This document shows positions 1-64,000 of a stretch of DNA of 64,000 nucleotides, one piece after another. Numbering within the stretch: the first letter of the stretch is position 1; the number at the start of each line of letters is the position of its first letter. Under the pieces are notes generated by a model that saw nothing but the letters and a program-made list of their open reading frames with translations, ran no database searches and was not told the origin of the DNA. This DNA comes from an uncultured Candidatus Micrarchaeota archaeon (GTDB lineage Archaea > Micrarchaeota > Micrarchaeia > Anstonellales > Bilamarchaeaceae), in assembly GCA_963800555.1 (NCBI GenBank), contig CAWDBH010000006.1, forward strand, positions 5,851-69,850. The letters run 5' to 3'. The position numbers were made by a program, and so were the translations under genes.

Positions 1-1824
1 CATCGGAAAATCCATAACACTAAGAAGTGCCAGCGTCATTCGTGTAATGCATCTTCGGAAGTTGAATGTTCATACTGCAAGGAGATGTTTTGCAAAGAGC
101 ATGCCGAGCCACGATTGGTTTTGATTGGGCACGGACCGTCGATAATAGAAAATACCCCTACAGGGCTCAAACAAGAATATGAAGCTGATTACAGAAAAAA
201 AGGAGGCCACCCCTGTACAAACTGGACAATTATCAATAGTAGAAGACTGAAAGCCGAGAAGCTTTTCAATGAAGCTAAATATGCGACGATTTTAGGGCAT
301 AAGTCGTTAGATGAAGAAATCAAAATTCGTCTCTCATATTTAGATGTTGAAGAACAAAAAGAAATAGAACCAATATTAGCTACTCTGGTTGAACAAGAAA
401 AACATCGAGTTAAACTCCTTAAAGAGGAAGGAGGGACAGAATATGAATTTTCAGCTAAGAGACCTCGGGAAATAGATTTCGATCTTAATGCTTGTGAATA
501 TTGCAAAACTTCTCCAGTTTCGCTTAGTGAATGTTCGTCTTGTGGGCGAATGTTTTGTATGTATCATCGCGATCAAAGAAGCCATAAATGCCCTGCCTTC
601 ATAGAAGAATTAAAGAGGCAGCGAAAAGAAAGTGAAGAAATCAATAAGAACTTGAAAATAGAGAAGGAGAAAATTAACGCCAGGAACCGCTGGATTGCGA
701 TCCTGTTTGTTCTCATAATTGGAGCAGCATTATTCATTTCTGTGATGTCAAGCGTCCTCAAGTATCTCCAACCTTGTTCGGATAAAACGAGAGGTGGTTC
801 ATGCTCTAGTAACAAACCATATTATTGTATGGACGGGGAATTGGTCTACTCTCCGGAACGTTGCGGATGCCCTGATGGATACGCGGCAGAATCAGGAGTA
901 TGCAAGAAACTACTAATTTGTACGGATGGAACAGCTTATGGTAATTGTTCACAAATTCTGCCGTTTTTCTGCGACAATGGAAGCCTAACAAATAATGCAC
1001 AAGTTTGTGGATGCCCCAATTCCGAGATCATAGCTAATGCGACTTGCAAAACACCCCAGAATTGTTCTGACGGCACTTCACATGGCCAATGTTCTACTGA
1101 CAAGCCACTTTTTTGCTTCGATGGCACTTTAACTCAGAACTCTTCCTTATGCGGATGCCCTAATGGCTATTTGCCTGGTGGTCAGGATTGCAGGATAGCA
1201 GTTAACTGTAACGATGGCACTCAAGATTCTAGTTGTTCTTCCAACCAGCCAAATTATTGCTATAATGGGACTCTTTTTGAAAACGCTAGCGCATGTGGTT
1301 GTCCGAATGGTTATCTTCCGCATGGAGATAACTGCGAATCGTGGGGGGATGATTTCTTCTCAGATGTCGCTTCTGACCGAGGCGCTGCATACCAATATTG
1401 CCCTTCACTTAGCGAGTATGCGCAATTAAGATTTTCCACAATGTCGAATAATATTGAGATAAGTCATTACGGCTCAGAAACAGATATGCAGAGTTTTTTT
1501 GGAACTGTTTACAATACTTGGTTCGAAGAAGAGGTTCTGTATCCTGCGGGTTCTTCCCCTAGCGACTATATCGATAATCTCCAGGTTGTAGCTCCACTTC
1601 ACTGGCAAGGGCTCATAGACCCAAAATATGCGTATTATGGATATTACATGGCTGACGGTCCATCATATGAGATATATCAGCCTTGCCCAACGACTGAAAT
1701 CCCCGGGCCAAACATAAATATCTCCCAGTTCTATTCATCAATGGGTTGCTCCTTTACGATTGACACCTCGACATGGTTTGTTGTCGAATTAGCGAGTGAT
1801 TGTCCAGGCAAAGTTGGAGGTTGA
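1..1824 (+). CDS. 5'-partial membrane protein: two AN1-like zinc fingers, one TM helix, four extracellular Cys-rich repeats, C-terminal globular domain
   Basis: Frame is open from base 1. CSYCKEMFCKEH..P...HPC and CSSCGRMFCMYH....HKC motifs; TM WIAILFVLIIGAALFISVM; repeats C.DGT..G.CS..(K/Q)P.(Y/F)C..G.L......CGCP. Confidence 0.7.
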   Translation, partial: HRKIHNTKKCQRHSCNASSEVECSYCKEMFCKEHAEPRLVLIGHGPSIIENTPTGLKQEYEADYRKKGGHPCTNWTIINSRRLKAEKLFNEAKYATILGHKSLDEEIKIRLSYLDVEEQKEIEPILATLVEQEKHRVKLLKEEGGTEYEFSAKRPREIDFDLNACEYCKTSPVSLSECSSCGRMFCMYHRDQRSHKCPAFIEELKRQRKESEEINKNLKIEKEKINARNRWIAILFVLIIGAALFISVMSSVLKYLQPCSDKTRGGSCSSNKPYYCMDGELVYSPERCGCPDGYAAESGVCKKLLICTDGTAYGNCSQILPFFCDNGSLTNNAQVCGCPNSEIIANATCKTPQNCSDGTSHGQCSTDKPLFCFDGTLTQNSSLCGCPNGYLPGGQDCRIAVNCNDGTQDSSCSSNQPNYCYNGTLFENASACGCPNGYLPHGDNCESWGDDFFSDVASDRGAAYQYCPSLSEYAQLRFSTMSNNIEISHYGSETDMQSFFGTVYNTWFEEEVLYPAGSSPSDYIDNLQVVAPLHWQGLIDPKYAYYGYYMADGPSYEIYQPCPTTEIPGPNINISQFYSSMGCSFTIDTSTWFVVELASDCPGKVGG

Positions 1825-1866
1825 TCCAGAAAAAAGCATATATACGTCTTCTGCCCATAGCATCAC

Positions 1867-4374
1867 ATGGCAAAGCATCAGACTCTCGGAGATAACGTCA
1901 TCCCATCGAGATATACCCTCGTCTTCGAACCGGACCTCAAAACCTTCAAGACGACAGGCAGCGAAACCATCGAATGCACTGTCAGGAAGGAAACCACGAG
2001 AATAATCCTCAATTCAAAGGAGATAGAGATCAAAAGCGCCACAGTCAAATCGAACGGCGCCACGCAATCCGCATGCGTTAACGAGGACAAGGAGCTGGAG
2101 AGGGTCGAGCTCGTCCTGGCCACTCCGGTCGAAGGCCCGATAGAGATAGAAATCGATTTCACCTGCATCAACAACGACAAAATGTACGGGTTCTACAGGA
2201 GCACGTATGAAGTGGATAAAAAGCAGAAAACCCTGCTCAGCTCGCAGTTCGAGGCGGCCAACGCGCGCGCCGCTTTCCCTTGCTTCGACGAGCCGGAGTT
2301 CAAGGCCGTATTCAAACTATCAATGAAGATCGACAAGAACCTCAGTTCGATATCCAACATGCCGGCCCTCAAGGAAATCAGTTCTCAAAACAAGAAGCTC
2401 ATCGAGTTCGACGAGACGCCGAAGATGTCGAGTTATCTGCTCTATCTCTCGGTGGGCGAGTTCGAGATCCGGGAAGATAAGGTAGGAAAGCTAATCATCC
2501 GGGTCATAACCACTCCGGGCAAGGGGAAATTCACAGAGCTTCCGATGCAATACGCCAAGGAGTCGGTCAAATGGCTGCAGGAGTATTTCGGAATAGACTA
2601 TCCGCTCCCTAAGCTCGATTTCATAGCCATACCAGATTTCGCGGCCGGGGCCATGGAGAACTGGGGCGCGATCACATTCAGAGAAATAGCGCTGCTGGGC
2701 GAAGAGAAGACCGCCCTGTCCAACAGGCAGTATATCGCGAGCGTGATAGCGCACGAGACCGTCCACCAATGGTTCGGGGACCTGGTGACCATGAAATGGT
2801 GGGACGACATATGGCTGAACGAGAGCTTCGCCGAATTCATGAGCAACAAGTGCATGGACGAGCTCCATCCAGACTGGGATTTCGGCATACAGTACATAGA
2901 GAACACAGTCGGGACCGCGTTCGCGGCAGACGCATTGAAAAGCACGCATCCTATAAGCGTGGATGTGGCCGACGTGGGCGCCGTGGATTCGGTCTTCGAT
3001 GCCATAAGCTACCAGAAAGGTGGGAGCATCCTGCGCATGCTAGAAGATTTCGTAGGCAAAGAGATATTCAAGGACGGGCTCCACCGCTATCTGGAGAAGC
3101 ACGCCTATTCCAACGCGACCAAGCATGACCTATGGGATGCCATCCAGGAAGCGTCAGGGAAGAAGATCCGGGTCTCGGATATCATAGAGAGCTGGGTGAT
3201 GAAGCCCGGCCATCCATTGATCCATGTGAAAGAGGTGCCTGGCGGGTTCTCCCTGGAGCAAGAACGATACATGCTGCTGGGAAGCGAGAAAGATAATTGG
3301 CCGATCCCATTGCATTACCTGGATGAGAGCGGAGTTTCAACAATGTTAATGAAGGAGAAAACCCAGAAGCTGAAAGGAAAAAACTGGGTGATGCTGAACT
3401 ACGGGCAGAAAGGTTTCTATAAAGTGAAATACGAAGGCGATTTACTCGATAAAATCGGAAAGCTCATCAAAGAGGACAGGATAAGCGACATAGACGCCTG
3501 GGGCGTGGAGAACGACATGTTCGCTTTCGTCCGATCGGCCAGGATAACCGTGGATGACTACATAGATTTCGTTGAGAAATACTGCATGGACAAGGGCTAT
3601 CCGACCAATTCCAGCATCTCCTCCCATTTCACCTGGCTCTGCTTCATGGGATATGAGAAGAAATTCGGTGAGAGGGCGAGAATAGCAAGCATAAGATTCC
3701 ACAAAAAGATGCTGAGCGAACTCGGATGGGAGAGGAAAAAGGAAGACGGCGTCATAGAGACCCAGCTTCGGAGCGGCGCCATAGGCAGCCTCGGGTTAGC
3801 CGGGGACAAGGATACCCTGGCAAGGGCGAAAAAGGAATTCGATTCTTTCGTCAAAGACGGGAAAGAGATAGATGCCAATATCCGCGGAGCGATCTACGCT
3901 CTCAACGCCTGGCAGGACGGGAAATTCTTCGACCTGTTCCTGAAAAGATACAAGGAGGAGCCTGCTCCGGACGAGAGGAGGAGGAACCTCATGGCTTTAG
4001 GCAGGTTCAGCGATTCGGTTTTACTATACAAAACGCTGGAGCTGAGCGATTCCGATGAGGTGAGATTGCAGGATTCCTTCCTGCTTCCGGCCATGGTATC
4101 GAGGAACCCGATAGGGAAGCCGCTCATCTGGGGCTGGACGAAGAAGAAGTGGAAATCGTTCATGGGGAAATACGACTCAGGGACCCACATGCTTGCGGGT
4201 TTTGTGGATGACCTGGCGGCAGCCTCGGACGAAAAGACATTCGAAGAGATAAGGGGGTTCTTCGAAGATAAGAAGAACCGGCGCAGCGACATGGAGATGG
4301 AGCTCAGCCACACCTTGGAGAAAATAGAGACGAACATAAAGTTCATGGAGAAGAATTCCGAAAGCTCAACCTGA
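1867..4374 (+). CDS. M1 family zinc aminopeptidase (tricorn-interacting factor F2/F3 / PepN-like)
   Basis: GAMEN motif, HETVHQWFG-x-WLNE (HExxH-18-E), SYQKG, ERAP1-like C-terminus. Confidence 0.95.
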   Translation: MAKHQTLGDNVIPSRYTLVFEPDLKTFKTTGSETIECTVRKETTRIILNSKEIEIKSATVKSNGATQSACVNEDKELERVELVLATPVEGPIEIEIDFTCINNDKMYGFYRSTYEVDKKQKTLLSSQFEAANARAAFPCFDEPEFKAVFKLSMKIDKNLSSISNMPALKEISSQNKKLIEFDETPKMSSYLLYLSVGEFEIREDKVGKLIIRVITTPGKGKFTELPMQYAKESVKWLQEYFGIDYPLPKLDFIAIPDFAAGAMENWGAITFREIALLGEEKTALSNRQYIASVIAHETVHQWFGDLVTMKWWDDIWLNESFAEFMSNKCMDELHPDWDFGIQYIENTVGTAFAADALKSTHPISVDVADVGAVDSVFDAISYQKGGSILRMLEDFVGKEIFKDGLHRYLEKHAYSNATKHDLWDAIQEASGKKIRVSDIIESWVMKPGHPLIHVKEVPGGFSLEQERYMLLGSEKDNWPIPLHYLDESGVSTMLMKEKTQKLKGKNWVMLNYGQKGFYKVKYEGDLLDKIGKLIKEDRISDIDAWGVENDMFAFVRSARITVDDYIDFVEKYCMDKGYPTNSSISSHFTWLCFMGYEKKFGERARIASIRFHKKMLSELGWERKKEDGVIETQLRSGAIGSLGLAGDKDTLARAKKEFDSFVKDGKEIDANIRGAIYALNAWQDGKFFDLFLKRYKEEPAPDERRRNLMALGRFSDSVLLYKTLELSDSDEVRLQDSFLLPAMVSRNPIGKPLIWGWTKKKWKSFMGKYDSGTHMLAGFVDDLAAASDEKTFEEIRGFFEDKKNRRSDMEMELSHTLEKIETNIKFMEKNSESST

Positions 4375-4397
4375 AAGGCATCATCGCTTTCATCAAT

Positions 4398-5873
4398 TCA
4401 TGCCGCGGGGGCAGGCTTCTTCTTCCTGAACTTGAAGTACCAGACCGCGATCACGATCAGCACCGCTCCGACGAGGATCGGGAGCAGGCTCACGGGGTTC
4501 TGGACCTCAGGGTACACGTTCATCTCCTGCGTGAACGTCTTGTTCTTCCATTCCCCGGACGGGTCGCGGTACCCGACATTTATCTCGACCGGATAGGTCC
4601 CCGCGGAAGCGTTGACCGTTGTCGAGAACTGCACCGTGGAGAAATCGCCGCTCTGCAGGACGCCTATGTCCTGCGTGGGGGATACATCCAGGGTCTGCAG
4701 GGCGGGCGAGCTGACCGAGACGTCCACGTTGTCGATGCTGTACGAGCCTAGGTTGGAGACCTCAACTGATATCGTCTGGTCCTGACCCGTCGTCACGGGC
4801 AGCGGCTTGGCATCCAGGTTCACGCTGACGTCCGCGTCCGAAGTCACGGTTATCGGCACGTCCATCGCGGATTCCTTCTGCACGTCGTTCTCCACCCAGG
4901 ATATCGGTGAGGAGATCGTGTTGACGCCCGGTGCGAGCGCGGTGTTCACTACGACCGACACGGTCGAGGATCTGCCCGGCGATATGTCTCCGAACTTCAG
5001 CTCGTTCTGGTCCTTCAGGCTTATGCTGGAGGGGAACGAGAGCCTGAAATCCTGCAATGTGTCAGGGCCGTCGTTCTGTATCTCGATGGTCAGGTTGCTG
5101 TCCTTCTTGGTGATGACCTCGCTCATCTGGGTGATCACGAGGTCGAGCTTCTCGCTCCGTATCGTCACCCTCATGGACGACGCTCCGGTCTGCAGGTTGC
5201 CGAGCTCGTCGTTGTACTGCAGCAGAAGCGGCACGTCCGTGGGCCCGTCCGGCGCGTTGCGCGAATCGAGCATCACGCTGAACGGCATGGACTGGTTATC
5301 GTCTATCTCAGGTATGAATATCTGATCCACGCCGTAGAACTGCACCTCGGAGCCGTTAATCGGGATGGTGATCTTCAGGTTCGTCGCCTTGCCTCCGTGG
5401 TTGGATATCATCATGGTGGCGTTGTCGATCCCGCTCAGGGTGTTGTTCGATATAGAGAGCGAGATCTTCGGGCTGTCCACCACTGTGACTGGGATAGAGG
5501 CCGTGTTGACCGTCTGGTGGGGCTCGCCGTTTGACACCTGGCCGACGAATCCTGTGAAGAATACGTTGATCAGGTAGACGCCCGGGGCCGCATCCGGCTT
5601 TATCGTGAACGGTATGGTCACGACCGTGGAGCCGCCGTCGCTGATGTCAGCCATGTTCGGCGCGCTCGTAACTATGATCTCCGGCGGATTGTTTATGCTC
5701 ATGGTGATGGCCGAGGCCTGCTCTGCTCCGGTTGGGTTCGTGACCGTCACCGTGGCCACTCCAGTGGCTCCAGGCTGGTAGATGTTGCTGGATATCGTGA
5801 ACCCGTTCACGGACAATCCGGCGAAGCACACTCCCGCCACAATCAACAATATCATCAATTCCTTCAGTTTCAT
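4398..5873 (-). CDS. COG1361 S-layer-domain / Ig-like membrane-anchored protein
   Basis: Signal peptide, repeated Ig-like beta units (N.G...A....G.I.PG.S), C-terminal TM plus basic tail; AGGTG upstream of ATG 5873. Confidence 0.8.
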   Translation of the reverse strand: MKLKELMILLIVAGVCFAGLSVNGFTISSNIYQPGATGVATVTVTNPTGAEQASAITMSINNPPEIIVTSAPNMADISDGGSTVVTIPFTIKPDAAPGVYLINVFFTGFVGQVSNGEPHQTVNTASIPVTVVDSPKISLSISNNTLSGIDNATMMISNHGGKATNLKITIPINGSEVQFYGVDQIFIPEIDDNQSMPFSVMLDSRNAPDGPTDVPLLLQYNDELGNLQTGASSMRVTIRSEKLDLVITQMSEVITKKDSNLTIEIQNDGPDTLQDFRLSFPSSISLKDQNELKFGDISPGRSSTVSVVVNTALAPGVNTISSPISWVENDVQKESAMDVPITVTSDADVSVNLDAKPLPVTTGQDQTISVEVSNLGSYSIDNVDVSVSSPALQTLDVSPTQDIGVLQSGDFSTVQFSTTVNASAGTYPVEINVGYRDPSGEWKNKTFTQEMNVYPEVQNPVSLLPILVGAVLIVIAVWYFKFRKKKPAPAA

Positions 5874-5887
5874 TTTTTGCACCTTCC

Positions 5888-7360
5888 TTAGTCGATCATT
5901 ATCTCCACGCCTCTCTTCGTCTCCTTGACGTGGATGAGGAGCGCGAGCGCGGATCCCGCCACCAGCACGCAGCCGGCGACGAGGAATACGAAATGGTATC
6001 CGAGCATCTGCGCCTTCATTATCATGAGAGTCACTATCTTCTCCAGCATCAACGGGTCCGTGGTCCGGACCACGCTGTACTGGGCCACATTCAGCAGGCT
6101 GGAGTTCGTGGCATTGTTGAGCAATGTCGTGAACAGGGCTATGCCGAACGCCCCGGATATGTTCCTGGCGAGCGCGAGGATGGACGAGGCTATGCCTATC
6201 TCGCTCTCATCCACGGCTGAAGCTATGATGTTGGTCCTCTGCGACATGCCGAACCCCATGCCGAAAGCCATGATGCTCACCGGTATGATCACGTCCAATG
6301 CCGATGACCTGGGGTCCAGCCTCAAGAACATGAATACCCCGATCCCGGCTATGAGCGTGCTCGCGGCTATCACGTACCTGGGTTCCACCTTCCCTATGAA
6401 CATCACCCCTATGGGGGCGGCCAGCATGAGCATGAACGCCATGGGCATGAAGAGGTACCCCGTCTGGGTCGCGTCGTATCCGAGATAGGTAGTCGCGAAT
6501 ATCGGTATGAGGAAGACGCTGCCCATCATGCCCATGAAGATGATGACGTTGTTCACGAGCGTCGCGTTGAACGCGCTTATCTTGAAGAACTTGAAGTCCA
6601 CTATTGGTTCTGGGTGGTCGACGTCTATGCGGTAGAATATGTAAGCGAACAGCGCGCACACCACGTAGCATGCGATGGCTGGGGTCGAGAGCCATCCCCA
6701 CGTGACTCCCTGGTCCAGAACCAGCACGAGGGCGGACAACGCGATGCCCAGTGTGATCGCCCCCCACCAGTCGAATTTCACGGTCTTCTTCTCGGAGACC
6801 GATTCCTTCACGAATATGAGCGCCATCGCGAGGCCCAGCACCCCGACGGGCAGATTGACCAGGAATATCGACCTCCAGCCGAACGTATCTATCAGCGGCC
6901 CGCCTATCAGCGGCCCGAAGACGCTCGCGGCGGCGAACGACGCGGACCACAATCCCAGCGCTTCCGCTCTCTCCTTGCCCTTGAAAGTGACGGCGAGTAT
7001 GGCCATGGCCGTCGGATAATCAGCCGAGCCGGCTATCGCCTGGATGATGCGGAAGCTGATCATCGATGTCAAGTTCCACGCCATGCCGGCCAGCACCGAG
7101 CCGATGATGAAAATCGTGAATCCTAGTATGTATACTTTCTTACGGCCTATCGTGTCGCCTAATTTCCCCCAGATGGGCACGAAAATCGCGTTGGCCAGGA
7201 TGTACGCTGTCGCTATCCAACCTGCCTCCGTGAATGTGATGCCGAAATCGCTCATGATCTTCGGTATGGCCAGGTTCACTATGGTCTGGTCCAACCTGCC
7301 GAGGAATGTCCCTATTATGACTGTAAGGAGTATCCACCAGCGAAGGTTGTCCGAAACCAT
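5888..7360 (-). CDS. MFS DHA2 (EmrB/QacA-type) efflux transporter
   Basis: LDQTIVNLAIP, GKLGDTIGRKK MFS motif A, WRSIFLVNLPVG, ~14 TM. Confidence 0.93.
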   Translation of the reverse strand: MVSDNLRWWILLTVIIGTFLGRLDQTIVNLAIPKIMSDFGITFTEAGWIATAYILANAIFVPIWGKLGDTIGRKKVYILGFTIFIIGSVLAGMAWNLTSMISFRIIQAIAGSADYPTAMAILAVTFKGKERAEALGLWSASFAAASVFGPLIGGPLIDTFGWRSIFLVNLPVGVLGLAMALIFVKESVSEKKTVKFDWWGAITLGIALSALVLVLDQGVTWGWLSTPAIACYVVCALFAYIFYRIDVDHPEPIVDFKFFKISAFNATLVNNVIIFMGMMGSVFLIPIFATTYLGYDATQTGYLFMPMAFMLMLAAPIGVMFIGKVEPRYVIAASTLIAGIGVFMFLRLDPRSSALDVIIPVSIMAFGMGFGMSQRTNIIASAVDESEIGIASSILALARNISGAFGIALFTTLLNNATNSSLLNVAQYSVVRTTDPLMLEKIVTLMIMKAQMLGYHFVFLVAGCVLVAGSALALLIHVKETKRGVEIMID

Positions 7361-7361
7361 C

Positions 7362-8042
7362 TTAGCGGTACACCCACATCTTGGCTGACATGCCGTTCTT
7401 GAGCTCAGGGTACGCCTTGGTGTCGAACAGGACGTTCACGTCGAAATTCTGCTCCTGCCTTGCGTCCGATATCGAGAACACTATGTCGGATTGGACCGAT
7501 GTCTGGCCGACGGTCTCTACCACGCCCTGGTACTGCTTGCCCGGGAAGGCGTCCACCGTGAAGACCACCTTCTGCCCTGGCTTGATGTACTGGAGTCCCT
7601 TGTCCTCCTCCAGGGTGCCGACGACCCGGTACTGCTGCGGGTCCACCATCTGCACGACTGGCGTGCCCGGGGCCGCGAGCTGGCCCGGGGTATCCGTGAT
7701 CGAGACTATTATGCCGGATGTCAGCGCCGTTATGGTCTCGTTGCCCACGACCGCGAGCTTCTGGCCCTGCGATACCTGGTCGCCCACATTCACATAGAAC
7801 TTCTCGATCAGCCCTGGCTGCGTGGGGCTCAGGGCGATTATCGGGGCCACGATCTGCGAATTCTCTATGTAGACCTGGTTCTCCGTGCTTATGATGTACC
7901 ATACCCCGATGACTATCACCGCGATTATGATGATCAGTGCCGCATCGAAGATCAGCGGGTGGCTCTTTATCGTGTCGAAAAGCCCCTTCCGTTCATGCTC
8001 CGCCTTCTGAGGGGGAGGAATCTCTTGTTTATGGTCGCTCAT
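7362..8042 (-). CDS. HlyD/EmrA-like membrane fusion (adaptor) protein, short form
   Basis: N-terminal TM, lipoyl motif VGDQVSQGQKL, IKPGQKVVFTVDAFP, LKNGMSAK; GGTGA upstream of ATG 8042. Confidence 0.85.
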   Translation of the reverse strand: MSDHKQEIPPPQKAEHERKGLFDTIKSHPLIFDAALIIIIAVIVIGVWYIISTENQVYIENSQIVAPIIALSPTQPGLIEKFYVNVGDQVSQGQKLAVVGNETITALTSGIIVSITDTPGQLAAPGTPVVQMVDPQQYRVVGTLEEDKGLQYIKPGQKVVFTVDAFPGKQYQGVVETVGQTSVQSDIVFSISDARQEQNFDVNVLFDTKAYPELKNGMSAKMWVYR

Positions 8043-8044
8043 AT

Positions 8045-8497
8045 TCACCAACTCAATTTCGAAATTAACCTGCTGACATTCTCCAGTGACTGGCAAAGCT
8101 CTTCTGTCTCTGCATCGTTCAGCGTGGAGATATTCTTTTTTATGCTCTCCTTGATCGATTTACCGTTATTAGCCAGGAATTTCTTTCCTGTTTCTGTGAT
8201 CGCTATCCGGACAACCCTGCGGTCGCTCTTGTCCGCGAGCCTCGTGACCTTCCCCTCCGCTATGAGGTTGTTGATTATGGATGTCATGTTCGGCTTGGAG
8301 CGGTGCAATCTGTTCCCGAGCTCGGACATCGTAAGGTCGCCATGCTTCAGGAATCCCAATGCCCAGTATTGCGGATCCAGGAGCGCCGGTCTCGGCCCTT
8401 CCGAATCGCGGCACCGCATGATGAGGAAAACCCTCACCAGCTGCACTATGTCCTCTGATATCTTCTCGGAGTTATCCATAGCATCCCTGCTGGTCAT
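8045..8497 (-). CDS. MarR family transcriptional regulator
   Basis: wHTH plus DRRVVRIAITETG motif; first gene of the efflux operon. Confidence 0.9.
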   Translation of the reverse strand: MTSRDAMDNSEKISEDIVQLVRVFLIMRCRDSEGPRPALLDPQYWALGFLKHGDLTMSELGNRLHRSKPNMTSIINNLIAEGKVTRLADKSDRRVVRIAITETGKKFLANNGKSIKESIKKNISTLNDAETEELCQSLENVSRLISKLSW

Positions 8498-8707
8498 CTC
8501 GATTATTAGTTAAAATTATGAATAGTTAAGCTTTTTAACTGATGCAAAACCCTCTTCCTGCACGGATAACATTGAGTCTGTCTTATAAACGTGTTGACAA
8601 AACCTTTCTGATCGCAGGGGCCTTTAGGCTGGACTTCTCGTTGATGCCTATCTTGAAAAAGCCTGATTTATAAAAGAAATATGAGATTCAGGTGAAAGGG
8701 GAACTCT

Positions 8708-9268
8708 ATGGCATTGGATATCGTTGTAATCTCGGTCGGCGCGATTCTCTTAGTCATCATTCTCGGCTTCATAGTAATCTTCAACTCTTTGATCACCGCA
8801 AGGCAGAAAGTGAAGAACGCGTGGGCGCAGATAGACGTGCAGCTGAAAAAAAGGGCAGACCTGGTCGGCAACCTGGTCGAAGTTGTGAAAGGATACTCCA
8901 AATACGAGAAGAAACTTCTCACGGACATAACGCAAAGGAGGGCGAATGTGATGAATTCGTCGGATCCCTCACAACTCATAGCCGAGAGCAACGGCCTGGC
9001 ATCCAGCCTGAAAAGCGTGTTCGCGGTGGCTGAGAATTACCCTGACCTCAAAGCCAACGAGAATTTCCTCGAACTGCAGAGGCAGCTCTCGCAGCTGGAG
9101 GACAGCATCGCATACGCAAGGATGGTGTACAACGACGTGGTGACCATCTACAATACTTTGATCATGACATTCCCCCAGAACCTGGTCGCAGGGCCTCTGG
9201 GATTCAAGGAGAACAAACTGCTCGAGACGGATGAGATCCAGAGATTGGCTGTGATCGTGAAACTATGA
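8708..9268 (+). CDS. lemA: LemA family protein
   Basis: NAWAQIDVQLKKRADL, AVAENYPDLKANENF, FPQNLVA. Confidence 0.95.
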   Translation: MALDIVVISVGAILLVIILGFIVIFNSLITARQKVKNAWAQIDVQLKKRADLVGNLVEVVKGYSKYEKKLLTDITQRRANVMNSSDPSQLIAESNGLASSLKSVFAVAENYPDLKANENFLELQRQLSQLEDSIAYARMVYNDVVTIYNTLIMTFPQNLVAGPLGFKENKLLETDEIQRLAVIVKL

Positions 9269-10953
9269 AATTCTGCGTGGCATTCATACTGATCCTGCTT
9301 ATCGGAGCCGTGGCGGCGAAGTCGTACACCATACCGAGCGCCAACCTGGACTACACCATCAACAGCGACGGGACGGTCACTGTCGTGGACACGGTGACGT
9401 ACGATCTGTCCGGGAGCTTCACGCAATTATACCTGGACCTGCCTCCCAACCTGCAGATAACCGACGCGGGCGGATCCTGCGGGCAGACGCAATGCACCTT
9501 CTCCACCCAGATGTACAACGGTTACCAGGAGCTCGACCTCAACGGCAATTACATGGACGAAGTCGTGACCGGGGTGTTCACATACACAGTGCAGGGCCAG
9601 GTGCTGGAGCAGGAGGACACCGCGCAGTTCTTCTATCAGCTGTGGGGCGACCAGTGGGACCAGGGAGTAGGCAATTTGAAAGCTACCGTGCACCTGCCGG
9701 GCGATGCGAGCAGCACGACCTTCTTCATCCACCCTGGAACCCTAGATATAGCGAATCAATCCCAAGGCCAGGAAATTGATCTCTCATCCAACGCATACCC
9801 GGCCAAGACATACCTGGAGATAAACCTCCTCATGCCCAAGGAATGGTTCACGAACATGACTCCTGCTAGCAATTACATGTCGAAGCAGGATATAATCGAC
9901 GGAGAAGTGACCTACCTGCAGAACGAGAGGGATTCGCAGGGTCTGTTCTTGATGCTGATAGTGCTTCTGGGAGCCTTATTCCCGGTGCTGTTCATCGCAT
10001 TATACATCATGTTCGGCAGGGAGAAATCGTTGGCAGCGCTGAATTACCTGGCCGAGTATGAAAGAGACCCACCGGCGGGAATCTCACCTGCGGAGGCAGC
10101 ATATCTGGTGGAGATCAGGGATGATCCGAATTCTGTATCCGCCGAGCTCCTCATGCTGGCGCATGATGGCTACCTCACCATGGAGGAGAAAGAGGTTCCC
10201 GCGGGTGGCATAAGCTCGTTGCTCGGGGGGAAGAAAAAAGCGTTGTCGTTCAAGGCGACCGAGAAGGCCCCGGAGAACCTGAGAATATACCAGACCATCC
10301 TTCTGGATTTCATCAGGCACAGCCCCGGAGGGGAATTCTCCACAGCCGATTTCAATAGATTCGAATACAGGTACATTATCACCAGCATGCTATTGGGGTT
10401 CATGATGGGGGTGAAGAACCTGTTCAAGCAGGACAACTATTTCGTAAACACGGGCAACACGATTATGTCCTCGTTCTCCGGATTGATCTGTTTGATTTCG
10501 TTTGTAGTCGTTTTACTTGTGAATGGATCGGGCACCATCTTCTGGGGGTTCATACTGCTCATCATCGAATCGTTCATCTTCCTCTTCATCACGAACGCGA
10601 AGCCGCAGATACTCGGGCGGTGGACCGATGAAGGGCGGATTGCCGAGGCGAAATGCAAGAACTTCAAGAAATTTCTCAATGATTATACCTTATTGAAAGA
10701 CAAATCGGTCAAGGATATCGCGGTGTGGGAGGTCTACCTGATCTACGCGACCGCATTCGGGATATCGGATAAGGTCGTGAAGGCGATAAAGGTGGCGATG
10801 CCGGATTACGATACGAACCGGTCCATGTTCTACCGGAGCGCGATCTATATCCCGGTCATGTCGATGGCCATGCGCTCATACACATCCGGAGGAGGCGGCG
10901 GGGGCTTCGGTGGCGGCGGAGGAGGCGGAGGCGGCGGTGGCGGAGCGAGATGA
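9265..10953 (+). CDS. DUF2207 membrane protein
   Basis: Follows lemA; WEVYLIYATAFG motif and Gly-rich C-terminal tail. Confidence 0.88.
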   Translation: MKFCVAFILILLIGAVAAKSYTIPSANLDYTINSDGTVTVVDTVTYDLSGSFTQLYLDLPPNLQITDAGGSCGQTQCTFSTQMYNGYQELDLNGNYMDEVVTGVFTYTVQGQVLEQEDTAQFFYQLWGDQWDQGVGNLKATVHLPGDASSTTFFIHPGTLDIANQSQGQEIDLSSNAYPAKTYLEINLLMPKEWFTNMTPASNYMSKQDIIDGEVTYLQNERDSQGLFLMLIVLLGALFPVLFIALYIMFGREKSLAALNYLAEYERDPPAGISPAEAAYLVEIRDDPNSVSAELLMLAHDGYLTMEEKEVPAGGISSLLGGKKKALSFKATEKAPENLRIYQTILLDFIRHSPGGEFSTADFNRFEYRYIITSMLLGFMMGVKNLFKQDNYFVNTGNTIMSSFSGLICLISFVVVLLVNGSGTIFWGFILLIIESFIFLFITNAKPQILGRWTDEGRIAEAKCKNFKKFLNDYTLLKDKSVKDIAVWEVYLIYATAFGISDKVVKAIKVAMPDYDTNRSMFYRSAIYIPVMSMAMRSYTSGGGGGGFGGGGGGGGGGGGAR

Positions 10954-10982
10954 TTTAAATATCTCTCATAGGATGAGATAGC

Positions 10983-11948
10983 ATGGCAATCATCGAGATC
11001 AACAAATTGACCAAGCACTTCGGCCACATCAAGGCTGTTGAAGGCGTCAGCCTCGAGATAGAGGATGGCGAGGTGTTCGGTTTCCTTGGTCCCAACGGCG
11101 CTGGGAAGACCACAACGATAAAGATGCTCGCGACTTTACTCGCGCCGACCTCCGGCACGGCGACCGTGAACGGCTTCGACATCATGAAGCAGCCCTCCAA
11201 GGTGAGGGAGAGCATCGGCATAGTCTTCCAGGAACCAAGCACCGATGAGCTGCTCACCGGCAAGGAGAACCTGAAGCTGCACGCGCTGATATACAACATC
11301 CCGTCCATCGATGCGGAGAAGAGGATCAACGACGCGCTCGAGCTCGTGGAGCTCACCGAGCGCAAGGACGACCTGGTGAAGACGTACTCCGGCGGGATGC
11401 GCAGGAGGCTGGAGATCGCGCGTGGATTGCTTCACAGGCCGAAAGTCATGTATCTCGACGAGCCGACGCTGGGCCTGGACCCCCGCGGCAGGGAGACCAT
11501 GTGGAAATACGTGAAGCGCCTCGTGAAGGAGGAGCACATGACGATCCTGCTAACCACCCACTACATGGCGGAGGCGGACGAGCTCGCGGACAGGATATGC
11601 ATAATCGACCAGGGGAAGGCCGGAGCGATAGACACCCCGGACAACCTGAAGAAGCTGGTCGGCGGGGACATAATCACGATCACGGCTGATTCCCCGGCCA
11701 TAGCCAAGATAAAGGACCTCAAGTTCGTGAAGGGCGTGGAGCAGAAGGACGGGGAGTACCTCATCACCGTGGATGATGCGGCGGCGCATCTACAGGAGCT
11801 CCTCAAGAAGCTCGGCAAGGTAGAATGCGTAGAGGTGAGGAGCCCGACGTTAGACGACGTCTTCATGAAATTCACGGGGCGCGGGCTCGAGCAGGCCGAA
11901 GGCGGCTGGTTCGACAAAATAGTGAACGAGGAAGTGAACAAGTCATGA
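10983..11948 (+). CDS. ABC exporter ATP-binding subunit (DrrA-like)
   Basis: GPNGAGKT, YSGGMRRR, LDEPTLGLD. Confidence 0.95.
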   Translation: MAIIEINKLTKHFGHIKAVEGVSLEIEDGEVFGFLGPNGAGKTTTIKMLATLLAPTSGTATVNGFDIMKQPSKVRESIGIVFQEPSTDELLTGKENLKLHALIYNIPSIDAEKRINDALELVELTERKDDLVKTYSGGMRRRLEIARGLLHRPKVMYLDEPTLGLDPRGRETMWKYVKRLVKEEHMTILLTTHYMAEADELADRICIIDQGKAGAIDTPDNLKKLVGGDIITITADSPAIAKIKDLKFVKGVEQKDGEYLITVDDAAAHLQELLKKLGKVECVEVRSPTLDDVFMKFTGRGLEQAEGGWFDKIVNEEVNKS

Positions 11949-12715
11949 CGCTCATCGACACGTTGACCCGGGATGTGAAGGGCATATACGCCATATGGTG
12001 GCGCGAGACCACGGTATTCATGCGCGAGACGCCCAGGGCGGTCTCGGCAGTGATAAGCCCCATAATCTGGCTCGTGGTCTTCGGAGCGGGCCTCGGCGCG
12101 AGCCTCAACATACAGGGCATCAATTACCAGAGCTTCATATTCGGCGGCGTGCTCGTCCAGACGTTCCTCTTCTCATCGTTGTTCTACGGGGCTTACCTCG
12201 TATGGGACAGGAAGATAGACCTGCTCAAGGCTATCCTCGTATCGCCGCTCAACCGTGAATCGATATTCCTCGGCAAGGTGCTCGGAGGGGTGACGATCTC
12301 GGTCCTGGAAGCGATCATAGTCCTCATCGTAGGATATTTCCTCGGCATCCAGTACACCGCAATCATGATAGTCTCGGTGCTGGCCGTCGTGCTCTTCGCA
12401 TCCGCAGGGCTCACGGCATTAGGGCTCGCGGTGGGGAGCCTGATGGAATCGCCCGAAGGCTTCCAGCTCCTTTCAAGCCTCGTCCTGTTCCCGCTGTTCT
12501 TCCTGTCCGGAGCGCTTTTCCCGGTGAGCAACCTCACAGGGCCGTTAGGCCTGCTCGCGACGGTCAATCCCGTGACGTATATCGTGGATCTGATCCGCTT
12601 CATCTTAACTGGTGTCCATTACATAGCTCCGGCCACCGACGCGGCTGTCGTGGTGCTGTTCATAATAGTGGCGAACATCGTAGGTATGGTCACATTCGCA
12701 CAGATGAAATCGTGA
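11945..12715 (+). CDS. ABC-2 type permease (DrrB-like)
   Basis: 6 TM, FFLSGALFP, NPVTYIVD; ATG 11945 overlaps the upstream stop. Confidence 0.92.
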   Translation: MTLIDTLTRDVKGIYAIWWRETTVFMRETPRAVSAVISPIIWLVVFGAGLGASLNIQGINYQSFIFGGVLVQTFLFSSLFYGAYLVWDRKIDLLKAILVSPLNRESIFLGKVLGGVTISVLEAIIVLIVGYFLGIQYTAIMIVSVLAVVLFASAGLTALGLAVGSLMESPEGFQLLSSLVLFPLFFLSGALFPVSNLTGPLGLLATVNPVTYIVDLIRFILTGVHYIAPATDAAVVVLFIIVANIVGMVTFAQMKS

Positions 12716-12752
12716 TCCATTTGGGCTAGTAGCGCCCCCATTTAGAGCGCCG

Positions 12753-12772
12753 TCCGATGGATACCCATCGGA
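12753..12772. terminator. Perfect 8-bp hairpin between convergent genes
   Basis: TCCGATGG-ATAC-CCATCGGA. Confidence 0.35.
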
Positions 12773-12847
12773 TGAATTCGTGATGAACTTCGACGTGCTG
12801 GGCATATTGGCCGAAGCGGCCGTGAGCTATGGATAGCGCGACGCAGG

Positions 12848-13777
12848 TCATGGCACGATGATGGTGCCTGAACCGTTGCCGATGGTTCGGTCCGCATTCT
12901 CCAATGCGGTTATCACTGCATTTCTATGGGTGGACTCGACAAAACGCACCGCGGCCTCGATCTTGGGCTTCATGCTCCCGACCTCGAACTGATTGTCTGC
13001 TAGGTACGCTTTGCATTCTTCCACACCGACCCGGGTGAGCTTCCTCTGGCTCTTTTTCCGGTAATCCAGGAAGACGTGGTCAACATCCGTGAGTATCATG
13101 AACAGGTCGACCTTCAGCTCTCTCGCCAGCAGCGATGAAGCGAAATCCTTGTCGATCACCGCATCGGCCCCCTTCAGCGTGGATCTCTCTTTTATGACGG
13201 GCACTCCGCCGCCTCCTGCGCATATGACTACCTTGCCATCGGACATGAGCTTCCGTATGGTATCCAGCTCGAGGATCTCAAGGGGCATCGGGGATGGAAC
13301 CACCCGCCTGTACTTGCGGCCCTCCCGTATCAATGCCCATCCGAACACCTTCGCCAGCTTCTCAGCTTCGCGTTTCTGATAGAACGGCCCGACCGGCTTG
13401 GACGGGTTCTTGAAGTGCGGGTCGTCCTTGTCCACAATGGTCCGCGTGAGCACGCATGCGACATCCTTCCTGATACCGGCCTTGGACAGCTCGTTCGCCA
13501 TCTCCTGCTCTATCATATATCCGATCATGCCCTGGCTCTCCCCGCCGCACACATGCAGGGGCATCACAGGCAGGTGGGCCCTCGCGCTCTCGTAGCGCAG
13601 CAGGATGTCGCCCACCTGCGGTCCGTTGCCGTGGGTCAACACGACGTTATGGCCGCGCTTTATGATCTTCGTGATGTGCCTGGCGGTGTTCCTTATGTTC
13701 GATCGCTGCTCCTCGAACGTGCCTTTCTCGCTTTCCCGCAGTATCGCGTTCCCGCCCAATGCGATCAGGATGTTCAT
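12848..13777 (-). CDS. arcC: Carbamate kinase
   Basis: ALGGNA, THGNGPQVG, RRVVPSP, GGGGVPV, VIDKD, GSMKPK. Confidence 0.96.
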   Translation of the reverse strand: MNILIALGGNAILRESEKGTFEEQRSNIRNTARHITKIIKRGHNVVLTHGNGPQVGDILLRYESARAHLPVMPLHVCGGESQGMIGYMIEQEMANELSKAGIRKDVACVLTRTIVDKDDPHFKNPSKPVGPFYQKREAEKLAKVFGWALIREGRKYRRVVPSPMPLEILELDTIRKLMSDGKVVICAGGGGVPVIKERSTLKGADAVIDKDFASSLLARELKVDLFMILTDVDHVFLDYRKKSQRKLTRVGVEECKAYLADNQFEVGSMKPKIEAAVRFVESTHRNAVITALENADRTIGNGSGTIIVP

Positions 13778-13781
13778 GGCA

Positions 13782-14699
13782 TCACTTCATCAGCAGGTCA
13801 AGGATGGCTGCCGCCCCGTACAATTTGTTCTCCGCCTGCTGCCATACGACGGATTGCTTCCCTTCTATCACATCATCGGTTATCTCGAGGCCGCGATGGG
13901 CGGGCAGGCAGTGCATCACCACCGCGTCTTTCTTGGCCAGGCTGAGCAGCTTCGCGTTGATCTGGTAGCCCTTGAACGCTTTCATGCGCTTCTTCGCCTC
14001 TTTCTCTTCGCCCATGCTCACCCATACGTCCGTATAGAGCACATCCGCGCCGGCAGCCGCCTCTTTGGGGTCCGTGACGACCCTGAGCTTGGACCCTGTC
14101 CCCTTTGCGATCTCCTGGGCCTTTGATAGGATCGCCGCGTTGGGTTCGTAACCCTTCGGGCATGCGAAGGTCGCGTTCGCCCCCCCGCTCGCGGCCGCAA
14201 GCAGCAGGCTGTTGGCCACATTGTCCCCATCACCTATGTAGGCGATCTCTATCCCCTTCACCCTGCCTTTCGTCTCATATATGGTGAGCATGTCGGACAC
14301 GAGCTGCGTCGGATGCTCGAGATCGCTCAGCGCGTTTATCACGGGAATGCCGGAATAGCCGGAGAATTGCACCACCGTGTCATTGGCGAAGACGCGCGCC
14401 ACTATCGCATCCAGGTAGCCACCGAGCACCCGCGCGGTGTCCTTTATGGGTTCGCCCCGCTTCAGCTGGAGCTCGGCCTCCGCGAGATAGATCGGGGTTC
14501 CGCCGAGACGGATGATAGCTGCCTCGAACGAGGTCCTCGTGCGCGTCGAGGGCTTCTCGAAAAGGAGGCCGATTATCCTGTTGTCGAGCGAGCGCAGCTC
14601 CTGTCCGGCCTTTATCGAGAACTTCAGTTTTTTCGCCTGCTCCAGCAGCGGATAGAACCCTTCGACCGGGATGTCTGCGAACGATATTATGGAGTTCAT
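13782..14699 (-). CDS. argF: Ornithine carbamoyltransferase
   Basis: STRTR, HPTQ, DVWVSMG, HCLP motifs; likely ATG 14699 with GGTGA upstream. Confidence 0.93.
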   Translation of the reverse strand: MNSIISFADIPVEGFYPLLEQAKKLKFSIKAGQELRSLDNRIIGLLFEKPSTRTRTSFEAAIIRLGGTPIYLAEAELQLKRGEPIKDTARVLGGYLDAIVARVFANDTVVQFSGYSGIPVINALSDLEHPTQLVSDMLTIYETKGRVKGIEIAYIGDGDNVANSLLLAAASGGANATFACPKGYEPNAAILSKAQEIAKGTGSKLRVVTDPKEAAAGADVLYTDVWVSMGEEKEAKKRMKAFKGYQINAKLLSLAKKDAVVMHCLPAHRGLEITDDVIEGKQSVVWQQAENKLYGAAAILDLLMK

Positions 14700-15119
14700 T
14701 CGATCACCAACTGTCAATTCCCGGCACGATTTATATGTGTTAGGCCCGGGAAAACCCATATTTTCAAATATGGGATGAGAGGGCCGAATTTGTTCTCTCA
14801 GACGATATTCCCGCGGAAATCGAGGCGGACAGCGCGATCGCTCGGGAAGACACAAGACGGCGAGCGCAGGCTGGTCCTGCGCACGGCGGCTGGAAGAAGA
14901 AAAGCTGGCAACGCTAGCGTCCTTGGTGCGCCCCTTTTCTACGAATCCGTAGCTCCTAGAAGAATCGCTATCCTAGCGGTATCATTGATTTTTAATGGTT
15001 GCTAATGATAATACCTGAAATGGTGGGAATGATGCAAACTACGATGCGCAGCTCCAAATTCAGGAAGACGGTTGCCATGGTGACGTGCGCTGCCGCGCTC
15101 GTGTGCTGGAAGCCCCACT

Positions 15120-16469
15120 TCATCGATGCGATGATGCCACTATCCTATCAGCATCAAACAGCCAAACGTCATGGCTTTCCTTGATGTTAAAGCCTTTTTT
15201 GTTGAAGAAAATCCATTTGATTGGTTTTTTACTTTTCAGCGATTTTGCAGATTGCTTGAGATGTTCCAATTCTTTTTCGCCCTGCTTCTTTTCGGTCCAT
15301 TTACATTCTCCGATATAAAGTGCTTTGTCAGTTTCCACAATCAGATCGATCTCTCTTTGTTCGAACTTTCCCCTTTCTATTTCAACGCTTCCCCACCACA
15401 TACCGGTCTTTTCAATACGCTCACCTTTATTTTGTAAAAAACGACTTAAGTGATTCCTACAAAGGAACTCGAACCGTTTACCAAGAAATGCGTTTAACTG
15501 GCCTTTATCTGGCATCTGTTCTTTCCCATAGACAAAACTGAACCAAAATGCCAGTAGATTATCTCTTATGACATATACGCCCTTCTTGCTCCGGTACTGG
15601 TTTTGATCAAATGGCACCACCCGTTCTATCAGCTTGAAATCATTCTGCAAGGCCATGATGTATTTTGATAGTGTGGTCTGCTGGATGCCCATTTTATTGG
15701 CGATCTCGCCAGTTGACACTAGGCCATAACCGATTGCTTCCAATATCGAAAAGTACTTTTTGTAAGCCGATCCGAATTCCTGCCTTAGGATATCCTGGCC
15801 TTCTTCGTGCAATTGCCCAGTATCGAAAAACAGCCCTTCAATGGACGGAGCGCCTTCGTACCTCTCTAGAAGTTCGTAATAATAAGGAATCCCGCCAAAA
15901 ACGCAATAATCGGCTATTTTTTGTTCTGAAGATTCGGTACTAATGTCACCCAGGATATGCCAAACCACATCCGGACTTAGCGGATTCAATATGAGTTTGA
16001 AGGTTGCCCGATTGAACAACGGGGCCTTTTGTCTTGTAAAAATCTTATCCATCATACTGACATAAGATCCGGATAGGATGAGCACCTTGTTTGTCTTCTC
16101 TTTATATAACTCCCAAATCCTCTGCAGCTCATAAGGTACCGACGGATTAATCTCAAGAAAATTGGGGAATTCATCGATATACAAAACTCTCTCCTTGGAT
16201 TTCATAAAGAAATATTCAAACGCCTCTTTTATAGTATTAAATGACGGCTTGTAGTCTTCTGCCAAAACATCGGCTAGATCCTTTGCTGCTTGCTTTTCCT
16301 CTTTGGGGACAACTATTACCTTCAGGCCTTTGTTTTTTTTCAAGAATTCGTCAACCAGTCTGCTCTTACCAACTCTTCTCCGCCCGCTTATTATTACCAT
16401 CGCCGAACGTTGTTGCAGTACTGCTTGTTGCAGCAGCTCCAACTCCTTTTCCCGGTTGTAGAACTTCAT
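15120..16469 (-). CDS. Archaeal AAA ATPase - wHTH - DUF234/PD-(D/E)XK nuclease protein
   Basis: FYNREKEL, GRRRVGKS, IDEF, GGIPYY, EIDL...GECKW; visibly AT-rich. Confidence 0.9.
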   Translation of the reverse strand: MKFYNREKELELLQQAVLQQRSAMVIISGRRRVGKSRLVDEFLKKNKGLKVIVVPKEEKQAAKDLADVLAEDYKPSFNTIKEAFEYFFMKSKERVLYIDEFPNFLEINPSVPYELQRIWELYKEKTNKVLILSGSYVSMMDKIFTRQKAPLFNRATFKLILNPLSPDVVWHILGDISTESSEQKIADYCVFGGIPYYYELLERYEGAPSIEGLFFDTGQLHEEGQDILRQEFGSAYKKYFSILEAIGYGLVSTGEIANKMGIQQTTLSKYIMALQNDFKLIERVVPFDQNQYRSKKGVYVIRDNLLAFWFSFVYGKEQMPDKGQLNAFLGKRFEFLCRNHLSRFLQNKGERIEKTGMWWGSVEIERGKFEQREIDLIVETDKALYIGECKWTEKKQGEKELEHLKQSAKSLKSKKPIKWIFFNKKGFNIKESHDVWLFDADRIVASSHR

Positions 16470-16804
16470 CTTATCCACTCACAGGATTATCCTATGGTAG
16501 GATAACTATTTAAATATTACACTTTCCAGGATTCCCAGGGCACTTCGGCAATAATTTATTTGCCGTTATCGACGCCAGGATAAATGTCCATTCTTTGGGG
16601 TTGTTTTGGTTGTGAAAGTAAATCCCAGATGTAGAAATATTTCGGGAGCTGGCAAGAACGGCGTACTGTTCTTGGCTGTCGCGAACGGAGTGCCGTTCGC
16701 TCCATGGCAGAAAGCAAATGGATCTCTCCCCCTGAATCGCTACTATTTTGCTCTGACGGCAATCTCCGGCTTTAACGAAAACCCGCTAAAAAATTGAAAA
16801 AAAT

Positions 16805-18010
16805 TTACTTCTTGCCCTTCATCGATTTGGAGACGAACCCGATTATCCTTCTGACCACGATTATCGCCAGTATAATGACTATGATGGCGAACACGTACCA
16901 GTAGCTCACCAGCGTGTCGATGATCGTGAGGCTCTTCACTGTCATCGGGTAATACTCTGTGTCAGTGAACGAGTTCCCCTGCGGGTCCTGATAATCCATC
17001 ACCAGGCCGGATATCTGCTGGCCCGCGGTGGCATCCTTGTCCACATGGATCAGGTAAGTCAAGTTCTGGGATTGCCCCGGGGCGAGGTCTTCGATGTACC
17101 GCTCCGTGCCGTCCGTGCTGAACGGGTAGATCGGGCTTATCCGTACCCGGACCTTCTTCGCGTCCTGGGTCCCTGTGTTCGTGAGGGTTATCTGGACCTC
17201 GAAATCGCTGCCTGCGGCCAGGGTCGTTCCGTCTGTGTAGCTGGCGACGAAATCGGCTTTGTCCTTGAGCGGCATCGTGAATGTGAAATCCTGCGTGGCC
17301 GAAGGCGTGTTGTCCCCCGTGTACTGCAGCTCCGCGGATATCGGGTAATCTCCGGAGCTGGCGTTCTTCAGCGCTTCCACGGTGAATGTCACGGGGGCGC
17401 TGCCATGCGCCGGTATCTCTCCGATGTCCTGGCTCTCGCCCGCCCATTTGATCTCCAGTCCTGGAGGTGCGCTGAAAGTCACGTGGCCGGATTGGATCTT
17501 GCCGGTCCCGTTGTTCTGGAACATCACCGTCACCGTGCCGGTGTCGCCAGGGTAGAGGTCGACGGGGTTCGAGGATGCCACCGATGCGGACACGGACGGC
17601 GTACCGAGCACGACGATGTTTATCGTGTTGGAGCTGGAGAACTTGTCGAAGTCCTTCTGGTAATTGGTCACGACCGTGATGGGGTAGGTGCCTGATTGCG
17701 CGAGGGAATCCACCGGTATGACGAAAGACGCCGTGAGGGGCGCGTCCCCGAGGCATAGCGAATCATAGTATTGCGTGTCCAGCCCGCTCACCGAGAGCGG
17801 ATAGGACGTCATGGATTGCACCGAGATGGTGTCGGCGCATGCGCCGAACTCGATGTTCCTCAGATAGACCGTCAGGATGACGGTATCGCCCGGGTTCGAC
17901 GGGTTCTCGCTCAGCGTGTAATTGTATATCTCGAGCTGAGGGTCCACTGCCGCGAATACGACGGCTGATAATATCAGCATCACCAAAAGACTATACACCA
18001 GTTTCATCAT
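16805..18010 (-). CDS. COG1361 S-layer-domain / Ig-like membrane-anchored protein
   Basis: Signal peptide, three Ig-like units, C-terminal TM; paralog-like to 4398-5873. Confidence 0.8.
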   Translation of the reverse strand: MMKLVYSLLVMLILSAVVFAAVDPQLEIYNYTLSENPSNPGDTVILTVYLRNIEFGACADTISVQSMTSYPLSVSGLDTQYYDSLCLGDAPLTASFVIPVDSLAQSGTYPITVVTNYQKDFDKFSSSNTINIVVLGTPSVSASVASSNPVDLYPGDTGTVTVMFQNNGTGKIQSGHVTFSAPPGLEIKWAGESQDIGEIPAHGSAPVTFTVEALKNASSGDYPISAELQYTGDNTPSATQDFTFTMPLKDKADFVASYTDGTTLAAGSDFEVQITLTNTGTQDAKKVRVRISPIYPFSTDGTERYIEDLAPGQSQNLTYLIHVDKDATAGQQISGLVMDYQDPQGNSFTDTEYYPMTVKSLTIIDTLVSYWYVFAIIVIILAIIVVRRIIGFVSKSMKGKK

Positions 18011-18020
18011 TGACACCTTC

Positions 18021-19655
18021 TCATATAAGTTCGCGTTTGAATAGCATGACGCTCAGCGCCAGCGTGAATATAGCGAATACTGCAAGGAATATGACGTCCG
18101 GCATGACCATGGAGATCGTGAACCCCTTGATCATGATGCCGCGGAGGGCGTCCGACGCGTACGTTATCGGGAGGACCTTCGTTACCGCCTGGAGCGCTGG
18201 CGGCATGGTCTCCACCGGGATGAAGACCCCAGCCAGGAACATGCTCGGCATCGTGATGATGGCCGCCGTCGCCTGGTACTGCTCCTGGGATTTGGTCAGC
18301 ACCGAGAGCACCATGCCGATGCCTGTTGCGCCTGACGCGTATATCAGTATGAGGATGAAGATGTCGAGTAAGCTGCCCTTGATCGTCACTCCGAATACGA
18401 GCACCGCCGCGAACACGATCAGGCTCGAGCGGATGGTCTCGAATATCATATAGAACGCAAGGGTCCCCGCGATTATGGTCGTGTTGGAAGTCGGCGTGAG
18501 GAAGACCCTCGTGAGCGATCCGTCCTGCCGCTCTCCTGCTATCGCGCGGCCCATGCCCATGGAGGCGCCCTGGAACACTATCAATGCGAGGATGCTCGGT
18601 ATCAGGAAATCCAGACCCGGCCTGCCGAAACCGTAAGGCTCGATCTGCACGAACTGGATGGCCTGAGAGGGTATGCTCTGCGCGGCCGAGGCGATCTGGC
18701 CTGTCTGAGCTCCGGCCGAAGCTATTATGTTCGCCGAGACCGCGTCGGTCTGCGCGGCCGAGATCGCCTGCGCGTAGATCTCCCTGGAGGATGCGTACAT
18801 CTCCGTGGCGTCCAGAGTCATCTTGTCGGCGGTACCCTGCATGCCGTCATACACCGAGATCTGGTTCAGCGTCGGCTGCTGCGCATCGCTGGCAGTCATG
18901 GCCGCGTAGAAGCCCCAGGGGGTGGAGATGTTGTTCTCGTACTCCCAGACCAGCTCGTTCGGGTCGAATATCTCCCCGAGCGTGTTCTTCATGGCCTCTG
19001 TCGTGGAGGATACCATGCCCCTGGTCTGCGCGTCAGTGTACCTGATATCCATGTAATTGGTGCCTATGCTTTCCATCGCCGATTCGCTGCCGGATGTATC
19101 TGGCAAGGGCCGCTCCGCCGCGCCGAGCTGCTGGCTGAGCGATTGCATCTGCTGCGCCATCGTGGCTATCCTCTGCGTTGTGAACTCCGTGGAAAGCTGC
19201 TGGATGAACGCCTCGGTGGATGAGATGGTGATCTGAGCCACGCTCGGGTCGGATTCATCCACTATCGCGGATATCTTGGCGGTCTTGCCCGCCTTGATAT
19301 CGCTCTCGAATCCCTGAGGGATGATGAATAGTATCTTGATCTGCCCGCTCTCGATCATGGCCTTCCCTTCGTCCTGGGTGCCGACTATCTTGGTTATGGC
19401 GAAAAGCTGGTTGCCGTTCAGCTCGTTGATGACCATGTGGGATGTCTGGGTGTTGTCATAATCGGCTATGGCGGCCGCGGTATGCTTCGGGATCTCTCCT
19501 GATGTGTATCCGAAGATGAGGATCATGATCAGCGGGAAGAACAGCATCATGATGAGCCTGGTGTTATCGGCCCGCAGCACCATCCAGTTCTTCTTGATGA
19601 TGGCGTATATCTTTCCAAGATCGAAGAGCTTCTCCACGTCGCCGTTGTTCGCCAT
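18021..19655 (-). CDS. ABC-2 permease with a large extracellular helical insertion
   Basis: N-terminal TM, long Ala/Gln/Ser-rich insert, ERQDGSL..VFLTP, FLAGVFIP, LPITYASDALR. Confidence 0.88.
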   Translation of the reverse strand: MANNGDVEKLFDLGKIYAIIKKNWMVLRADNTRLIMMLFFPLIMILIFGYTSGEIPKHTAAAIADYDNTQTSHMVINELNGNQLFAITKIVGTQDEGKAMIESGQIKILFIIPQGFESDIKAGKTAKISAIVDESDPSVAQITISSTEAFIQQLSTEFTTQRIATMAQQMQSLSQQLGAAERPLPDTSGSESAMESIGTNYMDIRYTDAQTRGMVSSTTEAMKNTLGEIFDPNELVWEYENNISTPWGFYAAMTASDAQQPTLNQISVYDGMQGTADKMTLDATEMYASSREIYAQAISAAQTDAVSANIIASAGAQTGQIASAAQSIPSQAIQFVQIEPYGFGRPGLDFLIPSILALIVFQGASMGMGRAIAGERQDGSLTRVFLTPTSNTTIIAGTLAFYMIFETIRSSLIVFAAVLVFGVTIKGSLLDIFILILIYASGATGIGMVLSVLTKSQEQYQATAAIITMPSMFLAGVFIPVETMPPALQAVTKVLPITYASDALRGIMIKGFTISMVMPDVIFLAVFAIFTLALSVMLFKRELI

Positions 19656-20602
19656 CAGTCCCTCAACTCCTTGCTTGTCAGGTTGAGGAAGACGTCCTCT
19701 AGGGACGGCTCCGTGGATTTGAGCTCCTTGACCTCGACCCCTTTCTTCTCCAGGAAATTGGATAGCTTGTGGAGCACGCCGCCCTCGACGCTCGCCACGG
19801 TCATCACTATAGTATGATTATGGGTATCCACTGCCGTGGCTTTGACCAGCGACGATACGTCCTTGATGAGCTTCTCATCGGTGCGGTCCAGCTCCAGCAT
19901 TATCTTGTGCCCTCCCCCGTATTTCGTTTTGAGCTCGCTAGGGGTGCCTTCCGCTATTATCTTGCCGTGATCCATGATCGCGATCCGCTCGCACAGCTTG
20001 TCCGCCTCTTCCATGTCGTGCGTGGTATAGACTATCGTGACACCTGATTCGTTGAGGGATTTCGTCAGCTCCCTGATGGCTATCCTGCTCTGGGGGTCCA
20101 ACCCGGTCGTGGGCTCGTCCATGAAGAGTATCTCGGGCCGGTGGAGGAGGCCTGCCGCGACCGAAAGCCTCTGTTTCATGCCTCCGGAGAAGCCCCCCGC
20201 CTTGACGTCCTTCTTGTCCAGGAGGTTAACTATCTTCAGCAGCTCGAGGCTCCTCTTCTCAAGCTCCTCCTTCTTCATGCCGAAAAGCGCTCCGATGTAC
20301 CAGAGGTTCTCCATGGCGGTGAGCTCGTCGAACAGGGCGAATTCCTGGGGCACGACGCCTATCTTGCTCCGCACGAGCGATGCCTGCGTCCGGACATCGA
20401 AGGAGGCGACCCTGGCCTCCCCGGCGCTCGGGACGAGGAGCGTGGTGAGCATCTTTATGGTCGTGGTCTTCCCCGCGCCGTTCGGGCCTAGGAAACCGAA
20501 GATCTCACCTTTCATTATCTTGAGGTTGGAGTTGTCGACAGCGGTGAACTTCTTGAATCTCATGGTCAGTCCAGAGCAATCTATAGCGTATTCTGCAGCC
20601 AT
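19655..20602 (-). CDS. ABC exporter ATP-binding subunit
   Basis: GPNGAGKT, FSGGMKQR, MDEPTTGLD. Confidence 0.95.
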   Translation of the reverse strand: MAAEYAIDCSGLTMRFKKFTAVDNSNLKIMKGEIFGFLGPNGAGKTTTIKMLTTLLVPSAGEARVASFDVRTQASLVRSKIGVVPQEFALFDELTAMENLWYIGALFGMKKEELEKRSLELLKIVNLLDKKDVKAGGFSGGMKQRLSVAAGLLHRPEILFMDEPTTGLDPQSRIAIRELTKSLNESGVTIVYTTHDMEEADKLCERIAIMDHGKIIAEGTPSELKTKYGGGHKIMLELDRTDEKLIKDVSSLVKATAVDTHNHTIVMTVASVEGGVLHKLSNFLEKKGVEVKELKSTEPSLEDVFLNLTSKELRD

Positions 20603-20636
20603 CCAAATCCGTCCAAATGCGATATCACGTGATATA

Positions 20637-20882
20637 TTAAAGGCTTTTGAGTATCTTTTCAGCGAACTCTTTCAGCTTATCCGATTTCAGGAGCACGATT
20701 CCTTTCCCGTCGCTTCCGAAAACAACGAGCTTGTCGCCAGGCTCTATGCTGAACTCCTTCCTAGCTTCCACAGGGATGACTATCTGGCCGCGCTCGCCGA
20801 CGGCTACTGCCCCGTAGAAGTGCTTCCCTTTCATGACTTCTGTCATATTCATACTTTTCATACTATGCATATTAATACGCAT
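20637..20882 (-). CDS. AbrB/MazE-like DNA-binding regulator
   Basis: VGERGQIVIPVEARKEFSIEPGD; exact start uncertain. Confidence 0.9.
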   Translation of the reverse strand: MRINMHSMKSMNMTEVMKGKHFYGAVAVGERGQIVIPVEARKEFSIEPGDKLVVFGSDGKGIVLLKSDKLKEFAEKILKSL

Positions 20883-20895
20883 ATGCGGGGCGATT

Positions 20896-21630
20896 TCAGA
20901 ATATCGTTATCCTCAGGCTCCGGTCCAGGTCGCTCGCCACCATGACGATGGTCAGGACCACCGTGGCGATCATGAACGCCGGGGTATAGAAGAACCAGAA
21001 TATGCACACTACCGCGTAGAATATCGCCCTCAGGCTGTCCGAGAAGCGGTCATACACGTCGTCCATGAGGCTCGCGAGGTAATTCGCCTTGTCGTCATGC
21101 TGCATGGTGTCGATCACCTCATCGTCCACCCAGAGCAGGATGGGGATGTAGTTCAGTATCCTGCATTCCGATATCAGCATGAACAGCGAATAGACGAGCA
21201 GCGCGCTGATCGAAACCATCTTCAGCGCGGCGAATTCCCCTCCGGCATTGCTGAGGACCGAGAAACCGGACAGCAGGAGGCCGAACGATATGAGGACCGC
21301 GGAGAGCAGGGCTCCGTTGGTCATGATCAGGTTTCTGACGATCTCCCTGGCTTCGGGATACGCCTTGGCGTTGAGTATCCTCTCGGCCCAGTTCTTCCGG
21401 TAGGCCCTTCGCAGGCTTTTCGCGCTATGCGACGTCTCGGCTTCCTTGACCCTCGCGGAATGCACAAACAGGTGACTGTATTTAGTCTCATCCTGCTCTT
21501 CCCGCTTCTCTTCCGGTTTCGATACCCGCTTATCCGCGATGCGCCTGCTGACGATCGTTATCGCCACGCAGACCACCAGCACGCCGAAAGCCAGAACATC
21601 CTGGTTGGTTAAGAGGTCCAGTAGAGCCAT
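20896..21630 (-). CDS. DUF599-like membrane protein
   Basis: R..W.....A....RN motif, LRAIFY, ~4 TM. Confidence 0.7.
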   Translation of the reverse strand: MALLDLLTNQDVLAFGVLVVCVAITIVSRRIADKRVSKPEEKREEQDETKYSHLFVHSARVKEAETSHSAKSLRRAYRKNWAERILNAKAYPEAREIVRNLIMTNGALLSAVLISFGLLLSGFSVLSNAGGEFAALKMVSISALLVYSLFMLISECRILNYIPILLWVDDEVIDTMQHDDKANYLASLMDDVYDRFSDSLRAIFYAVVCIFWFFYTPAFMIATVVLTIVMVASDLDRSLRITIF

Positions 21631-21667
21631 GGCTTGAAATCAGGATGGATGTTTTTATCCCTTTGGA

Positions 21668-21919
21668 TTACCAGATCCTGATCCCGCCGCTCGTCAATAT
21701 GAGGAACAGCAGGTAGACTGGCGCGCAGCAGACGATGCCGAGGTAATCCCAGACGTTCAGGCCCCTCATGCAGACCTGCCCGAGGTATCCGGTCGCGGTC
21801 CCGTCGGCGCAGCTGAAATGGATTATCGCTATCGCCAATGCTATGCAGACTATCCATGTCAGGCTTCCGCCGAAATTTATGACCGTCCTGTTCTCGCGAT
21901 AAGCGTCACCTGGTGCCAT
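21668..21919 (-). CDS. Small hypothetical membrane protein
   Basis: 83 aa, two hydrophobic segments, fits gene packing. Confidence 0.6.
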   Translation of the reverse strand: MAPGDAYRENRTVINFGGSLTWIVCIALAIAIIHFSCADGTATGYLGQVCMRGLNVWDYLGIVCCAPVYLLFLILTSGGIRIW

Positions 21920-21996
21920 GGCAGCGATTCGGCAGCATAAAATTTAAGGTTTGGGGCCAAGGGAGCGCTTTTTAAGCTTGCCTTCCCAGCCTCCTC

Positions 21997-22281
21997 ATGG
22001 CAATCGATATGATGACATTAGTGAATCTGGCGTTGTCGCTCGTGATCGTGGTCATGGGCGCCTGGGTATTCATGAAGATCAAGAACGCTATCGCCCTCTA
22101 CGTCGCGGTCGGGTTCGGTTTCTTCGCGGTTGCGCATTTCATGACCCTGGAAGGCATGGGCACATCCCTCGCATCTCCTCTCGCGGTGCTCCGCGTGCTC
22201 GGATACATGTCCGTGATCCTGGGGCTCTTTATCGCAGTGAAGCAGGCGACCGAGATTAAAACGACCAAGAAGAGAAAATGA
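21997..22281 (+). CDS. Small 3-TM membrane protein
   Basis: 94 aa, three TM helices, basic tail; TTTTAAG box upstream. Confidence 0.7.
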   Translation: MAIDMMTLVNLALSLVIVVMGAWVFMKIKNAIALYVAVGFGFFAVAHFMTLEGMGTSLASPLAVLRVLGYMSVILGLFIAVKQATEIKTTKKRK

Positions 22282-22297
22282 ATGAATAGGTCATGTA

Positions 22298-22417
22298 ATG
22301 GCCCTTAAGCGTGAGCTAGGTCTATTGGACACGGTGCTCTACGGAATCGGCATTGTCATGGGGCTGGTATACTATCCCATAACATTAGGCGTTGGGCTAC
22401 CGCATCCAAGCATTTAA
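22298..22417 (+). pseudogene. 5' remnant of an amino-acid permease paralogous to 32383-33663
   Basis: MALKRELGLLDTVLYGIGIVMG...TLGVGL versus MALKKELGLVNTVLNGLGVILG...ALGAGL; stops after 39 codons. Confidence 0.8.
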
Positions 22418-22536
22418 TCTTATTCCGGTCGTGTTGGGTGATTGCATGAATGAATGTAAAGAAACCTCTCTTTCTATCTTATACCTGTGCTAACAAATTG
22501 ACTTTATAAACGCTCAGCTATATTGAGGGTAATACA

Positions 22537-22821
22537 ATGAAAGCAATAAGGATGAAGGAAGCGGATATGCTTCCGAAGCTAAAAAAAGAATTGGGGCGCA
22601 TAGCTTACATATCATTGGTTGCGGACATAGCGATATCCGTAGTCACTCTAGCTTACCAGAGTACGCATCTAGCTAGCTTCATACCTATAGAACTTTTTCT
22701 CGGGGATATCCTTGCAGTGATAGTTGCTGCTTCGCTCATAGTCTTGGCAGCAATAGCAGTTTTGTCAATCAGAGGAGACGGAAAAGAGGCCAATAATAAC
22801 GGGTCATCCAACAAAATTTAA
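22537..22821 (+). CDS. Small 2-TM hypothetical protein
   Basis: 94 aa ORF, TTTATAAA box upstream. Confidence 0.6.
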   Translation: MKAIRMKEADMLPKLKKELGRIAYISLVADIAISVVTLAYQSTHLASFIPIELFLGDILAVIVAASLIVLAAIAVLSIRGDGKEANNNGSSNKI

Positions 22822-22851
22822 AATAATCTGCCGATATGGGCGTAGAGTCAC

Positions 22852-24193
22852 ATGAAGAACGATCTTGTCGAGGAGTCTGTTTTAGTATTGAGCGTCTTGA
22901 AATGGGTTTTCCTTGCATCTATCATCGGGGTCCTCGTTGGTGCATCGACTGCAATTTTCCTCAGAAATCCTCGGTGTGAGCACACAGGTGATGGAGGGCC
23001 AGCCATATTACTTACTCGCGCTTCCATTAGCTTTCCTGGCAAGTACTTTGTTGGTAACTAGGCTGGCCCCCGAAGCCGAGGGTCATGGCACCGAGAAGGT
23101 GATCGAGGCGATCCATAAGAGGAACGGGAGGATTGCCCCCATGGTCGTACCGGTCAAACTTTGCGCCACCATCATCACCCTTGCCAGCGGAGGCTCTGCG
23201 GGCAAAGAGGGGCCATGCGCCCAGATCGGGGCCGGCATCGCATCCGTCTTCGCTGATATCTTCTCTTTCAGCGATGCCGATCGTAAAAAGATAGTCATCT
23301 GCGGCATCAGTGCCGGCTTCGCAACGGTATTCGGAACGCCAATCGCAGGAGCCATATTCGGTGTCGAGGTTCTTGTCGTTGGAGGGATGTTCTATTCCGC
23401 TCTCCTGCCCTCCCTTATCGCAGGCCTCATAGGGTATCAAACCGCTCTTGCGATCGGGATACAGTACCCTTCGTATCAGGTGGTTATCCCCCCGGATTTC
23501 GGTGGAGTGTCACTGCTTGAAGTCATCGGGGCGGGGCTGTTCTTAGGGATAATCGCGTTCATCTTCATCGAAGTCCTAGGATATTTCAATAAATTGTCGG
23601 AGGGGCTTAAGCTCTCGAAACCGGTCAAGGCAGTGGTGGGTGGCGCGTCTCTGGCGCTGATTGGCTTGGTATTCTCCACCGCTTACCTCGGAGTAGGGTT
23701 CGGAACGATTTATTCGGCATTGCGCGGAGACAATATCGCGTCCGGAACTTCATTCTTGAAGATTGTGACGACTTCAATCACGCTGAATTTCGGAGGGAGC
23801 GGCGGCATAGTAACACCTATCTTCTTCATCGGATCTACGGCCGGTTCCCTCTATGCCCATCTTCTCGGGCTCAATCTAGCCACCTTTGCGGCCATAGGCT
23901 TCGTCGCCCTTCTAGCCGGAGCGACGAACGCTCCTATCGCGGCCATCGTGATGTCTATAGAGCTTTTCGGACCGGCCTTAGCGTCATTCGCGACGGTCGC
24001 TTGCATAGTAAGTTACGTGATAGTCGGCCACAGGAGCGTCTATCCTTCGCAGCTGCTGAGGATGACAAAATCGGATTCGCTTGAAGTCGGTGGCAATGAG
24101 ATCGGAGACCCTATGACGCAGCTCAAGTCAAAAGGCAGGATAGGCTTCGCGGAGGAAAAACTGAGGCGGTTCTTCCATCTGGATGATGACTGA
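22852..24193 (+). pseudogene. CLC family chloride channel/antiporter with a +1 frameshift near 22963-22967 (real lesion or sequence error)
   Basis: GHGTE, GGSAGKEGP, FGTPIAGAIF, GGIVTPIF; the first helix (LKWVFLASIIGVLVG) is in a different frame from the rest. Confidence 0.85.
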
Positions 24194-24338
24194 CCGTTGC
24201 TGCATCTGTGAAGAACCTGATTTCTTGAACCTGGGGCAAGAAAATGGGGTTCCGGGTTTAGCCATTATAATTTAAGCGTTGAGATATTTTTCAATAAACA
24301 GGAGATATATTTTTCAGACAGGATCAAAAGGTGAAACT

Positions 24339-24746
24339 ATGAAGACAATCAGGATAGTCGAAAACGACGAAGTCGGCATCGTGGCGGACATCTCCCATGC
24401 ATTGGGAAGCGCCAAGATAAACATTAATTCGATCCATGTTGATGTGGTGGCAGGCAAGGCCATAATCACGATCGGTATTTCGGATGCCGCCAGGGGTAGG
24501 GAAGTCCTTGAATCTGCTGGTTATACGGTAGAGGAAACCGATGAGCTCGTGATAGCCCTGGATGACAAGCCGGGCGAGCTGGACACAGTCGCACGCATAT
24601 TGGCAAAAGGGAGGATAAATATCGAAAAGATGATCACGCTCTCCAATAACGGCGAAAAGTCGGTCCTATCCATCAAGGTGGATGATCCCGCAAAGGCCGC
24701 GGTCCTGCTGAAGAAATATCTGATAGCGGATGATATGTCCATGTAA
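24339..24746 (+). CDS. Double ACT domain protein
   Basis: ENDEVGIVADIS..L....INI and DDKPGEL..VA..L....INI; AGGTGA upstream. Confidence 0.88.
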   Translation: MKTIRIVENDEVGIVADISHALGSAKININSIHVDVVAGKAIITIGISDAARGREVLESAGYTVEETDELVIALDDKPGELDTVARILAKGRINIEKMITLSNNGEKSVLSIKVDDPAKAAVLLKKYLIADDMSM

Positions 24747-24791
24747 TTTCCACATGCGCTAGTTGCTCGTCCTGGAGGTCATCTGAAAGCT

Positions 24792-26099
24792 TCAAACTTT
24801 CTTATCGATGATGCTTCGGGCTATCTCGATGCTCCGCTTCAGCGTCCGGTTCTCGCTCTCGTCCTGGGCGATGAGCTCGGAATCTATCCGGTTCTTCATC
24901 GATACGAACGATTTCGCCTCGTCGTTAAGGACGTCGAGCCCCATCATGGTCGCTATCTCATCGTATCTCTGCCCTTCGGCATAGATCTTGTATATGCGAT
25001 CGGAGACTTCCTTGTGCTCCTTGCTCATCGCGAAATGCATCATCCTGGACAGCGAGGTTAGGATGTCCGTCGGCGGGTAGACGCCGCGGTTGTGCATGTC
25101 CATATTGAGTATAAGCTGGCCTTCGGAGATGTACCCGGTCGTGTCCGGTACAGGATGGGTAATATCATCGTTGGGCATGGTCAGGAACGGCAGCTGGGTT
25201 ATGCTCCCCGGCACGTCTTTCTGTAGCCCGCAGCGCTCGTACATGCTGGCCAAGTCGCTGAAAAGGTAGGACGGATACCCCTGGCGCACGGTGAGCTCCT
25301 CTTTAGCAGATGAGAGGTTCCTCAATGTATCGGCGTAATTAGTCATATCCCCTATTATCGCGAATACATCATAGCCCTTCTCGAAGGCGAAGTATTCTGC
25401 GGCCGTCAGCGCGTTCTTCGGAGCCAGCAGGGCTTCCCCAGGCGGGTCGCTCTCCGAATTCAGGAACAGCACGGAGTTGTTGGTTATCCTGAACTCCTCG
25501 AGCTTGGTGGTTATGTAATTCTCCTCATCATGGCTCAGGCCGATGCCCGCCATGACGACGACGAAATGGTTCTTCGAGTTCTGGATCGACTGGCGCATGA
25601 TCTGCATGATTATCTCCAGGAGCGGAGCGCCTACAGGGGAGAAAAGCGCCAGTTTCTGTCCCACCACGATGCTGTTGAGCAGGTCTATGGAGGATATCCC
25701 GGTCTCGATCAGCCTGCTCGGCACTTTGCGGTAGTAAGGGTTCAGGATCGAGCCGTTTATGTCCATCCTCCGGTTGGAGAATATCTCCAGCTTGCCATCC
25801 CTGCTCTCGCCCTTGCCATCGAAAATCCGCCCAAGCATGAGCTCGGAGACCGGAAGCTTGACAGTCTCGAAAGTCCCCCGGATGCCGACCTTCCGGCCCA
25901 GGCCCGAAGTGCCTTCGAAGACCTCGATGAAATAGACATCCCCGTCTATCGCTATGACGCGGCCCTTCCTTCGCTCGCCTTTAGATGTCAGTATGTACAC
26001 TATGTCGCCATAGGACGCCTCGATCCCCTCGGCGACCAGGATCGGGTCCTTTATCTCCTTCACGCTCGTGTAGCGGACAATCCTTTTCCAGTTAAACAT
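24792..26099 (-). CDS. atpB: A/V-type ATPase subunit B (divergent)
   Basis: IETGISSID, GQKL, GYPSYLFSDLASMYERCG, DITHPVPDTTGYISEGQ, SLSRM. Confidence 0.93.
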   Translation of the reverse strand: MFNWKRIVRYTSVKEIKDPILVAEGIEASYGDIVYILTSKGERRKGRVIAIDGDVYFIEVFEGTSGLGRKVGIRGTFETVKLPVSELMLGRIFDGKGESRDGKLEIFSNRRMDINGSILNPYYRKVPSRLIETGISSIDLLNSIVVGQKLALFSPVGAPLLEIIMQIMRQSIQNSKNHFVVVMAGIGLSHDEENYITTKLEEFRITNNSVLFLNSESDPPGEALLAPKNALTAAEYFAFEKGYDVFAIIGDMTNYADTLRNLSSAKEELTVRQGYPSYLFSDLASMYERCGLQKDVPGSITQLPFLTMPNDDITHPVPDTTGYISEGQLILNMDMHNRGVYPPTDILTSLSRMMHFAMSKEHKEVSDRIYKIYAEGQRYDEIATMMGLDVLNDEAKSFVSMKNRIDSELIAQDESENRTLKRSIEIARSIIDKKV

Positions 26100-27735
26100 A
26101 TGCCAACCGTTCCTTTATCTCCTTGAGAAGATTCTCTGCGCCTTTCTCATCGCTACCCTTCATGCCGCTTATCCTAGATTCGATTTCCTTGTCGAATTTG
26201 ATCTGGCCGGATTTGCGGAACACGGAGCTGATGAAAGCATGGTACTCCACGACCGCCTCGACCATCGCGGATGTCTTCAATCGCGAGCTGTAGACATCGT
26301 TTTCGTCATAGGCGTTCTGGACGAGGAAATCATTCCGGGCGATTCGCGTCACATGCAGGGTCATCTTCTGATCCGGGGACAGTGCTTCATAGCCGACTAT
26401 CTTCTCGACCTCTTCGATCTCGAACCCCTTCCCTATCAGGGTTCTCAGCATCTTGATGTTGGCTCCGGCTTTACCGCGGACATCATCCCAGCCCCCTACC
26501 AGATCGGTGAAATATTTCGAGAAGCTGATGCGCAGGTCGACGGCGGGGAAGATCCGCGCGTGGGCGAGGTCGGAGCTCATGAAGATGGCAACCCCCGCAG
26601 AACTGGCCGCGTACTGGGTTATAGGCTCGGAGAAGTCGCCGCTCGGCGGCGAGATGGACGCGATCATGGTGAGGCATCCTTTCTTCCCTCCCAAGGTCTC
26701 CACGCAACCTGACCTCGAGTAGAATTCCTTTATCCTTTCCTGCAGGTAAGGCGGGTAGCCTTCCTCAGCCGGGATGACTTCCATTATGCCTCCTACCTCT
26801 CTCAGGGCCTCAGCCCAGCGGCTCATGGAATCGACCATCAGGAGCACGCTTTTCCCGGTGTCGCGGAAGTACTCCGCTATAGTCGCCCCCGCATATATGC
26901 TGCTCTCGCGCGCGATGATAGGCATGTTCGATGTGTTCGCTATGACGGCGGTGTCATCCAGCTTCCCGCTTTCGCGCATGGTGCTGATGAAATCCGCCAT
27001 CTCGTTCCCCCTCTCGCCGCAGCCCACGAAGACCTTCAGGTTGGTGTCAGCGTATTCGGCGAAATTGTGCTGGAATGTCGTCTTGCCGGACCCGAACCCC
27101 CCCGGGATCGCGGTGGTCCCCCCTTTCTTCACCTGGAGGAACGCGTCTATGACCCGCTGGCCGGTCGTGAGCATCTCGTTCTCGAAGACGCGCTTCCTGA
27201 ACGGGCGCGGCTCCCGGATGGGCCACTCGTGGGACATCGCCACAGGTTTTCCGTCGACATGGCACACCGGCTCGTAGATCGTGAACTTGCCTTCGCTAAC
27301 ATCCTCCACGGCACCGGAGATATCCGGAGGGAGCAGTATCGCCTGGCCCTCCGCGGTCCCTATCGCCTGGCCGCCCGTGAGCTTCCCGCCTTTCTTGATT
27401 GCGGGCTTGAAATCGAATTTAGTTTTGAGCTTGTTGCCTATGGAAGCGGTATAGAACGGCCTCCCTTCGAGGGACATCTCCAGGCCGTCGAAGAAGTGGC
27501 CGAGTATGTGGGGGCCGACCTCCACGGTTATCGGCCGCCCGAGTTCCTCTACCTTGTCGCCTACCGACAGGCCGTCTGGGCTGGTGAACACCTGGATCGA
27601 GCAGATGCCATTGCCGAGGATATCGATTATCTCCCCATAGCCCTCTTCGCCAATGCGGACCGTTTCGTACATCCTGGCCGAGATTCCGCTGGCGCGGATG
27701 ATTATGCCCTTTATCGTGGTTATCTTCCCCATCAT
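26092..27735 (-). CDS. atpA: A/V-type ATPase catalytic subunit A (divergent, short)
   Basis: GGFGSGKT P-loop, GCGERGNEM, ANTSNMP, DSMSRWAEALRE, PAEEGYPPYL, GDFSEP. Confidence 0.95.
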   Translation of the reverse strand: MMGKITTIKGIIIRASGISARMYETVRIGEEGYGEIIDILGNGICSIQVFTSPDGLSVGDKVEELGRPITVEVGPHILGHFFDGLEMSLEGRPFYTASIGNKLKTKFDFKPAIKKGGKLTGGQAIGTAEGQAILLPPDISGAVEDVSEGKFTIYEPVCHVDGKPVAMSHEWPIREPRPFRKRVFENEMLTTGQRVIDAFLQVKKGGTTAIPGGFGSGKTTFQHNFAEYADTNLKVFVGCGERGNEMADFISTMRESGKLDDTAVIANTSNMPIIARESSIYAGATIAEYFRDTGKSVLLMVDSMSRWAEALREVGGIMEVIPAEEGYPPYLQERIKEFYSRSGCVETLGGKKGCLTMIASISPPSGDFSEPITQYAASSAGVAIFMSSDLAHARIFPAVDLRISFSKYFTDLVGGWDDVRGKAGANIKMLRTLIGKGFEIEEVEKIVGYEALSPDQKMTLHVTRIARNDFLVQNAYDENDVYSSRLKTSAMVEAVVEYHAFISSVFRKSGQIKFDKEIESRISGMKGSDEKGAENLLKEIKERLAYV

Positions 27736-28268
27736 TTCTCACCCATCGCCTTGTCCGCGTACAGCGGCAGGATGAACTCCTTGATGAAAGTCGGCGAGAA
27801 ATCCGCGTAAGCGTTGCCGCGGTATAGTTTGAGCTCCAGCTTCTTCTTGCTCAATTCCGTGGGAGACTCGGATTTCATGTAAGGATAGAATTCAGCGCTC
27901 GCGATCGCGCTCTCCGGCTTCCCGAACATCTGTTGGAACTTCGCCAGGGCGAATCGCGCGTAGTCTTTCGGGTGAGCACCTATCCTCTTCTCGGTTTTTT
28001 CCCATGCCCGGTTGAACGAGCTGATGAGCACCTTGTAATCCTCATAGAGCTCGGTGTAATCGTGCTCCCTTTTCAGGTATGCTTCGGAGTTCTTCAGTAT
28101 GGAATCGTAATATTCTTTCATTATGGCCTTCTTCCCATTCCTTTTCTGCTCGATGAGGGCGAGATAGGCGTTCTCCTTTTCCTTATAATGCTGGGCGATG
28201 CGCTCTTTGGCCTTTTTTTCCTCCGCGTCTATCACATTGAGGATGGCCTGCACGTTCCCTTCGATCAT
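27732..28268 (-). CDS. atpE: Probable A/V-ATPase subunit E
   Basis: N-terminal charged coiled coil, 178 aa, translationally coupled upstream of atpA. Confidence 0.6.
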   Translation of the reverse strand: MIEGNVQAILNVIDAEEKKAKERIAQHYKEKENAYLALIEQKRNGKKAIMKEYYDSILKNSEAYLKREHDYTELYEDYKVLISSFNRAWEKTEKRIGAHPKDYARFALAKFQQMFGKPESAIASAEFYPYMKSESPTELSKKKLELKLYRGNAYADFSPTFIKEFILPLYADKAMGEK

Positions 28269-28561
28269 AATTCGAGCACCTCGCCTATCGTCTCCTCGGC
28301 CTTTTTCAGGTACACTTTGGACTTGGAGGATTTGTACCGCTTGATGGATTCCGTCAGTGATTCGTTCAGTGCTGCTATGGCCCCTTCCGTTTTGGAGGAG
28401 AGGCCCTTCCGGGTCTTTTCCATGTCGGCCGAATACTCGTCATCTATCATCTTCTTCTTGTCGGCCCATCCCCGTGCCTCGGAGGCCTCGAAGTCGGTGA
28501 TGTTCTTCCGCATCCGCCCCTCGGCTTCTTTCAGGCGAGCTGCGACATCGTATATCTCCAT
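28265..28561 (-). CDS. Probable A/V-ATPase subunit H/G (peripheral stalk)
   Basis: 98-aa charged helix (LKEAE...), coupled to the E-like gene. Confidence 0.55.
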   Translation of the reverse strand: MEIYDVAARLKEAEGRMRKNITDFEASEARGWADKKKMIDDEYSADMEKTRKGLSSKTEGAIAALNESLTESIKRYKSSKSKVYLKKAEETIGEVLEL

Positions 28562-28603
28562 GGATTTCTAATAGGCGGCAATAATTAATATGTTTGGCTG
28601 TCA
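28562..28603. promoter_or_regulatory. Candidate bidirectional promoter of the two ATPase half-operons
   Basis: ~42-bp gap between head-to-head genes with a central AATAATTAATAT. Confidence 0.45.
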
Positions 28604-29239
28604 TTGAGGGTTGTGGACGAATACAGCGAAGTGCTGATTGGCATGACATGCGCGGTCTATGGATCGCGTATAATCCCCCAGGCGGCATTAGATGCGATGG
28701 AAGGCGAGAGGCTCCAGGACATCCTGCCCCAGCTGATTACTTTCGGCGAGGACGAGATTGTCGCGGCCCTAAGGAACGGGGACCATGCCGCTATCGATGT
28801 CTCCTGCGGGCGCGGCCTGCTGAAGTTCGTGAATGGTATATCGCTATACCTGCCCGATGGCATCGCTAAGATATGCGCTTATCTCTACGACATGTGGTTC
28901 CAGTACCTCTCCCGGGCGAACCGGCCCGCATCGACAAGCGCCGACAAGGATGATCCGGTGAATTACGGGAAGGAGGAATTCTCCAGGTTCGTGATGGACA
29001 AGATCACCGAAATGGCTTCGAAACTATCGCAGGAGGACCGCCTGGCGGTCAGGACGTTATCTTCGTTCGTGCTCTATAACCAGGGGATGAGGATCGCGGA
29101 TGATAAGCGGGCCCATGGCCTATGGGCGCTCATGGATCTCCTTTACCGGAAAACCGATGAGACCGAGCACCTCTCGCGTATCCTGCATACCATGCTCATA
29201 AGGGAAGAGATATGGAAGAAAAACCTGTTTGTCGGATAA
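28604..29239 (+). CDS. Possible reduced A/V-ATPase subunit C(d)
   Basis: Helical 211-aa ORF heading C?-F?-D-x-I-K; assignment by position only. Confidence 0.4.
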   Translation: MRVVDEYSEVLIGMTCAVYGSRIIPQAALDAMEGERLQDILPQLITFGEDEIVAALRNGDHAAIDVSCGRGLLKFVNGISLYLPDGIAKICAYLYDMWFQYLSRANRPASTSADKDDPVNYGKEEFSRFVMDKITEMASKLSQEDRLAVRTLSSFVLYNQGMRIADDKRAHGLWALMDLLYRKTDETEHLSRILHTMLIREEIWKKNLFVG

Positions 29240-29427
29240 AGGACGACTTCGTGCGCCAAGTCTTACTCATGATCGGCATATCCGAAGGTAAGAGCCGGTT
29301 CGTAATCTCGGACAACGAATCCGATAAATGGCAGGACGCCAATACCGTGGTCATCCCGCTCTATGACGCCAAGGAGTACATAAAAAAGAGGATACCCGAA
29401 TATGGTAGAGAAGTATACGAAGAGTGA
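29212..29427 (+). CDS. Possible reduced A/V-ATPase subunit F
   Basis: 71 aa; LLMIGI and VVIP..Y.K..I resemble subunit F motifs; directly before D. Confidence 0.5.
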   Translation: MEEKPVCRIKDDFVRQVLLMIGISEGKSRFVISDNESDKWQDANTVVIPLYDAKEYIKKRIPEYGREVYEE

Positions 29428-30004
29428 GCTGATTAAGCTCAGGAAGGAGCTCAAGACCCTCACGAACTCGAAGAGGCTACTGGAAGAGAGGAAGAAAGAG
29501 CTCTACCGCCTTTTCCGTTCGATGCTCAAGGAGCTTGCGATCCGGGAGGCCGAGTACAATTCGCAGCTGGCTAAGGTCAAGGATTCGGTTCTCACCGTAG
29601 CTGCCCAGCACAATTACATGGAAATCGTGGATGACGCATCCATACAACCGCAAGCCGTATGCACAGTCTCGAACCAAGTGTACATGAAAGGCGTCTTCGT
29701 GGAAGGTGGGAGCGTGGATTTCCCGGACCTCAAGGGTCAGTTCGTGTCGCAAGGCCTCAAGCGGGCTTTCCTGGCCGAGTTCAAATCGCTGATCGCGCTC
29801 GGGATACGTCTCGACAGCATCGTGAAAAAAGTCGTGGTGGTGAAGGACGAGCTCAAGAACGTGAGCAGGAAGCAGGGCTACATAGAGAATATCCTCATCC
29901 CGAGGGTTGAGGGGAACATAAAAATAATCGAGCGCATGTTCGAGGAGCGGAGAAGGGAAGAGCTCATAAAGGTCAAGAGATTCAAGAAGAAAGGTGTAAA
30001 ATGA
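29402..30004 (+). CDS. atpD: A/V-type ATPase subunit D
   Basis: TKSELIKLRKEL...LLEERK, ELKNVSRK..IENILIP, EERRREE. Confidence 0.88.
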   Translation: MVEKYTKSELIKLRKELKTLTNSKRLLEERKKELYRLFRSMLKELAIREAEYNSQLAKVKDSVLTVAAQHNYMEIVDDASIQPQAVCTVSNQVYMKGVFVEGGSVDFPDLKGQFVSQGLKRAFLAEFKSLIALGIRLDSIVKKVVVVKDELKNVSRKQGYIENILIPRVEGNIKIIERMFEERRREELIKVKRFKKKGVK

Positions 30005-30252
30005 AGCTCATCGACATACTTGAGTACGCAGTGCTCCTCGCTTTCATCTACACGTTCCTTTACGGGCCGGTCACCGGGAAACTATTCATAATGTACGTCT
30101 CGGTGCTCGGGTTCTTCATCTTCTCGGGAGCATCTTGGTTCGTATCGGCTGATACGCCCGTCGTGAAAGAGTACAAGCGGTATGCGATTTTCATAGAAGC
30201 GATTGCCGTCCTGATCGGGCTAATCATGATGGCGTATGTCTGGTTGTTCTAA
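30001..30252 (+). CDS. Small 3-TM protein inside the ATPase operon
   Basis: 83 aa hydrophobic ORF overlapping the D stop and the I start. Confidence 0.7.
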   Translation: MKLIDILEYAVLLAFIYTFLYGPVTGKLFIMYVSVLGFFIFSGASWFVSADTPVVKEYKRYAIFIEAIAVLIGLIMMAYVWLF

Positions 30253-31682
30253 TGTTCTCCACAAGGAACGTCTATAGGTTCGCGGTGCTCGTGCGCAAGA
30301 GCGATGCAGAGCGTACCATAGAGAAGCTGATCGCTCTGGGCGTCTTCCATCCGAAAAAGGTAGAGAAGAGCTTCGACGGGCCGTTCTCCTCCCGTTCAGC
30401 CACTCGCTTCCTCCCTTACGAAAAGAAGATTGCGGACATCACAGCGAAGATGGAGGCCGCAGGATTGACCTGCAGCGGAAGGCTGAAAATCGATGACCGG
30501 GACAAGTTCCTGGATTCCGCAGTAAAAGACCTCGCGACACTCGAGCAGAAGGCCGAAGCCAACAAGGCGGTCTCCGCGGATCTTCTGAGGCTCAAGGCTG
30601 CGTCAGAGCTCCTGGATTTCAAGAAAGCGGTGTCGGAGCTTTCCAAGTCGAGCGAGATGGCTGATGGATTCGTGATTATCGAGGGTTGGGTGGACAAGGG
30701 CAGCCTGCCGGTGCTGAAGAAGGAATGCGACGGTCCTAACACGCTCTTCGAATACATCGAAGGCGTAGATGGGCCGACGCTCCTGAAGAACCGATGGCCG
30801 TTCTCGCTGTTCGAATACGTGTCCAAGCTGTACCCGCCGTTCCGTTACGGTTCGGTTGACATAACGCCCATAATAGCCATCACATTCCCGATAATCTTCG
30901 GCGTGATGTTCGCGAGCGTTCTCGACGGGCTCATCCTTCTGATTATCGCAGCACTCTGGTATTGGAGGAGCAGAGGCGAGATGCCCCAGCTGCTCGCGAT
31001 ACTTGCGATGTCGGCGATATTCTTCGGATTCCTTTTCGGCGAATCGAGCTTTTTCGGCACGGGACCGGTCATAGACGTCTACAGCAATCCGATACTGCTG
31101 ATCGAGATAAGCATCGGCATCGGGTTCGTCCACATAACGATCGGCCATCTGCTCGGCATCGCCAATTGCCTCTCTGAAGGGAACAAGAAGGAGGCCGTGG
31201 CCCATGTCGGCTACATACTCCTCATGTTCTCCGCGCTCGCTTTCCTGCTCTCACCGCCCATTTCGTACGCGGGCATAGCTATAAGCGTCCTGATGATAAT
31301 CAGCGGAGGCGTAAAATCCATATCCGAAATCCCCCATGCGATAGGGCATCTCTTCTCCTATGCGCGCATATTCGCCATAAGCATTTCGCATTACAGCATC
31401 GCCGCGGTCTTCGACGCGCTGGCAGGGAAATTCGGATGGACGACCCCGGAGGGCATCCTCGTCTCTCTCATAATCCTGATGTGCGGGCATTTCATACTCC
31501 TGACCATCGAGCTGCTGATAGCCCTGGTCCATACGCTGAGGCTCCACATACTCGAGTTCGGGACGAAATTCATGTCCACCGGAACCGAATGGTTCAATCC
31601 TTATAAAGTGATGAATAGATATTCGGATGTGGGATCAGTTGGAAAAATGATCAAGAGGTCGTCTGATGCTGCTGTCACCTGA
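30252..31682 (+). CDS. atpI: A/V-type ATPase subunit I (a), shortened
   Basis: IEGWV, PTLLKN, FPIIFGVMF, SYARIFA (essential Arg), HTLRLHILEFGTKF. Confidence 0.92.
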   Translation: MFSTRNVYRFAVLVRKSDAERTIEKLIALGVFHPKKVEKSFDGPFSSRSATRFLPYEKKIADITAKMEAAGLTCSGRLKIDDRDKFLDSAVKDLATLEQKAEANKAVSADLLRLKAASELLDFKKAVSELSKSSEMADGFVIIEGWVDKGSLPVLKKECDGPNTLFEYIEGVDGPTLLKNRWPFSLFEYVSKLYPPFRYGSVDITPIIAITFPIIFGVMFASVLDGLILLIIAALWYWRSRGEMPQLLAILAMSAIFFGFLFGESSFFGTGPVIDVYSNPILLIEISIGIGFVHITIGHLLGIANCLSEGNKKEAVAHVGYILLMFSALAFLLSPPISYAGIAISVLMIISGGVKSISEIPHAIGHLFSYARIFAISISHYSIAAVFDALAGKFGWTTPEGILVSLIILMCGHFILLTIELLIALVHTLRLHILEFGTKFMSTGTEWFNPYKVMNRYSDVGSVGKMIKRSSDAAVT

Positions 31683-32370
31683 AATCATTGCGGTCATTGG
31701 CGCGCTGATAGCCATAATTGTACCTGGCGTGGGCTCAGGATACGCCATGCAACGGATAGGCGAACTATCGGAGACGCTGCTCAACACGAAGGTGAGCGGG
31801 TTCTTCACCAATTCCCTGGTCTTCTCGGTGCTCGCGGAGACCCCGACCATCTACGGCCTGCTCGTCGCCATACTTATTTTGATCACCATACCCAAAGGCC
31901 TTACAGAACCGCAAAGTTATGCTCTGCTATTATCCGCCATCCAGGTGGCCATACCCGGCATCGCCGCAGCCTACGCGATAGGCCTGGTCGCACAGGCCTC
32001 GCTCATAGCGATCAAGGAGAAGCCGGCCCTTTTCGGGAAGACGCTCATACTCTGCGCGCTTCCTGAGGCGATAGCCATCTACGGCCTGATAATCTCCCTC
32101 CTGGTGCTTCTCGGAGCGGGCGCCTTCGGGGTCGTGAAGGTTACCACTATGGACCAGGTCGGGTCGCTCGCAATCGTTACCATGATAATATCTGTCACGG
32201 CGGTGGTGGCCATATTCATCGGGAGGATAGCCGTCAGCGCTGTGAAGTCCCTGCTCACCAACGAAGGGGCGTTCACCCAATCGCTGATAATCGCCGTCCT
32301 GCCGGAATCAATCGCCATCTACGCCCTGCTCGTGGCCGTGCTGATACTATCGAACAGCGGCCTGGTCTGA
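31666..32370 (+). CDS. atpK: A/V-type ATPase proteolipid subunit K(c), three fused hairpins
   Basis: LAETPTIYGL, LPEAIAIYGL, LPESIAIYAL. Confidence 0.92.
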   Translation: MLLSPEIIAVIGALIAIIVPGVGSGYAMQRIGELSETLLNTKVSGFFTNSLVFSVLAETPTIYGLLVAILILITIPKGLTEPQSYALLLSAIQVAIPGIAAAYAIGLVAQASLIAIKEKPALFGKTLILCALPEAIAIYGLIISLLVLLGAGAFGVVKVTTMDQVGSLAIVTMIISVTAVVAIFIGRIAVSAVKSLLTNEGAFTQSLIIAVLPESIAIYALLVAVLILSNSGLV

Positions 32371-32382
32371 CTGGGGAATGAC

Positions 32383-33663
32383 ATGGCATTGAAGAAGGAG
32401 CTAGGTCTTGTCAATACAGTCCTGAACGGCCTCGGTGTGATTCTAGGCGCCGGCATCTATTCCTTGGTGGCGCTCGGCGCAGGGCTCGCCGGGGACATGC
32501 TCTGGCTGCCATTCTTGATATCAGCGCTGATAGCCGTTTGCACAGCGCTGAGCTATGCCGAGCTCTCAAGCGTGTTCCCGAAGGAGGCGGCCGAATACAA
32601 CTACACCCGCAAGGCCTTCAGCAAGGAATCGCTCTCGTTCTCTGTCGGATGGCTGCTCGCCATAGGTTCCGTGATAGCCGCGGCGACCGTGGCCCTGGGC
32701 TTCGGCGCGTACCTCTCCACCCTCACCGGGATAACTCCGGCCGTCGGCGCCGTCTGCCTCATCTTCGCCATGAGCCTCCTGAATTACTGGGGGATAAAGG
32801 AATCCGCGGCATTCAACAGCTTCTCCACCCTGGTGGAGGTGCTAGGCCTCGTACTGGTGGTTATCATCGCGTTCATGAGCCCGCAGAAATCCGGCGTCGA
32901 TTTCCTCCAGATGCCCGCAGGGGGATGGGCCGGCATAATGGCCGCGGTGTCCGTGGTGTTCTTCGCCTACATAGGCTTCGAGAACCTGGTCAACATCAGC
33001 GAGGAAGTCAAGGACAGCAGGCGCGTGATACCGCTGGCCCTCGTGATCTCCCTCGTAGCCTCCACGCTGCTATATCTGCTGGTGTCCATAGCCGCCATCC
33101 ACGCGGTGGGGTGGGAAGCGCTCTCCCAGTCCAAGGCCCCGCTCACTCTGGTCGTCACAGAGGAGCTCGGCCCGTACGCCTCGGTATTGTCGTACATCGC
33201 GCTCTTCGCGACCGCCAACACGGTCCTCATGTTCCTGATCGTCTCCTCGCGCATACTCTACGGCATGTCGGAGGGCGGCTCCCTCCAGAAGCTCTTCTCC
33301 AGGACCGGCTCGCGCGGGACGCCGTACCTCTCCGTGGCGGCCGTGGGGCTGGTGGCCGCGGTCATCGCTTACGCCCTGGACATCCAGACCGTGGCGCAGC
33401 TGGCCGACCTCGCGGTGTTCATAGCCTATCTATTCGTGAACGCTTCGCTGATATCGCTGGCCGGCTCGAAATACAGCCGCGGGTTCGAGAGCCCGCGCAT
33501 CCTCGGGATCCCCGCCCTCGCATGGTTAGGACTCATCTCCGCCCTTTTCCTACTCACGAATTTCCCGCCCGTGCTGTGGCTGATAGAAGCTGCAATCGTG
33601 CTGGTCGGGCTCGTGTTTTTCCTCTTGAACAGGACTAAGAACGTATTTTTATTCCCACCCTGA
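32383..33663 (+). CDS. APC family amino-acid permease
   Basis: ILGAGIY, SYAELSS, FFAYIGFE..N.SEE, SRILYGMS. Confidence 0.93.
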   Translation: MALKKELGLVNTVLNGLGVILGAGIYSLVALGAGLAGDMLWLPFLISALIAVCTALSYAELSSVFPKEAAEYNYTRKAFSKESLSFSVGWLLAIGSVIAAATVALGFGAYLSTLTGITPAVGAVCLIFAMSLLNYWGIKESAAFNSFSTLVEVLGLVLVVIIAFMSPQKSGVDFLQMPAGGWAGIMAAVSVVFFAYIGFENLVNISEEVKDSRRVIPLALVISLVASTLLYLLVSIAAIHAVGWEALSQSKAPLTLVVTEELGPYASVLSYIALFATANTVLMFLIVSSRILYGMSEGGSLQKLFSRTGSRGTPYLSVAAVGLVAAVIAYALDIQTVAQLADLAVFIAYLFVNASLISLAGSKYSRGFESPRILGIPALAWLGLISALFLLTNFPPVLWLIEAAIVLVGLVFFLLNRTKNVFLFPP

Positions 33664-33676
33664 CACAAATTTATAT

Positions 33677-36600
33677 ATGGCGCAAAAGGAGATCGAGCCT
33701 TCTCAGCAGCTGCTGGACCAGACCGGCCAGAAGCGGGACCTCTCCGTAGTGCCGCAGATCAGGCCAATCGATATCAAGAACGATATCGCCCGCTCATCAT
33801 CCGCCCTAGACAAGATGGACATACCAGCCCTCGGAATGAGATTCAAGGCCGAGCTCGAACGCACCAGGGAGCTGCTGAACGCATCCAAGGACGCGGTTTC
33901 CCTAGATAAAGCGAAGGAGAGGATCGAGCGCCTCTCCGGATTCTTCAAGGCCGAGAGCGGCATCCTGGGGAACGTCCCATCCGAGCTGCCCAGACGCTTG
34001 ACGCTCGAAAAGATAATCGATGCGATAGACTCCACGCTCGGCGATCCCGTCCGCGCGAAATCCGTGCTCGAGGCCGCGTCGCTGTACATTGCGCATGCGG
34101 GCAGGTACAACGCAGAGCGCGCCGAGCGGGACGCGCTTTTCGATTTCATGGTAGATAAGGGTGCCGCAGCCGGCTCCCCGTACAACAGGCTGGATGAAGG
34201 CATCCTGCGCTCGTTCCAGGCGAACGCCCTCATCATGGAGGATAACGAGAAGAAATTGGTCGCCGCCTGGCGCAAGGAGATCTCGCGCCAATTGCCCCTT
34301 GTGAAAAGCCCTTCGGTGGCTGGCGCCCTCAAGTCATTGGACCAGGATCCTGAAATCGAACGATATCAATGCCGAGGAATCCGCGCAGCGCTACCGCGCC
34401 ATCATGGGCATCGCCCCCCCGCTCACCGCGGAGACGAGGCTCGGGTCCATGCGCGATTCCGCGTTCGAGCTCTCGAACAAGGCGGGCGATACTGGCTGGT
34501 ACGGGACGAAAGCCCTCGAGGCGCTAGATTCCGGGGATTCCGGCATGGCGTCGCTGGCGCTTTCCATGGGCATGCTCAGCAACGCATCAGGTTCACAGTA
34601 TCTCGTTCCGGGGACTCGCAAGGAGATATCGGAGAAAATCATCAAGCGCGAGGCAATACCCCGCCCGCAGCTGAGCCGCTATCTGGACGAGGTGCATTCC
34701 GCGACCATACTGGTGGAGAGCGCGCGATTGGAGCGCGAGGCGCCGCTGGTCGGCACGCAGGAGCGCAGATCCATGGCCGAGACGATCCGCCTGGCAGCGA
34801 CCGAAATCCGCGAGCGCGCATCGGACGGGGATCTGGAATCCGCGAGGCGGCTGATAGAGATGGCAGATGGCTATTCCCGGCTCGTCAAGGCGAATGGCTG
34901 GAAGGCGTGGCCTGGCTCGTCGGAGATGGCAGCGGGGCTGCGCGAAGAGCTCAAAGGAAATGATGGCACGGCGGCTTTCGAGGCGGGGCTCGCGGTTTCG
35001 TCTTTCGCAGGCGAGACCAAAGAGTTCCGCGCCGAGATCTCGAAATGGGGGCACGGCTTATCATCGGAGAAGGAAGCCGTCTCCGAGGCGCTGTCGAAAG
35101 TGGACGAGCTCGCAGGTTCGGGGGGGTCCGCTGAAGCGAGGCGCGTGCTCTCATGCGCGGTGATGTACGCCGATGCGGTCGTCCGCCTCAGCAACGTAGG
35201 GCGTGGGAGCCCGTCCGAGATAGACGGGCACGTCCCTCCGGGCATCCTCGTAGGCATGGAATCATCGCTCTCCGCTATCATATCCGGGGATGTCGCGGGA
35301 AAAAGCGCCGAGGACGCTTTCATGGCCGGGTATTCGGCATGCATGCAGACATACGCCACGCTGCGCGCGAGCTCTTTATCATCGCTCATGCGAACCCGTC
35401 CTGCGGGGCAGGAGACGATCAAGGCAGCGCTCGAGGAATCGAGATCCAGGAGTGCGGCCGGGGATTTCCCGGGCGCGATTAGCCTGCTGACCTATGTCGA
35501 GGAGTTCTACGGCCCGCGCACTCCGAAGGCCGCAGCCGGCTGGAGATACGACCAGCTCAATTCCAAGGTCGACGGGTTCAGCCGCGGCAGGGACGGGATG
35601 GTACAGGCCATCGCTGCCGAGCTCAGAGCATCCAAACAGGATGGGCATGCTTCAGCGGAGAGGCTTTTCGACAGCTCGTTATCGCTCATATCAAGCACGC
35701 AGAACATGGTCGCCGGATTCGGCGTCCTCAAGGACATGTACTCGGGGAAGGTCCCGATGCTGCCGAAAGTGGCGGCAGGGGAGGTCCCGCTCGGAAATCT
35801 TCGCAAGGACGGCACCTACCAAGTCATACCATTGGAGCAGGTGAAGCGGTTCGAGGCGGATCCGTCCATGAAGAAAGGCCCGCGGCTGGAGAAGCTCCTG
35901 GACGATTGCCGCGCCGCCGCGCAGAGCGGAGATGCGGATGCGTACGGCCGCGCGGTGAAGGCGTTCAACGAACGTTTCGGGCTCGTCACGAACGGGGCCG
36001 TGAGGGCGCGGGCGTTCTCGGATGCGGCCAAGCAGGTGGACCAGGCGATGCTCGGCATCGGCCAGATGCGCGAGGTGTACGGGTCGGGCAAGGGAAGGGA
36101 CGATATCCTGGTCGCGCTCGGGCTGAAGGCGATCGAGATACGGGACAAGCTGGCGAAAGGCAAATTCCCGGAAGCGGAATTGGCATCGCTGATATCCGAC
36201 CTCGGCACAGAGCGGAAGCTCGCGATGGGGGTCAGCCTGCTGAACCAGCAGATAGGCGTCGGAGACGAATATTCCAAGTATGCCAGGTCCGAGAACGAGC
36301 CCCAGACCGTGGCGCATCTGGCACGCTCCATGGAGAGCCTGCTCCAGGCGAAGAGCCTGCTGATCGCAGGGAAAGCCGATGAGGCGCGTGGGAAATACGA
36401 GGCCGCGATGCATTACCGCACCAACGCGCTCATCTCGTACAGCGCCGAGAACGCTGTGAACCTGGAGGTCACGGCCACGGCCCACCGGAGGCGGCCCGGG
36501 CCGAGCGGGATAGACGAGCGCTTCTTCCCGGCATTCTGGTACAAACGGCAGGAGGCGGAGTTCGGCGGCTATTTCTCATCGATGATGGGCGTATTCGATT

Positions 36601-38903
36601 CGATGGTCGGAGGAGAGCTCACCAAGCAGGCGCGGGACGCGGGTAGGGGCTCAATGCTAGTGGAGAGCTCAATATTCGGGGTGCCTGCGAACGCCCCGAG
36701 CCAGTTCCTGGACAGCTTCAGGCGGGAGCAGGGCGAGGTCAGGAACCGGGTGCTGCACGGCGATCTCGCTGGCGCGGAGCGGATAGTCAAGTCCATGCAG
36801 GAGCGCGCGGAGACGAACCGGTGGGTCGCGAACGCAGCGCTCATCGGAGTCGGATTGGGGACCGCGTTCATACCTGTCGTAGGGGTATGGATATCCGGTT
36901 CCATATTCACGGGGATGGCCGTGGACCGGATCGCGACGGAATACCGGCGCGACGGGCATGCGTCAACCGAAGCATGGCTCATGCTCGGCCTCACGGTCGG
37001 TACGTTGGGTATTGGAGTGGCCGCGAGCGCCACCGCGCGCATGGCTAACCTCGCAGGGACCGCAGCTAGGACGAGCAGGCTGCTCTCGCTCTCAAAAGGA
37101 TTCACATACGCCAACATCGGCGTCGGCTCATTCATGTTCGGGTACATGGGCGCGAGCACCTGGAGCGTCTACCAGGATTACAAGGCAGGGAACGCGCACT
37201 CCAGGGATGTCATATTATCCGCAGGCATGACGCTCTTCCCTGTCGTGCACATGACCGTGTCCGGCGTCTCGGCTTATCGGGCCAGGACCGTGGCCGCGCG
37301 GGCGGGCCAGATCCTGCCTACTGATCCGGAGTTCGATCCCACGCCCGGCAGGTTCAATACTACGGAGGTCCAGGTGCCCGGGTTCGACTCGCCCGAAGGC
37401 ATATTCGGATTCATGCAGCGCCTTTCCGGCCAGGACCCGCTGGCGGTCGCGCAGTTCGGGCGGCTCCCAGCTCCGACCAGGTCCGCCTTGGTTTCGTGGA
37501 TGAGCAAGCAGGGCCCGGTGCGCACTGCCCTGGAGGCCGGCACGCCAAACGACCTCGCCATGCGGGGCATACGCGATGGCATGCCGCAGCACGAGACCCG
37601 CGCCCAGGCCGACATGGTGCTGCTCACAGACCGCGCGCAGCTGGCCGGATTGCTGAGGGATATCCTGAACCCTGGCAAGACTCCCGGCGAGCTTTCGCAG
37701 AGGAACGCCGCGCACGCGACACTGGAGAGGATACGCGCTTCGAATCCCGATGCGGCACGATACATCGACCGGCTAGTGAATGACGAGGCTTACAGCGGCT
37801 TGAGGTTGGATCTGCTTTCGGGTAAGCCGCTCTCGCAAAGGAGCGTCACGATCCTGCAGAACAATTCTGTCTTGATAGGCGCGGAGCTGCCCCAGGAGAT
37901 GCGGCCCATCGCGGCGGCAATGGGAGAAAGGGAGCCGACCCGGGCCAGCGCAGGAGACGAATCCGGAAGGAAAACAGAGCCCAGGATGGGAAGCGTTACC
38001 CCAACCCGCGGCGAATCGGTTGAGGTCGAGGGTACATCAAAAGCTCCGGAAACTACCCCGAAGGAGAAGATCAAACTCACGGTCGAAGAGAGCAAAGCGT
38101 TCGTGGACAATCCTAAAACGGTCGTAAGAGGGCTCGGCCTCGACCCGGTCGTGGAGGATATAGCCGTCAACAACATAGCTGAGGATAGATGGCTTGATCC
38201 TGCGAACAAGCAACAGGCCGAGATGAATCGGGATCGAGCGCTAGTATATGCTGAGATGGATAAATATTTCCGGGATGCTGCCAAGGAGCTCGGCTGGAGC
38301 CAGGACGCGATCAACCAGTATTCCAAATCGTTCATCTCATTGCTGGACATATCTGAAAGGAACGGTTACACGACTTACGGCCATTCGATGCGAGTGGCGG
38401 AGTATACAGATATGGTGCTGAGGGGCAGGGCAGACATATCTCCTAAAGAAAAGGCCAAGATACGGCTCGCCGCGCTCATCCACGATGTCGGGAAAATCGG
38501 GGTGGCGAATGATCTGTGGCGATTCCCCAGTATCCCCCCAGACTCAGACAAAATCCTGATAGATGCCCATTCTACCCATTCCAAAACAATAGCTGATGGG
38601 CTTTACGCCAGGATCGGCATTGTCAATGAAAAGGAATTCAAGGATATTTCAACAATGGCCGGATACCATCAGGAATATTACGATGGCACGAAGCATAATC
38701 ATGTGAAGGGCAATAATATTCCACTGGGGACAAGGATAATATCAATCGCAGATACGTATGATGCTATGACATCTAACCGATCATACAGGAAAGCGTTACC
38801 CTCAGAAACCGGAATTAATCAAATCCAGAAATTTCGTGACATCCAATTTGATCGGAAACTTGCTGATGAATTCGTCGAGCGCATTAAAGAGAAAGGAAAG
38901 TGA
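33677..38903 (+). CDS. Giant (~1740 aa) helical membrane protein with a C-terminal HD-GYP-like domain; +1 frameshift near 34342-34346
   Basis: ORF 33677 joins ORF 34404 if one base is removed at GACCAGGATC; hydrophobic cluster ~36820-37270; HSMRVA, IHDVGK, HQEYYDG, ADTYDAMTSNRSYRK. Confidence 0.75.
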
Positions 38904-38906
38904 TAA

Positions 38907-39536
38907 TTATAGTATGCCGGCCCTGATTAGACCGAGCGTCACCCCACCAATTGACTGTGGAATCACGTGCATCACCCCGAATCTTCCTTCAGCTCTAGCA
39001 CCAAAATCAAGAAGGTAATTTAGCATATCCTTTTTCTCATTAATGGGGCTGCAGTGAAAAATAGCCATGGTCGCTTCCTCAATGACTTCCTTCCTGTCTT
39101 CCGCAAAAATCATTTTCTCCATCCGTTCGACGAAATCCTCCGGCTTGGGGAATGGTCCTGCGTTAGAGGTCGTGCACAAAGCCTTGATCAGCCCGAGTTT
39201 CACTTCCCTGTCCGGCTCCTTCTCGATCGCGGTGATCAGGGGTTCGAATGAATATTGGGCTATTAATTTTTTGGTAATAACCTCTCCCGACTTGGTTTCA
39301 TCTGGTTTTTTGGTTAGCAGCCCCTTCAGCATCGCTGCCCCACTCATACGTGAGGTCGTATCTCCTCCAGATATCAGGCGGAGCGCTTCATTCATGCTAC
39401 CTTTAGAAGCGGAATCACTAGTCGGTCCCTCTTGCATACCCTGCGTTCTACGAAGAGCTGTTTGTGGGTGTGCACTGGGAGAAGTTGAATCTGCCTCGGC
39501 CGGCCTTCTGCGTCTGTTCATCTCTGTTTGAGCCAT
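38907..39536 (-). CDS. HEAT-repeat-like protein, paralog 1
   Basis: EAL..I...D...R..GA, FEPL..A.E.EPD.EVK..L.KAL. Confidence 0.75.
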   Translation of the reverse strand: MAQTEMNRRRRPAEADSTSPSAHPQTALRRTQGMQEGPTSDSASKGSMNEALRLISGGDTTSRMSGAAMLKGLLTKKPDETKSGEVITKKLIAQYSFEPLITAIEKEPDREVKLGLIKALCTTSNAGPFPKPEDFVERMEKMIFAEDRKEVIEEATMAIFHCSPINEKKDMLNYLLDFGARAEGRFGVMHVIPQSIGGVTLGLIRAGIL

Positions 39537-39611
39537 ATTTACCAAATATAATTATGCTTGAAACAGTATAAAAAAGTATGGTTTTGGTCTATGTAATGAT
39601 ATGGAAGTAGT

Positions 39612-40166
39612 TCACAATATGAAAGTGAGCGCGGCCCATCTTGTATCCACCGTTACGATATCCATTATCGCCCCGCTGATCGCGAGCACGACCTGCTCAC
39701 TGACCTCCAGAGCGATATACCTGCGTCTGATATCTCCCTCCAGGGCAATCAGCCTTTCCATCGCATCAGTTCTGTCGTAGCTGAAATGGTGGAGGGCCAG
39801 GGCCGCTTCCCAGACTACTTTATCGTCTCTCTCCCTGCGGATCAATCTCTCGAGGCGCGGGACGGTGTCGCCCGGCCTTCGGAAATCCTGAGTCGGGATC
39901 GAATTGAGCACCTTGAGGAGATGGTACCTCACTTCAGCATCAGGCTCTCTTTCAGCAGCCACCAGCGCGGGTTTGAACGCCATCGGGGACCCGAGTTTCT
40001 CCAGGGTCTTCGCCCCCTCCAGCCGCTCTTTCCTATCCTGCAGGGTTATCTGGAGGAGGGCCTGCTGCAACCCGCCGGCTTCTTTCTGCGCGGCGAATTC
40101 CCGCTGTTTCGGTTTGGATCTAAATGGGATTATGTCTGCCTCTCTCCCTCCGCCCATCAGCTCCAT
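39612..40166 (-). CDS. HEAT-repeat-like protein, paralog 2
   Basis: QALLQIT.QDRKERLEGA, AFKPAL.AAEREPD.EVR..LLKVL. Confidence 0.75.
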   Translation of the reverse strand: MELMGGGREADIIPFRSKPKQREFAAQKEAGGLQQALLQITLQDRKERLEGAKTLEKLGSPMAFKPALVAAEREPDAEVRYHLLKVLNSIPTQDFRRPGDTVPRLERLIRRERDDKVVWEAALALHHFSYDRTDAMERLIALEGDIRRRYIALEVSEQVVLAISGAIMDIVTVDTRWAALTFIL

Positions 40167-40268
40167 ATCATGGGATATCCTAGCTACAATATAAAAAACA
40201 TGAGTTTTGTTCTATGTATCTATATGTAAGCTAATGAAATCCACCTGGTCCGAATCGAAGGAGCTAGT

Positions 40269-40820
40269 TCATTTGCACAATTCGACCATCACGTCCAGGA
40301 TCGCAACCCGAACAATATGGTCGTTCCCGAATCTGCGCTTCGCCTTGTCATTCAATCTCAAAACATTCTCCGGGGCAGTGGGGTTGTCATTGCTCAGACG
40401 GAAGATCGCCCGGGCAGCTTCCCTGACCACGTTCGCATCCGTTTCCTTAAGGGTAAGCTCCTCAATACGCTGTATCGTATTCGCTGGCATGGTGAACTGC
40501 AACGGGGCCGAGCCCAACGCCTTTAGGAAACTGCGTTTTACCTCCTTATCCCGCTCGCTCTCAGCCAGGGTAAGCAGCGGATCGAACGCTCTCTCGGCAA
40601 GCTTCGGGTCGATAGGCTCCTTCGACATAAGCCTCATGATCGTTTCCGCGCCCTTGATCCTCCGTTCCGGAGACTGCCCGCATATCTGCATGAGCGCTTC
40701 CTCCAATTCAGCGTTTCCCTCGAACCTGGCGAACTCCTGTCTCCCTCCAACTAATCCAGGAGGTGCATTTGTCTTGATGCCACTAGATTCCAATCCGGTC
40801 CTCTTCGCTGATCTGGCCAT
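40269..40820 (-). CDS. HEAT-repeat-like protein, paralog 3
   Basis: EALMQI....E.RIKGA, AFDPLL...ESERDKEVK..FLKAL; likely start MARSAK. Confidence 0.75.
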   Translation of the reverse strand: MARSAKRTGLESSGIKTNAPPGLVGGRQEFARFEGNAELEEALMQICGQSPERRIKGAETIMRLMSKEPIDPKLAERAFDPLLTLAESERDKEVKRSFLKALGSAPLQFTMPANTIQRIEELTLKETDANVVREAARAIFRLSNDNPTAPENVLRLNDKAKRRFGNDHIVRVAILDVMVELCK

Positions 40821-40842
40821 ATCATCAAGCCTTTCCGCTCTC

Positions 40843-41436
40843 TTATATCTCGTCCGATTCGAGTAGGTGGGTGATCGCAACCGCAATCCCTTTCGAGATC
40901 GCATGCTCTTTCCCGTGCGCTTCCTCCGCCCGGTCCCTTATTCTGATCATATACGCTAATCCGTCGCTTCTATCATGCGGGCCATGCAGATAAAGCGCTA
41001 TAGCAGCTTGCCTGGCTATAAGCATATCTGTTTCAGTCGAATCGGTTCCCGCAACTTCCGTTAAGATGAGATTTTCCAGACGTTCGACCATATTCAGCGG
41101 CTTTTCCACGTCCCGCGCCCTCGAGGTCGCGCATAGCGCTTTGAGCAGTTGGAGCTTCACTTCCTTGTCCTGCTCTTTCTCAACCGCTTCGAGAATGGGT
41201 GTGAACGACTTGCCTGACCTCAGTTTCTTAAGGCTCACCGCCCCGTCCAGCCTTTCTTTCCTATCATCCTGTGTTATCCGGAAGAGAGCATCCTGTATGT
41301 CGGCCTTTCCCTTCTCGGTGACGAGGAAAAGATTGCGATCCCGTTGCGCGTGCGCTATCTTTTGGGTATCTGTTTCGGGCAAGGCCTGCACGGGTATTGG
41401 CCCCGAGTGCTTCCCACCTCTGCCAGTGAACGTCAT
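40843..41436 (-). CDS. HEAT-repeat-like protein, paralog 4
   Basis: DALFRITQDDRKERLDGA, SFTPILEAVEKEQDKEVK..LLKAL. Confidence 0.75.
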   Translation of the reverse strand: MTFTGRGGKHSGPIPVQALPETDTQKIAHAQRDRNLFLVTEKGKADIQDALFRITQDDRKERLDGAVSLKKLRSGKSFTPILEAVEKEQDKEVKLQLLKALCATSRARDVEKPLNMVERLENLILTEVAGTDSTETDMLIARQAAIALYLHGPHDRSDGLAYMIRIRDRAEEAHGKEHAISKGIAVAITHLLESDEI

Positions 41437-41535
41437 AGTTATAATTCATGATGACAAAAGTATTAAAATATATGGTTTTTCTATATGTACTGTTATGGAT
41501 TCACAGATACCGCCTGCCGAGGCGTAAAAACCACA

Positions 41536-43011
41536 TCATGCAGTCTCGGGCCCGGTGCGGTCCGTCTTGACGCCATAATCCGCGGCTTCGGCCGCGAACC
41601 AGCTTCCGTACTTGTCACGCACCTTCTCCTCTATGGGCTTGTTCTCCTTTATCGCGATCTCGACATCCTTCTTCTCGATGAGGTCCTTCTTGGCCGTGGT
41701 CGCCATGTCCCCGGCCATCTTGATTATGCCGGTCAGGTTCCTGAGCCTGAGCGTCAAACCCTTCGCGTTGTCCACGCGGCGGGCGATGTCCCGCGCTTCG
41801 TCCAGCATAAGCATCACGGCTTTCCTGTCCGCATGCGGGATCTTCCCGTCCTTGATTATCTCCTGCGCGACGAATTGTACCAAGCTCTGCTGGTTAGGTG
41901 CGGTGTCATCCATGTATGCGTTCATGAGGACCTCGTATCCATCCCCGCGTATCCTGGAACGCAGGGGGGGCGTTATGTGCTTGATGTCGTTGATGTTGCA
42001 CGCGCCGACGAACAGGAAATCGCACGGCACTCCTTCCACCCTGACCGAAGCGCCGCTGCTCATCGGGTTCCTGCCGACTATGGTGAACACCTTGTCCTGC
42101 ATCGCCGTGAGTATATATCTCTGGAGATTGCCGAGGGTGGAAAGCTCGTCTATGAAGAGGACCCCTTCGTGGGCCTCATGGACCGCGCCCGGAACCACCC
42201 TCGAGTAAGTAAGTGTTCCGATGACGTTATGACCGCCGTAAGGGTCATGGCGTATATCCCCGAGCAGTTCGGTCTCGCTCCCTCCGCTGGCCTGGACGAA
42301 TGTGGTGCGGGTGAGCGAGGCGATTACCTTCCTCTTGGATTTCTTCGCCAGCTCCTTCGCCATCTCCTCCATCTTCTTGAGCTCCTCCTGGCGGAGGACT
42401 ATGATCTTGCCTTCGGCATTGCGTTCGTATATCAGGACCTCTTCCCTGCCCTCGGGGCTCCTGCGGGTCGTCGCGACCCTGACATGGTCCCCTTCAGGCG
42501 GCGGCACATTCATCTGGGGTGGCGCGTATCTGTCGAAAAGCCCGCCGCGTTGCACCTTGTCGGCTCCGCATTGAGGGCAGACCAGGTCCGTGAACGGGCT
42601 CATGGCGCCGCATCTGCGGCATCTGTACCCTAGCCGCTCAGCCACGAAACTAGGGGTATCCAGAGGAGAGACCTCCTTCCCGAATTGCCTCCCTTGCTTC
42701 TTCTCCTCTTTCTTGTCCCTCTCTATCTGCTCTTCATCCCGGACCACCACGATCGGGCGCTCGGGGTTATCAGTATTCTCCATGACGGATATCTCGTATT
42801 TCGGCTTGGGCAGGACGCTCGCTATGGCCTGGGCAATCATGCTTTTCCCGGTTCCTGGCGGGCCAACGAGGAGTAGATGCCTCCGCTGGTACGGCACCAT
42901 CTTGGCTATCTCGACCGCCTCCGGCTGGCCTATTATCCGCTCGAAGGGGTCTTTGGGTATGATTACGTCTTTGGTGGTTTCGAAGTCCAGAGCCATGATG
43001 TGATTATCCAT
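41536..43011 (-). CDS. LonB-related AAA+ ATPase lacking the protease domain, with a zinc-ribbon insertion
   Basis: FETTKDV.IP, GPPGTGKS, CRRC..CPQC, GAVHEAHEGVLFIDE, VPCDF, LRSRIRG.GYEV, LTLRLR; ends before any Ser-Lys protease domain. Confidence 0.88.
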   Translation of the reverse strand: MDNHIMALDFETTKDVIIPKDPFERIIGQPEAVEIAKMVPYQRRHLLLVGPPGTGKSMIAQAIASVLPKPKYEISVMENTDNPERPIVVVRDEEQIERDKKEEKKQGRQFGKEVSPLDTPSFVAERLGYRCRRCGAMSPFTDLVCPQCGADKVQRGGLFDRYAPPQMNVPPPEGDHVRVATTRRSPEGREEVLIYERNAEGKIIVLRQEELKKMEEMAKELAKKSKRKVIASLTRTTFVQASGGSETELLGDIRHDPYGGHNVIGTLTYSRVVPGAVHEAHEGVLFIDELSTLGNLQRYILTAMQDKVFTIVGRNPMSSGASVRVEGVPCDFLFVGACNINDIKHITPPLRSRIRGDGYEVLMNAYMDDTAPNQQSLVQFVAQEIIKDGKIPHADRKAVMLMLDEARDIARRVDNAKGLTLRLRNLTGIIKMAGDMATTAKKDLIEKKDVEIAIKENKPIEEKVRDKYGSWFAAEAADYGVKTDRTGPETA

Positions 43012-43099
43012 TCCCGTATATATAAAGGCTTGTTACGCTCGCCGAAGACGGGTTCTGGCTCGCGCTGGAAAAGCGGAAAAATAAAGGAGTGTTATCCCA

Positions 43100-43420
43100 G
43101 TGCCTTCTGATTTGAGAAGGGCATCCGGGAATCTCCTGTTCTCATGAGAATAATAGGCAAGGAGAACGGATAAAATTATTGGAGGGCGGGAGGTAGCCGT
43201 TCTCGCTTGCCGTCTAGTGTGACCACAGGTACCTAAAACGGAGATAAGCCCGGGACCCTGGTCGGAGTCAACGGGCATAATCATCCGTTTCTTTCTGTGG
43301 GAGGATAACAAGCCGTGGTTGCCCACGATTGCCGGACTAATGTCCGGCAAGTTGAGAACGGATCAAAATAATGTGAGAGAGGCGGGAGTGACCCGTCCTC
43401 AGCCTTGCCATCAGTGTAAA
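43100..43420 (-). ncRNA. Candidate tandem structured RNA element (two related hairpin units) upstream of the Lon-like gene
   Basis: Hairpins at 43156-43211 and 43346-43409 share stems and loop sequence; G-U pairs and a GCAA tetraloop favour the minus strand. Confidence 0.5.
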
Positions 43421-43471
43421 AGAAACCCGGTTCCATTCGAACCTCCGAGTTCCTTTGGTTTTCTTTCAATC

Positions 43472-43909
43472 TCATAACGGGAAGAAATACATCTTCCTTC
43501 CCACCTGCCTTTTCTGCAGGACTCCTATGTCGCAGAGGCGGTTGAGCCTCGCGGATGCAGCGTTCTTTCCTTTGTAATTGAATCTGGAGCGTACCTCTTC
43601 CGCGGTCGCTTTCCGCGTCTCCTTTATGAAATCGACGATCTGCTCGTCGATCTGCGGCAGGAGGTCTTCCATGCTTGTCGGGGAGAGGGGGTTGCTTGGC
43701 GAGGATCTGGTCTCGATCGCTTCTAGTCTCTGTAGGATGTTCTTGAGGAGCCTGTTGGTGTTTTCCCTCTCCTCCATGAGCCTGAATACAAGCTCACCGA
43801 GGATGACCGGGTCCCTGAACTTCTGCATGTTGCTTTCAAGGTCGCTTCGGATCTCTTTGACGAACGCGCTGTCAATAGGTTTATATTGTTTGTCGTCGTT
43901 ATCGTCCAT
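43472..43909 (-). CDS. Coiled-coil plus C-terminal winged-helix DNA-binding protein
   Basis: ERENTNRLLKNILQRLE coil; ATAEEVR..F.YKGKNAASARLNRL...G.L.K..VGR wHTH; likely start MDDND. Confidence 0.75.
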   Translation of the reverse strand: MDDNDDKQYKPIDSAFVKEIRSDLESNMQKFRDPVILGELVFRLMEERENTNRLLKNILQRLEAIETRSSPSNPLSPTSMEDLLPQIDEQIVDFIKETRKATAEEVRSRFNYKGKNAASARLNRLCDIGVLQKRQVGRKMYFFPL

Positions 43910-44182
43910 CGGAATCACCGAAATGTTGCGACGAAATCGCGCAACTGTCATGACTCTATCATGACACATTTAATAAAGCTTTCGGTCATTCAGGCTTTGC
44001 ACAAAAATCTATTTTTGCACAACAATTCAAAAAAATTCTGTTTTTCACGTCAGAATCGGTGCTACAAGATTTTAGCGATGTTTTAAGATGTTAATCTGTG
44101 TTTTCACAGATATCCATAGTTTTCCGTGATTCCATCATGATTCCTGGAAAGGCTTTAATGCCCAAACAGCACTGGATGTAGC

Positions 44183-44503
44183 ATGGACCGCGAAATGAAG
44201 AAAACCCAAGAGGAGCAGCAGAGGATGCAGAAAGAGCTTTTCGAAGCCATCAACACTACGCTTGGCGGGAAGAAATTCTTCTGCAATATAGTCGTGCACC
44301 AGAGCGATGCGCCGACCAAGGCAGGCATCGTCCATAACAACAGCTTCAGCCAGCTGAGTAACCTTGATTTCAATTCCGATTCGTTCGACCTTGTCAAGAA
44401 CATGCTGCTGAACTACAAAGGGATGGTGGAGCAGAGCGTGTCATCCCTCCTCGGGATAATGCCACCGCCTCCGGCATCCGCGCCCACGAAGGAGTATCAG
44501 TAG
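44183..44503 (+). CDS. Hypothetical protein
   Basis: 106-aa ORF with typical codon usage, TTTAAT box upstream. Confidence 0.65.
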   Translation: MDREMKKTQEEQQRMQKELFEAINTTLGGKKFFCNIVVHQSDAPTKAGIVHNNSFSQLSNLDFNSDSFDLVKNMLLNYKGMVEQSVSSLLGIMPPPPASAPTKEYQ

Positions 44504-44547
44504 AAGTTATAAGGTTAGCCGACCAGTTCCAACCGACCGGTGACATC

Positions 44548-45096
44548 TTGAAACCCCTGACGCAGATCGCCACGAAGATACTAGCCGCGTTCCGGAAGCG
44601 GGATCAGCGCTCCTTGCGGAAACTCAACGACGAGGTGCTCAAGCTCGCGGGACTTGATCGCGACAAGGTCTGCTTCGAACTGGCCATCTACTCCTATGTG
44701 CTCTCCAAAGTAGTATCCAAGCCGCGCTACCTGGACAAGGAATACGAGCAATCCCTCAAGGGGATCGCGCAGGTCTTCCAGATGATTGTGGACAAGATGG
44801 AATCGCCCGACCAGGATGAGCTCATCTCGCTTTTCTCCGACCTAGAGAGCGCGCTGGCGCATCTCGAAGAGAAGGACCCGCGCTTCATAGTCGATCTCGT
44901 AACCAAAGGCAGGCTGAAGATGGCGGCCACGATCTACGCGCAGGGGATCGGCTTGGGAGTCGCTGCCGAGATGACCGGCCTCGACAAGCAGGAGATACTC
45001 GATTACGCCGGAGAGACGATGATGTTCGACCGGCTGAAAGAGGAGATGACTATAGAGGAGCGGCTCAAGAACGCGAGGAAATTCCTCTCAGGCTGA
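44548..45096 (+). CDS. Hypothetical helical protein with a possible C-terminal HTH
   Basis: IYAQGIGLGVAAEMTGL...EILDYAG; operon with the next genes. Confidence 0.7.
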   Translation: MKPLTQIATKILAAFRKRDQRSLRKLNDEVLKLAGLDRDKVCFELAIYSYVLSKVVSKPRYLDKEYEQSLKGIAQVFQMIVDKMESPDQDELISLFSDLESALAHLEEKDPRFIVDLVTKGRLKMAATIYAQGIGLGVAAEMTGLDKQEILDYAGETMMFDRLKEEMTIEERLKNARKFLSG

Positions 45097-45100
45097 TGAT

Positions 45101-45781
45101 ATGACGAAAGACATCCTCTGCGATTCCGGGGTCCTGATCTCATTGACCGCAGGCTGCCTCGACCGGATGATCTATTTCTTCTCCGAGACCCAGAAGGTCC
45201 GCTTCATAATCCCGCCATCCGTGGAATACGAGACGGTCACGAAACCGATGCAGGCGAACCTCCGCAAGCACCTCTTCTCTGCCATAAGGATAAAGGACAT
45301 GATAGAGGACGGCGTCGTCTCGGTCGTGGACGCGAAGCTAGAGCGCGAGACTAACAAGATCATGAGCTGCGCCAACAACCTCTTCTACATAAAAGGGAGC
45401 CCCATCCGGCTGATGCAGTACGGGGAATCAGAGATGCTCGCGCTGGGCGACGAGCTCGGGATAGACTACATACTAATCGACGAGAGGACGACCCGTCTCC
45501 TGATAGAGGCTCCGTTCCACCTCAAGCAGCACCTGGAGACAGAGTTCCAGACCAATGTTATGGTGAACAAGGGCAATTTCAAGGAGCTCGCGTCGCGCAT
45601 ATCCTGCTTCAAGGCTCTGCGCAGCAGCGAATTAGTGATGCTCGCGTACGAGAAGGGCTATTTCAAGAATTTCAACGGCCTCGAGAAGCAGGCGCTGGAA
45701 GCCGCGCTCTACAAGATGAAATACTCCGGATGCTCGATAAGCTTCGACGAGATACTCGACTACGTCACGCGGGTGGGATGA
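45101..45781 (+). CDS. PIN-like domain protein
   Basis: ILCDSGVLI, PPSVEYE, GESEMLAL, LIDER acidic pattern. Confidence 0.7.
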   Translation: MTKDILCDSGVLISLTAGCLDRMIYFFSETQKVRFIIPPSVEYETVTKPMQANLRKHLFSAIRIKDMIEDGVVSVVDAKLERETNKIMSCANNLFYIKGSPIRLMQYGESEMLALGDELGIDYILIDERTTRLLIEAPFHLKQHLETEFQTNVMVNKGNFKELASRISCFKALRSSELVMLAYEKGYFKNFNGLEKQALEAALYKMKYSGCSISFDEILDYVTRVG

Positions 45782-46468
45782 GTGCAGCAGTTCCTCGAAT
45801 CCCCGCAATCCGAGCGCGTCAGCATAGCTGTGGACAACCGGGAGGATCCGGAATTCGACAGGATGCTGCGCGGTTTCGGTGCGCATATCGAGCGCCGCAT
45901 GCTCGATGTCGGAGATTTCATCTGCTCGGCCCGCCTTGTCGTTGAGAGGAAGACGCGCAATGACTTCGAGAGCTCGATCGTGGACGGGAGACTGTTCTCA
46001 CAGTTGCCTAACATGATCGCGAACTACGGGCGGGCGGTCGTGATTGTCGAGGGCGTGACTGATGAAGGGAGGCTATCGCGCGCGGCGGTTTTGGGTGCGT
46101 ATGCGAGCATCATCGCTGATTACGGCGTATCGCTCATGTTCACGCGTGACATGGAAGGCACGGCGGAGTTGGTGTTCCACCTGGCAAGGCACGAACAGAT
46201 TGCGAACAAGCAGCCGATGAGGATATACGCGAAGAAGCGCACGTTCAATCCATCGCAGTCGTCCCGCGCCATAGTCGAGATGCTCCCTATGATCGGGCCC
46301 AAGCTCGCGAAATCGCTATTGGTGCACTTCGGCAGCATCGAGGCTCTGGCACATGCGTCCGAGCGCGATATCGCCGAAGCCGCGGGGGTCGGGAAGAAGC
46401 GCGCGAAATCGATAAAGCAGATCCTATCCTATCCATACAAGGAAGAAGACGACCAGTCGATGTACTAA
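45782..46468 (+). CDS. xpf: Short XPF/ERCC4 nuclease with HhH2
   Basis: VDNRE, GDF....VVERKT..DF..S..DGRL, LPMIGPKLA HhH. Confidence 0.9.
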   Translation: MQQFLESPQSERVSIAVDNREDPEFDRMLRGFGAHIERRMLDVGDFICSARLVVERKTRNDFESSIVDGRLFSQLPNMIANYGRAVVIVEGVTDEGRLSRAAVLGAYASIIADYGVSLMFTRDMEGTAELVFHLARHEQIANKQPMRIYAKKRTFNPSQSSRAIVEMLPMIGPKLAKSLLVHFGSIEALAHASERDIAEAAGVGKKRAKSIKQILSYPYKEEDDQSMY

Positions 46469-46499
46469 TTCTTATTCTTCACCCGCCCTATCGTAATCC

Positions 46500-46814
46500 A
46501 TGAAACTCATATACCTGCTTCCGATTCTGCTATTGGTCGTCGGCTGCCTTGGACTGAACTTGACGAAATTATCCGATATCAAAGCCGACCCGGGTAAATA
46601 TGCCGGAACGGATGTCACTGTCAAGGGGACGGTCGAGAAATCCGTCAAGATAGGCCAACTCTCGGCTTTCAGCCTGGATGATGGGGGCACGACGATGGGA
46701 GTGTCCAGCGAGATGCTTCCGCCTGTAGGGGATAACGTCACAGTCAGTGGGACCGTGGTGAAGGACAGCGTCTTCGGATATTACATCCTGGCCAAGGATG
46801 TTAAGATAGACTAG
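46500..46814 (+). CDS. Exported OB-fold protein / lipoprotein
   Basis: Signal LLVVGC; YAG.DVTVKGTV...PPVGDNVTVSGTV. Confidence 0.7.
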   Translation: MKLIYLLPILLLVVGCLGLNLTKLSDIKADPGKYAGTDVTVKGTVEKSVKIGQLSAFSLDDGGTTMGVSSEMLPPVGDNVTVSGTVVKDSVFGYYILAKDVKID

Positions 46815-46865
46815 TCAATCCGGGGGAAGCCCAACCATTTTATTCCTTGATTGTCTATATCCCGC

Positions 46866-47762
46866 ATGCGCATCCCATGCGGCTCCATCTCCATAGGCCT
46901 TGACAGCCCAGATGGCGATTTTTCTTTCTTATCGCATGCGCATTCCGATCATACTGGCGGGCTCAAGAGGAAGAGGTCCCTTCTTTCCAGCCAGGCCACG
47001 ATCGACCTCGCCGGGATAGGCGCGGAAGCGATCGGAGTCGATGGAGCGAAACTCATCGATGCGGGGCACATACTCGGCGCGAAGCAGCTCCAGGTGGATT
47101 CGGACGGCAGGCGCGTCGTATATACCGGAGACATCTCGCTCCGGCAGAACATCTTCGGCATGAAGGCCGAGATTCCTTCCTGCGATCATCTCATCATGGA
47201 AGCGACATATGGCGACCCGTCTTACGTTTTCCCTGCGCTCGAGGATGTATATTCACAGGTATCCGGATTCGTGAAAGAGAACAACAGCAGGAATATCATC
47301 ATAGGCGCGTACGAGCTCGGCAAATCGCAAGAGCTCGTGCGGCTGCTCAACGAGAGCGGGATAGCTCCGATAGTGACTGAAAAGACGGATGATTTCTGCA
47401 CCGTCTACGAGAAGCACGGTATCAAGCTGGACCGGCTCGTCGTCGGGAGCGAAGAGGCCGAAGAGGCGATGTCCCGCGCCTTCGCGGCCATCGTTCCTAT
47501 GTGGAAGGCGAAGAGGTATTTCGCGAAAAGATTGGCGGACGCGTTCGAGCGTCCGACCGTGTGCGCGGTCGCGACCGGGTGGGCTCTGCACTACCGCTTC
47601 AACACGGACGCCGCTTTCCCGCTCAGCGACCATGCGGATTTCAACGAGCTCGTGCATTACGTCGAGCAGAGCGGCGCGAAAAGCGTGGAATTCTTCTGCG
47701 GCGACGGAAAAAAGGTCATGGACGTGGCGCGTTCGAAAAGTGGAGCAATTTTAAATAGTTGA
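46866..47762 (+). CDS. Metallo-beta-lactamase/beta-CASP nuclease (SNM1-like)
   Basis: SHAHSDH, AGHILG, YTGD, EATYG, LGKSQEL, LSDHADF. Confidence 0.88.
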   Translation: MRIPCGSISIGLDSPDGDFSFLSHAHSDHTGGLKRKRSLLSSQATIDLAGIGAEAIGVDGAKLIDAGHILGAKQLQVDSDGRRVVYTGDISLRQNIFGMKAEIPSCDHLIMEATYGDPSYVFPALEDVYSQVSGFVKENNSRNIIIGAYELGKSQELVRLLNESGIAPIVTEKTDDFCTVYEKHGIKLDRLVVGSEEAEEAMSRAFAAIVPMWKAKRYFAKRLADAFERPTVCAVATGWALHYRFNTDAAFPLSDHADFNELVHYVEQSGAKSVEFFCGDGKKVMDVARSKSGAILNS

Positions 47763-47821
47763 CCACTTCATTATCTTCAGACTTGCTAGGCACAGCTAAC
47801 AAGCGAGTTTTAGGATCATGT

Positions 47822-47893
47822 GGCCATGATGGCGTAATGGTAGCGTGAGAGGCTGTGGCCCTCTAGGCCCGTGTTCGATTCACGGTCATGGCC
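47822..47893 (+). tRNA. tRNA-His(GUG) with encoded G-1
   Basis: GCCATGA/TCATGGC acceptor, AGAGG-CTGTGGC-CCTCT anticodon arm, CCGTG-TTCGATT-CACGG T arm, C discriminator, followed by a T tract. Confidence 0.95.
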
Positions 47894-48040
47894 CTTTTTT
47901 AATACTTGCTGCAACATGTTGCAGGTCTTTCTTAAGTGGTTCCCGTTTTCGGTTATCTGTTTCAAGAGATGATTATCGCAAAGATCGCAAAATCGGCTTG
48001 TTTTTGCGTTTTTCTTCCCCATTTGGTTCCTAGTCTTGTT

Positions 48041-48991
48041 TCAGCTTGCTTTCTTCATCTTTTTGTAATCGTCAATCATCTGTTTAATCAGAAATTCGAC
48101 AAACGGCCTGAAATCGCCGAAATGGGCCTTCTCCTGAGTGTCGAAGTATTCATCCCGCTTGTCATAGGGGATATCAACAAACGGATACCCATTAGCTTGG
48201 AGGATAAAGTTCATCAAAAGGCGGGCCATCCTTCCATTCCCGTCAGCGAATGGGTGTATCGTGACCAGTCTGGCATGGAACTTAGCCGCGAGCTCCAACG
48301 GGTGCACACTGCCTTCATTGGCGGAGTACCACTTCAATAGCTGTGCCATGAGATTCGGCACCGTCTTCCAGTTGGGGAACTCATATTTACTGGTCCTGAT
48401 GAATACATTGACGTTCCTCCATGCCCCTCCATGCTCTTCATACCCTGGAATGGCCTTGAGCAGCATCAAGTGCAGCCTAAGGACCATTTTTTCATCGATA
48501 TCCGCCTTCGTTTCCAGATATCTGTCGTATAGCGCAAGGCAATCCTTCATGTTCAGGACTTCGAGCTCGTCCCTGCCAGCTTCATAAGTCTTGCGCAGTT
48601 TCAGTATCTTTTTCGTCTGATCAAGCGTGATCCTGCTTCCTTCTATGGCGTTTGTGTTGGTGATGAACTGAGCTCGCTGCGTTTCCAGCCACCCGGCGCG
48701 GCTGGCTCTGCCCATCCCCTCAAGAAGACGCGCATGGGCATTCTTTATCCGCTCCAGCCTGAGCGCTGTATCCTTGTCTATGAACTCCGTATCCGGCCTG
48801 ATGATTTCCTTCAGGATGTAAGCAGATACCTTCTGATCCAGCTTATTGCGCAGCGTTTTTGCTTGTTTTGAAGTAGGTTTTTTGGAGCCGACGTAGAGGT
48901 AAATCTTTTTCCATTTGTTCTCTCCGATGCGGATGGTTTTCTCCAAGTAGAAGTATGGTTTGCCCTTCACTTTCCGTTGCGTTATCTCCAT
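48041..48991 (-). CDS. Fic family protein with N-terminal basic beta domain
   Basis: HPFADGNGRMAR; TNAIEG autoinhibitory motif. Confidence 0.93.
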   Translation of the reverse strand: MEITQRKVKGKPYFYLEKTIRIGENKWKKIYLYVGSKKPTSKQAKTLRNKLDQKVSAYILKEIIRPDTEFIDKDTALRLERIKNAHARLLEGMGRASRAGWLETQRAQFITNTNAIEGSRITLDQTKKILKLRKTYEAGRDELEVLNMKDCLALYDRYLETKADIDEKMVLRLHLMLLKAIPGYEEHGGAWRNVNVFIRTSKYEFPNWKTVPNLMAQLLKWYSANEGSVHPLELAAKFHARLVTIHPFADGNGRMARLLMNFILQANGYPFVDIPYDKRDEYFDTQEKAHFGDFRPFVEFLIKQMIDDYKKMKKAS

Positions 48992-48993
48992 GG

Positions 48994-49142
48994 GGTTATA
49001 ACCACGCTAATATTTATAAAATGTGGTTATAACTTTGTAACCACCCAATATCATAGAATTTGTGGTCATAACTATTTATGGCCCGCTGATTTCTATTAAT
49101 CCAAGAAAATAATGTGGCTACAAGAATTCAAATCGTAGTCAC
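48994..49142. promoter_or_regulatory. Cluster of GTGG(T/C)(T/C)A(T/C)A motifs around the fic TATA box
   Basis: GGTTATAACCAC 48994, GTGGTTATAAC 49023, GTAACCAC 49037, GTGGTCATAAC 49062, GTGGCTACA 49114, GTAGTCAC 49135. Confidence 0.6.
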
Positions 49143-49176
49143 ATGTGACCCGGGTTATCTCCAGGTTTCAAGATTA

Positions 49177-49959
49177 TTATCTTAAGCGCCAAGATTGTTT
49201 GGCGTGCCTTTTCGTCTTCAGCGCTATCGCGGTCATCTCTAATCTATCAGTATCCAGTATCGCGATCCCATTCGCGAATGTGCCATTTGCGACACACGGG
49301 CAGGATATCCAGTCATTGCAGGTGATTTTTGCACTGACCCCAAATCTGATATTTCTGACCTTTTTATTGTCGAAAATCCGTAATCCTTCGACATGGTCAT
49401 GGCCGGATATGCCGAATCCGCATCTGTTTTTCATCTGGAATCCGATTTGCGGCATCGCGCCTTTCGGGTCGATGATGTCCTGGTCACGGCAGCCGGTAAT
49501 GTCCGGGTAGGCGTAATGTGAGATAAGGACTGGTATTCCGTCAAATCTTTCCACAGTGTATTCAGGAAGCCCTCTCAAAAACCGGACGTCTTCCTTGCTG
49601 ACCACTGCCGGAAGGTCATTCTCATAAGAATAGACACCCAGCTTCTTAGCCAATGCCGCCCGTCTGAGAGGTTCCATTCTATAGTAATCCATTGGATAAT
49701 GGATTCCGCCAACATGCGCGGGCAGCTTCCCGATCGCAGCCAAGTCGTGATTCCCAGCCACTGCGATATCGCAATGCTCTTTCACCAGCTGAACGCATCC
49801 ATGCGCGTCCCTGCTTTTGAGAAAACCGAAAAAAGGGACGCTATATCCGATGATATCTCCAAGGCAGACTATCTTGTCGCAACAGGATTCAAGGATCCCG
49901 ATGGCCTGTTTCAATCGAATCTCATCCTCATGGATGTCCGAGATGAATCCGATTTTCAT
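49177..49959 (-). CDS. Calcineurin-like metallophosphoesterase
   Basis: ISDIH, LGDIIGY, GNHD, GHDH. Confidence 0.9.
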   Translation of the reverse strand: MKIGFISDIHEDEIRLKQAIGILESCCDKIVCLGDIIGYSVPFFGFLKSRDAHGCVQLVKEHCDIAVAGNHDLAAIGKLPAHVGGIHYPMDYYRMEPLRRAALAKKLGVYSYENDLPAVVSKEDVRFLRGLPEYTVERFDGIPVLISHYAYPDITGCRDQDIIDPKGAMPQIGFQMKNRCGFGISGHDHVEGLRIFDNKKVRNIRFGVSAKITCNDWISCPCVANGTFANGIAILDTDRLEMTAIALKTKRHAKQSWRLR

Positions 49960-49986
49960 ATTGCTTCCCGTAGAGGAGTACTTCTA

Positions 49987-50090
49987 AACATTTAAGTTTC
50001 TTCCCTGCAATATATTGTAAGAAAACGCATGATGTTGTGCGTCTGCAACGTGAATCGAACTCGGGGATGGAACCTCGGTCATGGCCCTTT
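49987..50090 (+). repeat. att-like repeat copy 1 ending in the tRNA-His 3' end
   Basis: TCCCTGYAATAT..TTG...TGATGT..TGCRACGTGAATCGAAC...CCTCGGTCATGGCCCTTT. Confidence 0.8.
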
Positions 50091-50185
50091 ATTTTTTATG
50101 CAATATTGTCATTAAAAGTAAAGAAATATATACTTTTGATGCATAATAGCACTATTTATAAATCCTTTTCATCACTATATAATGT

Positions 50186-51415
50186 ATGAAAACTAAATGG
50201 GACTGCCTGTTCACATTATTCGAGCTGAAAGAAGCACGCCTCGCGGACATCTCCGAAAAACTCAAAACAAATCCGTCTTCAGTCAGGCAACGCCTGGTCG
50301 GATTTCTGAAGGGCGGGATCATACTTCAGGAAAAATCCACATATTCGCCCAACAGGAACAATCCCGACACGCTCTACATCTTCAACATAATGAAATTCTG
50401 CAAAAATCGCGGCATAAACTACAACCTTTTCCTTAACAGGGAATTCGCTGATGTCTTGAAGGTGGGTTTGAGCAAAGACGAAGCATCCCTCTCTGATTTC
50501 AAGGCATTGAATTATAGGACGGCCAGAAAATACTTGACCTACCTCTCAAGGATAAACATGCTCTTCGTGGTTTCCAAAAAACCGCTTAGGGTGAAATTGA
50601 TCTCCGATCCTATTTTCGATGACGTCCTGGCCCTCTTCAAGATCAAAAAAGAGGCTGCGCAACCGGTCCAAACAGCGATATCTGGAGATAATTACAAGGA
50701 GATCGAAAAACTGCTGGCCAATCTGAATGAGCTGAAAAAGAACATCAATTTCGCGGATATCGATGAAGAGCAGAAGATCGAATTCACTTCAGCATCCACC
50801 CAGCTGGAAGGTAATACGTTCACTCTTGAAGAATCGAAGGAGCTGCTCCTGCACGATATAGTTCCCCACGACAAGAAACTGAAAGAGGCCAACGAGGTCA
50901 AGAATTACTATGCGGCAGTCAACCATATGCTGAACCGGTTGGACCAGCCGATGTCAATAGATTTCATAATCGATTTGCACAGGATCGTGATTTTCAATCT
51001 CGGCGTGAAAGAAGGCGTCAGGAACGTCGCTGTTTCCATAAAAGGGAACCCGTTCTACAAAGTCTCACAGTTCCAGGAGATATTCCCGAAGCTGGATGCA
51101 TTGTGCAAAAAAATCAATGATTTCAACGCGAAGAAGAGGAAAACCAAAGAGGTCGTCGAGTTCGCGACATTCGTCCATAACGAATTCCAGCACATCCATC
51201 CTTTCGAAGACGGGAACAGCCGCGTCACCAGGTTGCTATGGAACTACGTCCTTATGCAGAACGGATTGCCCCTCATCAATATCTATTCGAATACGCGGCA
51301 AGAATACCTGTCGCTTACCAAATTGGCCAGGGAAAGGGATGACGCGAAGCTGAACTCGTTCTTCGTGAGGATCATCAAGGATAACCTGTACAAACTGGCT
51401 AGAGCGCCTCAATGA
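50186..51415 (+). CDS. Fic family protein with N-terminal wHTH
   Basis: LADISEKL.TNPSSV HTH; STQLEGN; HPFEDGNSRVTR. Confidence 0.9.
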   Translation: MKTKWDCLFTLFELKEARLADISEKLKTNPSSVRQRLVGFLKGGIILQEKSTYSPNRNNPDTLYIFNIMKFCKNRGINYNLFLNREFADVLKVGLSKDEASLSDFKALNYRTARKYLTYLSRINMLFVVSKKPLRVKLISDPIFDDVLALFKIKKEAAQPVQTAISGDNYKEIEKLLANLNELKKNINFADIDEEQKIEFTSASTQLEGNTFTLEESKELLLHDIVPHDKKLKEANEVKNYYAAVNHMLNRLDQPMSIDFIIDLHRIVIFNLGVKEGVRNVAVSIKGNPFYKVSQFQEIFPKLDALCKKINDFNAKKRKTKEVVEFATFVHNEFQHIHPFEDGNSRVTRLLWNYVLMQNGLPLINIYSNTRQEYLSLTKLARERDDAKLNSFFVRIIKDNLYKLARAPQ

Positions 51416-51470
51416 AAGTATGACCGCGTTTTGGCTGAGGGTCTGTGGTTATTGACTTTTCAAAAAAATT

Positions 51471-51607
51471 AACATTAAAAATTCTCCCTGTAATATCTTG
51501 CCTGTAGATGCTTGATGTCGCATGGTTGCGACGTGAATCGAACCGTGGGAACGGACCTCGTTAAAGGAATCGTTTGTCTTTCTTTAGGCCTCGGTCATGG
51601 CCCTTTT
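51471..51607 (+). repeat. att-like repeat copy 2 ending in the tRNA-His 3' end
   Basis: Colinear with 49987-50090 plus a 28-bp insert flanked by CCTCG. Confidence 0.8.
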
Positions 51608-51635
51608 TATCAAATATCTTGGTCGTTGCGCAAAT

Positions 51636-52211
51636 TCAAACCATTATCGAGCCACGGAACCCCCTGGCGGAATAGTAAGAATCCGCGCCATTGTGATACA
51701 CGAAAACAATGCCGTAGCGGCGATCGCAAAAGATGGCCCCCCCGAGCTTCCTGATATCGGAAGGCGTTTTCACCCAGCTCGACGTCTTCGTATCGAAATT
51801 CCCGAGTTTCTGCAACTCTCGATACTGTTCTTCCGATAATATCTCGATGCCCATGGCAGCTGCCATATCGATCGCGTTATTTTTCGGTTTATTCTCTTTT
51901 CTCGACTCTAACGCTTCACGGTCGTAGCAAAAGCTTCTGCGGTCAATGGGGCTTTCCGCTGAGCAATCGTAAAAAGCGTATCCGCCCGTCTTCTTATCCT
52001 GGCCGACAACATCCGGTTCGCCGCCGGTTCTTTCCATCTCGTTGAGCGACCATAATTTTTCAGCATTAGCATCCAGCCTTGCTTGCACTTTGACCCATTC
52101 AAGGCCTTTATGGCGGCCCATGTTTTTCTCAAAGCGGGCTTTCAATACTTTGAGAATCTCTTCACGCTGTTCTGGTGTCAATCCCTTTTTTGCTCTGTCT
52201 TTTTGCGGCAT
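51636..52211 (-). CDS. DUF4256 family protein
   Basis: LKARFEKNMGRH, SLNEMERTGGEPDVV, FDTKTSSW, YHNGADSYYSARGFRG. Confidence 0.85.
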   Translation of the reverse strand: MPQKDRAKKGLTPEQREEILKVLKARFEKNMGRHKGLEWVKVQARLDANAEKLWSLNEMERTGGEPDVVGQDKKTGGYAFYDCSAESPIDRRSFCYDREALESRKENKPKNNAIDMAAAMGIEILSEEQYRELQKLGNFDTKTSSWVKTPSDIRKLGGAIFCDRRYGIVFVYHNGADSYYSARGFRGSIMV

Positions 52212-52253
52212 GATCTCCCCTAACATCTAACCACGCTTGCAGATTTTATAAAA

Positions 52254-53165
52254 TTATCTGCGTAGAATAGCAATCTTATCCTGCTTTTGATCCCGGCGTT
52301 TCTTCACGTAGTCTTCGTACTGCCGGACATAGGTGCTGAACAGATATTCGACGAATGATTTCGGTCTCTTCGTCGCATCGACTTTCCTAAGGACCAGATA
52401 ATACAGCAGTTTCTCGTCATTGAAGATATTGAGTAAGGGATACCCTCTCTTCAACAGGACCAAATTCATCAGGAGCCTCGACATCCTGCCATTCCCATCC
52501 CTGAAAGGATGTATCCTCACGAATTTTAGGTGGGCGAGCACGCCAAGCTCAAACGGATGGATGGTGCCTTCCGATTCCTTGAACCAGGCAAAAAATCTTT
52601 TCATGAGGGTTGGCACTTCGTTGTGAGGAGGGCATATGTAGCTGCCGACCCTGACGTCGACGTCACGGTAGCGCCCAGCCCCATCCAACACGCCGTCCAT
52701 TTGGATCTTATGCAGCTTCAGCACCAAGCTTTCATCGATCGATCCAGAATAGCCGAAAAGAAAATCGATGCATCTCTTCATGTTCTTGATTTCACGGATG
52801 TCCTTCTCCTTCGCCTTTATCTTCCCGCCACGAAGAACTGTGTCGGTATCTTCGTATGTGATAGGATTGCCTTCGATCGCATTGGTGTTGAAAATAAAGC
52901 TCACGAAACGCTCACGTTCCTCTTTCCATAGCCTGGAATCCAGATGATGCTTTTTAGAATAGTTTTTTCTGATCGATTCTATCGTTCTGATGTCTTTATC
53001 GCTCAGGATCTGTTTCGGTTTTTCTCTTCTCGGTTTTTCGAACCCGGAGGGCGTTGCGACACCGAGGTATTTTCTATTCTTTTTCCATTTTCCATCCACG
53101 TATTTATTCTCAGTAAGATAATAGTAAGGTCTGCCTTTGATGATTTTCTTTTCTATATAGCTCAT
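52254..53165 (-). CDS. Fic family protein, same architecture as 48041-48991
   Basis: KGRPYYYL...KWKK..KYLG N-terminus; TNAIEGN; HPFRDGNGRMSR. Confidence 0.93.
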   Translation of the reverse strand: MSYIEKKIIKGRPYYYLTENKYVDGKWKKNRKYLGVATPSGFEKPRREKPKQILSDKDIRTIESIRKNYSKKHHLDSRLWKEERERFVSFIFNTNAIEGNPITYEDTDTVLRGGKIKAKEKDIREIKNMKRCIDFLFGYSGSIDESLVLKLHKIQMDGVLDGAGRYRDVDVRVGSYICPPHNEVPTLMKRFFAWFKESEGTIHPFELGVLAHLKFVRIHPFRDGNGRMSRLLMNLVLLKRGYPLLNIFNDEKLLYYLVLRKVDATKRPKSFVEYLFSTYVRQYEDYVKKRRDQKQDKIAILRR

Positions 53166-53294
53166 AATGACAATTAGGGGGCAGGTATTTTTAAACATTT
53201 AGGGGGCAAAGCAAATTTTACATAGATGTAGTCACATTGAATTGGTTCATTCAACTGCCTAGCCCTTTTTTATCCTACACGCTGATTGATTACC

Positions 53295-53918
53295 ATGCGC
53301 GCTTCACCAATAGCTTACGCCCTCGCGTTCATGGCGATCATCATCATAGCCTCATACGTCATGAAGCCGGATATAATCCCCGCGATAGCCAATTCCATCC
53401 CGCTATATGTATTAGCAGCGCAGATATGCCTGACCCTCCTCATCATAGCGATTCTTCTGAAACCCAAGTTCCTGGATGCCGCGCTCTCATCCGTATCAAT
53501 AGATAGTCGATCACTCGCCTTCCTGATATCCATGACCGCAATGTGCGGGAGCCTCTTCTACCAGTTCGGCATGCAATACACTCCATGCGAGTTATGCTGG
53601 TTCCAGCGCATCTTCATGTATCCGCTTCCGTTCATCATCGGAGTTTCGCTCATCAGGAAGCGGGATGATGTATTCGAATTCGCGATCCCCCTCTGCGTGG
53701 TCGGGGCGCTGATAGCCTCATACCATTATCTCATCCAAGTATTCTCTGTCTCATCTTTCGCGTGCTCCCCAGACGGGTCGTGCAGCCTGGTCCAATCCAT
53801 GGCTTTCGGTTACATCACGATCCCCCTGATGTCCTTGACCGCATTCATAAGCATCGCAGCATTGCTCTACCTGGATGCCCTGAGTGAAAAGCGAGCCCTG
53901 AAAGATTCACGGCCATGA
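53295..53918 (+). CDS. dsbB: Disulfide bond formation protein DsbB/BdbC
   Basis: PCELCWFQRIFMYP, second Cys pair CSPDGSC, FGYITIP. Confidence 0.9.
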   Translation: MRASPIAYALAFMAIIIIASYVMKPDIIPAIANSIPLYVLAAQICLTLLIIAILLKPKFLDAALSSVSIDSRSLAFLISMTAMCGSLFYQFGMQYTPCELCWFQRIFMYPLPFIIGVSLIRKRDDVFEFAIPLCVVGALIASYHYLIQVFSVSSFACSPDGSCSLVQSMAFGYITIPLMSLTAFISIAALLYLDALSEKRALKDSRP

Positions 53919-53978
53919 ATTCCATCGAAAAACCATAAATACATAAATCTGTGCTGCCTAATCATAATCCGTGGGGAT

Positions 53979-55313
53979 ATGAGGACTACTGCGAAGTCGC
54001 GCGATCTCGCCGATAGGATGGAAAAGCAGAGGGCAGCAGACCGGTCCGCTCAGAGGCGCTTGATGCGGGGACGGCAGTTCATGCTCGCGGGCGTGAACGC
54101 GGACCACATCTATGGCGTGGATGAAGGCGGCAGACGCGTGGACCTCAAGGTCAACACCTACGGTTGGAACGTGCTGCTCGAATTCAGGAGGGAGCGCGCC
54201 TCCATCGACGAGGGATTCATGGAAGGGAGCCATATACCCAGCGCTACCGTTGCGTCCACGACAGACATATACCATGCGGTCAGGGCAATGAAGCATATCC
54301 GGGAGGAGTACCCCCGCGAGCTCGAGCGCAACGAAGCGCTTTGCAAGAACATAGACGAACTGCATGCCATGCTATACATAAAAGGGGACAAGTTCGATGA
54401 CAAGCGGCTCGGAGAGATACGCGGCATGCTGGCCGCATATGACGCCGAAGCGGCCGGGAGCGGCTCCGTGCAAAAGCAGCTGGCCAGCCGTAAGATGGAT
54501 GACGTCCTGGCGAGGATCGATGAGGCAATGGGGCGCACCGGGTTCAAGAAAAGGACCAACATAACCGCCGCGTGCGCGCTGCTCACATCATTCAAGACCA
54601 GGTACCTCCGGCGCGAGGGCCAGGTGGCGGGGATAAACCTATACGATCAGGTGAGGGAGGATGGGCTCCGGGCCATAAGGGACCGGAGGCTCAAGGGAGT
54701 CCTGTCGAACCTCGCGAGGAAGCTAGAGGGGGAAGAAGGGCTGGGCGTCGCATGCACCCTCATCTCGGATCGCGTGATGATCAGCGCCATGAGGGTGGCG
54801 AAGGAGAAGGTCTCCAGGGGGAAGCATGACGAAGCCCTGAGGATAATCCGCGTCTGCATCGATGCCCTGAAAGGGGACTGGTTCAAGCGGCAGCTGCAGC
54901 CGGCCCATGATTTCGTGAGATCCCGCAAGGATGCCGGAGGGTCCGGCTGGAGGGAGGAAGCGAGAGGAATGCTCGAGTCGTTCGCCAGGCTCCTCGGCCA
55001 GCGGAACACCAGGTACATACTCGACGAACTGAAGAAAACCAATGACGCCTACCTGCAGGGGGAAGGCAAGACGATCGCCTGGATGGAATATGGCAATGCG
55101 AAGATACGCGAGGCTCTTGTCGGGGAGCCGCTCCGGAATGCGCTCGCATGGGTGGATGAACTGAAAAGCGAGGCAGCAGGCACGGAGCTGGAATCATTGC
55201 ACAGGAAACTCATTCTGAGGAACGGGCAACCCAAAGACATGGCGACGATAAGGGAGCTCCTGAAGGAAGCTGGGCGCGCCTACGAGCATGCCGCCATCGC
55301 ATTGGTCAGTTGA
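53979..55313 (+). CDS. Hypothetical basic helical protein
   Basis: 444-aa ORF, no motif recognised. Confidence 0.7.
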   Translation: MRTTAKSRDLADRMEKQRAADRSAQRRLMRGRQFMLAGVNADHIYGVDEGGRRVDLKVNTYGWNVLLEFRRERASIDEGFMEGSHIPSATVASTTDIYHAVRAMKHIREEYPRELERNEALCKNIDELHAMLYIKGDKFDDKRLGEIRGMLAAYDAEAAGSGSVQKQLASRKMDDVLARIDEAMGRTGFKKRTNITAACALLTSFKTRYLRREGQVAGINLYDQVREDGLRAIRDRRLKGVLSNLARKLEGEEGLGVACTLISDRVMISAMRVAKEKVSRGKHDEALRIIRVCIDALKGDWFKRQLQPAHDFVRSRKDAGGSGWREEARGMLESFARLLGQRNTRYILDELKKTNDAYLQGEGKTIAWMEYGNAKIREALVGEPLRNALAWVDELKSEAAGTELESLHRKLILRNGQPKDMATIRELLKEAGRAYEHAAIALVS

Positions 55314-55395
55314 AATCCGGAGCTCCGGCTGGGTTATATCGCGCATCCTGCGTATTTTAAAATCTTCAAGCAGTCCACAATTAAGGTGTTTGAAG

Positions 55396-58300
55396 ATGCG
55401 TTTTGCAATATTGGTCTTGTTCGCTGCATTGGTCGTTGGGGTCTCATATGCCATACCTCTCCCTACGGAGATAACCTCCTGCGGGACATACAACACGGCA
55501 TATACCAGCTATTACCTTGGCGCATCGATCAACGGATCGGGCAATTGCATCTACCTGGAAGCCAATCGCATCACTCTGGATTGCCGGGGCAACAACATCA
55601 CCGGTGATGGGTCGGGCACGGGCATCATTGTAGATACCGGCAACAATGTCACCGTGGAGAACTGCAACGTGCAGGATTTCAACGACGGTATAGATTTCTC
55701 CAACACAGCGAACGATACGCTCCTCAATTCGAATATATCAGCCACCGCGGGTAATGGGATCTATCTGGAATCGTCATCCCAATCCGTGAATATCTTCGGC
55801 ACCTCCGCTTCATCCCAAGACTCCGACGGCATCTATGCCTACTATTCGGATAACGATTCTTTCACAAATATCAATGCGTCATCGAGCAATTCCGCAGCAT
55901 TCCAGATCGATGATTCCTACAACGAGACCGTGACTGGTCTCAATGCATCTTCAGGCAATGATATCGGCCTGGTCCTCGATTATTCCTTCAACAACACAAT
56001 AACGAATGTCCAGGCATCCACGCCTGAGGGCGAATACGGCGTATATGTCTTTTATTCCGATAACAACACCTTCACCGATGTCAATGCATCATCCAACTAC
56101 TATGGTATATACATGGATAACAGCGCCGGAAACACTTTCACAGGTGTCAACGTATCAGCCCTGTACTGCGGCATATATCCGTATTATTCCGATAACAACA
56201 CATTCATCGATGTCAATGCATCATCCATTTCCACCAGCTTCTATGGCATGTATCTCCGGTATTCCGATAACAACATAATCTCAGGGAGCTGGCTCAGCAG
56301 CCTTAACGATTACGGCCTGTATGTGGATAACAGCGCGGATGACACAATCGCCAACTCCACGATAATCTCAACAACAAACGTCCCGCTTGAGCTATACTAC
56401 TCCAGCAACAATGCTATCACGAACAACACGTTGGTCTCGGTCAACGGGAATTCGGTATTGGCGTATATCTATTATAATTCGGAATACAACACGTTCAGCC
56501 TGAACAATTTCACCGCGACGAAGAGCTATTACATTGATAACAACTGGAACGAACCAAACTATTTCGATGCCACCATAGACGGCGTGAGCCAAGGGAACAT
56601 CTACTCCAACGTCATGGACGGTTCGGATGCCGTGTCCGGGTCGGTGAGCTCATCCATCCCGGGCATGTACGTCGGCACCGACGGCGCAGTGCCATACCAG
56701 GAGCAGTCATCCGAATACCATATGTATCAGGCCACGGACTATGCGCCCCTGACGCCATTGGACGACAACGCCAGCGTCTGCCATGTCCTAGGCACCCCGA
56801 ACAGCGTGTACACCCTAACCGAAGACGTGCGGGGCCTCTCGGGCAGCACGAATTTGGCCTGCTTCGACGTGGAAGCCGACAACGTCACGATCGATTGCAT
56901 GGGTCATTCCATACACGGGCCCTCGAACCTGCAATATTATTATAACGTGTACGGGAGCGGCGTCTACTCGGAATACTTCAACACCACCGTCCAGAACTGC
57001 AACATCACGAATTACCAGAACGGCGTGTATTTCGATGATAACGAGAACGGGACGATAACCCAGGACAATTTCTCGGGCGACATCGATGGATTCTACCTCT
57101 ATTATTCAGATTACGATTCGATATCCAACAACCGCATGGACAGCAACCAGAACGGGTTCGCGGTCTGGTACTCGAATTACAACCAGATCTATCTCAACAG
57201 CGTGACGAACACGCTGACCTCCAATTACTATGACGAGTCCTCCTGCCCCCTCCTTTATGCATGGAACGGCAGCTCCTACGGATTCGTAGGTGATATAAAT
57301 GGCCCCGGCATCCTTTCCGAACCGATGGGGAACGGGCAGTACAGGAAGCCGACCCCCGCTGACTACATAAAGATAAACCAGATGCAGCAGAACGGGAGCG
57401 AATACGACCTGCAGGTCACGGAAGAATACAACGAGATATCCTATCTCGACCAGATGGACCTGCTCACAGTGGACCATGCCCCTGGCATAAGCACCTATCC
57501 CACGCTGGTCCGCGCTAACCAGAGCTTCTTCTACACGGTGAACGACAGCGGCATACAATCCCCCGTTTCCTGCGAATCGGATGGCCAGGACTGCCTCGCT
57601 GCCATAGAATCACCTGACGGCTATTACGTGGACGGAGGCGCCAACGATACGACGAGCATCATCGTGGACCTCGGCAATTTCTCGGATTCGGGCCCCGTGA
57701 AGCTGCTGCTGAGCGGCTACAGCGTCTGGGGCGCGGTCGCTCCGGTGCAGAAATCGATCCAGGTGCTCGGCACGGACGGGAAATGGGTCAACGCGTACTC
57801 CGGCAGCCAGCTCAGCAGGCCGACCGGTTTCCCGCGCACATACGTCATCGACCTGACCGGGAAATTCCAGACCAGCAACCACACGGTGAACATCACATTC
57901 GATGCGGCGAGCTTCGATTATGTCGCCGTGGACACCAGCCAGCAGCAGCCGCTGACGGTAACGAGCCACAACGTCTCTTCCGCGGATCTCGAATACCGCG
58001 GCTACTCGGTGGCCGCGAACGGCCCGGTCCCTTACCCCGATTACTACTCGCTCACGAACTCGACCTCTTTCCCGGACGCTTCGGGAAACTTCACGAGATA
58101 CGGGGACGTGACATCTTTGCTCGGCAGCGCAGATGACGAATACGTCATCATCAACCACGGGGACCAGATGTCGGTGTCATTCCCGTATTCCCAGGTCCCT
58201 GGAGGCGACGTGAGGGAATTCTACCTCTACAGCTACGGTTATTACAAACCAAGGCAAGACCTGTACGGCGATAGCGTCGCTCCATTGCCATTCACGGGCA

Positions 58301-61071
58301 TGTCCAACTACCCGTATCGCGCGAACGAGAGCTATCCGGACGACGCAACCCATGACGCATACCTGTCCATATGGGACACGCGCAGCTACAAGCCGAGCCC
58401 GCCGGATTCGACCGGAGGCTCGCTGCCATACTCCACCGGAAATATGGTGTACAACAACTCCGTCGTAGGCTCGACCGCCAGCACGGGGCTCTACCTGGAC
58501 TATGAATCAGACACGCAATTGCTGGACAACAACATATCCGGAGTCTTATACGGCATCTATGAAGCGGACTCTTCGGATGTCCTCGCTGACAGCAATTCCA
58601 TGCATGGGATCGCTGGGAACGCTTTCTACCTTACCAATAATGAAGGGTCCGGAGTCACCAACAACACGATCGACAACTCCACGATAGGGATATATGTCGA
58701 TGACGACAGCAGCGACCTCATCTCGGGCAACAGCTTATCGAACGTGATCAGCGGCATCAGCCTCACGGACGGGACCGATTCGGATACTGTCTCAGGCAAC
58801 TCCGTGAGCGCGAGCGGCACCGCTACGACGTTCGACTATCCTTACGATGTGGCATACGGCCCTGACGGCTACGTCTATGTGGCAGACAGGGACAACTGCG
58901 TCATAGAGCGGGTGAATCCGACGACATCCGAGACAGACATAGTCGCAGGGCAACCCCAGGATTGCGACTATGAGGAAGGCACGGGCTCCAGCGCGCTCTT
59001 CGATTACCCCGGAGCGCTCGCTTTCGGGCCTGACGGCACCCTCTACATCGCAGACAACTGCATGGTTAGGGAGATGAACATCACGACGTACCAGACGTCC
59101 CCCGTCGCAGGAAGCACGAGTTGCGGCTATCAGGAGGGCATAGGCTCCGCTGCGCATTTCGAAGATTCATACGGCCTCGCGTTCGGGCCTGACGGCTACC
59201 TCTACGTGGCGGATACGGACAACACCGTCATACGGAGGATCAATCTGACGACCGACGAGACGTCCTTGGTGGCGGGTCTCCACGGCAGCCATGGCTATCT
59301 GGAAAACGCCACCAACGGCTCCAATGCCCGGTTCGACTACCCGACGGCCCTAGCTTTCGGGCCCGACGGCTACCTCTACGTGTCAGACAGCGAAAACGGC
59401 ATGATAAGGAAGATCAACGTCACGACCACCGGAACATACTACGTGGGTGGGGCTTGGGGTTGCGAATACTTCCAAGGCGTCTACAACGCGTCTTACCTCT
59501 GCGTCCCGGAAGGCCTGGCTTTCGGCCAGGACGGTTATCTTTACCTAGCCGATAGCGACAACTTCCTGATCAAGAAACTGAACACCACCACGGGTCAGAT
59601 ATATATCGTGGCCGGGAACCCGAACACGTATTATGCCGAAGGCATCGGTTCCAACGCCAGCTTCTATTACCCGCAAGGCCTCTCAGCCGGTTCCGGCAAT
59701 ACGATATATCTCGCGGACACAGACAACAACCGCATCCGGAGCATCGACACGGCCACGGACCAGACCTCGCTCGTAGCCGGGAACGGATATGAGGGATACA
59801 TATTCGGTTATCAGCAATCGGCGCTGCTGCTGCAGGACACGGGAGACGATACCATAGCGAACAACACGTTCGGCTCCCAGATGCCTGTCGTGAACCTGCT
59901 TGATTCAGGTGACAACCTCTTCGTGAACAACACGCTGTCTTCCACGTCTTCGGACCTCCTTACCGTGGATTCGGAATCTGGTGATAACACCTTCTACTGG
60001 AACACCTTCGGAGACACGAGCGGGCTCTACGTCAACGATTCGGACGGCGGAAACGCCTATGATTCCGAAACCCCGTCAGGCACCGATGAGGGCAACATCT
60101 GGTCCAACGTCATAGGCGGGCAGGTGATCATCAACGGCTCCGCGCCTTCGACCGGATTCCCGGATTATTTCGTCGGGACCTTCGGAAGCGGCTATCCATA
60201 CAGCGATGCCACTTCGCAGGGCAAGACCATCGGAGTGACCGACAACGCCCCGCTGACCGCCGTGGGAGGGACACAAGTAGTATATCAAAGCTCGGGCACG
60301 CAACACCAGACGGAGACGGTGGCCTGGACCACATCGTTCAACTGCACGAGCGGCGTGCTCACGGCCACGGGGGCGTCAGGCCTCGAGGTGATGCTGTTCC
60401 AGCCGACTGGCGCGTACACGGATACCGAGCTATCCGGCCAGAACGGAGTCGCCACGTTCAGGGTGCCATCGAGCGGGCAATACGAGCTGAACCAGCCATC
60501 ATCAGGGGATTACCTGTCATACACATCGGATCCGATGGACCTGGAGCTCTGCTCCCAGCCGGTGGTCAACGTGACCGTCCCGATGAATAATACCCCGCCC
60601 CAGAACACGACCATCCCGCCAACCAACAGCACCCAGACTCAGAATAACGAGTCCATCACCGGGCAAAACAGCAGCGCCGGGCAGAACCAGAGCGGAAGCG
60701 GCAATATCACGGCTCCGTCCGGTCCGACGCAATCGGATGCGGCAGAAGCGATCGCAGCGGCAAGCTCGGCGATAAGCGACGCGAGCAACGCAGGGAAGGA
60801 CACAACGGATGCCGAATCCGACCTTAAGCAGGCGCAGGCGGATATGGCGGCCGGAGACTATACCGATGCGATATCCCTGGCCAATAACGCGAAGGAGCTA
60901 GCGGCGAATGCCGCCGCGGCGCCATCGCAGCCATCCTCCCTACCGCCAGTGACGACGACACAGTCCTCGGGCTTCAACTGGATGCTGCTCGGGGGCATAG
61001 TGCTGATAATCGTGATAGTCGCCGGGGGAGCGATCCTGCTGCTGCGCGGCGGCAAGAAGCAGAAGAAATGA
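55396..61071 (+). CDS. Giant cell-surface protein: parallel beta-helix (NosD/PbH1) repeats, SCP-x-LY-x-WNG domain, NHL propeller, C-terminal TM
   Basis: Signal MRFAILVLF; YYSDNNTF.DVNASS repeats; F..P.GLAFGPDGYLYVAD NHL repeats; many N-x-S/T sequons; TM plus KKQKK. Confidence 0.88.
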   Translation: MRFAILVLFAALVVGVSYAIPLPTEITSCGTYNTAYTSYYLGASINGSGNCIYLEANRITLDCRGNNITGDGSGTGIIVDTGNNVTVENCNVQDFNDGIDFSNTANDTLLNSNISATAGNGIYLESSSQSVNIFGTSASSQDSDGIYAYYSDNDSFTNINASSSNSAAFQIDDSYNETVTGLNASSGNDIGLVLDYSFNNTITNVQASTPEGEYGVYVFYSDNNTFTDVNASSNYYGIYMDNSAGNTFTGVNVSALYCGIYPYYSDNNTFIDVNASSISTSFYGMYLRYSDNNIISGSWLSSLNDYGLYVDNSADDTIANSTIISTTNVPLELYYSSNNAITNNTLVSVNGNSVLAYIYYNSEYNTFSLNNFTATKSYYIDNNWNEPNYFDATIDGVSQGNIYSNVMDGSDAVSGSVSSSIPGMYVGTDGAVPYQEQSSEYHMYQATDYAPLTPLDDNASVCHVLGTPNSVYTLTEDVRGLSGSTNLACFDVEADNVTIDCMGHSIHGPSNLQYYYNVYGSGVYSEYFNTTVQNCNITNYQNGVYFDDNENGTITQDNFSGDIDGFYLYYSDYDSISNNRMDSNQNGFAVWYSNYNQIYLNSVTNTLTSNYYDESSCPLLYAWNGSSYGFVGDINGPGILSEPMGNGQYRKPTPADYIKINQMQQNGSEYDLQVTEEYNEISYLDQMDLLTVDHAPGISTYPTLVRANQSFFYTVNDSGIQSPVSCESDGQDCLAAIESPDGYYVDGGANDTTSIIVDLGNFSDSGPVKLLLSGYSVWGAVAPVQKSIQVLGTDGKWVNAYSGSQLSRPTGFPRTYVIDLTGKFQTSNHTVNITFDAASFDYVAVDTSQQQPLTVTSHNVSSADLEYRGYSVAANGPVPYPDYYSLTNSTSFPDASGNFTRYGDVTSLLGSADDEYVIINHGDQMSVSFPYSQVPGGDVREFYLYSYGYYKPRQDLYGDSVAPLPFTGMSNYPYRANESYPDDATHDAYLSIWDTRSYKPSPPDSTGGSLPYSTGNMVYNNSVVGSTASTGLYLDYESDTQLLDNNISGVLYGIYEADSSDVLADSNSMHGIAGNAFYLTNNEGSGVTNNTIDNSTIGIYVDDDSSDLISGNSLSNVISGISLTDGTDSDTVSGNSVSASGTATTFDYPYDVAYGPDGYVYVADRDNCVIERVNPTTSETDIVAGQPQDCDYEEGTGSSALFDYPGALAFGPDGTLYIADNCMVREMNITTYQTSPVAGSTSCGYQEGIGSAAHFEDSYGLAFGPDGYLYVADTDNTVIRRINLTTDETSLVAGLHGSHGYLENATNGSNARFDYPTALAFGPDGYLYVSDSENGMIRKINVTTTGTYYVGGAWGCEYFQGVYNASYLCVPEGLAFGQDGYLYLADSDNFLIKKLNTTTGQIYIVAGNPNTYYAEGIGSNASFYYPQGLSAGSGNTIYLADTDNNRIRSIDTATDQTSLVAGNGYEGYIFGYQQSALLLQDTGDDTIANNTFGSQMPVVNLLDSGDNLFVNNTLSSTSSDLLTVDSESGDNTFYWNTFGDTSGLYVNDSDGGNAYDSETPSGTDEGNIWSNVIGGQVIINGSAPSTGFPDYFVGTFGSGYPYSDATSQGKTIGVTDNAPLTAVGGTQVVYQSSGTQHQTETVAWTTSFNCTSGVLTATGASGLEVMLFQPTGAYTDTELSGQNGVATFRVPSSGQYELNQPSSGDYLSYTSDPMDLELCSQPVVNVTVPMNNTPPQNTTIPPTNSTQTQNNESITGQNSSAGQNQSGSGNITAPSGPTQSDAAEAIAAASSAISDASNAGKDTTDAESDLKQAQADMAAGDYTDAISLANNAKELAANAAAAPSQPSSLPPVTTTQSSGFNWMLLGGIVLIIVIVAGGAILLLRGGKKQKK

Positions 61072-61095
61072 TTTTTTTATTTTTTATTTATTATT
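61072..61095 (+). terminator. T-rich archaeal terminator
   Basis: TTTTTTTATTTTTTATTT immediately after the stop. Confidence 0.55.
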
Positions 61096-61236
61096 GCGGG
61101 TTATGATAGGCAATAATTATTGCTGGTTATGTTCCACAATATAATAGAACTTCATGATGCCTAAGTGCGGATTGATTCCGTCCATTCCAATTCTGTTTTT
61201 GGAAACTCTATTAAACGTACTTCCAGATTGATTATC

Positions 61237-61617
61237 ATGCTGAAGTACCTCTCAAGAGATCAAATTATCGTTATTCACGACCGGATAATAGAATCTTTCA
61301 GCAAGGAAAAAGGGGACATGAGTCTCGGAAACCTTGAGGCAACGTTGGAAAGAGTTGAAGGGTATCAAGGAGAGGATAAAAACGCGTTATTCTGGAAGGC
61401 CGCCATTCTCCTAGAAAGGATTGTTCTTGGCCATCCATTTATAGACGGCAATAAGAGAACCGCCTACGAAGTGTCTAAGATTTTTCTTCAGGCAAATAAG
61501 TTCACATTGAAAGCCGAAGAAGATGAAGTAATCAATTTGCTCGTCGGAATCGCAAAATCCAAGAAAAACAGATATTCTATCAAAGCATGGCTTGAGGAGC
61601 ATTCCAAGAAGACTTAA
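61237..61617 (+). CDS. doc: Doc family toxin
   Basis: YLS...I..IHD.II start; HPFIDGNKRTA. Confidence 0.9.
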   Translation: MLKYLSRDQIIVIHDRIIESFSKEKGDMSLGNLEATLERVEGYQGEDKNALFWKAAILLERIVLGHPFIDGNKRTAYEVSKIFLQANKFTLKAEEDEVINLLVGIAKSKKNRYSIKAWLEEHSKKT

Positions 61618-61642
61618 AAACAGTTTTGAGGTAATCCAAACC

Positions 61643-61756
61643 ATGGCAGAAGGAAAAAAGAAGGAAAATTATATACCTACTTCATTGCTACTGAAATTGC
61701 TGGAGAAAAACCTTAAGGAAGATAAGAATCTTCTAGCCAGATTGCACTATCTCTGA
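61643..61756 (+). CDS. 37-aa peptide, candidate Doc antitoxin (below the ORF-track cutoff)
   Basis: GAGGT upstream; MAEGKKKENYIPTSLLLKLLEKNLKEDKNLLARLHYL. Confidence 0.6.
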   Translation: MAEGKKKENYIPTSLLLKLLEKNLKEDKNLLARLHYL

Positions 61757-61757
61757 T

Positions 61758-62945
61758 TCAAAGTCTTTTCAGGGATTGCCATATTGAGGAGAGCAGCCCG
61801 CCAGACTCGGCCGGTTCTTCCGAATGCAATACGCCGAGCAGCTGGTCTATCTCCTTGAGCTCAGCTTCCATGTCCGCTTTCGGGTATCTGGATAACTCAG
61901 CCTTCCTCTTATCTATCCGAAGGGACTTCTCGTACTCCTCCTTGTCGGAGAGCTTGTCTTTCCTGAGCTCCCGTATCCGCTCCACGACCGCTTTCGCGCT
62001 GCCGATGTTCTTCTCATAGAAAGCTAGGATGCTCTCGTCCTTGTCATCCACCGCGAGGAACGGGGTCTGTTTCAATGCGCTCAGGGTCTCGAAAAAGCTC
62101 CTGCTCCCGAGCACGGCCTTCTTGAACCTGCTGGTCTCGGGGCAAACATGCGAAAGCTTCTTCTCGCTGAAGCCGAAGGATTCGCAGAGCTGCTTCGCAT
62201 CCCATCTCCCGATCTCCGGATAATCGATGAAGAATTTCGCCAGGCCCGCCATCTCCTCCTTCCCCGGGAACTCGCTGAAATAATTTTCCGGGGAATGCTT
62301 CCCTATCTCCTTGAGGAGCTCGACGACCGGCATGGACAGGAGGGAATCGATGTAATCCTCCCTGATGGCCTTGAGCTTATCCAGGCTCTCCATGAGCTCC
62401 GCGTACCTTCGGGCCTTCCCGGCATCGACCGGGGTCCTCTCCAGCTCAGATACCTCTGCCATTACCTTCTCTATCTTGATCCTCTCCCTTTTGAGGGACG
62501 CATCCTTCTCCTCCAGCTCCTCCTTCGCTTTCTCGTATCTCCCCTCGGTCTCCATTAGCTCTTCGAAATACGCGAATTCGTTTTTCGCCGCGGGCATCTT
62601 GTTCAGCTTGATGAACTTCACGGCCTGGATGAACCGTTTCCCCTCTTCTTTCGGGACGTTCCCCTTCTCGAACTCGGCCGCCACTTCCTCTTCGAAATGG
62701 CCGAGCTCCTTGGATAGCTCGAATCCTTTCTTGACGATCCGCATCCGGGTCATGATGGCCGGATTCCACAGGCTCTTCTCCCTTTGCGTGGTAGCCTCTA
62801 TATCCCCGATCAGCCCCTTGAGCTTCCCGGCCAATCGGAGGACCGTGGGGCGCTGGCGCTCATCGATTCTCCCTACCCGCTTCTCTAGGGCGAGCAGCTC
62901 TCTTTTCAGGCTGACGATATCATCTGCGCTGCCCATTCTGCTCAT
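61758..62945 (-). CDS. Hypothetical coiled-coil protein
   Basis: 395 aa, E/K-rich helical. Confidence 0.75.
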   Translation of the reverse strand: MSRMGSADDIVSLKRELLALEKRVGRIDERQRPTVLRLAGKLKGLIGDIEATTQREKSLWNPAIMTRMRIVKKGFELSKELGHFEEEVAAEFEKGNVPKEEGKRFIQAVKFIKLNKMPAAKNEFAYFEELMETEGRYEKAKEELEEKDASLKRERIKIEKVMAEVSELERTPVDAGKARRYAELMESLDKLKAIREDYIDSLLSMPVVELLKEIGKHSPENYFSEFPGKEEMAGLAKFFIDYPEIGRWDAKQLCESFGFSEKKLSHVCPETSRFKKAVLGSRSFFETLSALKQTPFLAVDDKDESILAFYEKNIGSAKAVVERIRELRKDKLSDKEEYEKSLRIDKRKAELSRYPKADMEAELKEIDQLLGVLHSEEPAESGGLLSSIWQSLKRL

Positions 62946-63262
62946 CGCTTCTCGCTTTTCTGGGCCTCTTTGGCCGCCGGCTCTTTCGAGGATTTGTCCA
63001 TGACGAACGCTATGACCACATAGAAGAGAACTGCCAGGATGACCAGGTTAGCTGCGCCGCCTATGAGGCCGAAACCCCCCGTGCGCGCGGCTCCAGCCGC
63101 TCTCCCTGCCATGCCAGACACATTCCCGGCGTAGCTCCCGCCCTGGGGTTGCATGGCGAACCTGGATACCAGGCCGGAGATGAAGCTCCCAAGATAGCTA
63201 GCGACAAGTAGCGCCCCTGTGCCTATCAGGTTCCATTTGTTGGGTTTGAGAAATGATGCCAT
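62942..63262 (-). CDS. Small 2-TM membrane protein
   Basis: MASFLKPNK start, two TMs with a Gly-rich loop. Confidence 0.7.
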   Translation of the reverse strand: MASFLKPNKWNLIGTGALLVASYLGSFISGLVSRFAMQPQGGSYAGNVSGMAGRAAGAARTGGFGLIGGAANLVILAVLFYVVIAFVMDKSSKEPAAKEAQKSEKR

Positions 63263-63266
63263 ATGA

Positions 63267-63707
63267 TCATCCGCTGCCGTTCTGGGTTGGGTGGTGGATC
63301 CCATGCCATTTATTGAACTGGCCCAATCCGACCGTGTCGTTCATGCCGAGCTCTCGGCGGAGGTCGCTCCCCAACTTCATTATCTGCGAATACTGCGCGA
63401 ATGTCGACTCATTCAGGCAGCCGAACATCCTGCCGCCCAGCCCATATTCGCTATGGAGCTGCCGCGCTTCCGAATAATTGCCGTCCATGACCGCCTGCTT
63501 GAACTCCTGGATACCGGTCGCGTTGAACGTCGAATTAGTCATGTTGCAGCGACTGCCCATCATGTTCGGTCTGTGCGCCGTGACGTTCCTGCTCCAGTTT
63601 CCATGCCATGTCGCGTTCATATAGCCGTTGTAGATGCTCGGCATAGCTACTGCTAGCCCGACGAGGGTTACCAATACCGCAACGACCGCTAATATCTTCA
63701 GATCCAT
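63267..63707 (-). CDS. Exported hypothetical protein
   Basis: Signal peptide MDLKILAVVAVLV; multiple N-x-T/S sequons. Confidence 0.7.
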   Translation of the reverse strand: MDLKILAVVAVLVTLVGLAVAMPSIYNGYMNATWHGNWSRNVTAHRPNMMGSRCNMTNSTFNATGIQEFKQAVMDGNYSEARQLHSEYGLGGRMFGCLNESTFAQYSQIMKLGSDLRRELGMNDTVGLGQFNKWHGIHHPTQNGSG

Positions 63708-63773
63708 AGCTGTCCAGCCTCTCATTTCTGTAATGCTAATGTAACTTTAATGTAGTATTTGTTTATATAACTA

Positions 63774-64000
63774 TCATTTCTCAAGCCGCTTGTCCCCGTC
63801 GTCGAATCTTATCTGCACGTGCGTCCCGTCGCAGAACGGCTTGTTCTCGGATTTCCCGCACCTGCAGAGCGTGATGCGGTTCCTTATCTCGTACACCGTC
63901 CCGTCGGACGATTGGACCGGGACCTTGCCCTTCACCCAGATCGGCCCGCTCGCATGCGCTCCGGGATCCTCGATGATGCTTATGGACTGCGGGAATTCCG
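63774..64000 (-). CDS. CDGSH iron-sulfur domain protein (3' part only)
   Basis: Minus-strand translation SGPIWVKG...RITLCRCGKSENKPFCDGTH...LEK*. Confidence 0.9.
   Translation of the reverse strand, partial: EFPQSISIIEDPGAHASGPIWVKGKVPVQSSDGTVYEIRNRITLCRCGKSENKPFCDGTHVQIRFDDGDKRLEK

What the first reader, a model, noticed from the sequence alone, without database searches (positions are those of the whole stretch)
24792..32370. Miniaturised, highly divergent A/V-ATPase split into two head-to-head half-operons
Seen: H?-E-A-B on the minus strand and C?-F?-D-x-I-K on the plus strand, separated by ~42 bp. Subunits are short: I 476 aa, putative C 211, putative F 71, A 547, B 435. Catalytic residues are intact (P-loop, GER, Arg in SYAR, c-ring Glu). 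Known: archaeal operons are normally colinear HIKECFABD with I ~650, C ~350 and F ~100 aa. Inference: a distinct minimal rotary ATPase class, perhaps with one peripheral stalk because the soluble arm of I is reduced, and possibly a second-copy ion pump analogous to N-ATPases. The split separates head plus stator from rotor plus membrane parts.
Basis: partly seen in the sequence, partly recalled or inferred. Interest (0 to 1): 0.85.

Follow-up and report, generated by a model that had tools for sequence, protein, structure and literature searches.

The report
Shrunken second rotary ATPase, split operon
A tiny soil archaeon carries, beside its normal ATP synthase, a second, very divergent and slimmed-down rotary ATPase whose genes are split into two units, which gives a natural minimal version of this molecular motor to study.

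Summary
Ten tightly packed ORFs at 24792-32370 encode a complete A/V-type rotary ATPase. B, A, E-like and H-like lie on the minus strand. C-like, F-like, D, a 3-TM protein x, I and K lie on the plus strand, 51 bp away.

- Pfam recognises A, B, D, I and K.
- The C-like protein folds confidently, and its two best structural matches of 48,161 chains are V-ATPase subunits C and d.
- The F-like protein is predicted to bind D (0.81 against 0.01 for the best control).
- The E-like assignment rests on a weak profile match, and the H-like one on position only.
- All ten ORFs are under purifying selection.

The genome is a Candidatus Micrarchaeota MAG. It also holds a canonical HIKECFABD operon, so this cluster is a second copy.

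The cluster is rare. I found it in five Micrarchaeota genomes, four of them among 401 sampled in the phylum. The two halves are always kept intact but lie head-to-head, tail-to-tail or unlinked.

Its A subunit lies outside all sampled archaeal A-type and bacterial V-type sequences, though long-branch attraction is possible.

A role as an ion pump and a single peripheral stalk remain inferences. It is a new variant of a known kind, and I found no description in print.

The parts
24792..26099 (-). Subunit B (non-catalytic), 435 aa
   Evidence: PF00006 3e-60; NCBIfam V-type B NF003235 473.8 bits, above its cut-off of 349. It is 39% identical to the genome's canonical B and lacks about 28 C-terminal residues. 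dN/dS 0.043.
26092..27735 (-). Subunit A (catalytic), 547 aa
   Evidence: PF00006 1.8e-65 plus the A-specific PF16886 insert; NF003220 507.8 bits, above its cut-off of 470. The Walker A loop and the GERGNE stretch are intact. It is 38.7% identical to the canonical A. dN/dS 0.087.
27732..28268 (-). E-like peripheral-stalk protein, 178 aa
   Evidence: No Pfam or NCBIfam hit. hhalign against 15 canonical E sequences aligns only the C-terminal domain, collinearly, with E 8e-4 to 1e-3 and probability 21-25%. Conserved in 5 lineages. dN/dS 0.114. The assignment is tentative.
28265..28561 (-). H-like (G-like) peripheral-stalk protein, 98 aa
   Evidence: No family hit and no profile match to canonical H. 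It is assigned by position upstream of the E-like gene and by length only. Conserved in 5 lineages, with an invariant N-terminal EIY motif. dN/dS 0.158.
28562..28612 (.). 51-bp divergent intergenic region with a central AT-rich core (ATTAATAT, 28584-28591)
   Evidence: By my count from the alignment, 41 of its 51 positions are identical to the sister genome, although dS in the flanking genes is about 0.8. The core lies about 26 bp from both start codons. Its role as a shared bidirectional TATA box for leaderless transcripts is inferred from general knowledge of archaeal promoters and was not tested.
28613..29239 (+). C-like (d-like) rotor socket protein, 208 aa (211 from the TTG at 28604)
   Evidence: No Pfam hit and no profile match to canonical C. 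The AlphaFold2 model has pLDDT 87.4 and pTM 0.84 and is all-helical. Of 48,161 chains, the best matches are 1r5z_A, V-ATPase subunit C (Z 10.3, rmsd 4.2, 184 aligned), and 6vq6_d, mammalian subunit d (Z 8.9, 189 aligned). The family has only 7 hits among 1.84 billion representatives. dN/dS 0.159.
29212..29427 (+). F-like central-stalk protein, 71 aa
   Evidence: No family hit or profile match. Folded alone, the model is poor (pLDDT 54.9). Predicted to bind D: ipSAE 0.81, best control 0.01, partner pLDDT 85-86, at least 94% contact agreement between runs. dN/dS 0.089.
29402..30004 (+). Subunit D (central stalk), 200 aa
   Evidence: PF01813 7.7e-20, 72 bits against a cut-off of 25.7, over its full length. 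dN/dS 0.139.
30001..30252 (+). x: conserved small membrane protein, 83 aa, about three hydrophobic helices
   Evidence: No family hit. It lies between D and I in 5 of 5 lineages. A profile search of 5.8 billion proteins found only 4 proteins, all from these clusters. No homology to I. dN/dS 0.093. Hydropathy.
30252..31682 (+). Subunit I (a-type stator), 476 aa, with a shortened soluble N-domain
   Evidence: PF01496 6.9e-16. hhalign to canonical I gives probability 99.9 and E 2e-35. The N-domain, 1-205, aligns to canonical 1-344 with the middle part missing (probability 97, E 1e-10). R372 and R430 are invariant. dN/dS 0.195.
31666..32370 (+). Subunit K (c-ring proteolipid), 234 aa, three hairpins, each with a Glu
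   Evidence: PF00137 2.1e-30 in 3 stretches. The best NCBIfam hit is the 220-aa K model NF004913, at 98.7 bits, below its cut-off of 211. The three Glu are invariant in 5 lineages. dN/dS 0.032.
22913..24746 (+). Flank: ClC-family channel/antiporter (22913-24193) and ACT-pair protein (24279-24746). Possibly associated; not part of the machine.
   Evidence: PF00654 7.4e-71 and ACT domains. They lie next to B in the sister genome too, but not near the clusters of the three distant genomes.
32383..33663 (+). Flank: APC-family amino-acid permease, 13 bp after K on the same strand
   Evidence: PF13520 4.3e-43. Not beside K in the sister genome or in the distant genomes.

Best explanation
This is a complete and functional second rotary A/V-type ATPase of a rare, very divergent lineage. 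So far it is seen only in a few Candidatus Micrarchaeota (DPANN archaea), always beside a canonical A-type ATP synthase.

Shown or well supported: an A3B3-type head with intact catalytic motifs; a D stalk with a 71-aa F-like partner; a two-thirds-size C/d-like socket; a ring of triple-hairpin K subunits with three carboxylates each; and an I stator with both conserved arginines but a soluble arm that lacks about 135 residues.

Inferred: the E-like and H-like proteins form the peripheral stalk. The small membrane protein x is an extra membrane-sector subunit or an assembly factor.

The genes form two conserved units, HEAB (head plus soluble stator) and CFDxIK (rotor plus membrane sector). In this genome they diverge from a 51-bp region whose central AT-rich core could serve both as one bidirectional promoter (inferred).

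Most likely mode of action (inferred, about 50%): ATP hydrolysis in A turns D-F-C and the K ring against I, and H+ or Na+ is exported. The enzyme would then be an accessory ion pump, while the canonical enzyme makes ATP. My estimate that it is a working rotary machine at all is about 0.9. The confidence given for this explanation is for the whole statement, without the pump direction.
For: - ORFs and families.
- Catalytic and ion-path residues are intact and conserved.
- Purifying selection acts on all ten ORFs: dN/dS 0.03-0.20.
- All ten genes are kept in five genomes.
- C-like fold: the two best of 48,161 chains are V-ATPase subunits C and d, at Z 10.3 and 8.9, on a confident model.
- F-like binding to D: score 0.81 against a best control of 0.01. 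That mark was reached by 58 of 80 solved complexes and 2 of 110 mismatched pairs. Partner pLDDT was 85-86 and runs agreed in at least 94% of contacts. The tool notes that its counts hold only roughly with own alignments, and that a pass may reflect likeness to solved D-F complexes.
- The E-like C-terminal domain aligns collinearly to canonical E, E about 1e-3.
- I aligns to canonical I over its whole length except the middle of the N-domain.
- Second-copy status: a canonical operon or canonical parts are present in 5 of 5 carriers.
- Accessory and patchy: 4 strong hits among 401 phylum genomes. Of 24 other same-genus genomes searched, 1 carries it.
- The halves are moved as blocks: head-to-head in 3 genomes, tail-to-tail in 1, on separate contigs in 1.
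- The intergenic region is conserved.
Against: - There are no expression data. No RNA run holds the locus.
- H-like has no homology support, and the E-like match is weak (probability 21-25%).
- The tool's own note says that Z below about 13 for helical proteins can reflect a common arrangement. Foldseek found no PDB match at E <= 0.001.
- F-like alone folds poorly, and neither C-like nor F-like shows any sequence or profile link to the canonical subunits.
- Nothing here distinguishes a pump from a synthase. All three hairpins of K keep their carboxylate, so the ion-to-ATP ratio is not lowered in the way recalled for eukaryotic V-type pumps.
- The ClC and permease neighbours are not conserved beyond the sister genome.
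- All carriers are incomplete MAGs. In one carrier (G293) the cluster is spread over three short contigs, so binning errors cannot be excluded there.
Confidence: 0.75

Rival explanations
1. It is an alternative ATP synthase, not a pump. It would be used under other conditions or with another coupling ion (for example Na+ instead of H+) than the canonical enzyme.
For: Every K hairpin keeps its carboxylate, in 5 of 5 lineages, so the ring has a full set of ion sites. By recalled knowledge this suits synthesis. Hairpin 1 has a Gln in helix 1 and Glu-Thr in helix 2, which resembles the recalled Na+-site signature, whereas the canonical K has Glu-Val. Both conserved arginines of I are present.
Against: The distribution is accessory and patchy, and the cluster always occurs beside a canonical synthase. 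The reduced stator arm would have to resist the same torque. There are no functional data either way.
Confidence: 0.3
2. It is a fast-evolving, recently duplicated copy of the Micrarchaeota A-type operon, and its deep position in the tree is a long-branch artefact. The machine is real, but it is not an old separate lineage.
For: The clade sits on long stems (A 0.86-1.0, B 1.3-1.45 changes per column), next to the long outgroup branch. It is known only from Micrarchaeota. Support for monophyly of all other A sequences is moderate (70/82; SH-aLRT 88).
Against: An AU test rejects one clade of divergent plus canonical Micrarchaeota A (p 5.6e-8, lnL difference 74.2). The grouping was named after the tree was seen, and the test shares the model's bias towards joining long branches. 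The site-heterogeneous model LG+C20 was used. No accessory subunit keeps any sequence similarity to the canonical one.
Confidence: 0.3
3. It is a decaying or non-functional paralogue, or a chimeric assembly of two unrelated half-operons.
For: The subunits are shortened. Four or five proteins are not recognisable by Pfam. The carriers are MAGs. In one sister genome a TnpB-type gene sits between I and K.
Against: dN/dS is 0.03-0.20 for all ten ORFs. No stop codons interrupt them and the catalytic motifs are intact. The same head-to-head junction occurs in two further genomes, and both halves are present in 5 of 5 carriers.
Confidence: 0.03
4. It is a rotary motor put to another task than bulk ion homeostasis, for example energising transport or contact with the host cell in these presumed symbionts.
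For: DPANN archaea are described as host-dependent (abstracts listed). The cluster holds an extra orphan membrane protein x. NCBIfam holds models of F1-like ATPases of Mycoplasma gliding, which shows that such re-use exists (names; the matches there are far weaker than to the V-type models).
Against: The full ion path (the arginines of I and the carboxylates of K) is conserved. No secretion or adhesion genes are conserved beside it.
Confidence: 0.07

Closest known systems
Canonical archaeal A1AO ATP synthase (the same genome's HIKECFABD operon on contig C1, L009:3634-12079)
   Same: The same families for A, B, D, I and K; the same catalytic and ion-path residues; the same overall set of parts.
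   Different: A and B are only 39% identical. There are two transcription units instead of one colinear operon. I is 476 aa against 635, C 208 against 367, F 71 against 108. E, H, C and F are not recognisable by sequence. There is an extra 3-TM protein x. K has three hairpins, against one in the canonical K.
V-ATPase subunit C of Thermus thermophilus (PDB 1r5z) and mammalian subunit d (PDB 6vq6 chain d)
   Same: They are the best and second-best structural matches to the C-like model among 48,161 chains: Z 10.3 with 184 aligned, and Z 8.9 with 189 aligned.
   Different: The C-like protein is about two thirds as long (208-211 aa against 320-350). Identity is 8-11%. There is no sequence or profile signal, and Foldseek finds no match.
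V-type-like ATPase operons spread horizontally among acidophilic and piezophilic archaea (Wang et al. 2019, PMC6863869; passages read)
   Same: An extra or variant A/V ATPase cluster. It is a second ATPase beside the A-type in hadal Nitrosopumilus-like genomes, its spread does not follow the species tree, and it is proposed to pump protons. Acidophilic Micrarchaeota are named among the carriers.
   Different: That system is described as a whole operon of about 8.9 kb related to Thermoplasmatales ATPases. The present A lies outside the clade that holds all 42 other sampled A sequences, including Aciduliprofundum. It is split in two and has shortened subunits.
N-ATPase, an atypical laterally transferred F-type ATPase (Dibrova et al. 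2010, PMC2881411; only the search listing and the start of the abstract were seen)
   Same: An atypical rotary ATPase found in addition to the main enzyme and spread patchily. From recall, its operon also holds extra small membrane proteins, which would be a parallel to x.
   Different: N-ATPase is F-type. Here the alternate-F1F0 models score far below their cut-offs (115 and 136 bits against a cut-off of 752), and all recognisable parts are A/V-type.
Triple-hairpin K subunits (NCBIfam NF004913, a 220-aa V-type K model; from recall, the Methanocaldococcus type)
   Same: K aligns over residues 4-228 to positions 3-215 of the 220-position model, and Pfam finds three ATP-synt_C stretches.
   Different: The score of 98.7 bits is below the model's cut-off of 211. 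All three hairpins keep the Glu. From recall, the Methanocaldococcus protein has lost one.
Bacterial V-type operons with the order E ... A-B-D-I-K (chlamydiae and spirochaetes; recalled, not tested)
   Same: Partial likeness in order: E-A-B in one unit and D ... I-K in the other. NCBIfam lists weaker hits to short B, D and K models (NF002555, NF002565, NF007200).
   Different: Those are single operons. The sampled bacterial V-type A sequences (Spirochaetales, Desulfuromonadales, Brevinematales) group with the ordinary A sequences, not with this clade.

Membership tests
A/V-type rotary ATPase (A1AO / V1VO) | Catalytic A subunit with a Walker A loop, a catalytic Glu region and the A-specific insert | tested here: met
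   PF00006 1.8e-65, PF16886 8.5e-13, NF003220 507.8 bits above its cut-off of 470. The motifs are seen in the alignment to the canonical A.
A/V-type rotary ATPase (A1AO / V1VO) | Non-catalytic B subunit | tested here: met
   NF003235 473.8 bits above its cut-off of 349; PF00006 3e-60.
A/V-type rotary ATPase (A1AO / V1VO) | Central stalk subunit D | tested here: met
   PF01813 72 bits above its cut-off of 25.7, covering positions 1-196 of 196.
A/V-type rotary ATPase (A1AO / V1VO) | Subunit F bound to D | tested here: inconclusive
   No PF01990 hit and no profile match. The model of the protein alone is poor. The complex prediction with D passes: 0.81 against 0.01, a mark reached by 58 of 80 solved and 2 of 110 mismatched pairs, with partner pLDDT 85-86 and at least 94% contact agreement.
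A/V-type rotary ATPase (A1AO / V1VO) | Subunit C/d fold (helical socket between D and the c-ring) | tested here: met
   The model (pLDDT 87.4) best matches 1r5z_A (Z 10.3, rmsd 4.2, 184 aligned) and 6vq6_d (Z 8.9, 189 aligned) among 48,161 chains; only 3 chains reach Z >= 8. Caveats: for helical models a Z below about 13 can be a common arrangement; there is no PF01992 hit, no profile match and no Foldseek match.
A/V-type rotary ATPase (A1AO / V1VO) | Subunit I/a with the conserved membrane arginine(s) | tested here: met
   PF01496 57.8 bits above its cut-off of 30.7. hhalign probability 99.9. R372 and R430 are invariant in 4 of 4. Their equivalence to the essential arginine of the yeast a-subunit is recalled.
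A/V-type rotary ATPase (A1AO / V1VO) | Proteolipid K/c with a membrane carboxylate | tested here: met
   PF00137 105.2 bits in 3 stretches. There is a Glu in each hairpin, invariant in 5 of 5 lineages.
A/V-type rotary ATPase (A1AO / V1VO) | E-H (E-G) peripheral stalk pair | tested here: inconclusive
   E-like: no PF01991 hit; hhalign matches the C-terminal domain only, E 8e-4 to 1e-3, probability 21-25%. H-like: no match. The canonical H is not found by Pfam either.
Canonical archaeal A-type atp operon | One colinear operon H-I-K-E-C-F-A-B-D | tested here: not met
   There are two units on opposite strands, H-E-A-B and C-F-D-x-I-K. The canonical order is seen in the genome's own C1 operon and in 18 of 18 relatives' loci, as far as each locus reaches.
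[quoted passage not shown] 2019) | The ATPase groups with the Thermoplasmatales-related clade; whole operon of about 8.9 kb | tested here: inconclusive
   The clade lies outside all 42 other sampled A sequences, but no named acidophilic Thermoplasmatales or Nitrosotalea sequence was in the tree. The single-operon layout is not met. The definition is taken from passages of PMC6863869.
N-ATPase (atypical F-type) | F-type alpha/beta and the other F-type subunits | tested here: not met
   The alternate-F1F0 beta model TIGR03305 scores 115.4 bits (B) and 135.7 bits (A) against a cut-off of 752. The A/V models score 474 and 508 bits.

The most novel reading that the evidence does not exclude
The cluster represents an old, separate lineage of A/V-type rotary ATPases that branched off before the radiation of today's archaeal A-type and bacterial V-type enzymes. 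It would survive only as an accessory enzyme in a few Micrarchaeota, with an unplaced four-member sister group. It would have a truly minimal build: one peripheral stalk held by a single-lobe I arm, a two-thirds-size d-type socket, a 71-aa F, and a new membrane subunit x.
Probability: 0.2. Interest if true: 0.85.

Novelty: new variant of a known kind. Interest (0 to 1): 0.62.

Why it matters
Rotary ATPases are among the best studied molecular machines, yet the natural lower limit of their accessory parts is poorly known. This cluster is a naturally slimmed A/V-type enzyme under purifying selection. Its stator arm lacks a lobe, its rotor socket has lost a third of its length, its F subunit is very small, and it has an extra orphan membrane protein.

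That makes several questions testable:
- How many peripheral stalks are needed?
- Which part of subunit d is essential for coupling?
- Can head-plus-stator and rotor-plus-membrane modules be expressed and assembled as separate units?

It also adds a case of two rotary ATPases in genome-reduced DPANN archaea, where many lineages have lost the enzyme altogether (passages of PMC10656485). If its deep position is real, it also bears on reconstructions of early ATPase evolution.

Tried and rejected
**Searches and tests that gave nothing**
- Sequence routes to name the four unrecognised soluble proteins gave nothing:
  - Pfam and NCBIfam.
  - hmmsearch of the C-like and E-like alignments against PDB sequences.
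  - hhalign of C-like, F-like and H-like against canonical alignments.
  - ESM Atlas for C-like and E-like.
- Foldseek of the C-like model against the PDB found 0 matches at E <= 0.001.
- The F-like protein folded alone gave pLDDT 54.9, so I did not use that model for fold searches.
- x was compared with canonical I and with I of this cluster. There was no credible match (E 0.34; E 0.003 at probability 10%, which is probably membrane composition).

**Distribution**
- The scan of metagenome contigs with the divergent-A alignment matched 532 pattern stretches and returned 3 loci at 27-29% identity. None belongs to this clade.
- The genome-contig scan returned 6 loci. Three are the clade. The other three are bacterial, at 27-32% identity, and were set aside as unrelated ATPases.
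- In the phylum search with the C-like profile, two marginal hits (G261 at 8.4e-5, G052 at 7.1e-4) were not followed up and are not counted as carriers.
- A search for the sister group 'beta' (P0007) in 401 phylum genomes found none above 49% identity. Its origin stays unknown. A database search found only 4 members, none with a name.

**Function and expression**
- I considered an acid-resistance island (ClC + permease + pump). I dropped it as a general reading because the neighbours are not conserved beyond the sister genome.
- Expression: no RNA holder is listed.
- Laying two DNA runs gave only short contigs. In each run 21 of 22 pieces were 99% alike or better. No listed piece bridges the head-to-head junction, so this adds presence only.

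**Trees: rows left out**
- For the first tree (50 rows) I kept 26 of the 114 proteins P0007-P0120, by greedy clustering at 70% identity.
- I used 9 of the 18 canonical Micrarchaeota A sequences plus the genome's own.
- The partial A of G027:C161 and the fragments of G293 were not included.
- No eukaryotic V-type sequence was available.

**Literature**
- Five searches found no description of a second, split or shortened A/V-ATPase in Micrarchaeota.
- Chen et al. [quoted passage not shown] 13a. Supplements are closed, so I could not see whether that overlaps with this cluster.

Full report
**1. What is there**

The window holds ten ORFs at 24792-32370, with overlaps of 1-28 nt between neighbours.
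- On the minus strand: B (435 aa), A (547), an E-like protein (178) and an H-like protein (98).
- On the plus strand: a C-like protein (211 aa from a TTG, 208 from the conserved GTG at 28613), an F-like protein (71), D (200), a small hydrophobic protein x (83), I (476) and K (234).

Pfam and NCBIfam recognise A, B, D, I and K as A/V-type subunits. A and B score above the curated cut-offs of the V-type subfamily models. The other five proteins have no hit.

The functional residues are intact:
- The Walker A loop and the GERGNE stretch of A are aligned with the canonical A.
- The SYAR arginine (R372) and a second arginine (R430) of I are invariant in four orthologues.
- K has three hairpins, each with a Glu that is invariant in five lineages.

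**2. It is a second copy**

The window lies in a 1.46-Mb, 22-contig genome that is 86% complete. On another contig this genome carries a second A/B pair and a single-hairpin K. That locus is a colinear H-I-K-E-C-F-A-B-D operon with I 635, C 367, F 108, A 582 and B 468 aa. Pfam recognises all of its subunits except H.

The two A proteins are 38.7% identical and the two B proteins 39.1%. The canonical order recurs in 18 of 18 loci fetched from relatives, as far as each locus reaches.

**3. Who carries it**

Record titles name the relatives as Candidatus Micrarchaeota. Run labels say soil metagenome.
- Of 24 other genomes of the same genus, one (G004) has the divergent A, at 89% identity. The best match in the others is their canonical A, at about 40-45%.
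- Among 8000 proteins scored from 5.8 billion, five besides the query reach 51% identity or more: 81%, 79%, 90% (partial), 53% and 51%.
- The scan of 185,579 species genomes found three loci of the clade, all Micrarchaeota. The JGI metagenome scan found none.
- A profile of the C-like protein found 7 proteins among 1.84 billion representatives, none of them a canonical C.
- The same profile gave 4 strong hits among 401 genomes of the phylum, plus 2 marginal hits that I do not count.

In all I examined five carriers: G000, G004 (also reached as G043), G042, G041 (also reached as G192) and G293. All five also hold a canonical A/B pair or a canonical single-hairpin K.

**4. The split is a conserved feature**

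The content and inner order of each half, H-E-A-B and C-F-D-x-I-K, are the same in all five carriers. Only their relative placement differs.

| Genome | Arrangement | Detail |
|---|---|---|
| G000 | head-to-head | 51-bp gap |
| G004 | head-to-head | all ten ORFs at 77-96% identity; a TnpB-type gene inserted between I and K |
| G293 | head-to-head | about 420-bp gap; cluster spread over three short contigs |
| G042 | tail-to-tail | H-E-A-B followed by K-I-x-D-F-C on the other strand |
| G041 | unlinked | halves on different contigs; 9 kb upstream of H and 6 kb downstream of B hold no second half; C is cut by a contig end |

Between G000 and G004 all ten ORFs have dN/dS 0.03-0.20 at dS 0.67-1.0. 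The small unrecognised ORFs are therefore real genes.

By my count from the alignment, 41 of the 51 intergenic positions are identical between the two genomes. Its AT-rich core lies about 26 bp from both start codons. From general knowledge of archaeal promoters, I read this as one bidirectional TATA element that serves two leaderless units. This is an inference.

**5. The unrecognised proteins**

*C-like.* An AlphaFold2 model from a 9-row alignment is confident (pLDDT 87.4, pTM 0.84) and all-helical. Foldseek finds nothing in the PDB. An exhaustive alignment to 48,161 representative chains ranks first the crystal structure of V-ATPase subunit C (1r5z_A; Z 10.3, rmsd 4.2, 184 aligned) and second the mammalian subunit d (6vq6_d; Z 8.9, 189 aligned). 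Only three chains reach Z 8. The tool warns that helical models often reach such Z values by common arrangement. Still, the two top hits being the expected subunit, in this gene context, makes a shortened C/d subunit the best reading.

*F-like.* Alone it folds poorly. With D it gives ipSAE 0.81 in three runs, against 0.01 for the best of three controls. Partner pLDDT is 85-86, and runs agree in at least 94% of their contacts. The mark was reached by 58 of 80 solved complexes and 2 of 110 mismatched pairs. The tool notes that these counts hold only roughly with my own alignments. The pass may partly reflect likeness to solved D-F complexes. That likeness is itself what the claim needs.

*E-like.* Only its C-terminal domain aligns, collinearly, to canonical E, with E about 1e-3 and probability 21-25%.

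*H-like.* It has no support beyond position, length and conservation.

*x.* It has about three hydrophobic segments and sits between D and I in five of five lineages. It has no relatives outside these clusters: 4 proteins found in 5.8 billion. It has no homology to I.

**6. Where the shrinkage is**

- I aligns to the canonical I over its whole membrane part (probability 99.9).
- Its soluble N-domain (1-205) aligns to canonical 1-344 at both ends but lacks about 135 residues in the middle (probability 97, E 1e-10). From recalled structures, that stretch forms the first long helix and the distal lobe, which holds one of the two peripheral stalks. A single stalk is therefore plausible but untested.
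- C has lost about 160 residues and F about 37.
- A, B and D have lost 22-35 residues each, in several small deletions. B also lacks about 28 C-terminal residues.

**7. Phylogeny**

I built trees of A rooted on B under LG+C20+F+G4.
- In a 50-row careful run, the divergent clade (6 rows) has support 100/100 on a stem of 0.87. It is sister to a small 'beta' group of short A proteins (95/66). The remaining 33 A sequences group at 70/82 (the quick version is).
- With ten more rows (60 in all), most of them named taxa, divergent plus beta has SH-aLRT 85. All 42 other A sequences have 88. These include Thermococcus, Methanosarcina, Aciduliprofundum, Nitrososphaerota, Bathy-, Verstraete-, Aenigm-, Nano-, Woese- and Parvarchaeota, the canonical Micrarchaeota, and three bacterial V-type sequences.
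- An AU test rejects one clade of divergent plus canonical Micrarchaeota A (p 5.6e-8).

That condition is not met.

Two members of one genus (G192 and G293) carry quite different versions: their C-like proteins are about 22-25% identical. This suggests transfer within the phylum, old paralogy with loss, or a binning problem.

**8. How it most likely works**

With all core parts and residues conserved, the simplest reading is a working rotary enzyme. ATP is turned over at the A-B interfaces. D, the F-like and the C-like proteins turn a ring of triple-hairpin K subunits past the arginines of I. The E-like and H-like proteins tie the head to the shortened arm of I.

Three observations favour an accessory ion pump over a main ATP synthase:
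- It is always accompanied by a canonical enzyme.
- It is rare and patchy.

I put the pump reading at about 50%. An alternative synthase with another coupling ion is about 30%, because every hairpin keeps its carboxylate and hairpin 1 shows a Gln ... Glu-Thr pattern that recalls Na+ sites (the motif is recalled).

The ClC channel and ACT protein next to B, and the amino-acid permease after K, would fit ion homeostasis. They are conserved only in part, and only in the sister genome.

**9. Novelty**

Five literature searches found no description of this cluster. [quoted passage not shown]

I rate the finding as a new variant of a known kind: a divergent, reduced and modular A/V-type ATPase with one orphan membrane component.

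Noticed in passing
L022:3649-4821 (G004, between I and K of the sister cluster): A 390-aa IS605 OrfB/TnpB-type gene (PF01385, PF07282, PF12323) lies on the opposite strand between I and K. I is 465 aa there instead of 476, while K is intact.
   Followed up: partly
L023 (G010:C67), about 4599-10893: A third kind of A/V cluster occurs in a same-genus genome (contamination about 5%). A (583 aa), B (453), I (767) and a three-hairpin K (243) lie in the order A-B-I-K on one strand, in a locus of 61.7% GC. Its A is 48% identical to the canonical A and 37% to the divergent A. In the trees it stands alone near the base. The neighbouring ORFs of 238, 83 and 356 aa have no Pfam hit.
   Followed up: partly
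Proteins P0007, P0008, P0011, P0132: These form a four-member group of short A subunits (549-564 aa) and are the sister of the divergent clade in the trees. Their genomic context is unknown.
   Followed up: partly
G017:C32:2131-5352 (same genus; seen): The canonical A matches in two pieces (query residues 2-220 and 205-523) about 1.5 kb apart within one open frame of 1117 aa. That would fit an intein-bearing A subunit.
   Followed up: no
G002:C3:113780-115439 (same genus; seen): The canonical A matches as two adjoining pieces in different open frames (347 and 281 aa). This is a possible frameshift or assembly error in a genome that is 65% complete.
   Followed up: no
window 34404-38903: A 1499-aa ORF has only a C-terminal HD domain (PF13487, PF01966) in a stretch of 63% GC, the highest in the window. 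A 428-aa ORF with no Pfam hit lies just upstream (33677-34963).
   Followed up: partly
Same-order genomes of families f2, f5, f7 and f10: Several nearly complete genomes of the same order (88-98% complete) gave no match to either A query. This agrees with published loss of ATP synthase in some DPANN lineages.
   Followed up: no
window 16805-20602: An ABC-2 type transporter pair (ATPase and permease) lies beside a protein with NPCBM-associated and CARDB domains. The block is conserved at about 89-91% identity next to the ClC gene in the sister genome, so the local gene order has been rearranged between the two genomes.
   Followed up: partly

Follow-up and report, generated by a model that had tools for sequence, protein, structure and literature searches.

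A giant helical carrier with an HD-GYP-like tip and facing HEAT-like genes: a probable polymorphic toxin-immunity system in a Micrarchaeota archaeon

A giant, largely helical protein encoded in a 64,000-nucleotide stretch of a Ca. Micrarchaeota archaeon genome (the window; 86% complete genome) ends in an HD-GYP-like domain and is faced by four genes for HEAT-like proteins. The arrangement is best explained as a polymorphic toxin-immunity system, consisting of a giant carrier with an exchangeable HD-GYP-like toxin and of HEAT-like blockers, a reading to which we assign a probability of about 0.65. The tip would be a likely toxin, delivered by the carrier into neighbouring cells, and d1-d4 would likely encode its blockers. 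The ways in which DPANN archaea act on their neighbours or hosts are largely obscure, and the carrier family is a candidate delivery protein.

Table 1. Coordinates of the giant gene, its parts and the facing genes in the window
Feature	Position	Strand	Remarks
Whole gene	33677..38903	+	About 1741 aa when read through with X
All-helical carrier scaffold	33677..36800	+	No signal peptide, Pfam family or specific fold match
Five Gly/Ala-rich, weakly hydrophobic helices	36801..37298	+	Conserved P-x-x-G hairpin, Pro at 36873
Post-hydrophobic helical segment	37299..37913	+	Common to relatives with other tips
Low-complexity linker, E/T/K/P/S-rich	37914..38123	+	Composition; GC3 step
Tip: ~80-aa helical extension and HD-GYP-like domain	38124..38903	+	HD at 38481, HQE at 38667, RSYR at 38778
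d1, HEAT-like partner	38907..39545	-	Tail-to-tail with tip, 3-bp gap; likely cognate immunity protein
d2, paralogous HEAT-like partner	39612..40166	-	Pfam HEAT_2, E 2.9e-10
d3, paralogous HEAT-like partner	40269..40904	-	True start probably within this frame
d4, paralogous HEAT-like partner	40843..41436	-	Paralogy to d1-d3

The first-pass annotation had described helices, a hydrophobic cluster, a linker and an HD-GYP-like domain in this order, which was found (Table 1), but not as one open frame; it had missed both a frame break and the facing partner genes. The gene lies in two overlapping frames, one beginning with the ATG at 33677 and the other free of stops between 34305 and the stop codon at 38903, and is broken by an extra base at 34349 in the assembly GCA_963800555.1. 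Contigs of runs X1 and X2 (study P1) and X5 (study P2) lack this base, while those of run X3 leave the position uncovered. With three runs from two studies lacking it, the frame break probably reflects an error in the assembly. L022, the closest relative (1738 aa), has a continuous frame and is 65% identical from end to end. A loose end at 37582 in run X5 had hinted at a different tip, which was rejected, runs X6 and X7 showing a diverged strain in which the same gene carries on.

The assembly thus contains errors, and archaeal HD-GYPs derived from metagenome-assembled genomes have earlier been flagged as possible contamination. It is nevertheless hardly credible that the fusion itself arose by misassembly or from bacterial contamination, which is refuted by four independent homologues with the same fusion of tip and carrier (L022, P0133, P0157 and P0177). 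Moreover, the archaeal neighbours of the gene are syntenic with those of L022, and the HD subfamily separates from 16 other matches as a group of its own (tree support 100/99). A recent bacterial origin of the tip was also rejected, as its best matches outside the clade share ~40% identity and it clusters with resident standalone copies. The analysis shows the tip subfamily to be a resident archaeal HD-GYP-like group, in contrast to the earlier treatment of such archaeal sequences. Within the HD clade the tip and carrier trees conflict with weak support (85/79), and this was left out of the argument.

The Ala-rich helices of the earlier description were recovered: an AlphaFold2 prediction (mean pLDDT 85) has positions 34404-37400 almost entirely as helix, and this stretch comprises 13% Ala, 10% Ser and 10% Gly. 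A Pfam search of the whole giant protein matched HD as its sole family. Foldseek returned no match to the carrier model at E 0.001 or better, and the best VIA match (Z 10.8) was to generic helical bundles, below the meaningful level for helical proteins. No signal peptide was found across the carrier family, and no Pfam or fold match links the carrier to known secretion or trafficking families. The Gly/Ala-rich cluster was likewise found, and only three of its 19-residue windows peak above 1.5 (2.08, 1.63 and 1.51). The P-x-x-G of the hairpin is conserved in the carrier family, and these helices are likely membrane-inserting. The atlas leads for this block, PT-TG, DUF4225 and DUF4781, were weak, every one below 0.9.

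Identity to relatives starts to fall at the low-complexity linker, which is present as first described. GC3 drops from 0.795 upstream of the linker (930/1170 codons) to 0.537 in the tip (139/259; Fisher p 1.6e-16), the largest drop among the 75 ORFs of at least 700 aa in the genome. The suspected shift towards AT is therefore real, but sets in at ~37.9 kb and not at 38.2 kb; GC3 reaches 0.42 past 38.55 kb and is also low in the next gene (0.51). The same step is seen in L022 (0.81 to 0.61).

From 115 carriers, six with less than 120 aa past the hydrophobic block or no match to it, and 21 duplicates, were dropped. The 88 distinct carriers that remained comprise 32 with enzyme tips, 44 ending in one helical domain (K) and 12 unassigned. 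Five kinds of enzyme tip were distinguished, namely HD-GYP-like, HipA/PI4K-like kinase, GGDEF-like, GNAT and RelA/SpoT. The RelA_SpoT tip (E 1.6e-15) and the HD tips were assigned by Pfam. The names GGDEF-like, kinase and GNAT rest on motifs and predicted fold, because profile searches were weak or empty: alignments of all three gave no significant match in sequence-profile searches against the PDB, and the GGDEF-like tip matched the GGDEFs of the genus weakly in a profile comparison (probability 18%, E 0.0014). A model with pLDDT 82 gave a GGDEF-like fold (Z 9.9, rmsd 3.0, 145 aligned) and a GNAT fold (Z 10.2, rmsd 4.2, 138 aligned). The kinase tips carry the motifs vK, DRHxxN and IDxD, with HipA_2, PI3_PI4 and LepB_N the nearest named atlas clusters at 0.90-0.91. 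Tips of nuclease, deaminase or ADP-ribosyltransferase type were not found by Pfam, nor was a processing protease.

The most direct case of exchange is the pair P0183 (kinase) and P0184 (GGDEF-like plus GNAT), which share 96% identity across residues 1-807 but no relationship beyond. On the carrier tree, from which eight short rows were omitted, 24 tip changes are needed, with a theoretical minimum of 12. The carrier is conserved, and its enzyme tips are varied and exchanged between near-identical carriers. The polymorphic layout proposed in the first-pass annotation is borne out by these homologues with different C-termini; it had named a uniform C-terminus and the absence of a GC step as grounds for abandoning the idea, and neither was found. 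The tip of our gene is retained in L022, so rapid exchange is not under way in this copy. The K ends, which are non-enzymatic, lie in a stable operon. A small gene (~107-aa protein) is found upstream at 32 of 38 loci, with four copies in this genome, and is absent from the present gene and L022. Neither the K domain nor the small upstream protein nor the upstream giants could be assigned to a Pfam family.

The HD-GYP-like domain matched Pfam HD_5 (E 2.8e-14) and HD (E 7.2e-12) at 38373-38861. In keeping with the original motif reading, HD, D-T-Y-D-A-M and R-S-Y-R are retained, with HQE instead of HHE and KHN instead of GYP. The tip reads HQEYYDGTKHN where HD-GYP phosphodiesterases have HHExh(D/N)GxGYP. 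The contigs of runs X1 and X6 that span the Gln codon all agree with its letters. HQE occurs in 5/6 tip-clade sequences and 4/7 standalone relatives, Gln is the sole substitute at this position within the HD subfamily, and the remaining metal ligands are retained. Being common to the tip clade and its standalone relatives, with the other ligands kept, HQE is a clade variant and not a sign of decay. GxGYP is retained in the standalone relatives. The label 'degenerate' given to the domain is correct only in part, although residues that PmGH requires to hydrolyse c-di-GMP are altered.

Compared with the HD-GYP phosphodiesterases PmGH (4MCW) and V-cGAP3 (5Z7C), the tip shares the HD fold with C-terminal helices, five metal ligands out of the set and equivalents of K225, D308 and RxY[K/R] (PMC4159591, 10.1101/2021.11.05.467447). 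In contrast, it lacks GYP, KPG, D183, E185 and a sensory domain, and has a subfamily-specific N-terminal extension and a dedicated HEAT partner. Eight of the ten PmGH catalytic residues (D183, H189, H221, D222, K225, H250, H276, H277, D305 and D308) are present, the D183 position being G by spacing and the H277 position Q. Both residues are essential in PmGH, D183A and H277A each abolishing activity (PMC4159591), and hydrolysis of c-di-GMP by the tip appears doubtful. With GYP and KPG also lost, and with HHE and GYP kept in 116 of 119 other HD-GYP matches, the tip could be imagined as a catalytically dead nucleotide-binding or decoy domain. This is very improbable, however: H95, H128, D129, K132, H157, H190, E192, D218 and R227 of the tip are invariant in a 45-row alignment, Gln alone replaces the His, and PmGH mutants in GYP or in R314/K317 stay active (PMC4159591). 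The partner modelled over the active site (see below) also suggests an activity that can be blocked. We give even odds to a two-metal enzyme, either phosphodiesterase or nucleotidase, with a guanine-containing nucleotide or cyclic dinucleotide as its substrate, which need not be c-di-GMP.

Facing the tip, d1-d4 are diverged paralogues (27-35% alike). A HEAT gene lies tail-to-tail with an HD tip at 10/10 HD-subfamily loci examined, three of them discovered via the partner alone; this count leaves out 11 weaker HEAT-profile matches and the HD hits in G052 and G115. Standalone HD-HEAT cassettes without a carrier occur in this genome and others. GNAT tips and kinase tips each have a facing partner family of their own, at 3/3 and 4/4 loci with a complete 3' end, respectively, the genomic context of the P-numbered proteins being outside these partner counts. 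A protein of 6841 aa in genome G018, with three kinases and one GNAT, is faced by three kinase-type partners and one GNAT-type partner. Contig C9 of the present genome carries two orphan kinase-type partners, and at locus L080 such a partner is present although no kinase was detected. None of the partner families occurs at the K loci among L021-L054, and no shared partner was found at the GGDEF-like-ending loci L039, L081, L082 and L083. Because family members supplied the profiles for tips and partners, matches to these members hold by construction. Partners are convergent with the carrier gene and not downstream in the same direction.

A complex model of the tip with d1 scored 0.85, against 0.00 for the best of three controls; its runs share at least 94% of contacts and the partner pLDDT is at least 82. 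The mark used is passed by 116/157 solved complexes and 2/215 mismatched pairs, counts that are rough for the alignments used here. The modelled interface includes Q191, D218, R227, Y229, R230 and loop 143-149, and d1 is thus predicted to cap the active site, covering the metal site together with the residues that bind guanine. It is likely the cognate immunity protein.

GGDEF, HD-GYP and kinase domains are classic signalling outputs too. It is therefore conceivable, if unlikely, that the system acts on its own cell, the protein staying in the producer membrane, where its helices sense or scaffold and a cytoplasmic signalling or toxin-antitoxin-like tip is held in check by the HEAT partner. 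The lack of a signal peptide across the family, the overlap of the tips with signalling outputs and the standalone HD-HEAT pairs would suit this, as would the GGDEF proteins encoded by 26 of 40 genomes of the genus, with GGEEF intact in the best 12 loci. However, the helices are only weakly hydrophobic, and immunity would explain better than regulation why each enzyme domain has its own partner, why some partners are orphans and why four diverged copies stand here. In both genomes that carry this tip, the GGDEF match is degenerate or weak, and G005 and G028, with standalone HD, have none.

Another reading has the tip destroy cyclic dinucleotide alarm or biofilm signals of a host without killing it, the partner shielding the producer's own nucleotides. 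It has delivery in common with the toxin-immunity reading and differs in target. The best solved-structure match of the tip is a 3'3'-cGAMP phosphodiesterase (5z7c, E 1.5e-24), and R-x-x-N, associated with cGAMP preference (10.1101/2021.11.05.467447), is present in L022, P0177 and P0133, this copy having R-S-Y-R. Cultured DPANN require hosts; yet this lineage has no known host, and some Micrarchaeota orders have been proposed to be less host-dependent (PMC12892359, in the part available). Since partner genes are orphan and multiplied, toxins appear to come in from kin, and we consider the host-directed reading quite improbable. The facing and orphan partner genes suggest conflict among kin at least as well as host-directed action.

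In the toxin-immunity system that we favour, tip and partner would be captured jointly from the pool of standalone cassettes by recombination in the linker. The carrier, lacking a signal peptide, would be exported by a dedicated route with help from the ~107-aa protein, supplied in trans for this gene. The hydrophobic hairpins may then insert in the membrane of the target cell and let the tip through into the cytoplasm, and d2-d4 could protect against variant tips from kin. The genome encodes five HerA/VirB4-like ATPases, none at the giant-gene locus. Several observations count against a toxin: half of the carriers end in K, the partners are convergent, GGDEF-like tips have no shared partner, the small upstream gene is missing here, two essential PmGH residues are changed, and the atlas leads stay under 0.9.

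Dedicated small upstream genes are also known for T6SS effectors with Eag chaperones, to which the small gene of the carrier family is analogous. As in the accessible text on polymorphic toxin systems (Zhang et al. 2012, PMC3482391), a conserved N-terminal carrier is joined to variable C-terminal enzymes, here of five kinds on 32/88 carriers; tips are replaced, as seen in P0183/P0184, the tree and the GC3 step; and there are standalone toxin cassettes, adjacent cognate partners and tandem or orphan partner arrays. Gene layout provides immunity-type genes for HD, GNAT and kinase tips, though not for GGDEF-like tips, and binding is predicted by the model. HEAT repeats are a listed immunity class in that text. 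Unlike the systems described there, ours has a carrier without a known trafficking or stalk family, convergent partners and no nuclease tips found. The archaeal cases in the consulted part are methanogens and haloarchaea, and the term 'HD-GYP' is absent from the bulk of its length.

The T-domain homologues of large clostridial toxins (PMC6978384, as far as available) share weakly hydrophobic helices, varied cargo and P-x-x-G, which is conserved in toxin translocases. In contrast, the cargo of the carrier is C-terminal, and no sequence or fold match to them was found. No phage-sheath gene was found in the 86%-complete genome. A 999-aa model, with pLDDT 52-75 over the hydrophobic helices, did not yield the T-domain as a fold match, leaving P-x-x-G as the sole shared motif. 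The SPEARE proteins of Nanohaloarchaeota (PMC6642349) resemble the present protein in giant size, DPANN origin, membrane helices and a terminal enzyme, and a role in cell-cell interaction has been proposed for them. They combine adhesion, protease and conserved restriction-enzyme domains, whereas the present carrier is helical and its enzyme end is the variable part; Pfam found no SPEARE domains in this protein (HD only) or in 47 whole relatives. The carrier family was not found in the literature searched; a 2019 mBio survey of archaeal polymorphic toxins and Table S4 of the HD-GYP preprint (10.1101/2021.11.05.467447; 70 archaeal ORFs) may bear on its novelty.

More tentatively, and at somewhat less than even odds, this Micrarchaeota lineage may possess a delivery system of its own, made up of the helical carrier, a ~107-aa chaperone and a conserved operon, with an HD-GYP-derived toxin and HEAT immunity among its toxins. 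The operon comprises a giant K-type carrier, an SGNH hydrolase and an exported giant. The toxins would hit nucleotide signalling as well as protein modification, and the genus has GGDEF cyclases of its own besides. The putative HD/HEAT, kinase and GNAT enzyme-blocker pairs are small, soluble and testable in E. coli without culturing the archaeon. The main text of a 2026 paper on archaeal GGDEF proteins makes no mention of Micrarchaeota.

The gene under study, described as one giant protein by the first-pass annotation, lies in two overlapping frames in the assembly (a 1.46-Mb, 86%-complete genome to which the window belongs). Three sequencing runs, drawn from two studies, gave contigs in which one base at 34349 is absent, and in the closest relative (L022) the gene is unbroken, its 1738-aa product being 65% identical; the frame break is therefore likely an assembly error, and the protein has approximately 1741 aa. 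The remaining architecture agreed with that annotation: the helical scaffold was recovered as a predicted helical carrier (pLDDT 85), the weakly hydrophobic block, linker and HD domain were all present, and the compositional step was measurable as a fall in GC3 from 0.795 to 0.537 (p 1.6e-16). Of the 75 long ORFs in the genome, this one has the largest drop; L022 shows the same fall.

The carrier family, comprising relatives with the same carrier, proved modular. Among 88 distinct carriers, 44 ended in K, a helical, non-enzymatic domain, 32 in enzymes, alone or stacked, and 12, many of them truncated, without an assigned domain; the variety of enzymes supported the suggestion that the C-termini are swappable. 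Five carriers had HD tips and one a RelA/SpoT tip; kinase tips were recognised by HipA/PI4K-type motifs, and putative GGDEF-like and GNAT tips from motifs and the predicted structure of the L044 end. Two carriers (P0183 and P0184) were 96% identical up to residue 807 and unrelated beyond it, and the carrier tree required 24 tip changes (minimum 12). The own genome also encodes another member, with a kinase tip, whose parts lie on contigs C4 and C10; C9 carries a piece of K type. A kinase-type partner faces the kinase-tipped member.

Tips were matched by convergently encoded partners. One partner family faced the GNAT tips (3/3 loci) and another the kinase tips (4/4 loci), while in G018 a 6841-aa protein carries three kinase domains and a GNAT domain and is faced by three kinase-type genes plus a GNAT-type one. 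C9 of the own genome also bears two kinase-type partners as orphan genes. No facing partner family was found at the K loci among L021-L054. Counting against tip-matched immunity, four GGDEF-like-ending loci lacked a common partner, and L080 carried a kinase-type partner with no kinase detected.

The HD tip is faced by four HEAT-like paralogues (d1-d4), 27-35% alike where aligned, with d1 3 bp from the stop of the gene under study. At L022, and at each of the five loci where the genus has a standalone HD gene, a HEAT-like gene lay tail-to-tail with that HD gene. When the partner profile was run against 99 genomes of the family, strong matches were confined to the five genomes of the genus that bear HD and to G246, G247 and G113, the last three all showing the same tail-to-tail arrangement. 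The modelled complex of tip and d1 scored 0.85 against 0.00 for the best control; the mark used was passed by 116 of 157 solved complexes and by 2 of 215 mismatched pairs, rates of rough validity here. Contact agreement among runs was at least 94% and partner pLDDT at least 82, and d1 was predicted to contact metal-site and guanine-binding residues, so that in the model it caps the active site of the tip. PDB searches found no similar complex, but the predictor may have met one in training.

The tip grouped with standalone HD proteins of approximately 330 aa from the own genome (C15), G004, G005, G020, G028, G246 and G247, and with a 615-aa G113 protein, separately from 16 other HD-GYP hits (support 100/99). 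The reading of HQE for HHE was upheld by contigs of two studies, and HQE occurred in 5/6 tip-clade sequences, 4/7 standalone relatives and 1/119 other HD-GYP hits. By fold the tip resembles an HD-GYP enzyme, yet it falls outside strict HD-GYP membership. Of the catalytic or metal residues of the reference phosphodiesterase PmGH, 8/10 are kept and D183 and H277 are lost. Each of these two is essential in PmGH, whereas GYP loss has little effect there (PMC4159591). At the specificity position, clade members carry R, K or N, and N has been associated with cGAMP (section 6 of 10.1101/2021.11.05.467447).

The analysis shows a modular carrier, exchange of tips and partners matched to tips, and in the model d1 caps the active site; the mechanism that we propose has a probability of about 0.65. 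An HD-HEAT cassette may have been captured at the linker; the carrier would be exported by a dedicated route, a P-x-x-G hairpin (its motif shared with toxin translocases, PMC6978384) would insert into the membrane, within the target the tip would hydrolyse a nucleotide, and cover against variants of kin may come from d2-d4. In the main rival reading the protein would be a membrane module acting on its own cell, in signalling or in the manner of a toxin-antitoxin pair. GGDEF genes in 26/40 genomes of this Micrarchaeota genus favour that reading, but the own genome's copy is degenerate, and we consider the rival rather unlikely. A non-lethal, host-directed effector seems less probable still. GGEEF is intact in the 12 best GGDEF loci (L126-L137).

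The proposed mechanism shares its carrier-tip-partner logic with polymorphic toxin systems, among whose immunity proteins HEAT repeats are counted and which are described as rare in archaea (PMC3482391). The carrier, convergent partners and tip set differ from those described there and from SPEARE (PMC6642349). The text covered did not contain 'HD-GYP' (PMC3482391) or 'toxin' (PMC12892359). No published account of the carrier family was found in the literature covered, which also included PMC13725321 and 10.1101/2023.11.21.568195.

The hydrophobic region matched in 27/36 same-genus genomes and in 0/24 from the order's other families. Among 200 genomes of the class, the carrier profile matched 9/27 of the own family, 2/9 of one other family and none outside these two; 80 representatives were found among 1.84 billion proteins. 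Hydropathy gave no N-terminal signal peptide in the family, and no specific fold match was obtained for the carrier. A helical gene of approximately 107 aa directly precedes the carrier at 32/38 loci; the gene under study and L022 lack it, and four copies lie elsewhere in the own genome. Most K-type carriers occupy a stable operon of another giant, the ~107-aa gene, the carrier, an SGNH/GDSL-associated gene (N-terminus common to copies; SGNH/GDSL domain in 12/18 proteins scanned) and a further giant whose start resembles a signal. This arrangement is conserved at L058 and K loci L024-L049. The L058 K gene adjoins an inverted, frameshifted duplication close to the contig end, probably a misassembly.

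Locations of the gene under study, its relatives and other features
Feature	Location	Strand	Remark
Gene under study	window 33677..38903	+
HD-GYP-like tip	window 38124..38903	+
d1	window 38907..39545	-
LonB-like AAA+ protein	window 41536-43011	-	491 aa; no protease domain by Pfam
Probable A/V-type ATPase gene cluster	window 24792-32370	both	recognised from sequence
Kinase-tipped second member	L059:5787-8195 (C4 end) and L056:1247-5097 (C10 start)		ends overlapping, frameshifted
Orphan kinase-type partners	G000:C9:9377-11212	-	no kinase gene close by
G018 family member	L050:6179 to L051:8896 (G018:C22)		facing array includes one further unassigned gene
Own-genome GGDEF copy	L118:1231-2304	-	without GGEEF motif
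Weak GGDEF match	G034:C4:25718-25996		inside 5706-aa open frame
Weak GGDEF match	G009:C5:46489-46827		inside 4683-aa open frame
Weak GGDEF match	G012:C13:17867-18238		inside 3377-aa open frame
Own-genome K operon, L058	G000:C9:44000-63999
Tandem K-type carriers of G033	L028:3-12328 and L027		K domains ~70% identical
Giant after ~107-aa gene copy	L055:3652-16474		1257 plus 2917 aa; no match to any carrier profile built here
Giant after ~107-aa gene copy	L057:6947-11253		1310 aa; no match to any carrier profile built here; short stretch in common with tip of P0199

Follow-up and report, generated by a model that had tools for sequence, protein, structure and literature searches.

What occupies the 460-bp gap (43012-43471) between a winged-helix (wHTH) gene and an AAA+ ATPase gene on the minus strand of the window, the whole 64,000-nucleotide stretch of micrarchaeal DNA analyzed here? 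A first-pass annotation had proposed that the gap carries, on the minus strand, a tandem RNA-like element, with two hairpin units 190 nt apart, conserved pyrimidine loops, and mutually exclusive folds, and that this element is a riboswitch, a thermometer, or a pair of small RNAs joined in one system with both flanking genes. The minus-strand sequences that it quoted and the length of the gap agree with what we read in the window. The two look-alike hairpins are real tandem paralogous copies of a structured RNA, although their starts (43417 and 43220) lie 197 nt apart rather than 190. It is well supported that the element consists of two tandem copies of an undescribed structured noncoding RNA family of Micrarchaeota (DPANN archaea). 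All features below are on the minus strand.

Unit 1 (43237 to 43417) is of a full type with two inserted hairpins. It scores 80.4 bits with covariance model R1 (E value of 7.6e-15 in the whole genome) and was aligned with 64 other distinct copies, 65 in total. The unit had been spotted in the first pass, but at about 180 nt (43417-43237) it is larger than claimed, with the closing helix P1 described below and an extra hairpin (43276-43248). It contains ACACU (43417-43413) and GGCAAG (43409-43404). The 5' strand of helix P1, GAUGGCAAG (43404 to 43412), pairs in the minimum free energy (MFE) fold with CUUGUUAUC (43312-43304), including two conserved G-U pairs. An internal loop of just 3 by 2 nt joins P1 to P2 (43354 to 43400), in unit 1 a 12-bp stem with two G-U pairs (43400-43389 with 43365-43354), and the 23-nt loop L2 that caps it (43388-43366) carries CUCCCGCCUCUCUCA. 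The MFE fold also has both hairpins of the original description, P3 (UUGCCGGAC-AUUA-GUCCGGCAA, 43350-43329) and P4 (CGUGG-GCAA-CCACG, 43327-43314), which span 43314 to 43350 and form a four-way junction with P1 and P2. The same two-hairpin insertion, with other stem sequences, occurs at five related loci. The tail motif UUAUCCUCCCA (43298 to 43308) shares its first nucleotides with the end of the P1 3' strand and continues single stranded; TCCTCCCA from this tail was found in 43 of the 65 distinct copies, and the tail motif also lies within a "solo" RNA on another contig. Hairpin P5 (43248 to 43276), with the loop CGACCA (43264-43259), is followed by a weak U run (43239-43236). The order of a full unit is thus P1, P2 with L2, optional inserted hairpins, the UUAUCCUCCCA tail, and the hairpin with the GACCA loop. 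Another hairpin with a short U run (43420 to 43452) separates unit 1 from the wHTH stop codon. Comparable hairpins stand 5' of many units in relatives and are not homologous to it.

Unit 2 (43156 to 43220; 21.7 bits with R1, E value of 0.088 in the genome) is shorter and divergent and has neither the CCUCCCA tail nor the GACCA hairpin. Its ACACU (43220-43216) and GGCAAG (43211-43206) are in place, with a GGCAAG/CUUGCC closing helix, an 8-bp P2 (43204-43197 with 43169-43162), and an L2 of 27 nt (43196-43170) with CCUCCCGCC. Units of this type come last in the array at five other loci. The 3' hairpin of unit 2 (43129-43096) forms part of the segment from 43066 to 43129, which also holds a T-rich, terminator-like stretch (43088-43066) ahead of the ATPase TATA box; at four relatives' loci, the last unit is followed by the equivalent CUCCUUUUU(U). 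Across the copies, the L2 that caps P2 is 23 to 27 nt long with a nearly invariant CCUCCCGCCUCUCUCA core, and an oligo-T tract follows about half of the units (32 of 65). The unit cores measure 71 to 160 nt and differ in length by whole inserted hairpins; therefore, coding or recoding is ruled out in this genus.

The folding z score is -5.96 for the minus strand and -3.33 for the plus strand, and the two G-U pairs of P1 are kept in 47 to 48 of the 65 copies. Because these G-U pairs are conserved, we assign the RNA to the minus strand, as the first-pass annotation had done. Covariation among relatives is strong: 94.3% of the cells at paired positions are paired over the 65 distinct copies, and both partners have changed in 30 of the 31 pairs (255 cells), counts that come from an alignment fitted to the model and from copies related by kinship, which are not independent. 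Such double changes affect 8 of the 9 pairs of P1 (96.6% paired), all 13 of P2, and all 9 of P5. None of 500 shuffles matched this level of covariation, and slid controls were only 32 to 48% paired. Outside family f1, the proposed structures come from single-sequence folds and inspection. RNAalifold predicted no structure for 22 hairpins of 7 families aligned with MAFFT; 12 sequences of family f6 gave nine pairs, four of them compensated.

Of the 40 genus genomes scanned with R1, 36 carry the RNA, in one to four tandem copies. All positive genomes but one, which has copies on two contigs, have it at one place. In the genome of the window, both R1 matches fall within this gap and BLAST finds one place, without the genome-wide scatter of a MITE or REP. 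Rfam 15, run on the whole window at gathering thresholds, returned only a tRNA (47823-47893); the gap searched at E values of up to 10 gave only noise of 8 to 16 bits, and the loci of fourteen relatives and three other loci of this genome gave nothing relevant. With no known family matched, the RNA is undescribed in Rfam, as had been supposed, and no description of it was found in those parts of the literature that full-text searches reach. The signal recognition particle (SRP) RNA, the RNase P RNA, and the 5S, 16S, and 23S rRNAs were each found elsewhere in the genome; neither the element nor the "solo" RNA is one of them.

The wHTH gene (43472 to 43951) encodes protein P0001, with 159 amino acids from the ATG at 43951 and a conserved core from the ATG at 43909 (MDDNDDK...). 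The protein, 145 to 160 amino acids long across relatives, has a helical hairpin and a C-terminal winged helix, and its gene occurs exactly once in 134 of the 151 genomes of the order and in 156 of the 161 of the class. Its best structural matches are of the MarR/ArsR type, with E values of 1.3e-3 or weaker, and the weak matches include archaeal centromere-binding winged-helix proteins. A profile search of solved structures returned only HTH regulators (E value of 0.013 or weaker). A divergent ribosomal protein eS25 was considered and rejected, given that profile result and the absence of a PF03297 match in the genome, a search with a poor control.

A TATA-like box, TTTATTAAA (43969 to 43977), belongs to the gene and probably also drives the whole wHTH-RNA transcript. 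Two TCATGA palindromes (43964-43959 and 43953-43948, together 43948 to 43964) lie at the expected transcription start, and relatives conserve ATCATGA(N3-5)ATCATGA 5' of the wHTH gene; the two palindromes form a candidate operator to which a protein might bind. A leader hairpin, GUUGCGCGAUUUCGUCGCAAC (43945-43925), and a Shine-Dalgarno-like GGUGAU (43919-43914) before the ATG at 43909 are conserved in genus relatives, and the succession of TATA box, TCATGA boxes, hairpin, GGUGA, and ATG recurs in most of 24 relatives compared. The proposed link between RNA and winged-helix gene is supported: the RNA always comes directly after this gene, and the first unit lies within 70 nt of the wHTH stop codon at 19 of 20 loci (within 5 nt at 8 of 20). 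Two loci have three successive units at a spacing of about 117 nt with no T tract between them. Cotranscription of the RNA with the winged-helix gene is most likely.

The association extends beyond the genus. Outside it, 31 families were examined, and in 21 of them related RNAs with GCAAGGCGACCA and (UCA)CCUCCCA follow the wHTH gene. When the 400 nt 3' of the gene was searched in 60 genomes that represent 12 families of the order, GCAAGGCGACC (at most two mismatches) was present in 44 and CCTCCCAC in 45, against none in the antisense control for either, and CACCTCC followed the gene in 37 of the 60. Forty genomes from 19 further families gave 22 with GCAAGGCGACC (2 in the control) and 14 with TCACCTCC (0 in the control). 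Throughout the phylum, GCAAGGCGACCA occurs in 239 of 301 genomes, usually at one to three sites per genome; in the genome of the window, the ftsZ leader and another, separate small RNA are among these sites. Within the genus this motif is split, and its GGCAAGG part is base paired in P1. Invariant single-stranded stretches reach 16 nt in L2 and 12 to 14 nt for GCAAGGCGACCA; our search found no complementary partner for GCAAGGCGACCA, and base pairing leaves this motif unexplained. In several families, the UGA of a conserved UGAUGCU is the wHTH stop codon itself, and in families f13 and f14 the winged-helix reading frame runs through the motifs, which vary at third codon positions. In other families, the RNA is followed by the gene for a 295-amino-acid protein of no Pfam family, which as a query gave no match in this genome.

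How might such an RNA act? Its loops are conserved, unpaired, and anti-Shine-Dalgarno-like, as first described: CTCCCGCCTC lies in L2 of 56 of the 65 distinct copies, and 35 of the 51 instances of CCUCCCAC in other families are unpaired and enclosed by a helix of 8 bp or more. Fold, alignment, and relatives agree in placing the C-rich motif unpaired in a loop or tail. In family f14, AUCACCUCCA is identical to the 3'-terminal 10 nt of 16S rRNA in this genome (10 of 10). The units of the window share only ACCUCC and CCUCC with that end, and the genus motifs, ACCUCCC and AUCCUCCCA, have drifted from the exact 16S end to a match of 5 to 6 nt; they do not match the GGUGAU-type Shine-Dalgarno sequence 5' of the wHTH gene. 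A 16-mer search of 40 genus genomes found no conserved long antisense site for L2, a genome-wide duplex scan with L2 returned mainly the RNA genes themselves, and GGGAGG-type motifs showed no enrichment before ATG start codons in this genome. A role as an rRNA guide was rejected: L2, the tail, and the 14-mer formed duplexes with 16S and 23S rRNA whose energies were no better than those of shuffled queries, and the rRNA holds no contiguous Watson-Crick or G-U complement.

We give a probability of about 0.4 to the reading that we prefer, a small RNA cotranscribed with the regulator and acting through its exposed anti-Shine-Dalgarno-like loops, a mechanism inferred from sequence. Transcription would begin at the winged-helix promoter, whose two TCATGA palindromes may serve as an operator for the winged-helix protein itself. 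The transcript would cross the gene into the RNA array and terminate in the U-rich tract, ahead of the ATPase's own promoter. As a 3' untranslated region (3' UTR), or once processed at ends that are so far predicted, the RNA would work in trans. Its helices would keep the C-rich segments unpaired, and these would pair, like the 3' end of 16S rRNA, with purine-rich Shine-Dalgarno-like stretches of mRNAs and compete with ribosome docking. The extra tandem units in the genus would raise the dose. The invariant stretch of about 16 nt exceeds what a pairing seed needs, and a protein-binding site fits it equally well.

The first-pass annotation had brought in the ATPase downstream. The ATPase gene (41536 to 43011; probable start ATG 42996; TIGR00764 with an E value of 9e-103, below the cutoff) encodes a LonB-related AAA+ protein with a Zn-ribbon insert and without a protease domain. 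It neighbors the RNA element without belonging to it. A tandem riboswitch or RNA thermometer in the ATPase leader, with two exclusive folds, would agree with the position of the units, 5' of the ATPase on the same strand at 15 of 20 genus loci, and with the 7-bp helix that the 3' arm can form with a downstream CGGAU in the window. Yet a TATA box, TTTATATATA (43017 to 43026), lies 21 to 30 nt before ATG 42996, with the T-rich stretch ahead of it, and all 15 ATPase-bearing loci have a TATA-like A/T run 3' of the RNA and 27 to 41 nt 5' of the conserved Met. With this box between RNA and ATPase, the ATPase mRNA should therefore start past the RNA array, and a leaderless mRNA is implied. The alternative helix of the window lacks conservation: among the 54 units whose linker measures 8 nt or more, its longest form averages 3.54 bp against 3.57 bp in shuffled sequences, and it reaches 7 bp in only three, those of the window, of its 87%-identical relative, and of one other. 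Mutually exclusive folds are unsupported because this helix is no longer than in shuffles. Other genes take the place of the ATPase at 3 of the 20 loci (contig ends cut the remaining 2), and a different gene lies downstream in other families. Because the ATPase has its own TATA box and is replaced at some loci, and with about half of the units ending in oligo-T, the riboswitch or thermometer is the least probable explanation that we considered; the three-part system of wHTH protein, RNA, and ATPase is likewise unsupported.

Could the repeats act as DNA? An operator or centromere-like array bound by the winged-helix protein, or a MITE/REP, would suit direct repeats with inverted-repeat arms next to a gene for such a protein, as well as its weak structural matches to centromere-binding proteins. 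We consider this highly improbable, since the arms change sequence yet stay complementary in 30 of 31 pairs, the conserved G-U pairs, present on one strand only, would not match in DNA, and the element nearly always has one locus per genome, with none elsewhere in this one. A structured 3' UTR that acts only in cis and determines where the winged-helix mRNA ends, how stable it is, or how efficiently it is terminated would explain why units start at or a few nucleotides past the stop codon, which in several families is the UGA of UGAUGCU, and why oligo-T tracts follow 32 of the 65. It too seems unlikely to us: stability elements need no 16-nt invariant unpaired loop, and arrays of two to four units and a "solo" copy far from the gene are hard to explain in this way. 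More of a contender, and possible even if we lean against it, is an RNA that binds the winged-helix protein encoded just upstream, in a stable ribonucleoprotein or as a decoy or autoregulatory ligand mimic. The RNA might then imitate a natural ligand such as the 3' minor domain of 16S rRNA, and the repeats would be several binding sites, as in CsrB-type sponges, which offer several sites to one protein. The gene and the RNA stay linked across the class while other neighbors change, the invariant single-stranded stretches of L2 and GCAAGGCGACCA are long and have no complementary targets, and the phylum-wide GCAAGGCGACCA sites, among them the ftsZ leader and the small RNA of this genome, look like a regulon. 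Against this, the protein resembles an ordinary DNA-binding regulator of the MarR/ArsR type, the TCATGA palindromes in its own promoter suggest DNA binding, and in the genus the split GCAAGGCGACCA has its GGCAAGG part paired in P1.

To our knowledge, few RNAs of DPANN archaea have been described beyond rRNA, tRNA, SRP RNA, and RNase P RNA, and their regulation is little studied. A covarying RNA, absent from Rfam and tied to a signature protein present in 156 of 161 genomes of the class, is a testable entry to regulation in reduced symbionts. The covariance model would permit annotating such loci as RNA, in a setting where the reading frame of some families runs through the motifs. If the mimicry is functional, it would be a mode of translational control that, as far as we know, has not been described in archaea. 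A broader proposal, which we hold to be doubtful, is a class-wide module in which a universal winged-helix protein is fused by transcript to an RNA that copies the 16S 3' end (the anti-Shine-Dalgarno tail, perhaps also the CAAGG..CC linker before helix 45) and, together with it, switches translation initiation or the maturation of the small subunit on a global scale. If true, the module would have no described counterpart, the GCAAGGCGACCA sites at the ftsZ leader and in the small RNA next to rtcA would form its regulon, and the tandem expansion in the genus would be a dosage variant.

The RNA resembles several known systems in part. Archaeal guide RNAs share its host domain, its size (70 to 180 nt), and a UGAUGG near the 5' end. 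C/D-box RNAs, which guide rRNA and tRNA modification, bring RUGAUGA and CUGA together in a terminal K-turn; here UGAUGG lies inside the covarying Watson-Crick helix P1, there is no terminal CUGA (D box), and rRNA complementarity is at shuffle level. H/ACA RNAs have a pseudouridylation pocket and a 3' ACA; here the internal loop between P1 and P2 is just 3 by 2 nt, offering no such pocket, and no conserved ACA follows the helix. Both classes were rejected. CsrB and RsmZ are small RNAs that sequester CsrA-like proteins through GGA motifs. They likewise display repeated motifs on hairpins, in variable number and with a possible titration function, but the motifs here are C rich, no CsrA-like protein is involved, and the candidate partner is a winged-helix protein.

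Mimicry of rRNA is known from the autogenous control of ribosomal protein mRNAs, and 3'-UTR-derived small RNAs are also known. The likeness is that an mRNA has, in its 3' part, a segment similar to an rRNA site, which in relatives matches up to 10 of 10 nt of the 16S end; unlike that mimicry, the gene encodes no recognizable ribosomal protein, the mimic stands 3' of the gene rather than in the leader, and the match in the genus is 5 to 6 nt. RsaE/RoxS and the LhrC1-5 RNAs of Listeria are small RNAs of Firmicutes that base pair through C-rich loops, and the LhrC RNAs are tandem siblings. They are small structured RNAs with CCC or CCUCC in loops able to pair with Shine-Dalgarno sequences, and the tandem arrangement of LhrC recurs here. 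The micrarchaeal RNA differs in that it has no homology to them (the Rfam searches were negative), belongs to an archaeal host, and is joined to the 3' end of a regulator gene, and its invariant stretch is much longer and is accompanied by the additional GGCAAGG and GACCA modules.

The 460-bp gap (43012-43471) between the genes for a winged-helix protein and an AAA+ ATPase carries two units of an RNA element on the minus strand, where the strings quoted in a first-pass annotation of the sequence were found. The unit starts are 197 nt apart; that annotation had counted two units correctly, while giving their distance as 190 nt. Unit 1 begins with ACACU (43417-43413) and GGCAAG (43409-43404), followed by a 12-bp helix (43400-43389 with 43365-43354) that has two G-U pairs and encloses a 23-nt loop (43388-43366). 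Unit 2 starts at 43220, with GGCAAG at 43211-43206 and an 8-bp helix (43204-43197 with 43169-43162) around a 27-nt loop (43196-43170). It is of a shorter type, which takes the array-terminal position in several relatives (loci L005, L006, L009, L016, and L019). The folding z-score of the region was -5.96 on the minus strand versus -3.33 on the plus strand.

The intergenic regions of 20 loci show that the extent of the element had been drawn too small. The conserved unit consists of ACACU, helix P1 (GAUGGCAAG), helix P2 capped by the C-rich loop L2, the 3′ strand of P2, one or two optional inserted hairpins, the 3′ strand of P1 (CUUGUUAUC), CUCCCA, a linker, hairpin P5, whose loop is (C/U)GACCA, and in many cases a final CUCUUUUUUU. 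In unit 1, the true closing strand of P1 is at 43312-43304, the tail motif UUAUCCUCCCA at 43308-43298, and P5 at 43276-43248, all on the minus strand. Two loci (L016:1745-1867 and L019:323-442) have a whole additional hairpin of ~35 nt within L2, immediately 3′ of CCUCCCGCCUC, and a GGCGAA in this insert could base-pair with a portion of the conserved loop. Two others (L004:1736-1827 and L012:1624-1715) contain mini-units, in which P2 and L2 give way to a short hairpin whose loop is C(U/C)GACCA; since they keep P1, the CCUCCCA tail, P5, and the U-tract, the modules are separable.

For the analysis of covariation, 10 compact units were hand-picked among 41 nhmmer matches as a seed alignment, in which RNAalifold found 31 pairs and saw compensatory changes in 12. 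The covariance model R1, built from this alignment, was used to search 41 sources (the window and 40 of 61 loci, leaving out loci that duplicate one region of one genome) and gave 69 matches at E ≤0.01, every one on the strand of the flanking genes. Covariation in relatives, a check proposed in the annotation, is present: across 65 distinct units, 94.3% of cells are paired and 30 of the 31 pairs have both-sided changes (255 cells), as counted among related sequences in an alignment fitted to R1. None of 500 shuffles reached the observed covariation values, and pairing fell to 32 to 48% in a control in which the 3′ partners were slid by 1 to 3 columns. The element is almost certainly a genuine, previously uncatalogued structured RNA.

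Rfam gave no match to the element. At gathering thresholds the whole window yielded only a tRNA (47823-47893, plus strand), and the gap searched at E up to 10 gave three noise matches of 8 to 16 bits. SRP RNA, RNase P RNA, and the rRNAs were all found elsewhere in the genome. A full-text literature search, judged by titles and abstract openings, found no account of such an RNA. In a BLAST search of 41 genomes, the gap had matches in 21, namely the source genome and 20 of 24 from the same genus, and none of 16 from other genera of the order; the named relatives are Candidatus Micrarchaeota and Candidatus Bilamarchaeum metagenome-assembled genomes. R1-type RNA occurs in 36 of 40 genomes of the genus, with one to four copies each, at a single place in all RNA-bearing genomes except G013 (two contigs). 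Within the order it was found in 34 of 151 genomes drawn, all of family f1 (33 of 73 without the source genome), and in none of 77 genomes from 11 other families; genomes were draws from their groups, and absence here means not found among those searched. In the source genome, R1 matched only 43417-43237 (80.4 bits) and 43211-43156 (21.7 bits, E 0.088), and BLAST found no further copies. Confined to one place in nearly every genome, the RNA is not a dispersed repeat of the MITE or REP kind that the annotation had considered.

The winged-helix open reading frame (ORF; 43472-43969) encodes a 159-residue protein (P0001, from ATG 43951) and is conserved over its full length in 20 of 20 loci. Among 151 genomes of the order, 134 have it as a single copy, and a profile search found it in 156 of 161 genomes of the class, including 130 of 134 high-quality genomes and 93 of 94 genera, a tally that includes one genome flagged unpublished. 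The predicted fold is a helical hairpin with a C-terminal winged helix (pLDDT 75.7), which matched only generic MarR/ArsR/HTH structures (E 1.3e-3 or weaker) and, by profile, only HTH families (E 0.013 or weaker). The promoter and leader (43914-43977, minus strand) are conserved: a TATA box is followed by two TCATGA palindromes, located where transcription is expected to start, and then by a hairpin (GUUGCG...CGCAAC), a GGUGA(U/A) Shine-Dalgarno sequence (GGUGAU in the window), and ATG. From its sequence, the TCATGA region looks like a candidate autoregulatory operator. AUCA(U/C)G words similar to the TCATGA boxes occur 5′ of the RNA in other families. The link between RNA and winged-helix gene made in the annotation held up, as the first unit lies directly 3′ of the gene; its distance from the stop codon is no more than 70 nt in 19 of 20 loci and no more than 5 nt in 8 of them. 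The arrays of L010 and L011 have three successive units spaced by ~117 nt with no T-tract between them; together with the closeness to the stop codon, this makes co-transcription with the winged-helix gene the simplest reading. Of the 65 distinct units, 32 have an oligo-T tract 3′ of them; applied to the 39 nt upstream of the units, the same test scored 22 of 65, in part owing to the tract of the preceding unit, which falls in that stretch.

We searched the sense strand of the 400 nt 3′ of the winged-helix gene in 60 genomes outside the genus, chosen to cover all 12 families of the order. GCAAGGCGACC (up to two mismatches) was found in 44, CCTCCCAC in 45, and CACCTCC in 37, each with an antisense control of 0. 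Single-sequence folds left CCUCCCAC fully unpaired, enclosed by a helix of 8 bp or more, in 35 of its 51 occurrences. RNAalifold gave no pairs for the large hairpin in 22 sequences from outside f1, and 9 pairs, 4 compensated, in 12 sequences of f6. In a second sample of 40 genomes covering 19 families of other orders, the region 3′ of the gene contained GCAAGGCGACC in 22 genomes (control 2) and TCACCTCC in 14 genomes (control 0). The motif pair is present in f13, f14, f15, f19, f26, f29, f30, and f34, and other C-rich forms in several further families (f16, f17, f18, f20, f22, f28, and f33). The form in family f14, AUCACCUCCA, matches the final 10 nt of the source genome's own 16S rRNA exactly (...GGAUAGAUCACCUCCA). 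In f13 and f14 (loci L191-L201), the winged-helix ORF extends across both motifs (tail DAGKAT..LIVSPPQ), with variation at third codon positions (UCA CCU/CCC/CCA CCA/CCG), so the stretch is also coding there, an argument against reading it as RNA alone. Other families use the UGA within a conserved UGAUGCU as the stop codon, so that what is coding sequence in some lineages is noncoding in others.

The 12-mer GCAAGGCGACCA was found in 239 of 301 genomes of the phylum (one flagged unpublished) and 98 of 129 genera, and matches to a reversed-pattern control were rare. The source genome has three exact copies, all noncoding and none within the window. One is in the ftsZ leader (C21:8440-8510, plus strand; L158), which reads hairpin, GCAAGGCGACCA, AAAAGGGUGAAACU, and AUG, with the 12-mer immediately 5′ of a GGGUGA Shine-Dalgarno sequence. 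In genome G035 (L155), the 12-mer is directly 5′ of the start codon of a membrane-protein ORF. The second copy is on contig C10. Another lies in a "solo" RNA (C16:105440-105560, minus strand; L156:1968-2066), divergent from a gene for an RtcA-like RNA 3′-phosphate cyclase. The solo RNA combines the 12-mer with the GUUAUCCUCCCA word common to the window's units, in the order hairpin, GGCAAGGCGACCAGUUAUCCUCCCAUG, second hairpin, and U-rich end (...GGCCAGCGG-UUUUAC-CCGCUGGCAAGGCGACCAGUUAUCCUCCCAUG-hairpin-U-rich). Counterparts occur in f6, f8, f12, f15, and three genera of f1. Rfam gave no match to it, and 5S rRNA was ruled out as its identity, being located elsewhere in the genome.

The ATPase (491 residues; a LonB-related AAA+ module with a Zn-ribbon insert and without a protease domain) had been annotated as one system with the winged-helix gene and the RNA. 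It is only a neighbor, lying 3′ of the RNA in 15 of 20 loci; three have hydrogenase-related genes instead, and two are truncated by the edge of a contig. A TATA-like run 27 to 41 nt 5′ of the conserved Met is present in each of the 15 loci with the ATPase; in the window it is TTTATATATA (43026-43017, minus strand; ATG at 42996), and a T-rich stretch (43088-43066, minus strand) separates it from unit 2. With these signals between RNA and ATPase, and the ATPase replaceable, the RNA is not an ATPase leader, and the riboswitch or thermometer originally proposed there is very unlikely. Its mutually exclusive folds are likewise not above chance among the units: the longest alternative helix averages 3.54 bp, compared with 3.57 bp for shuffles, and a length of 7 bp is seen in just 3 of 54 units. 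The "alternative" hairpins (43350-43329 and 43327-43314) are the optional insertion of the conserved unit, already drawn in the minimum-free-energy fold as part of a four-way junction. Five loci (L005, L006, L009, L012, and L016) have a conserved stretch of ~200 nt between the last unit and the ATPase gene that resembles a small hydrophobic ORF in the opposite orientation, without equivalent in the window. In G065 (L159:2477-3364) and in f2, f5, f6, f7, f8, and f10, the gene 3′ of the RNA encodes a conserved protein of ~295 residues (M..IISSRELVEH.VLSRKKNEL...) with no Pfam family, which was not found in the source genome with the query used. The window also encodes two HEAT-repeat proteins downstream of the ATPase (39612-40904, minus strand) and a short XPF/ERCC4 nuclease with a helix-hairpin-helix (45782-46468, plus strand).

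A reading of the element at the DNA level has little to recommend it: P1 keeps G-U at two positions, in 47 and 48 of 65 sequences, which fits only an RNA read from the minus strand. We infer the function from the anatomy, in which covarying helices keep long invariant C-rich stretches unpaired. In many relatives these stretches equal the anti-Shine-Dalgarno end of 16S rRNA, and the RNA is tied to a regulator gene found almost universally, with tandem amplification in this genus. Tentatively, with a probability of about 0.4, we favor a co-transcribed small RNA that would pair with purine-rich, Shine-Dalgarno-like sites. GGGAGG-type words are not enriched 5′ of start codons in the source genome, no long conserved antisense target of L2 was found across 40 genomes of the genus, and pairing of the loop, tail, or 14-mer with rRNA was no better than for shuffled queries. 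Among the 20 sequencing runs listed, none was an RNA run containing the region. The RNA may instead be bound by the winged-helix protein as a decoy, a ribonucleoprotein, or an rRNA mimic, a possible but rather doubtful reading; a purely cis-acting 3′ untranslated region of the winged-helix gene is improbable. Known systems for comparison are RsaE/RoxS, LhrC, CsrB, ribosomal-protein autoregulation, and the C/D and H/ACA RNAs.
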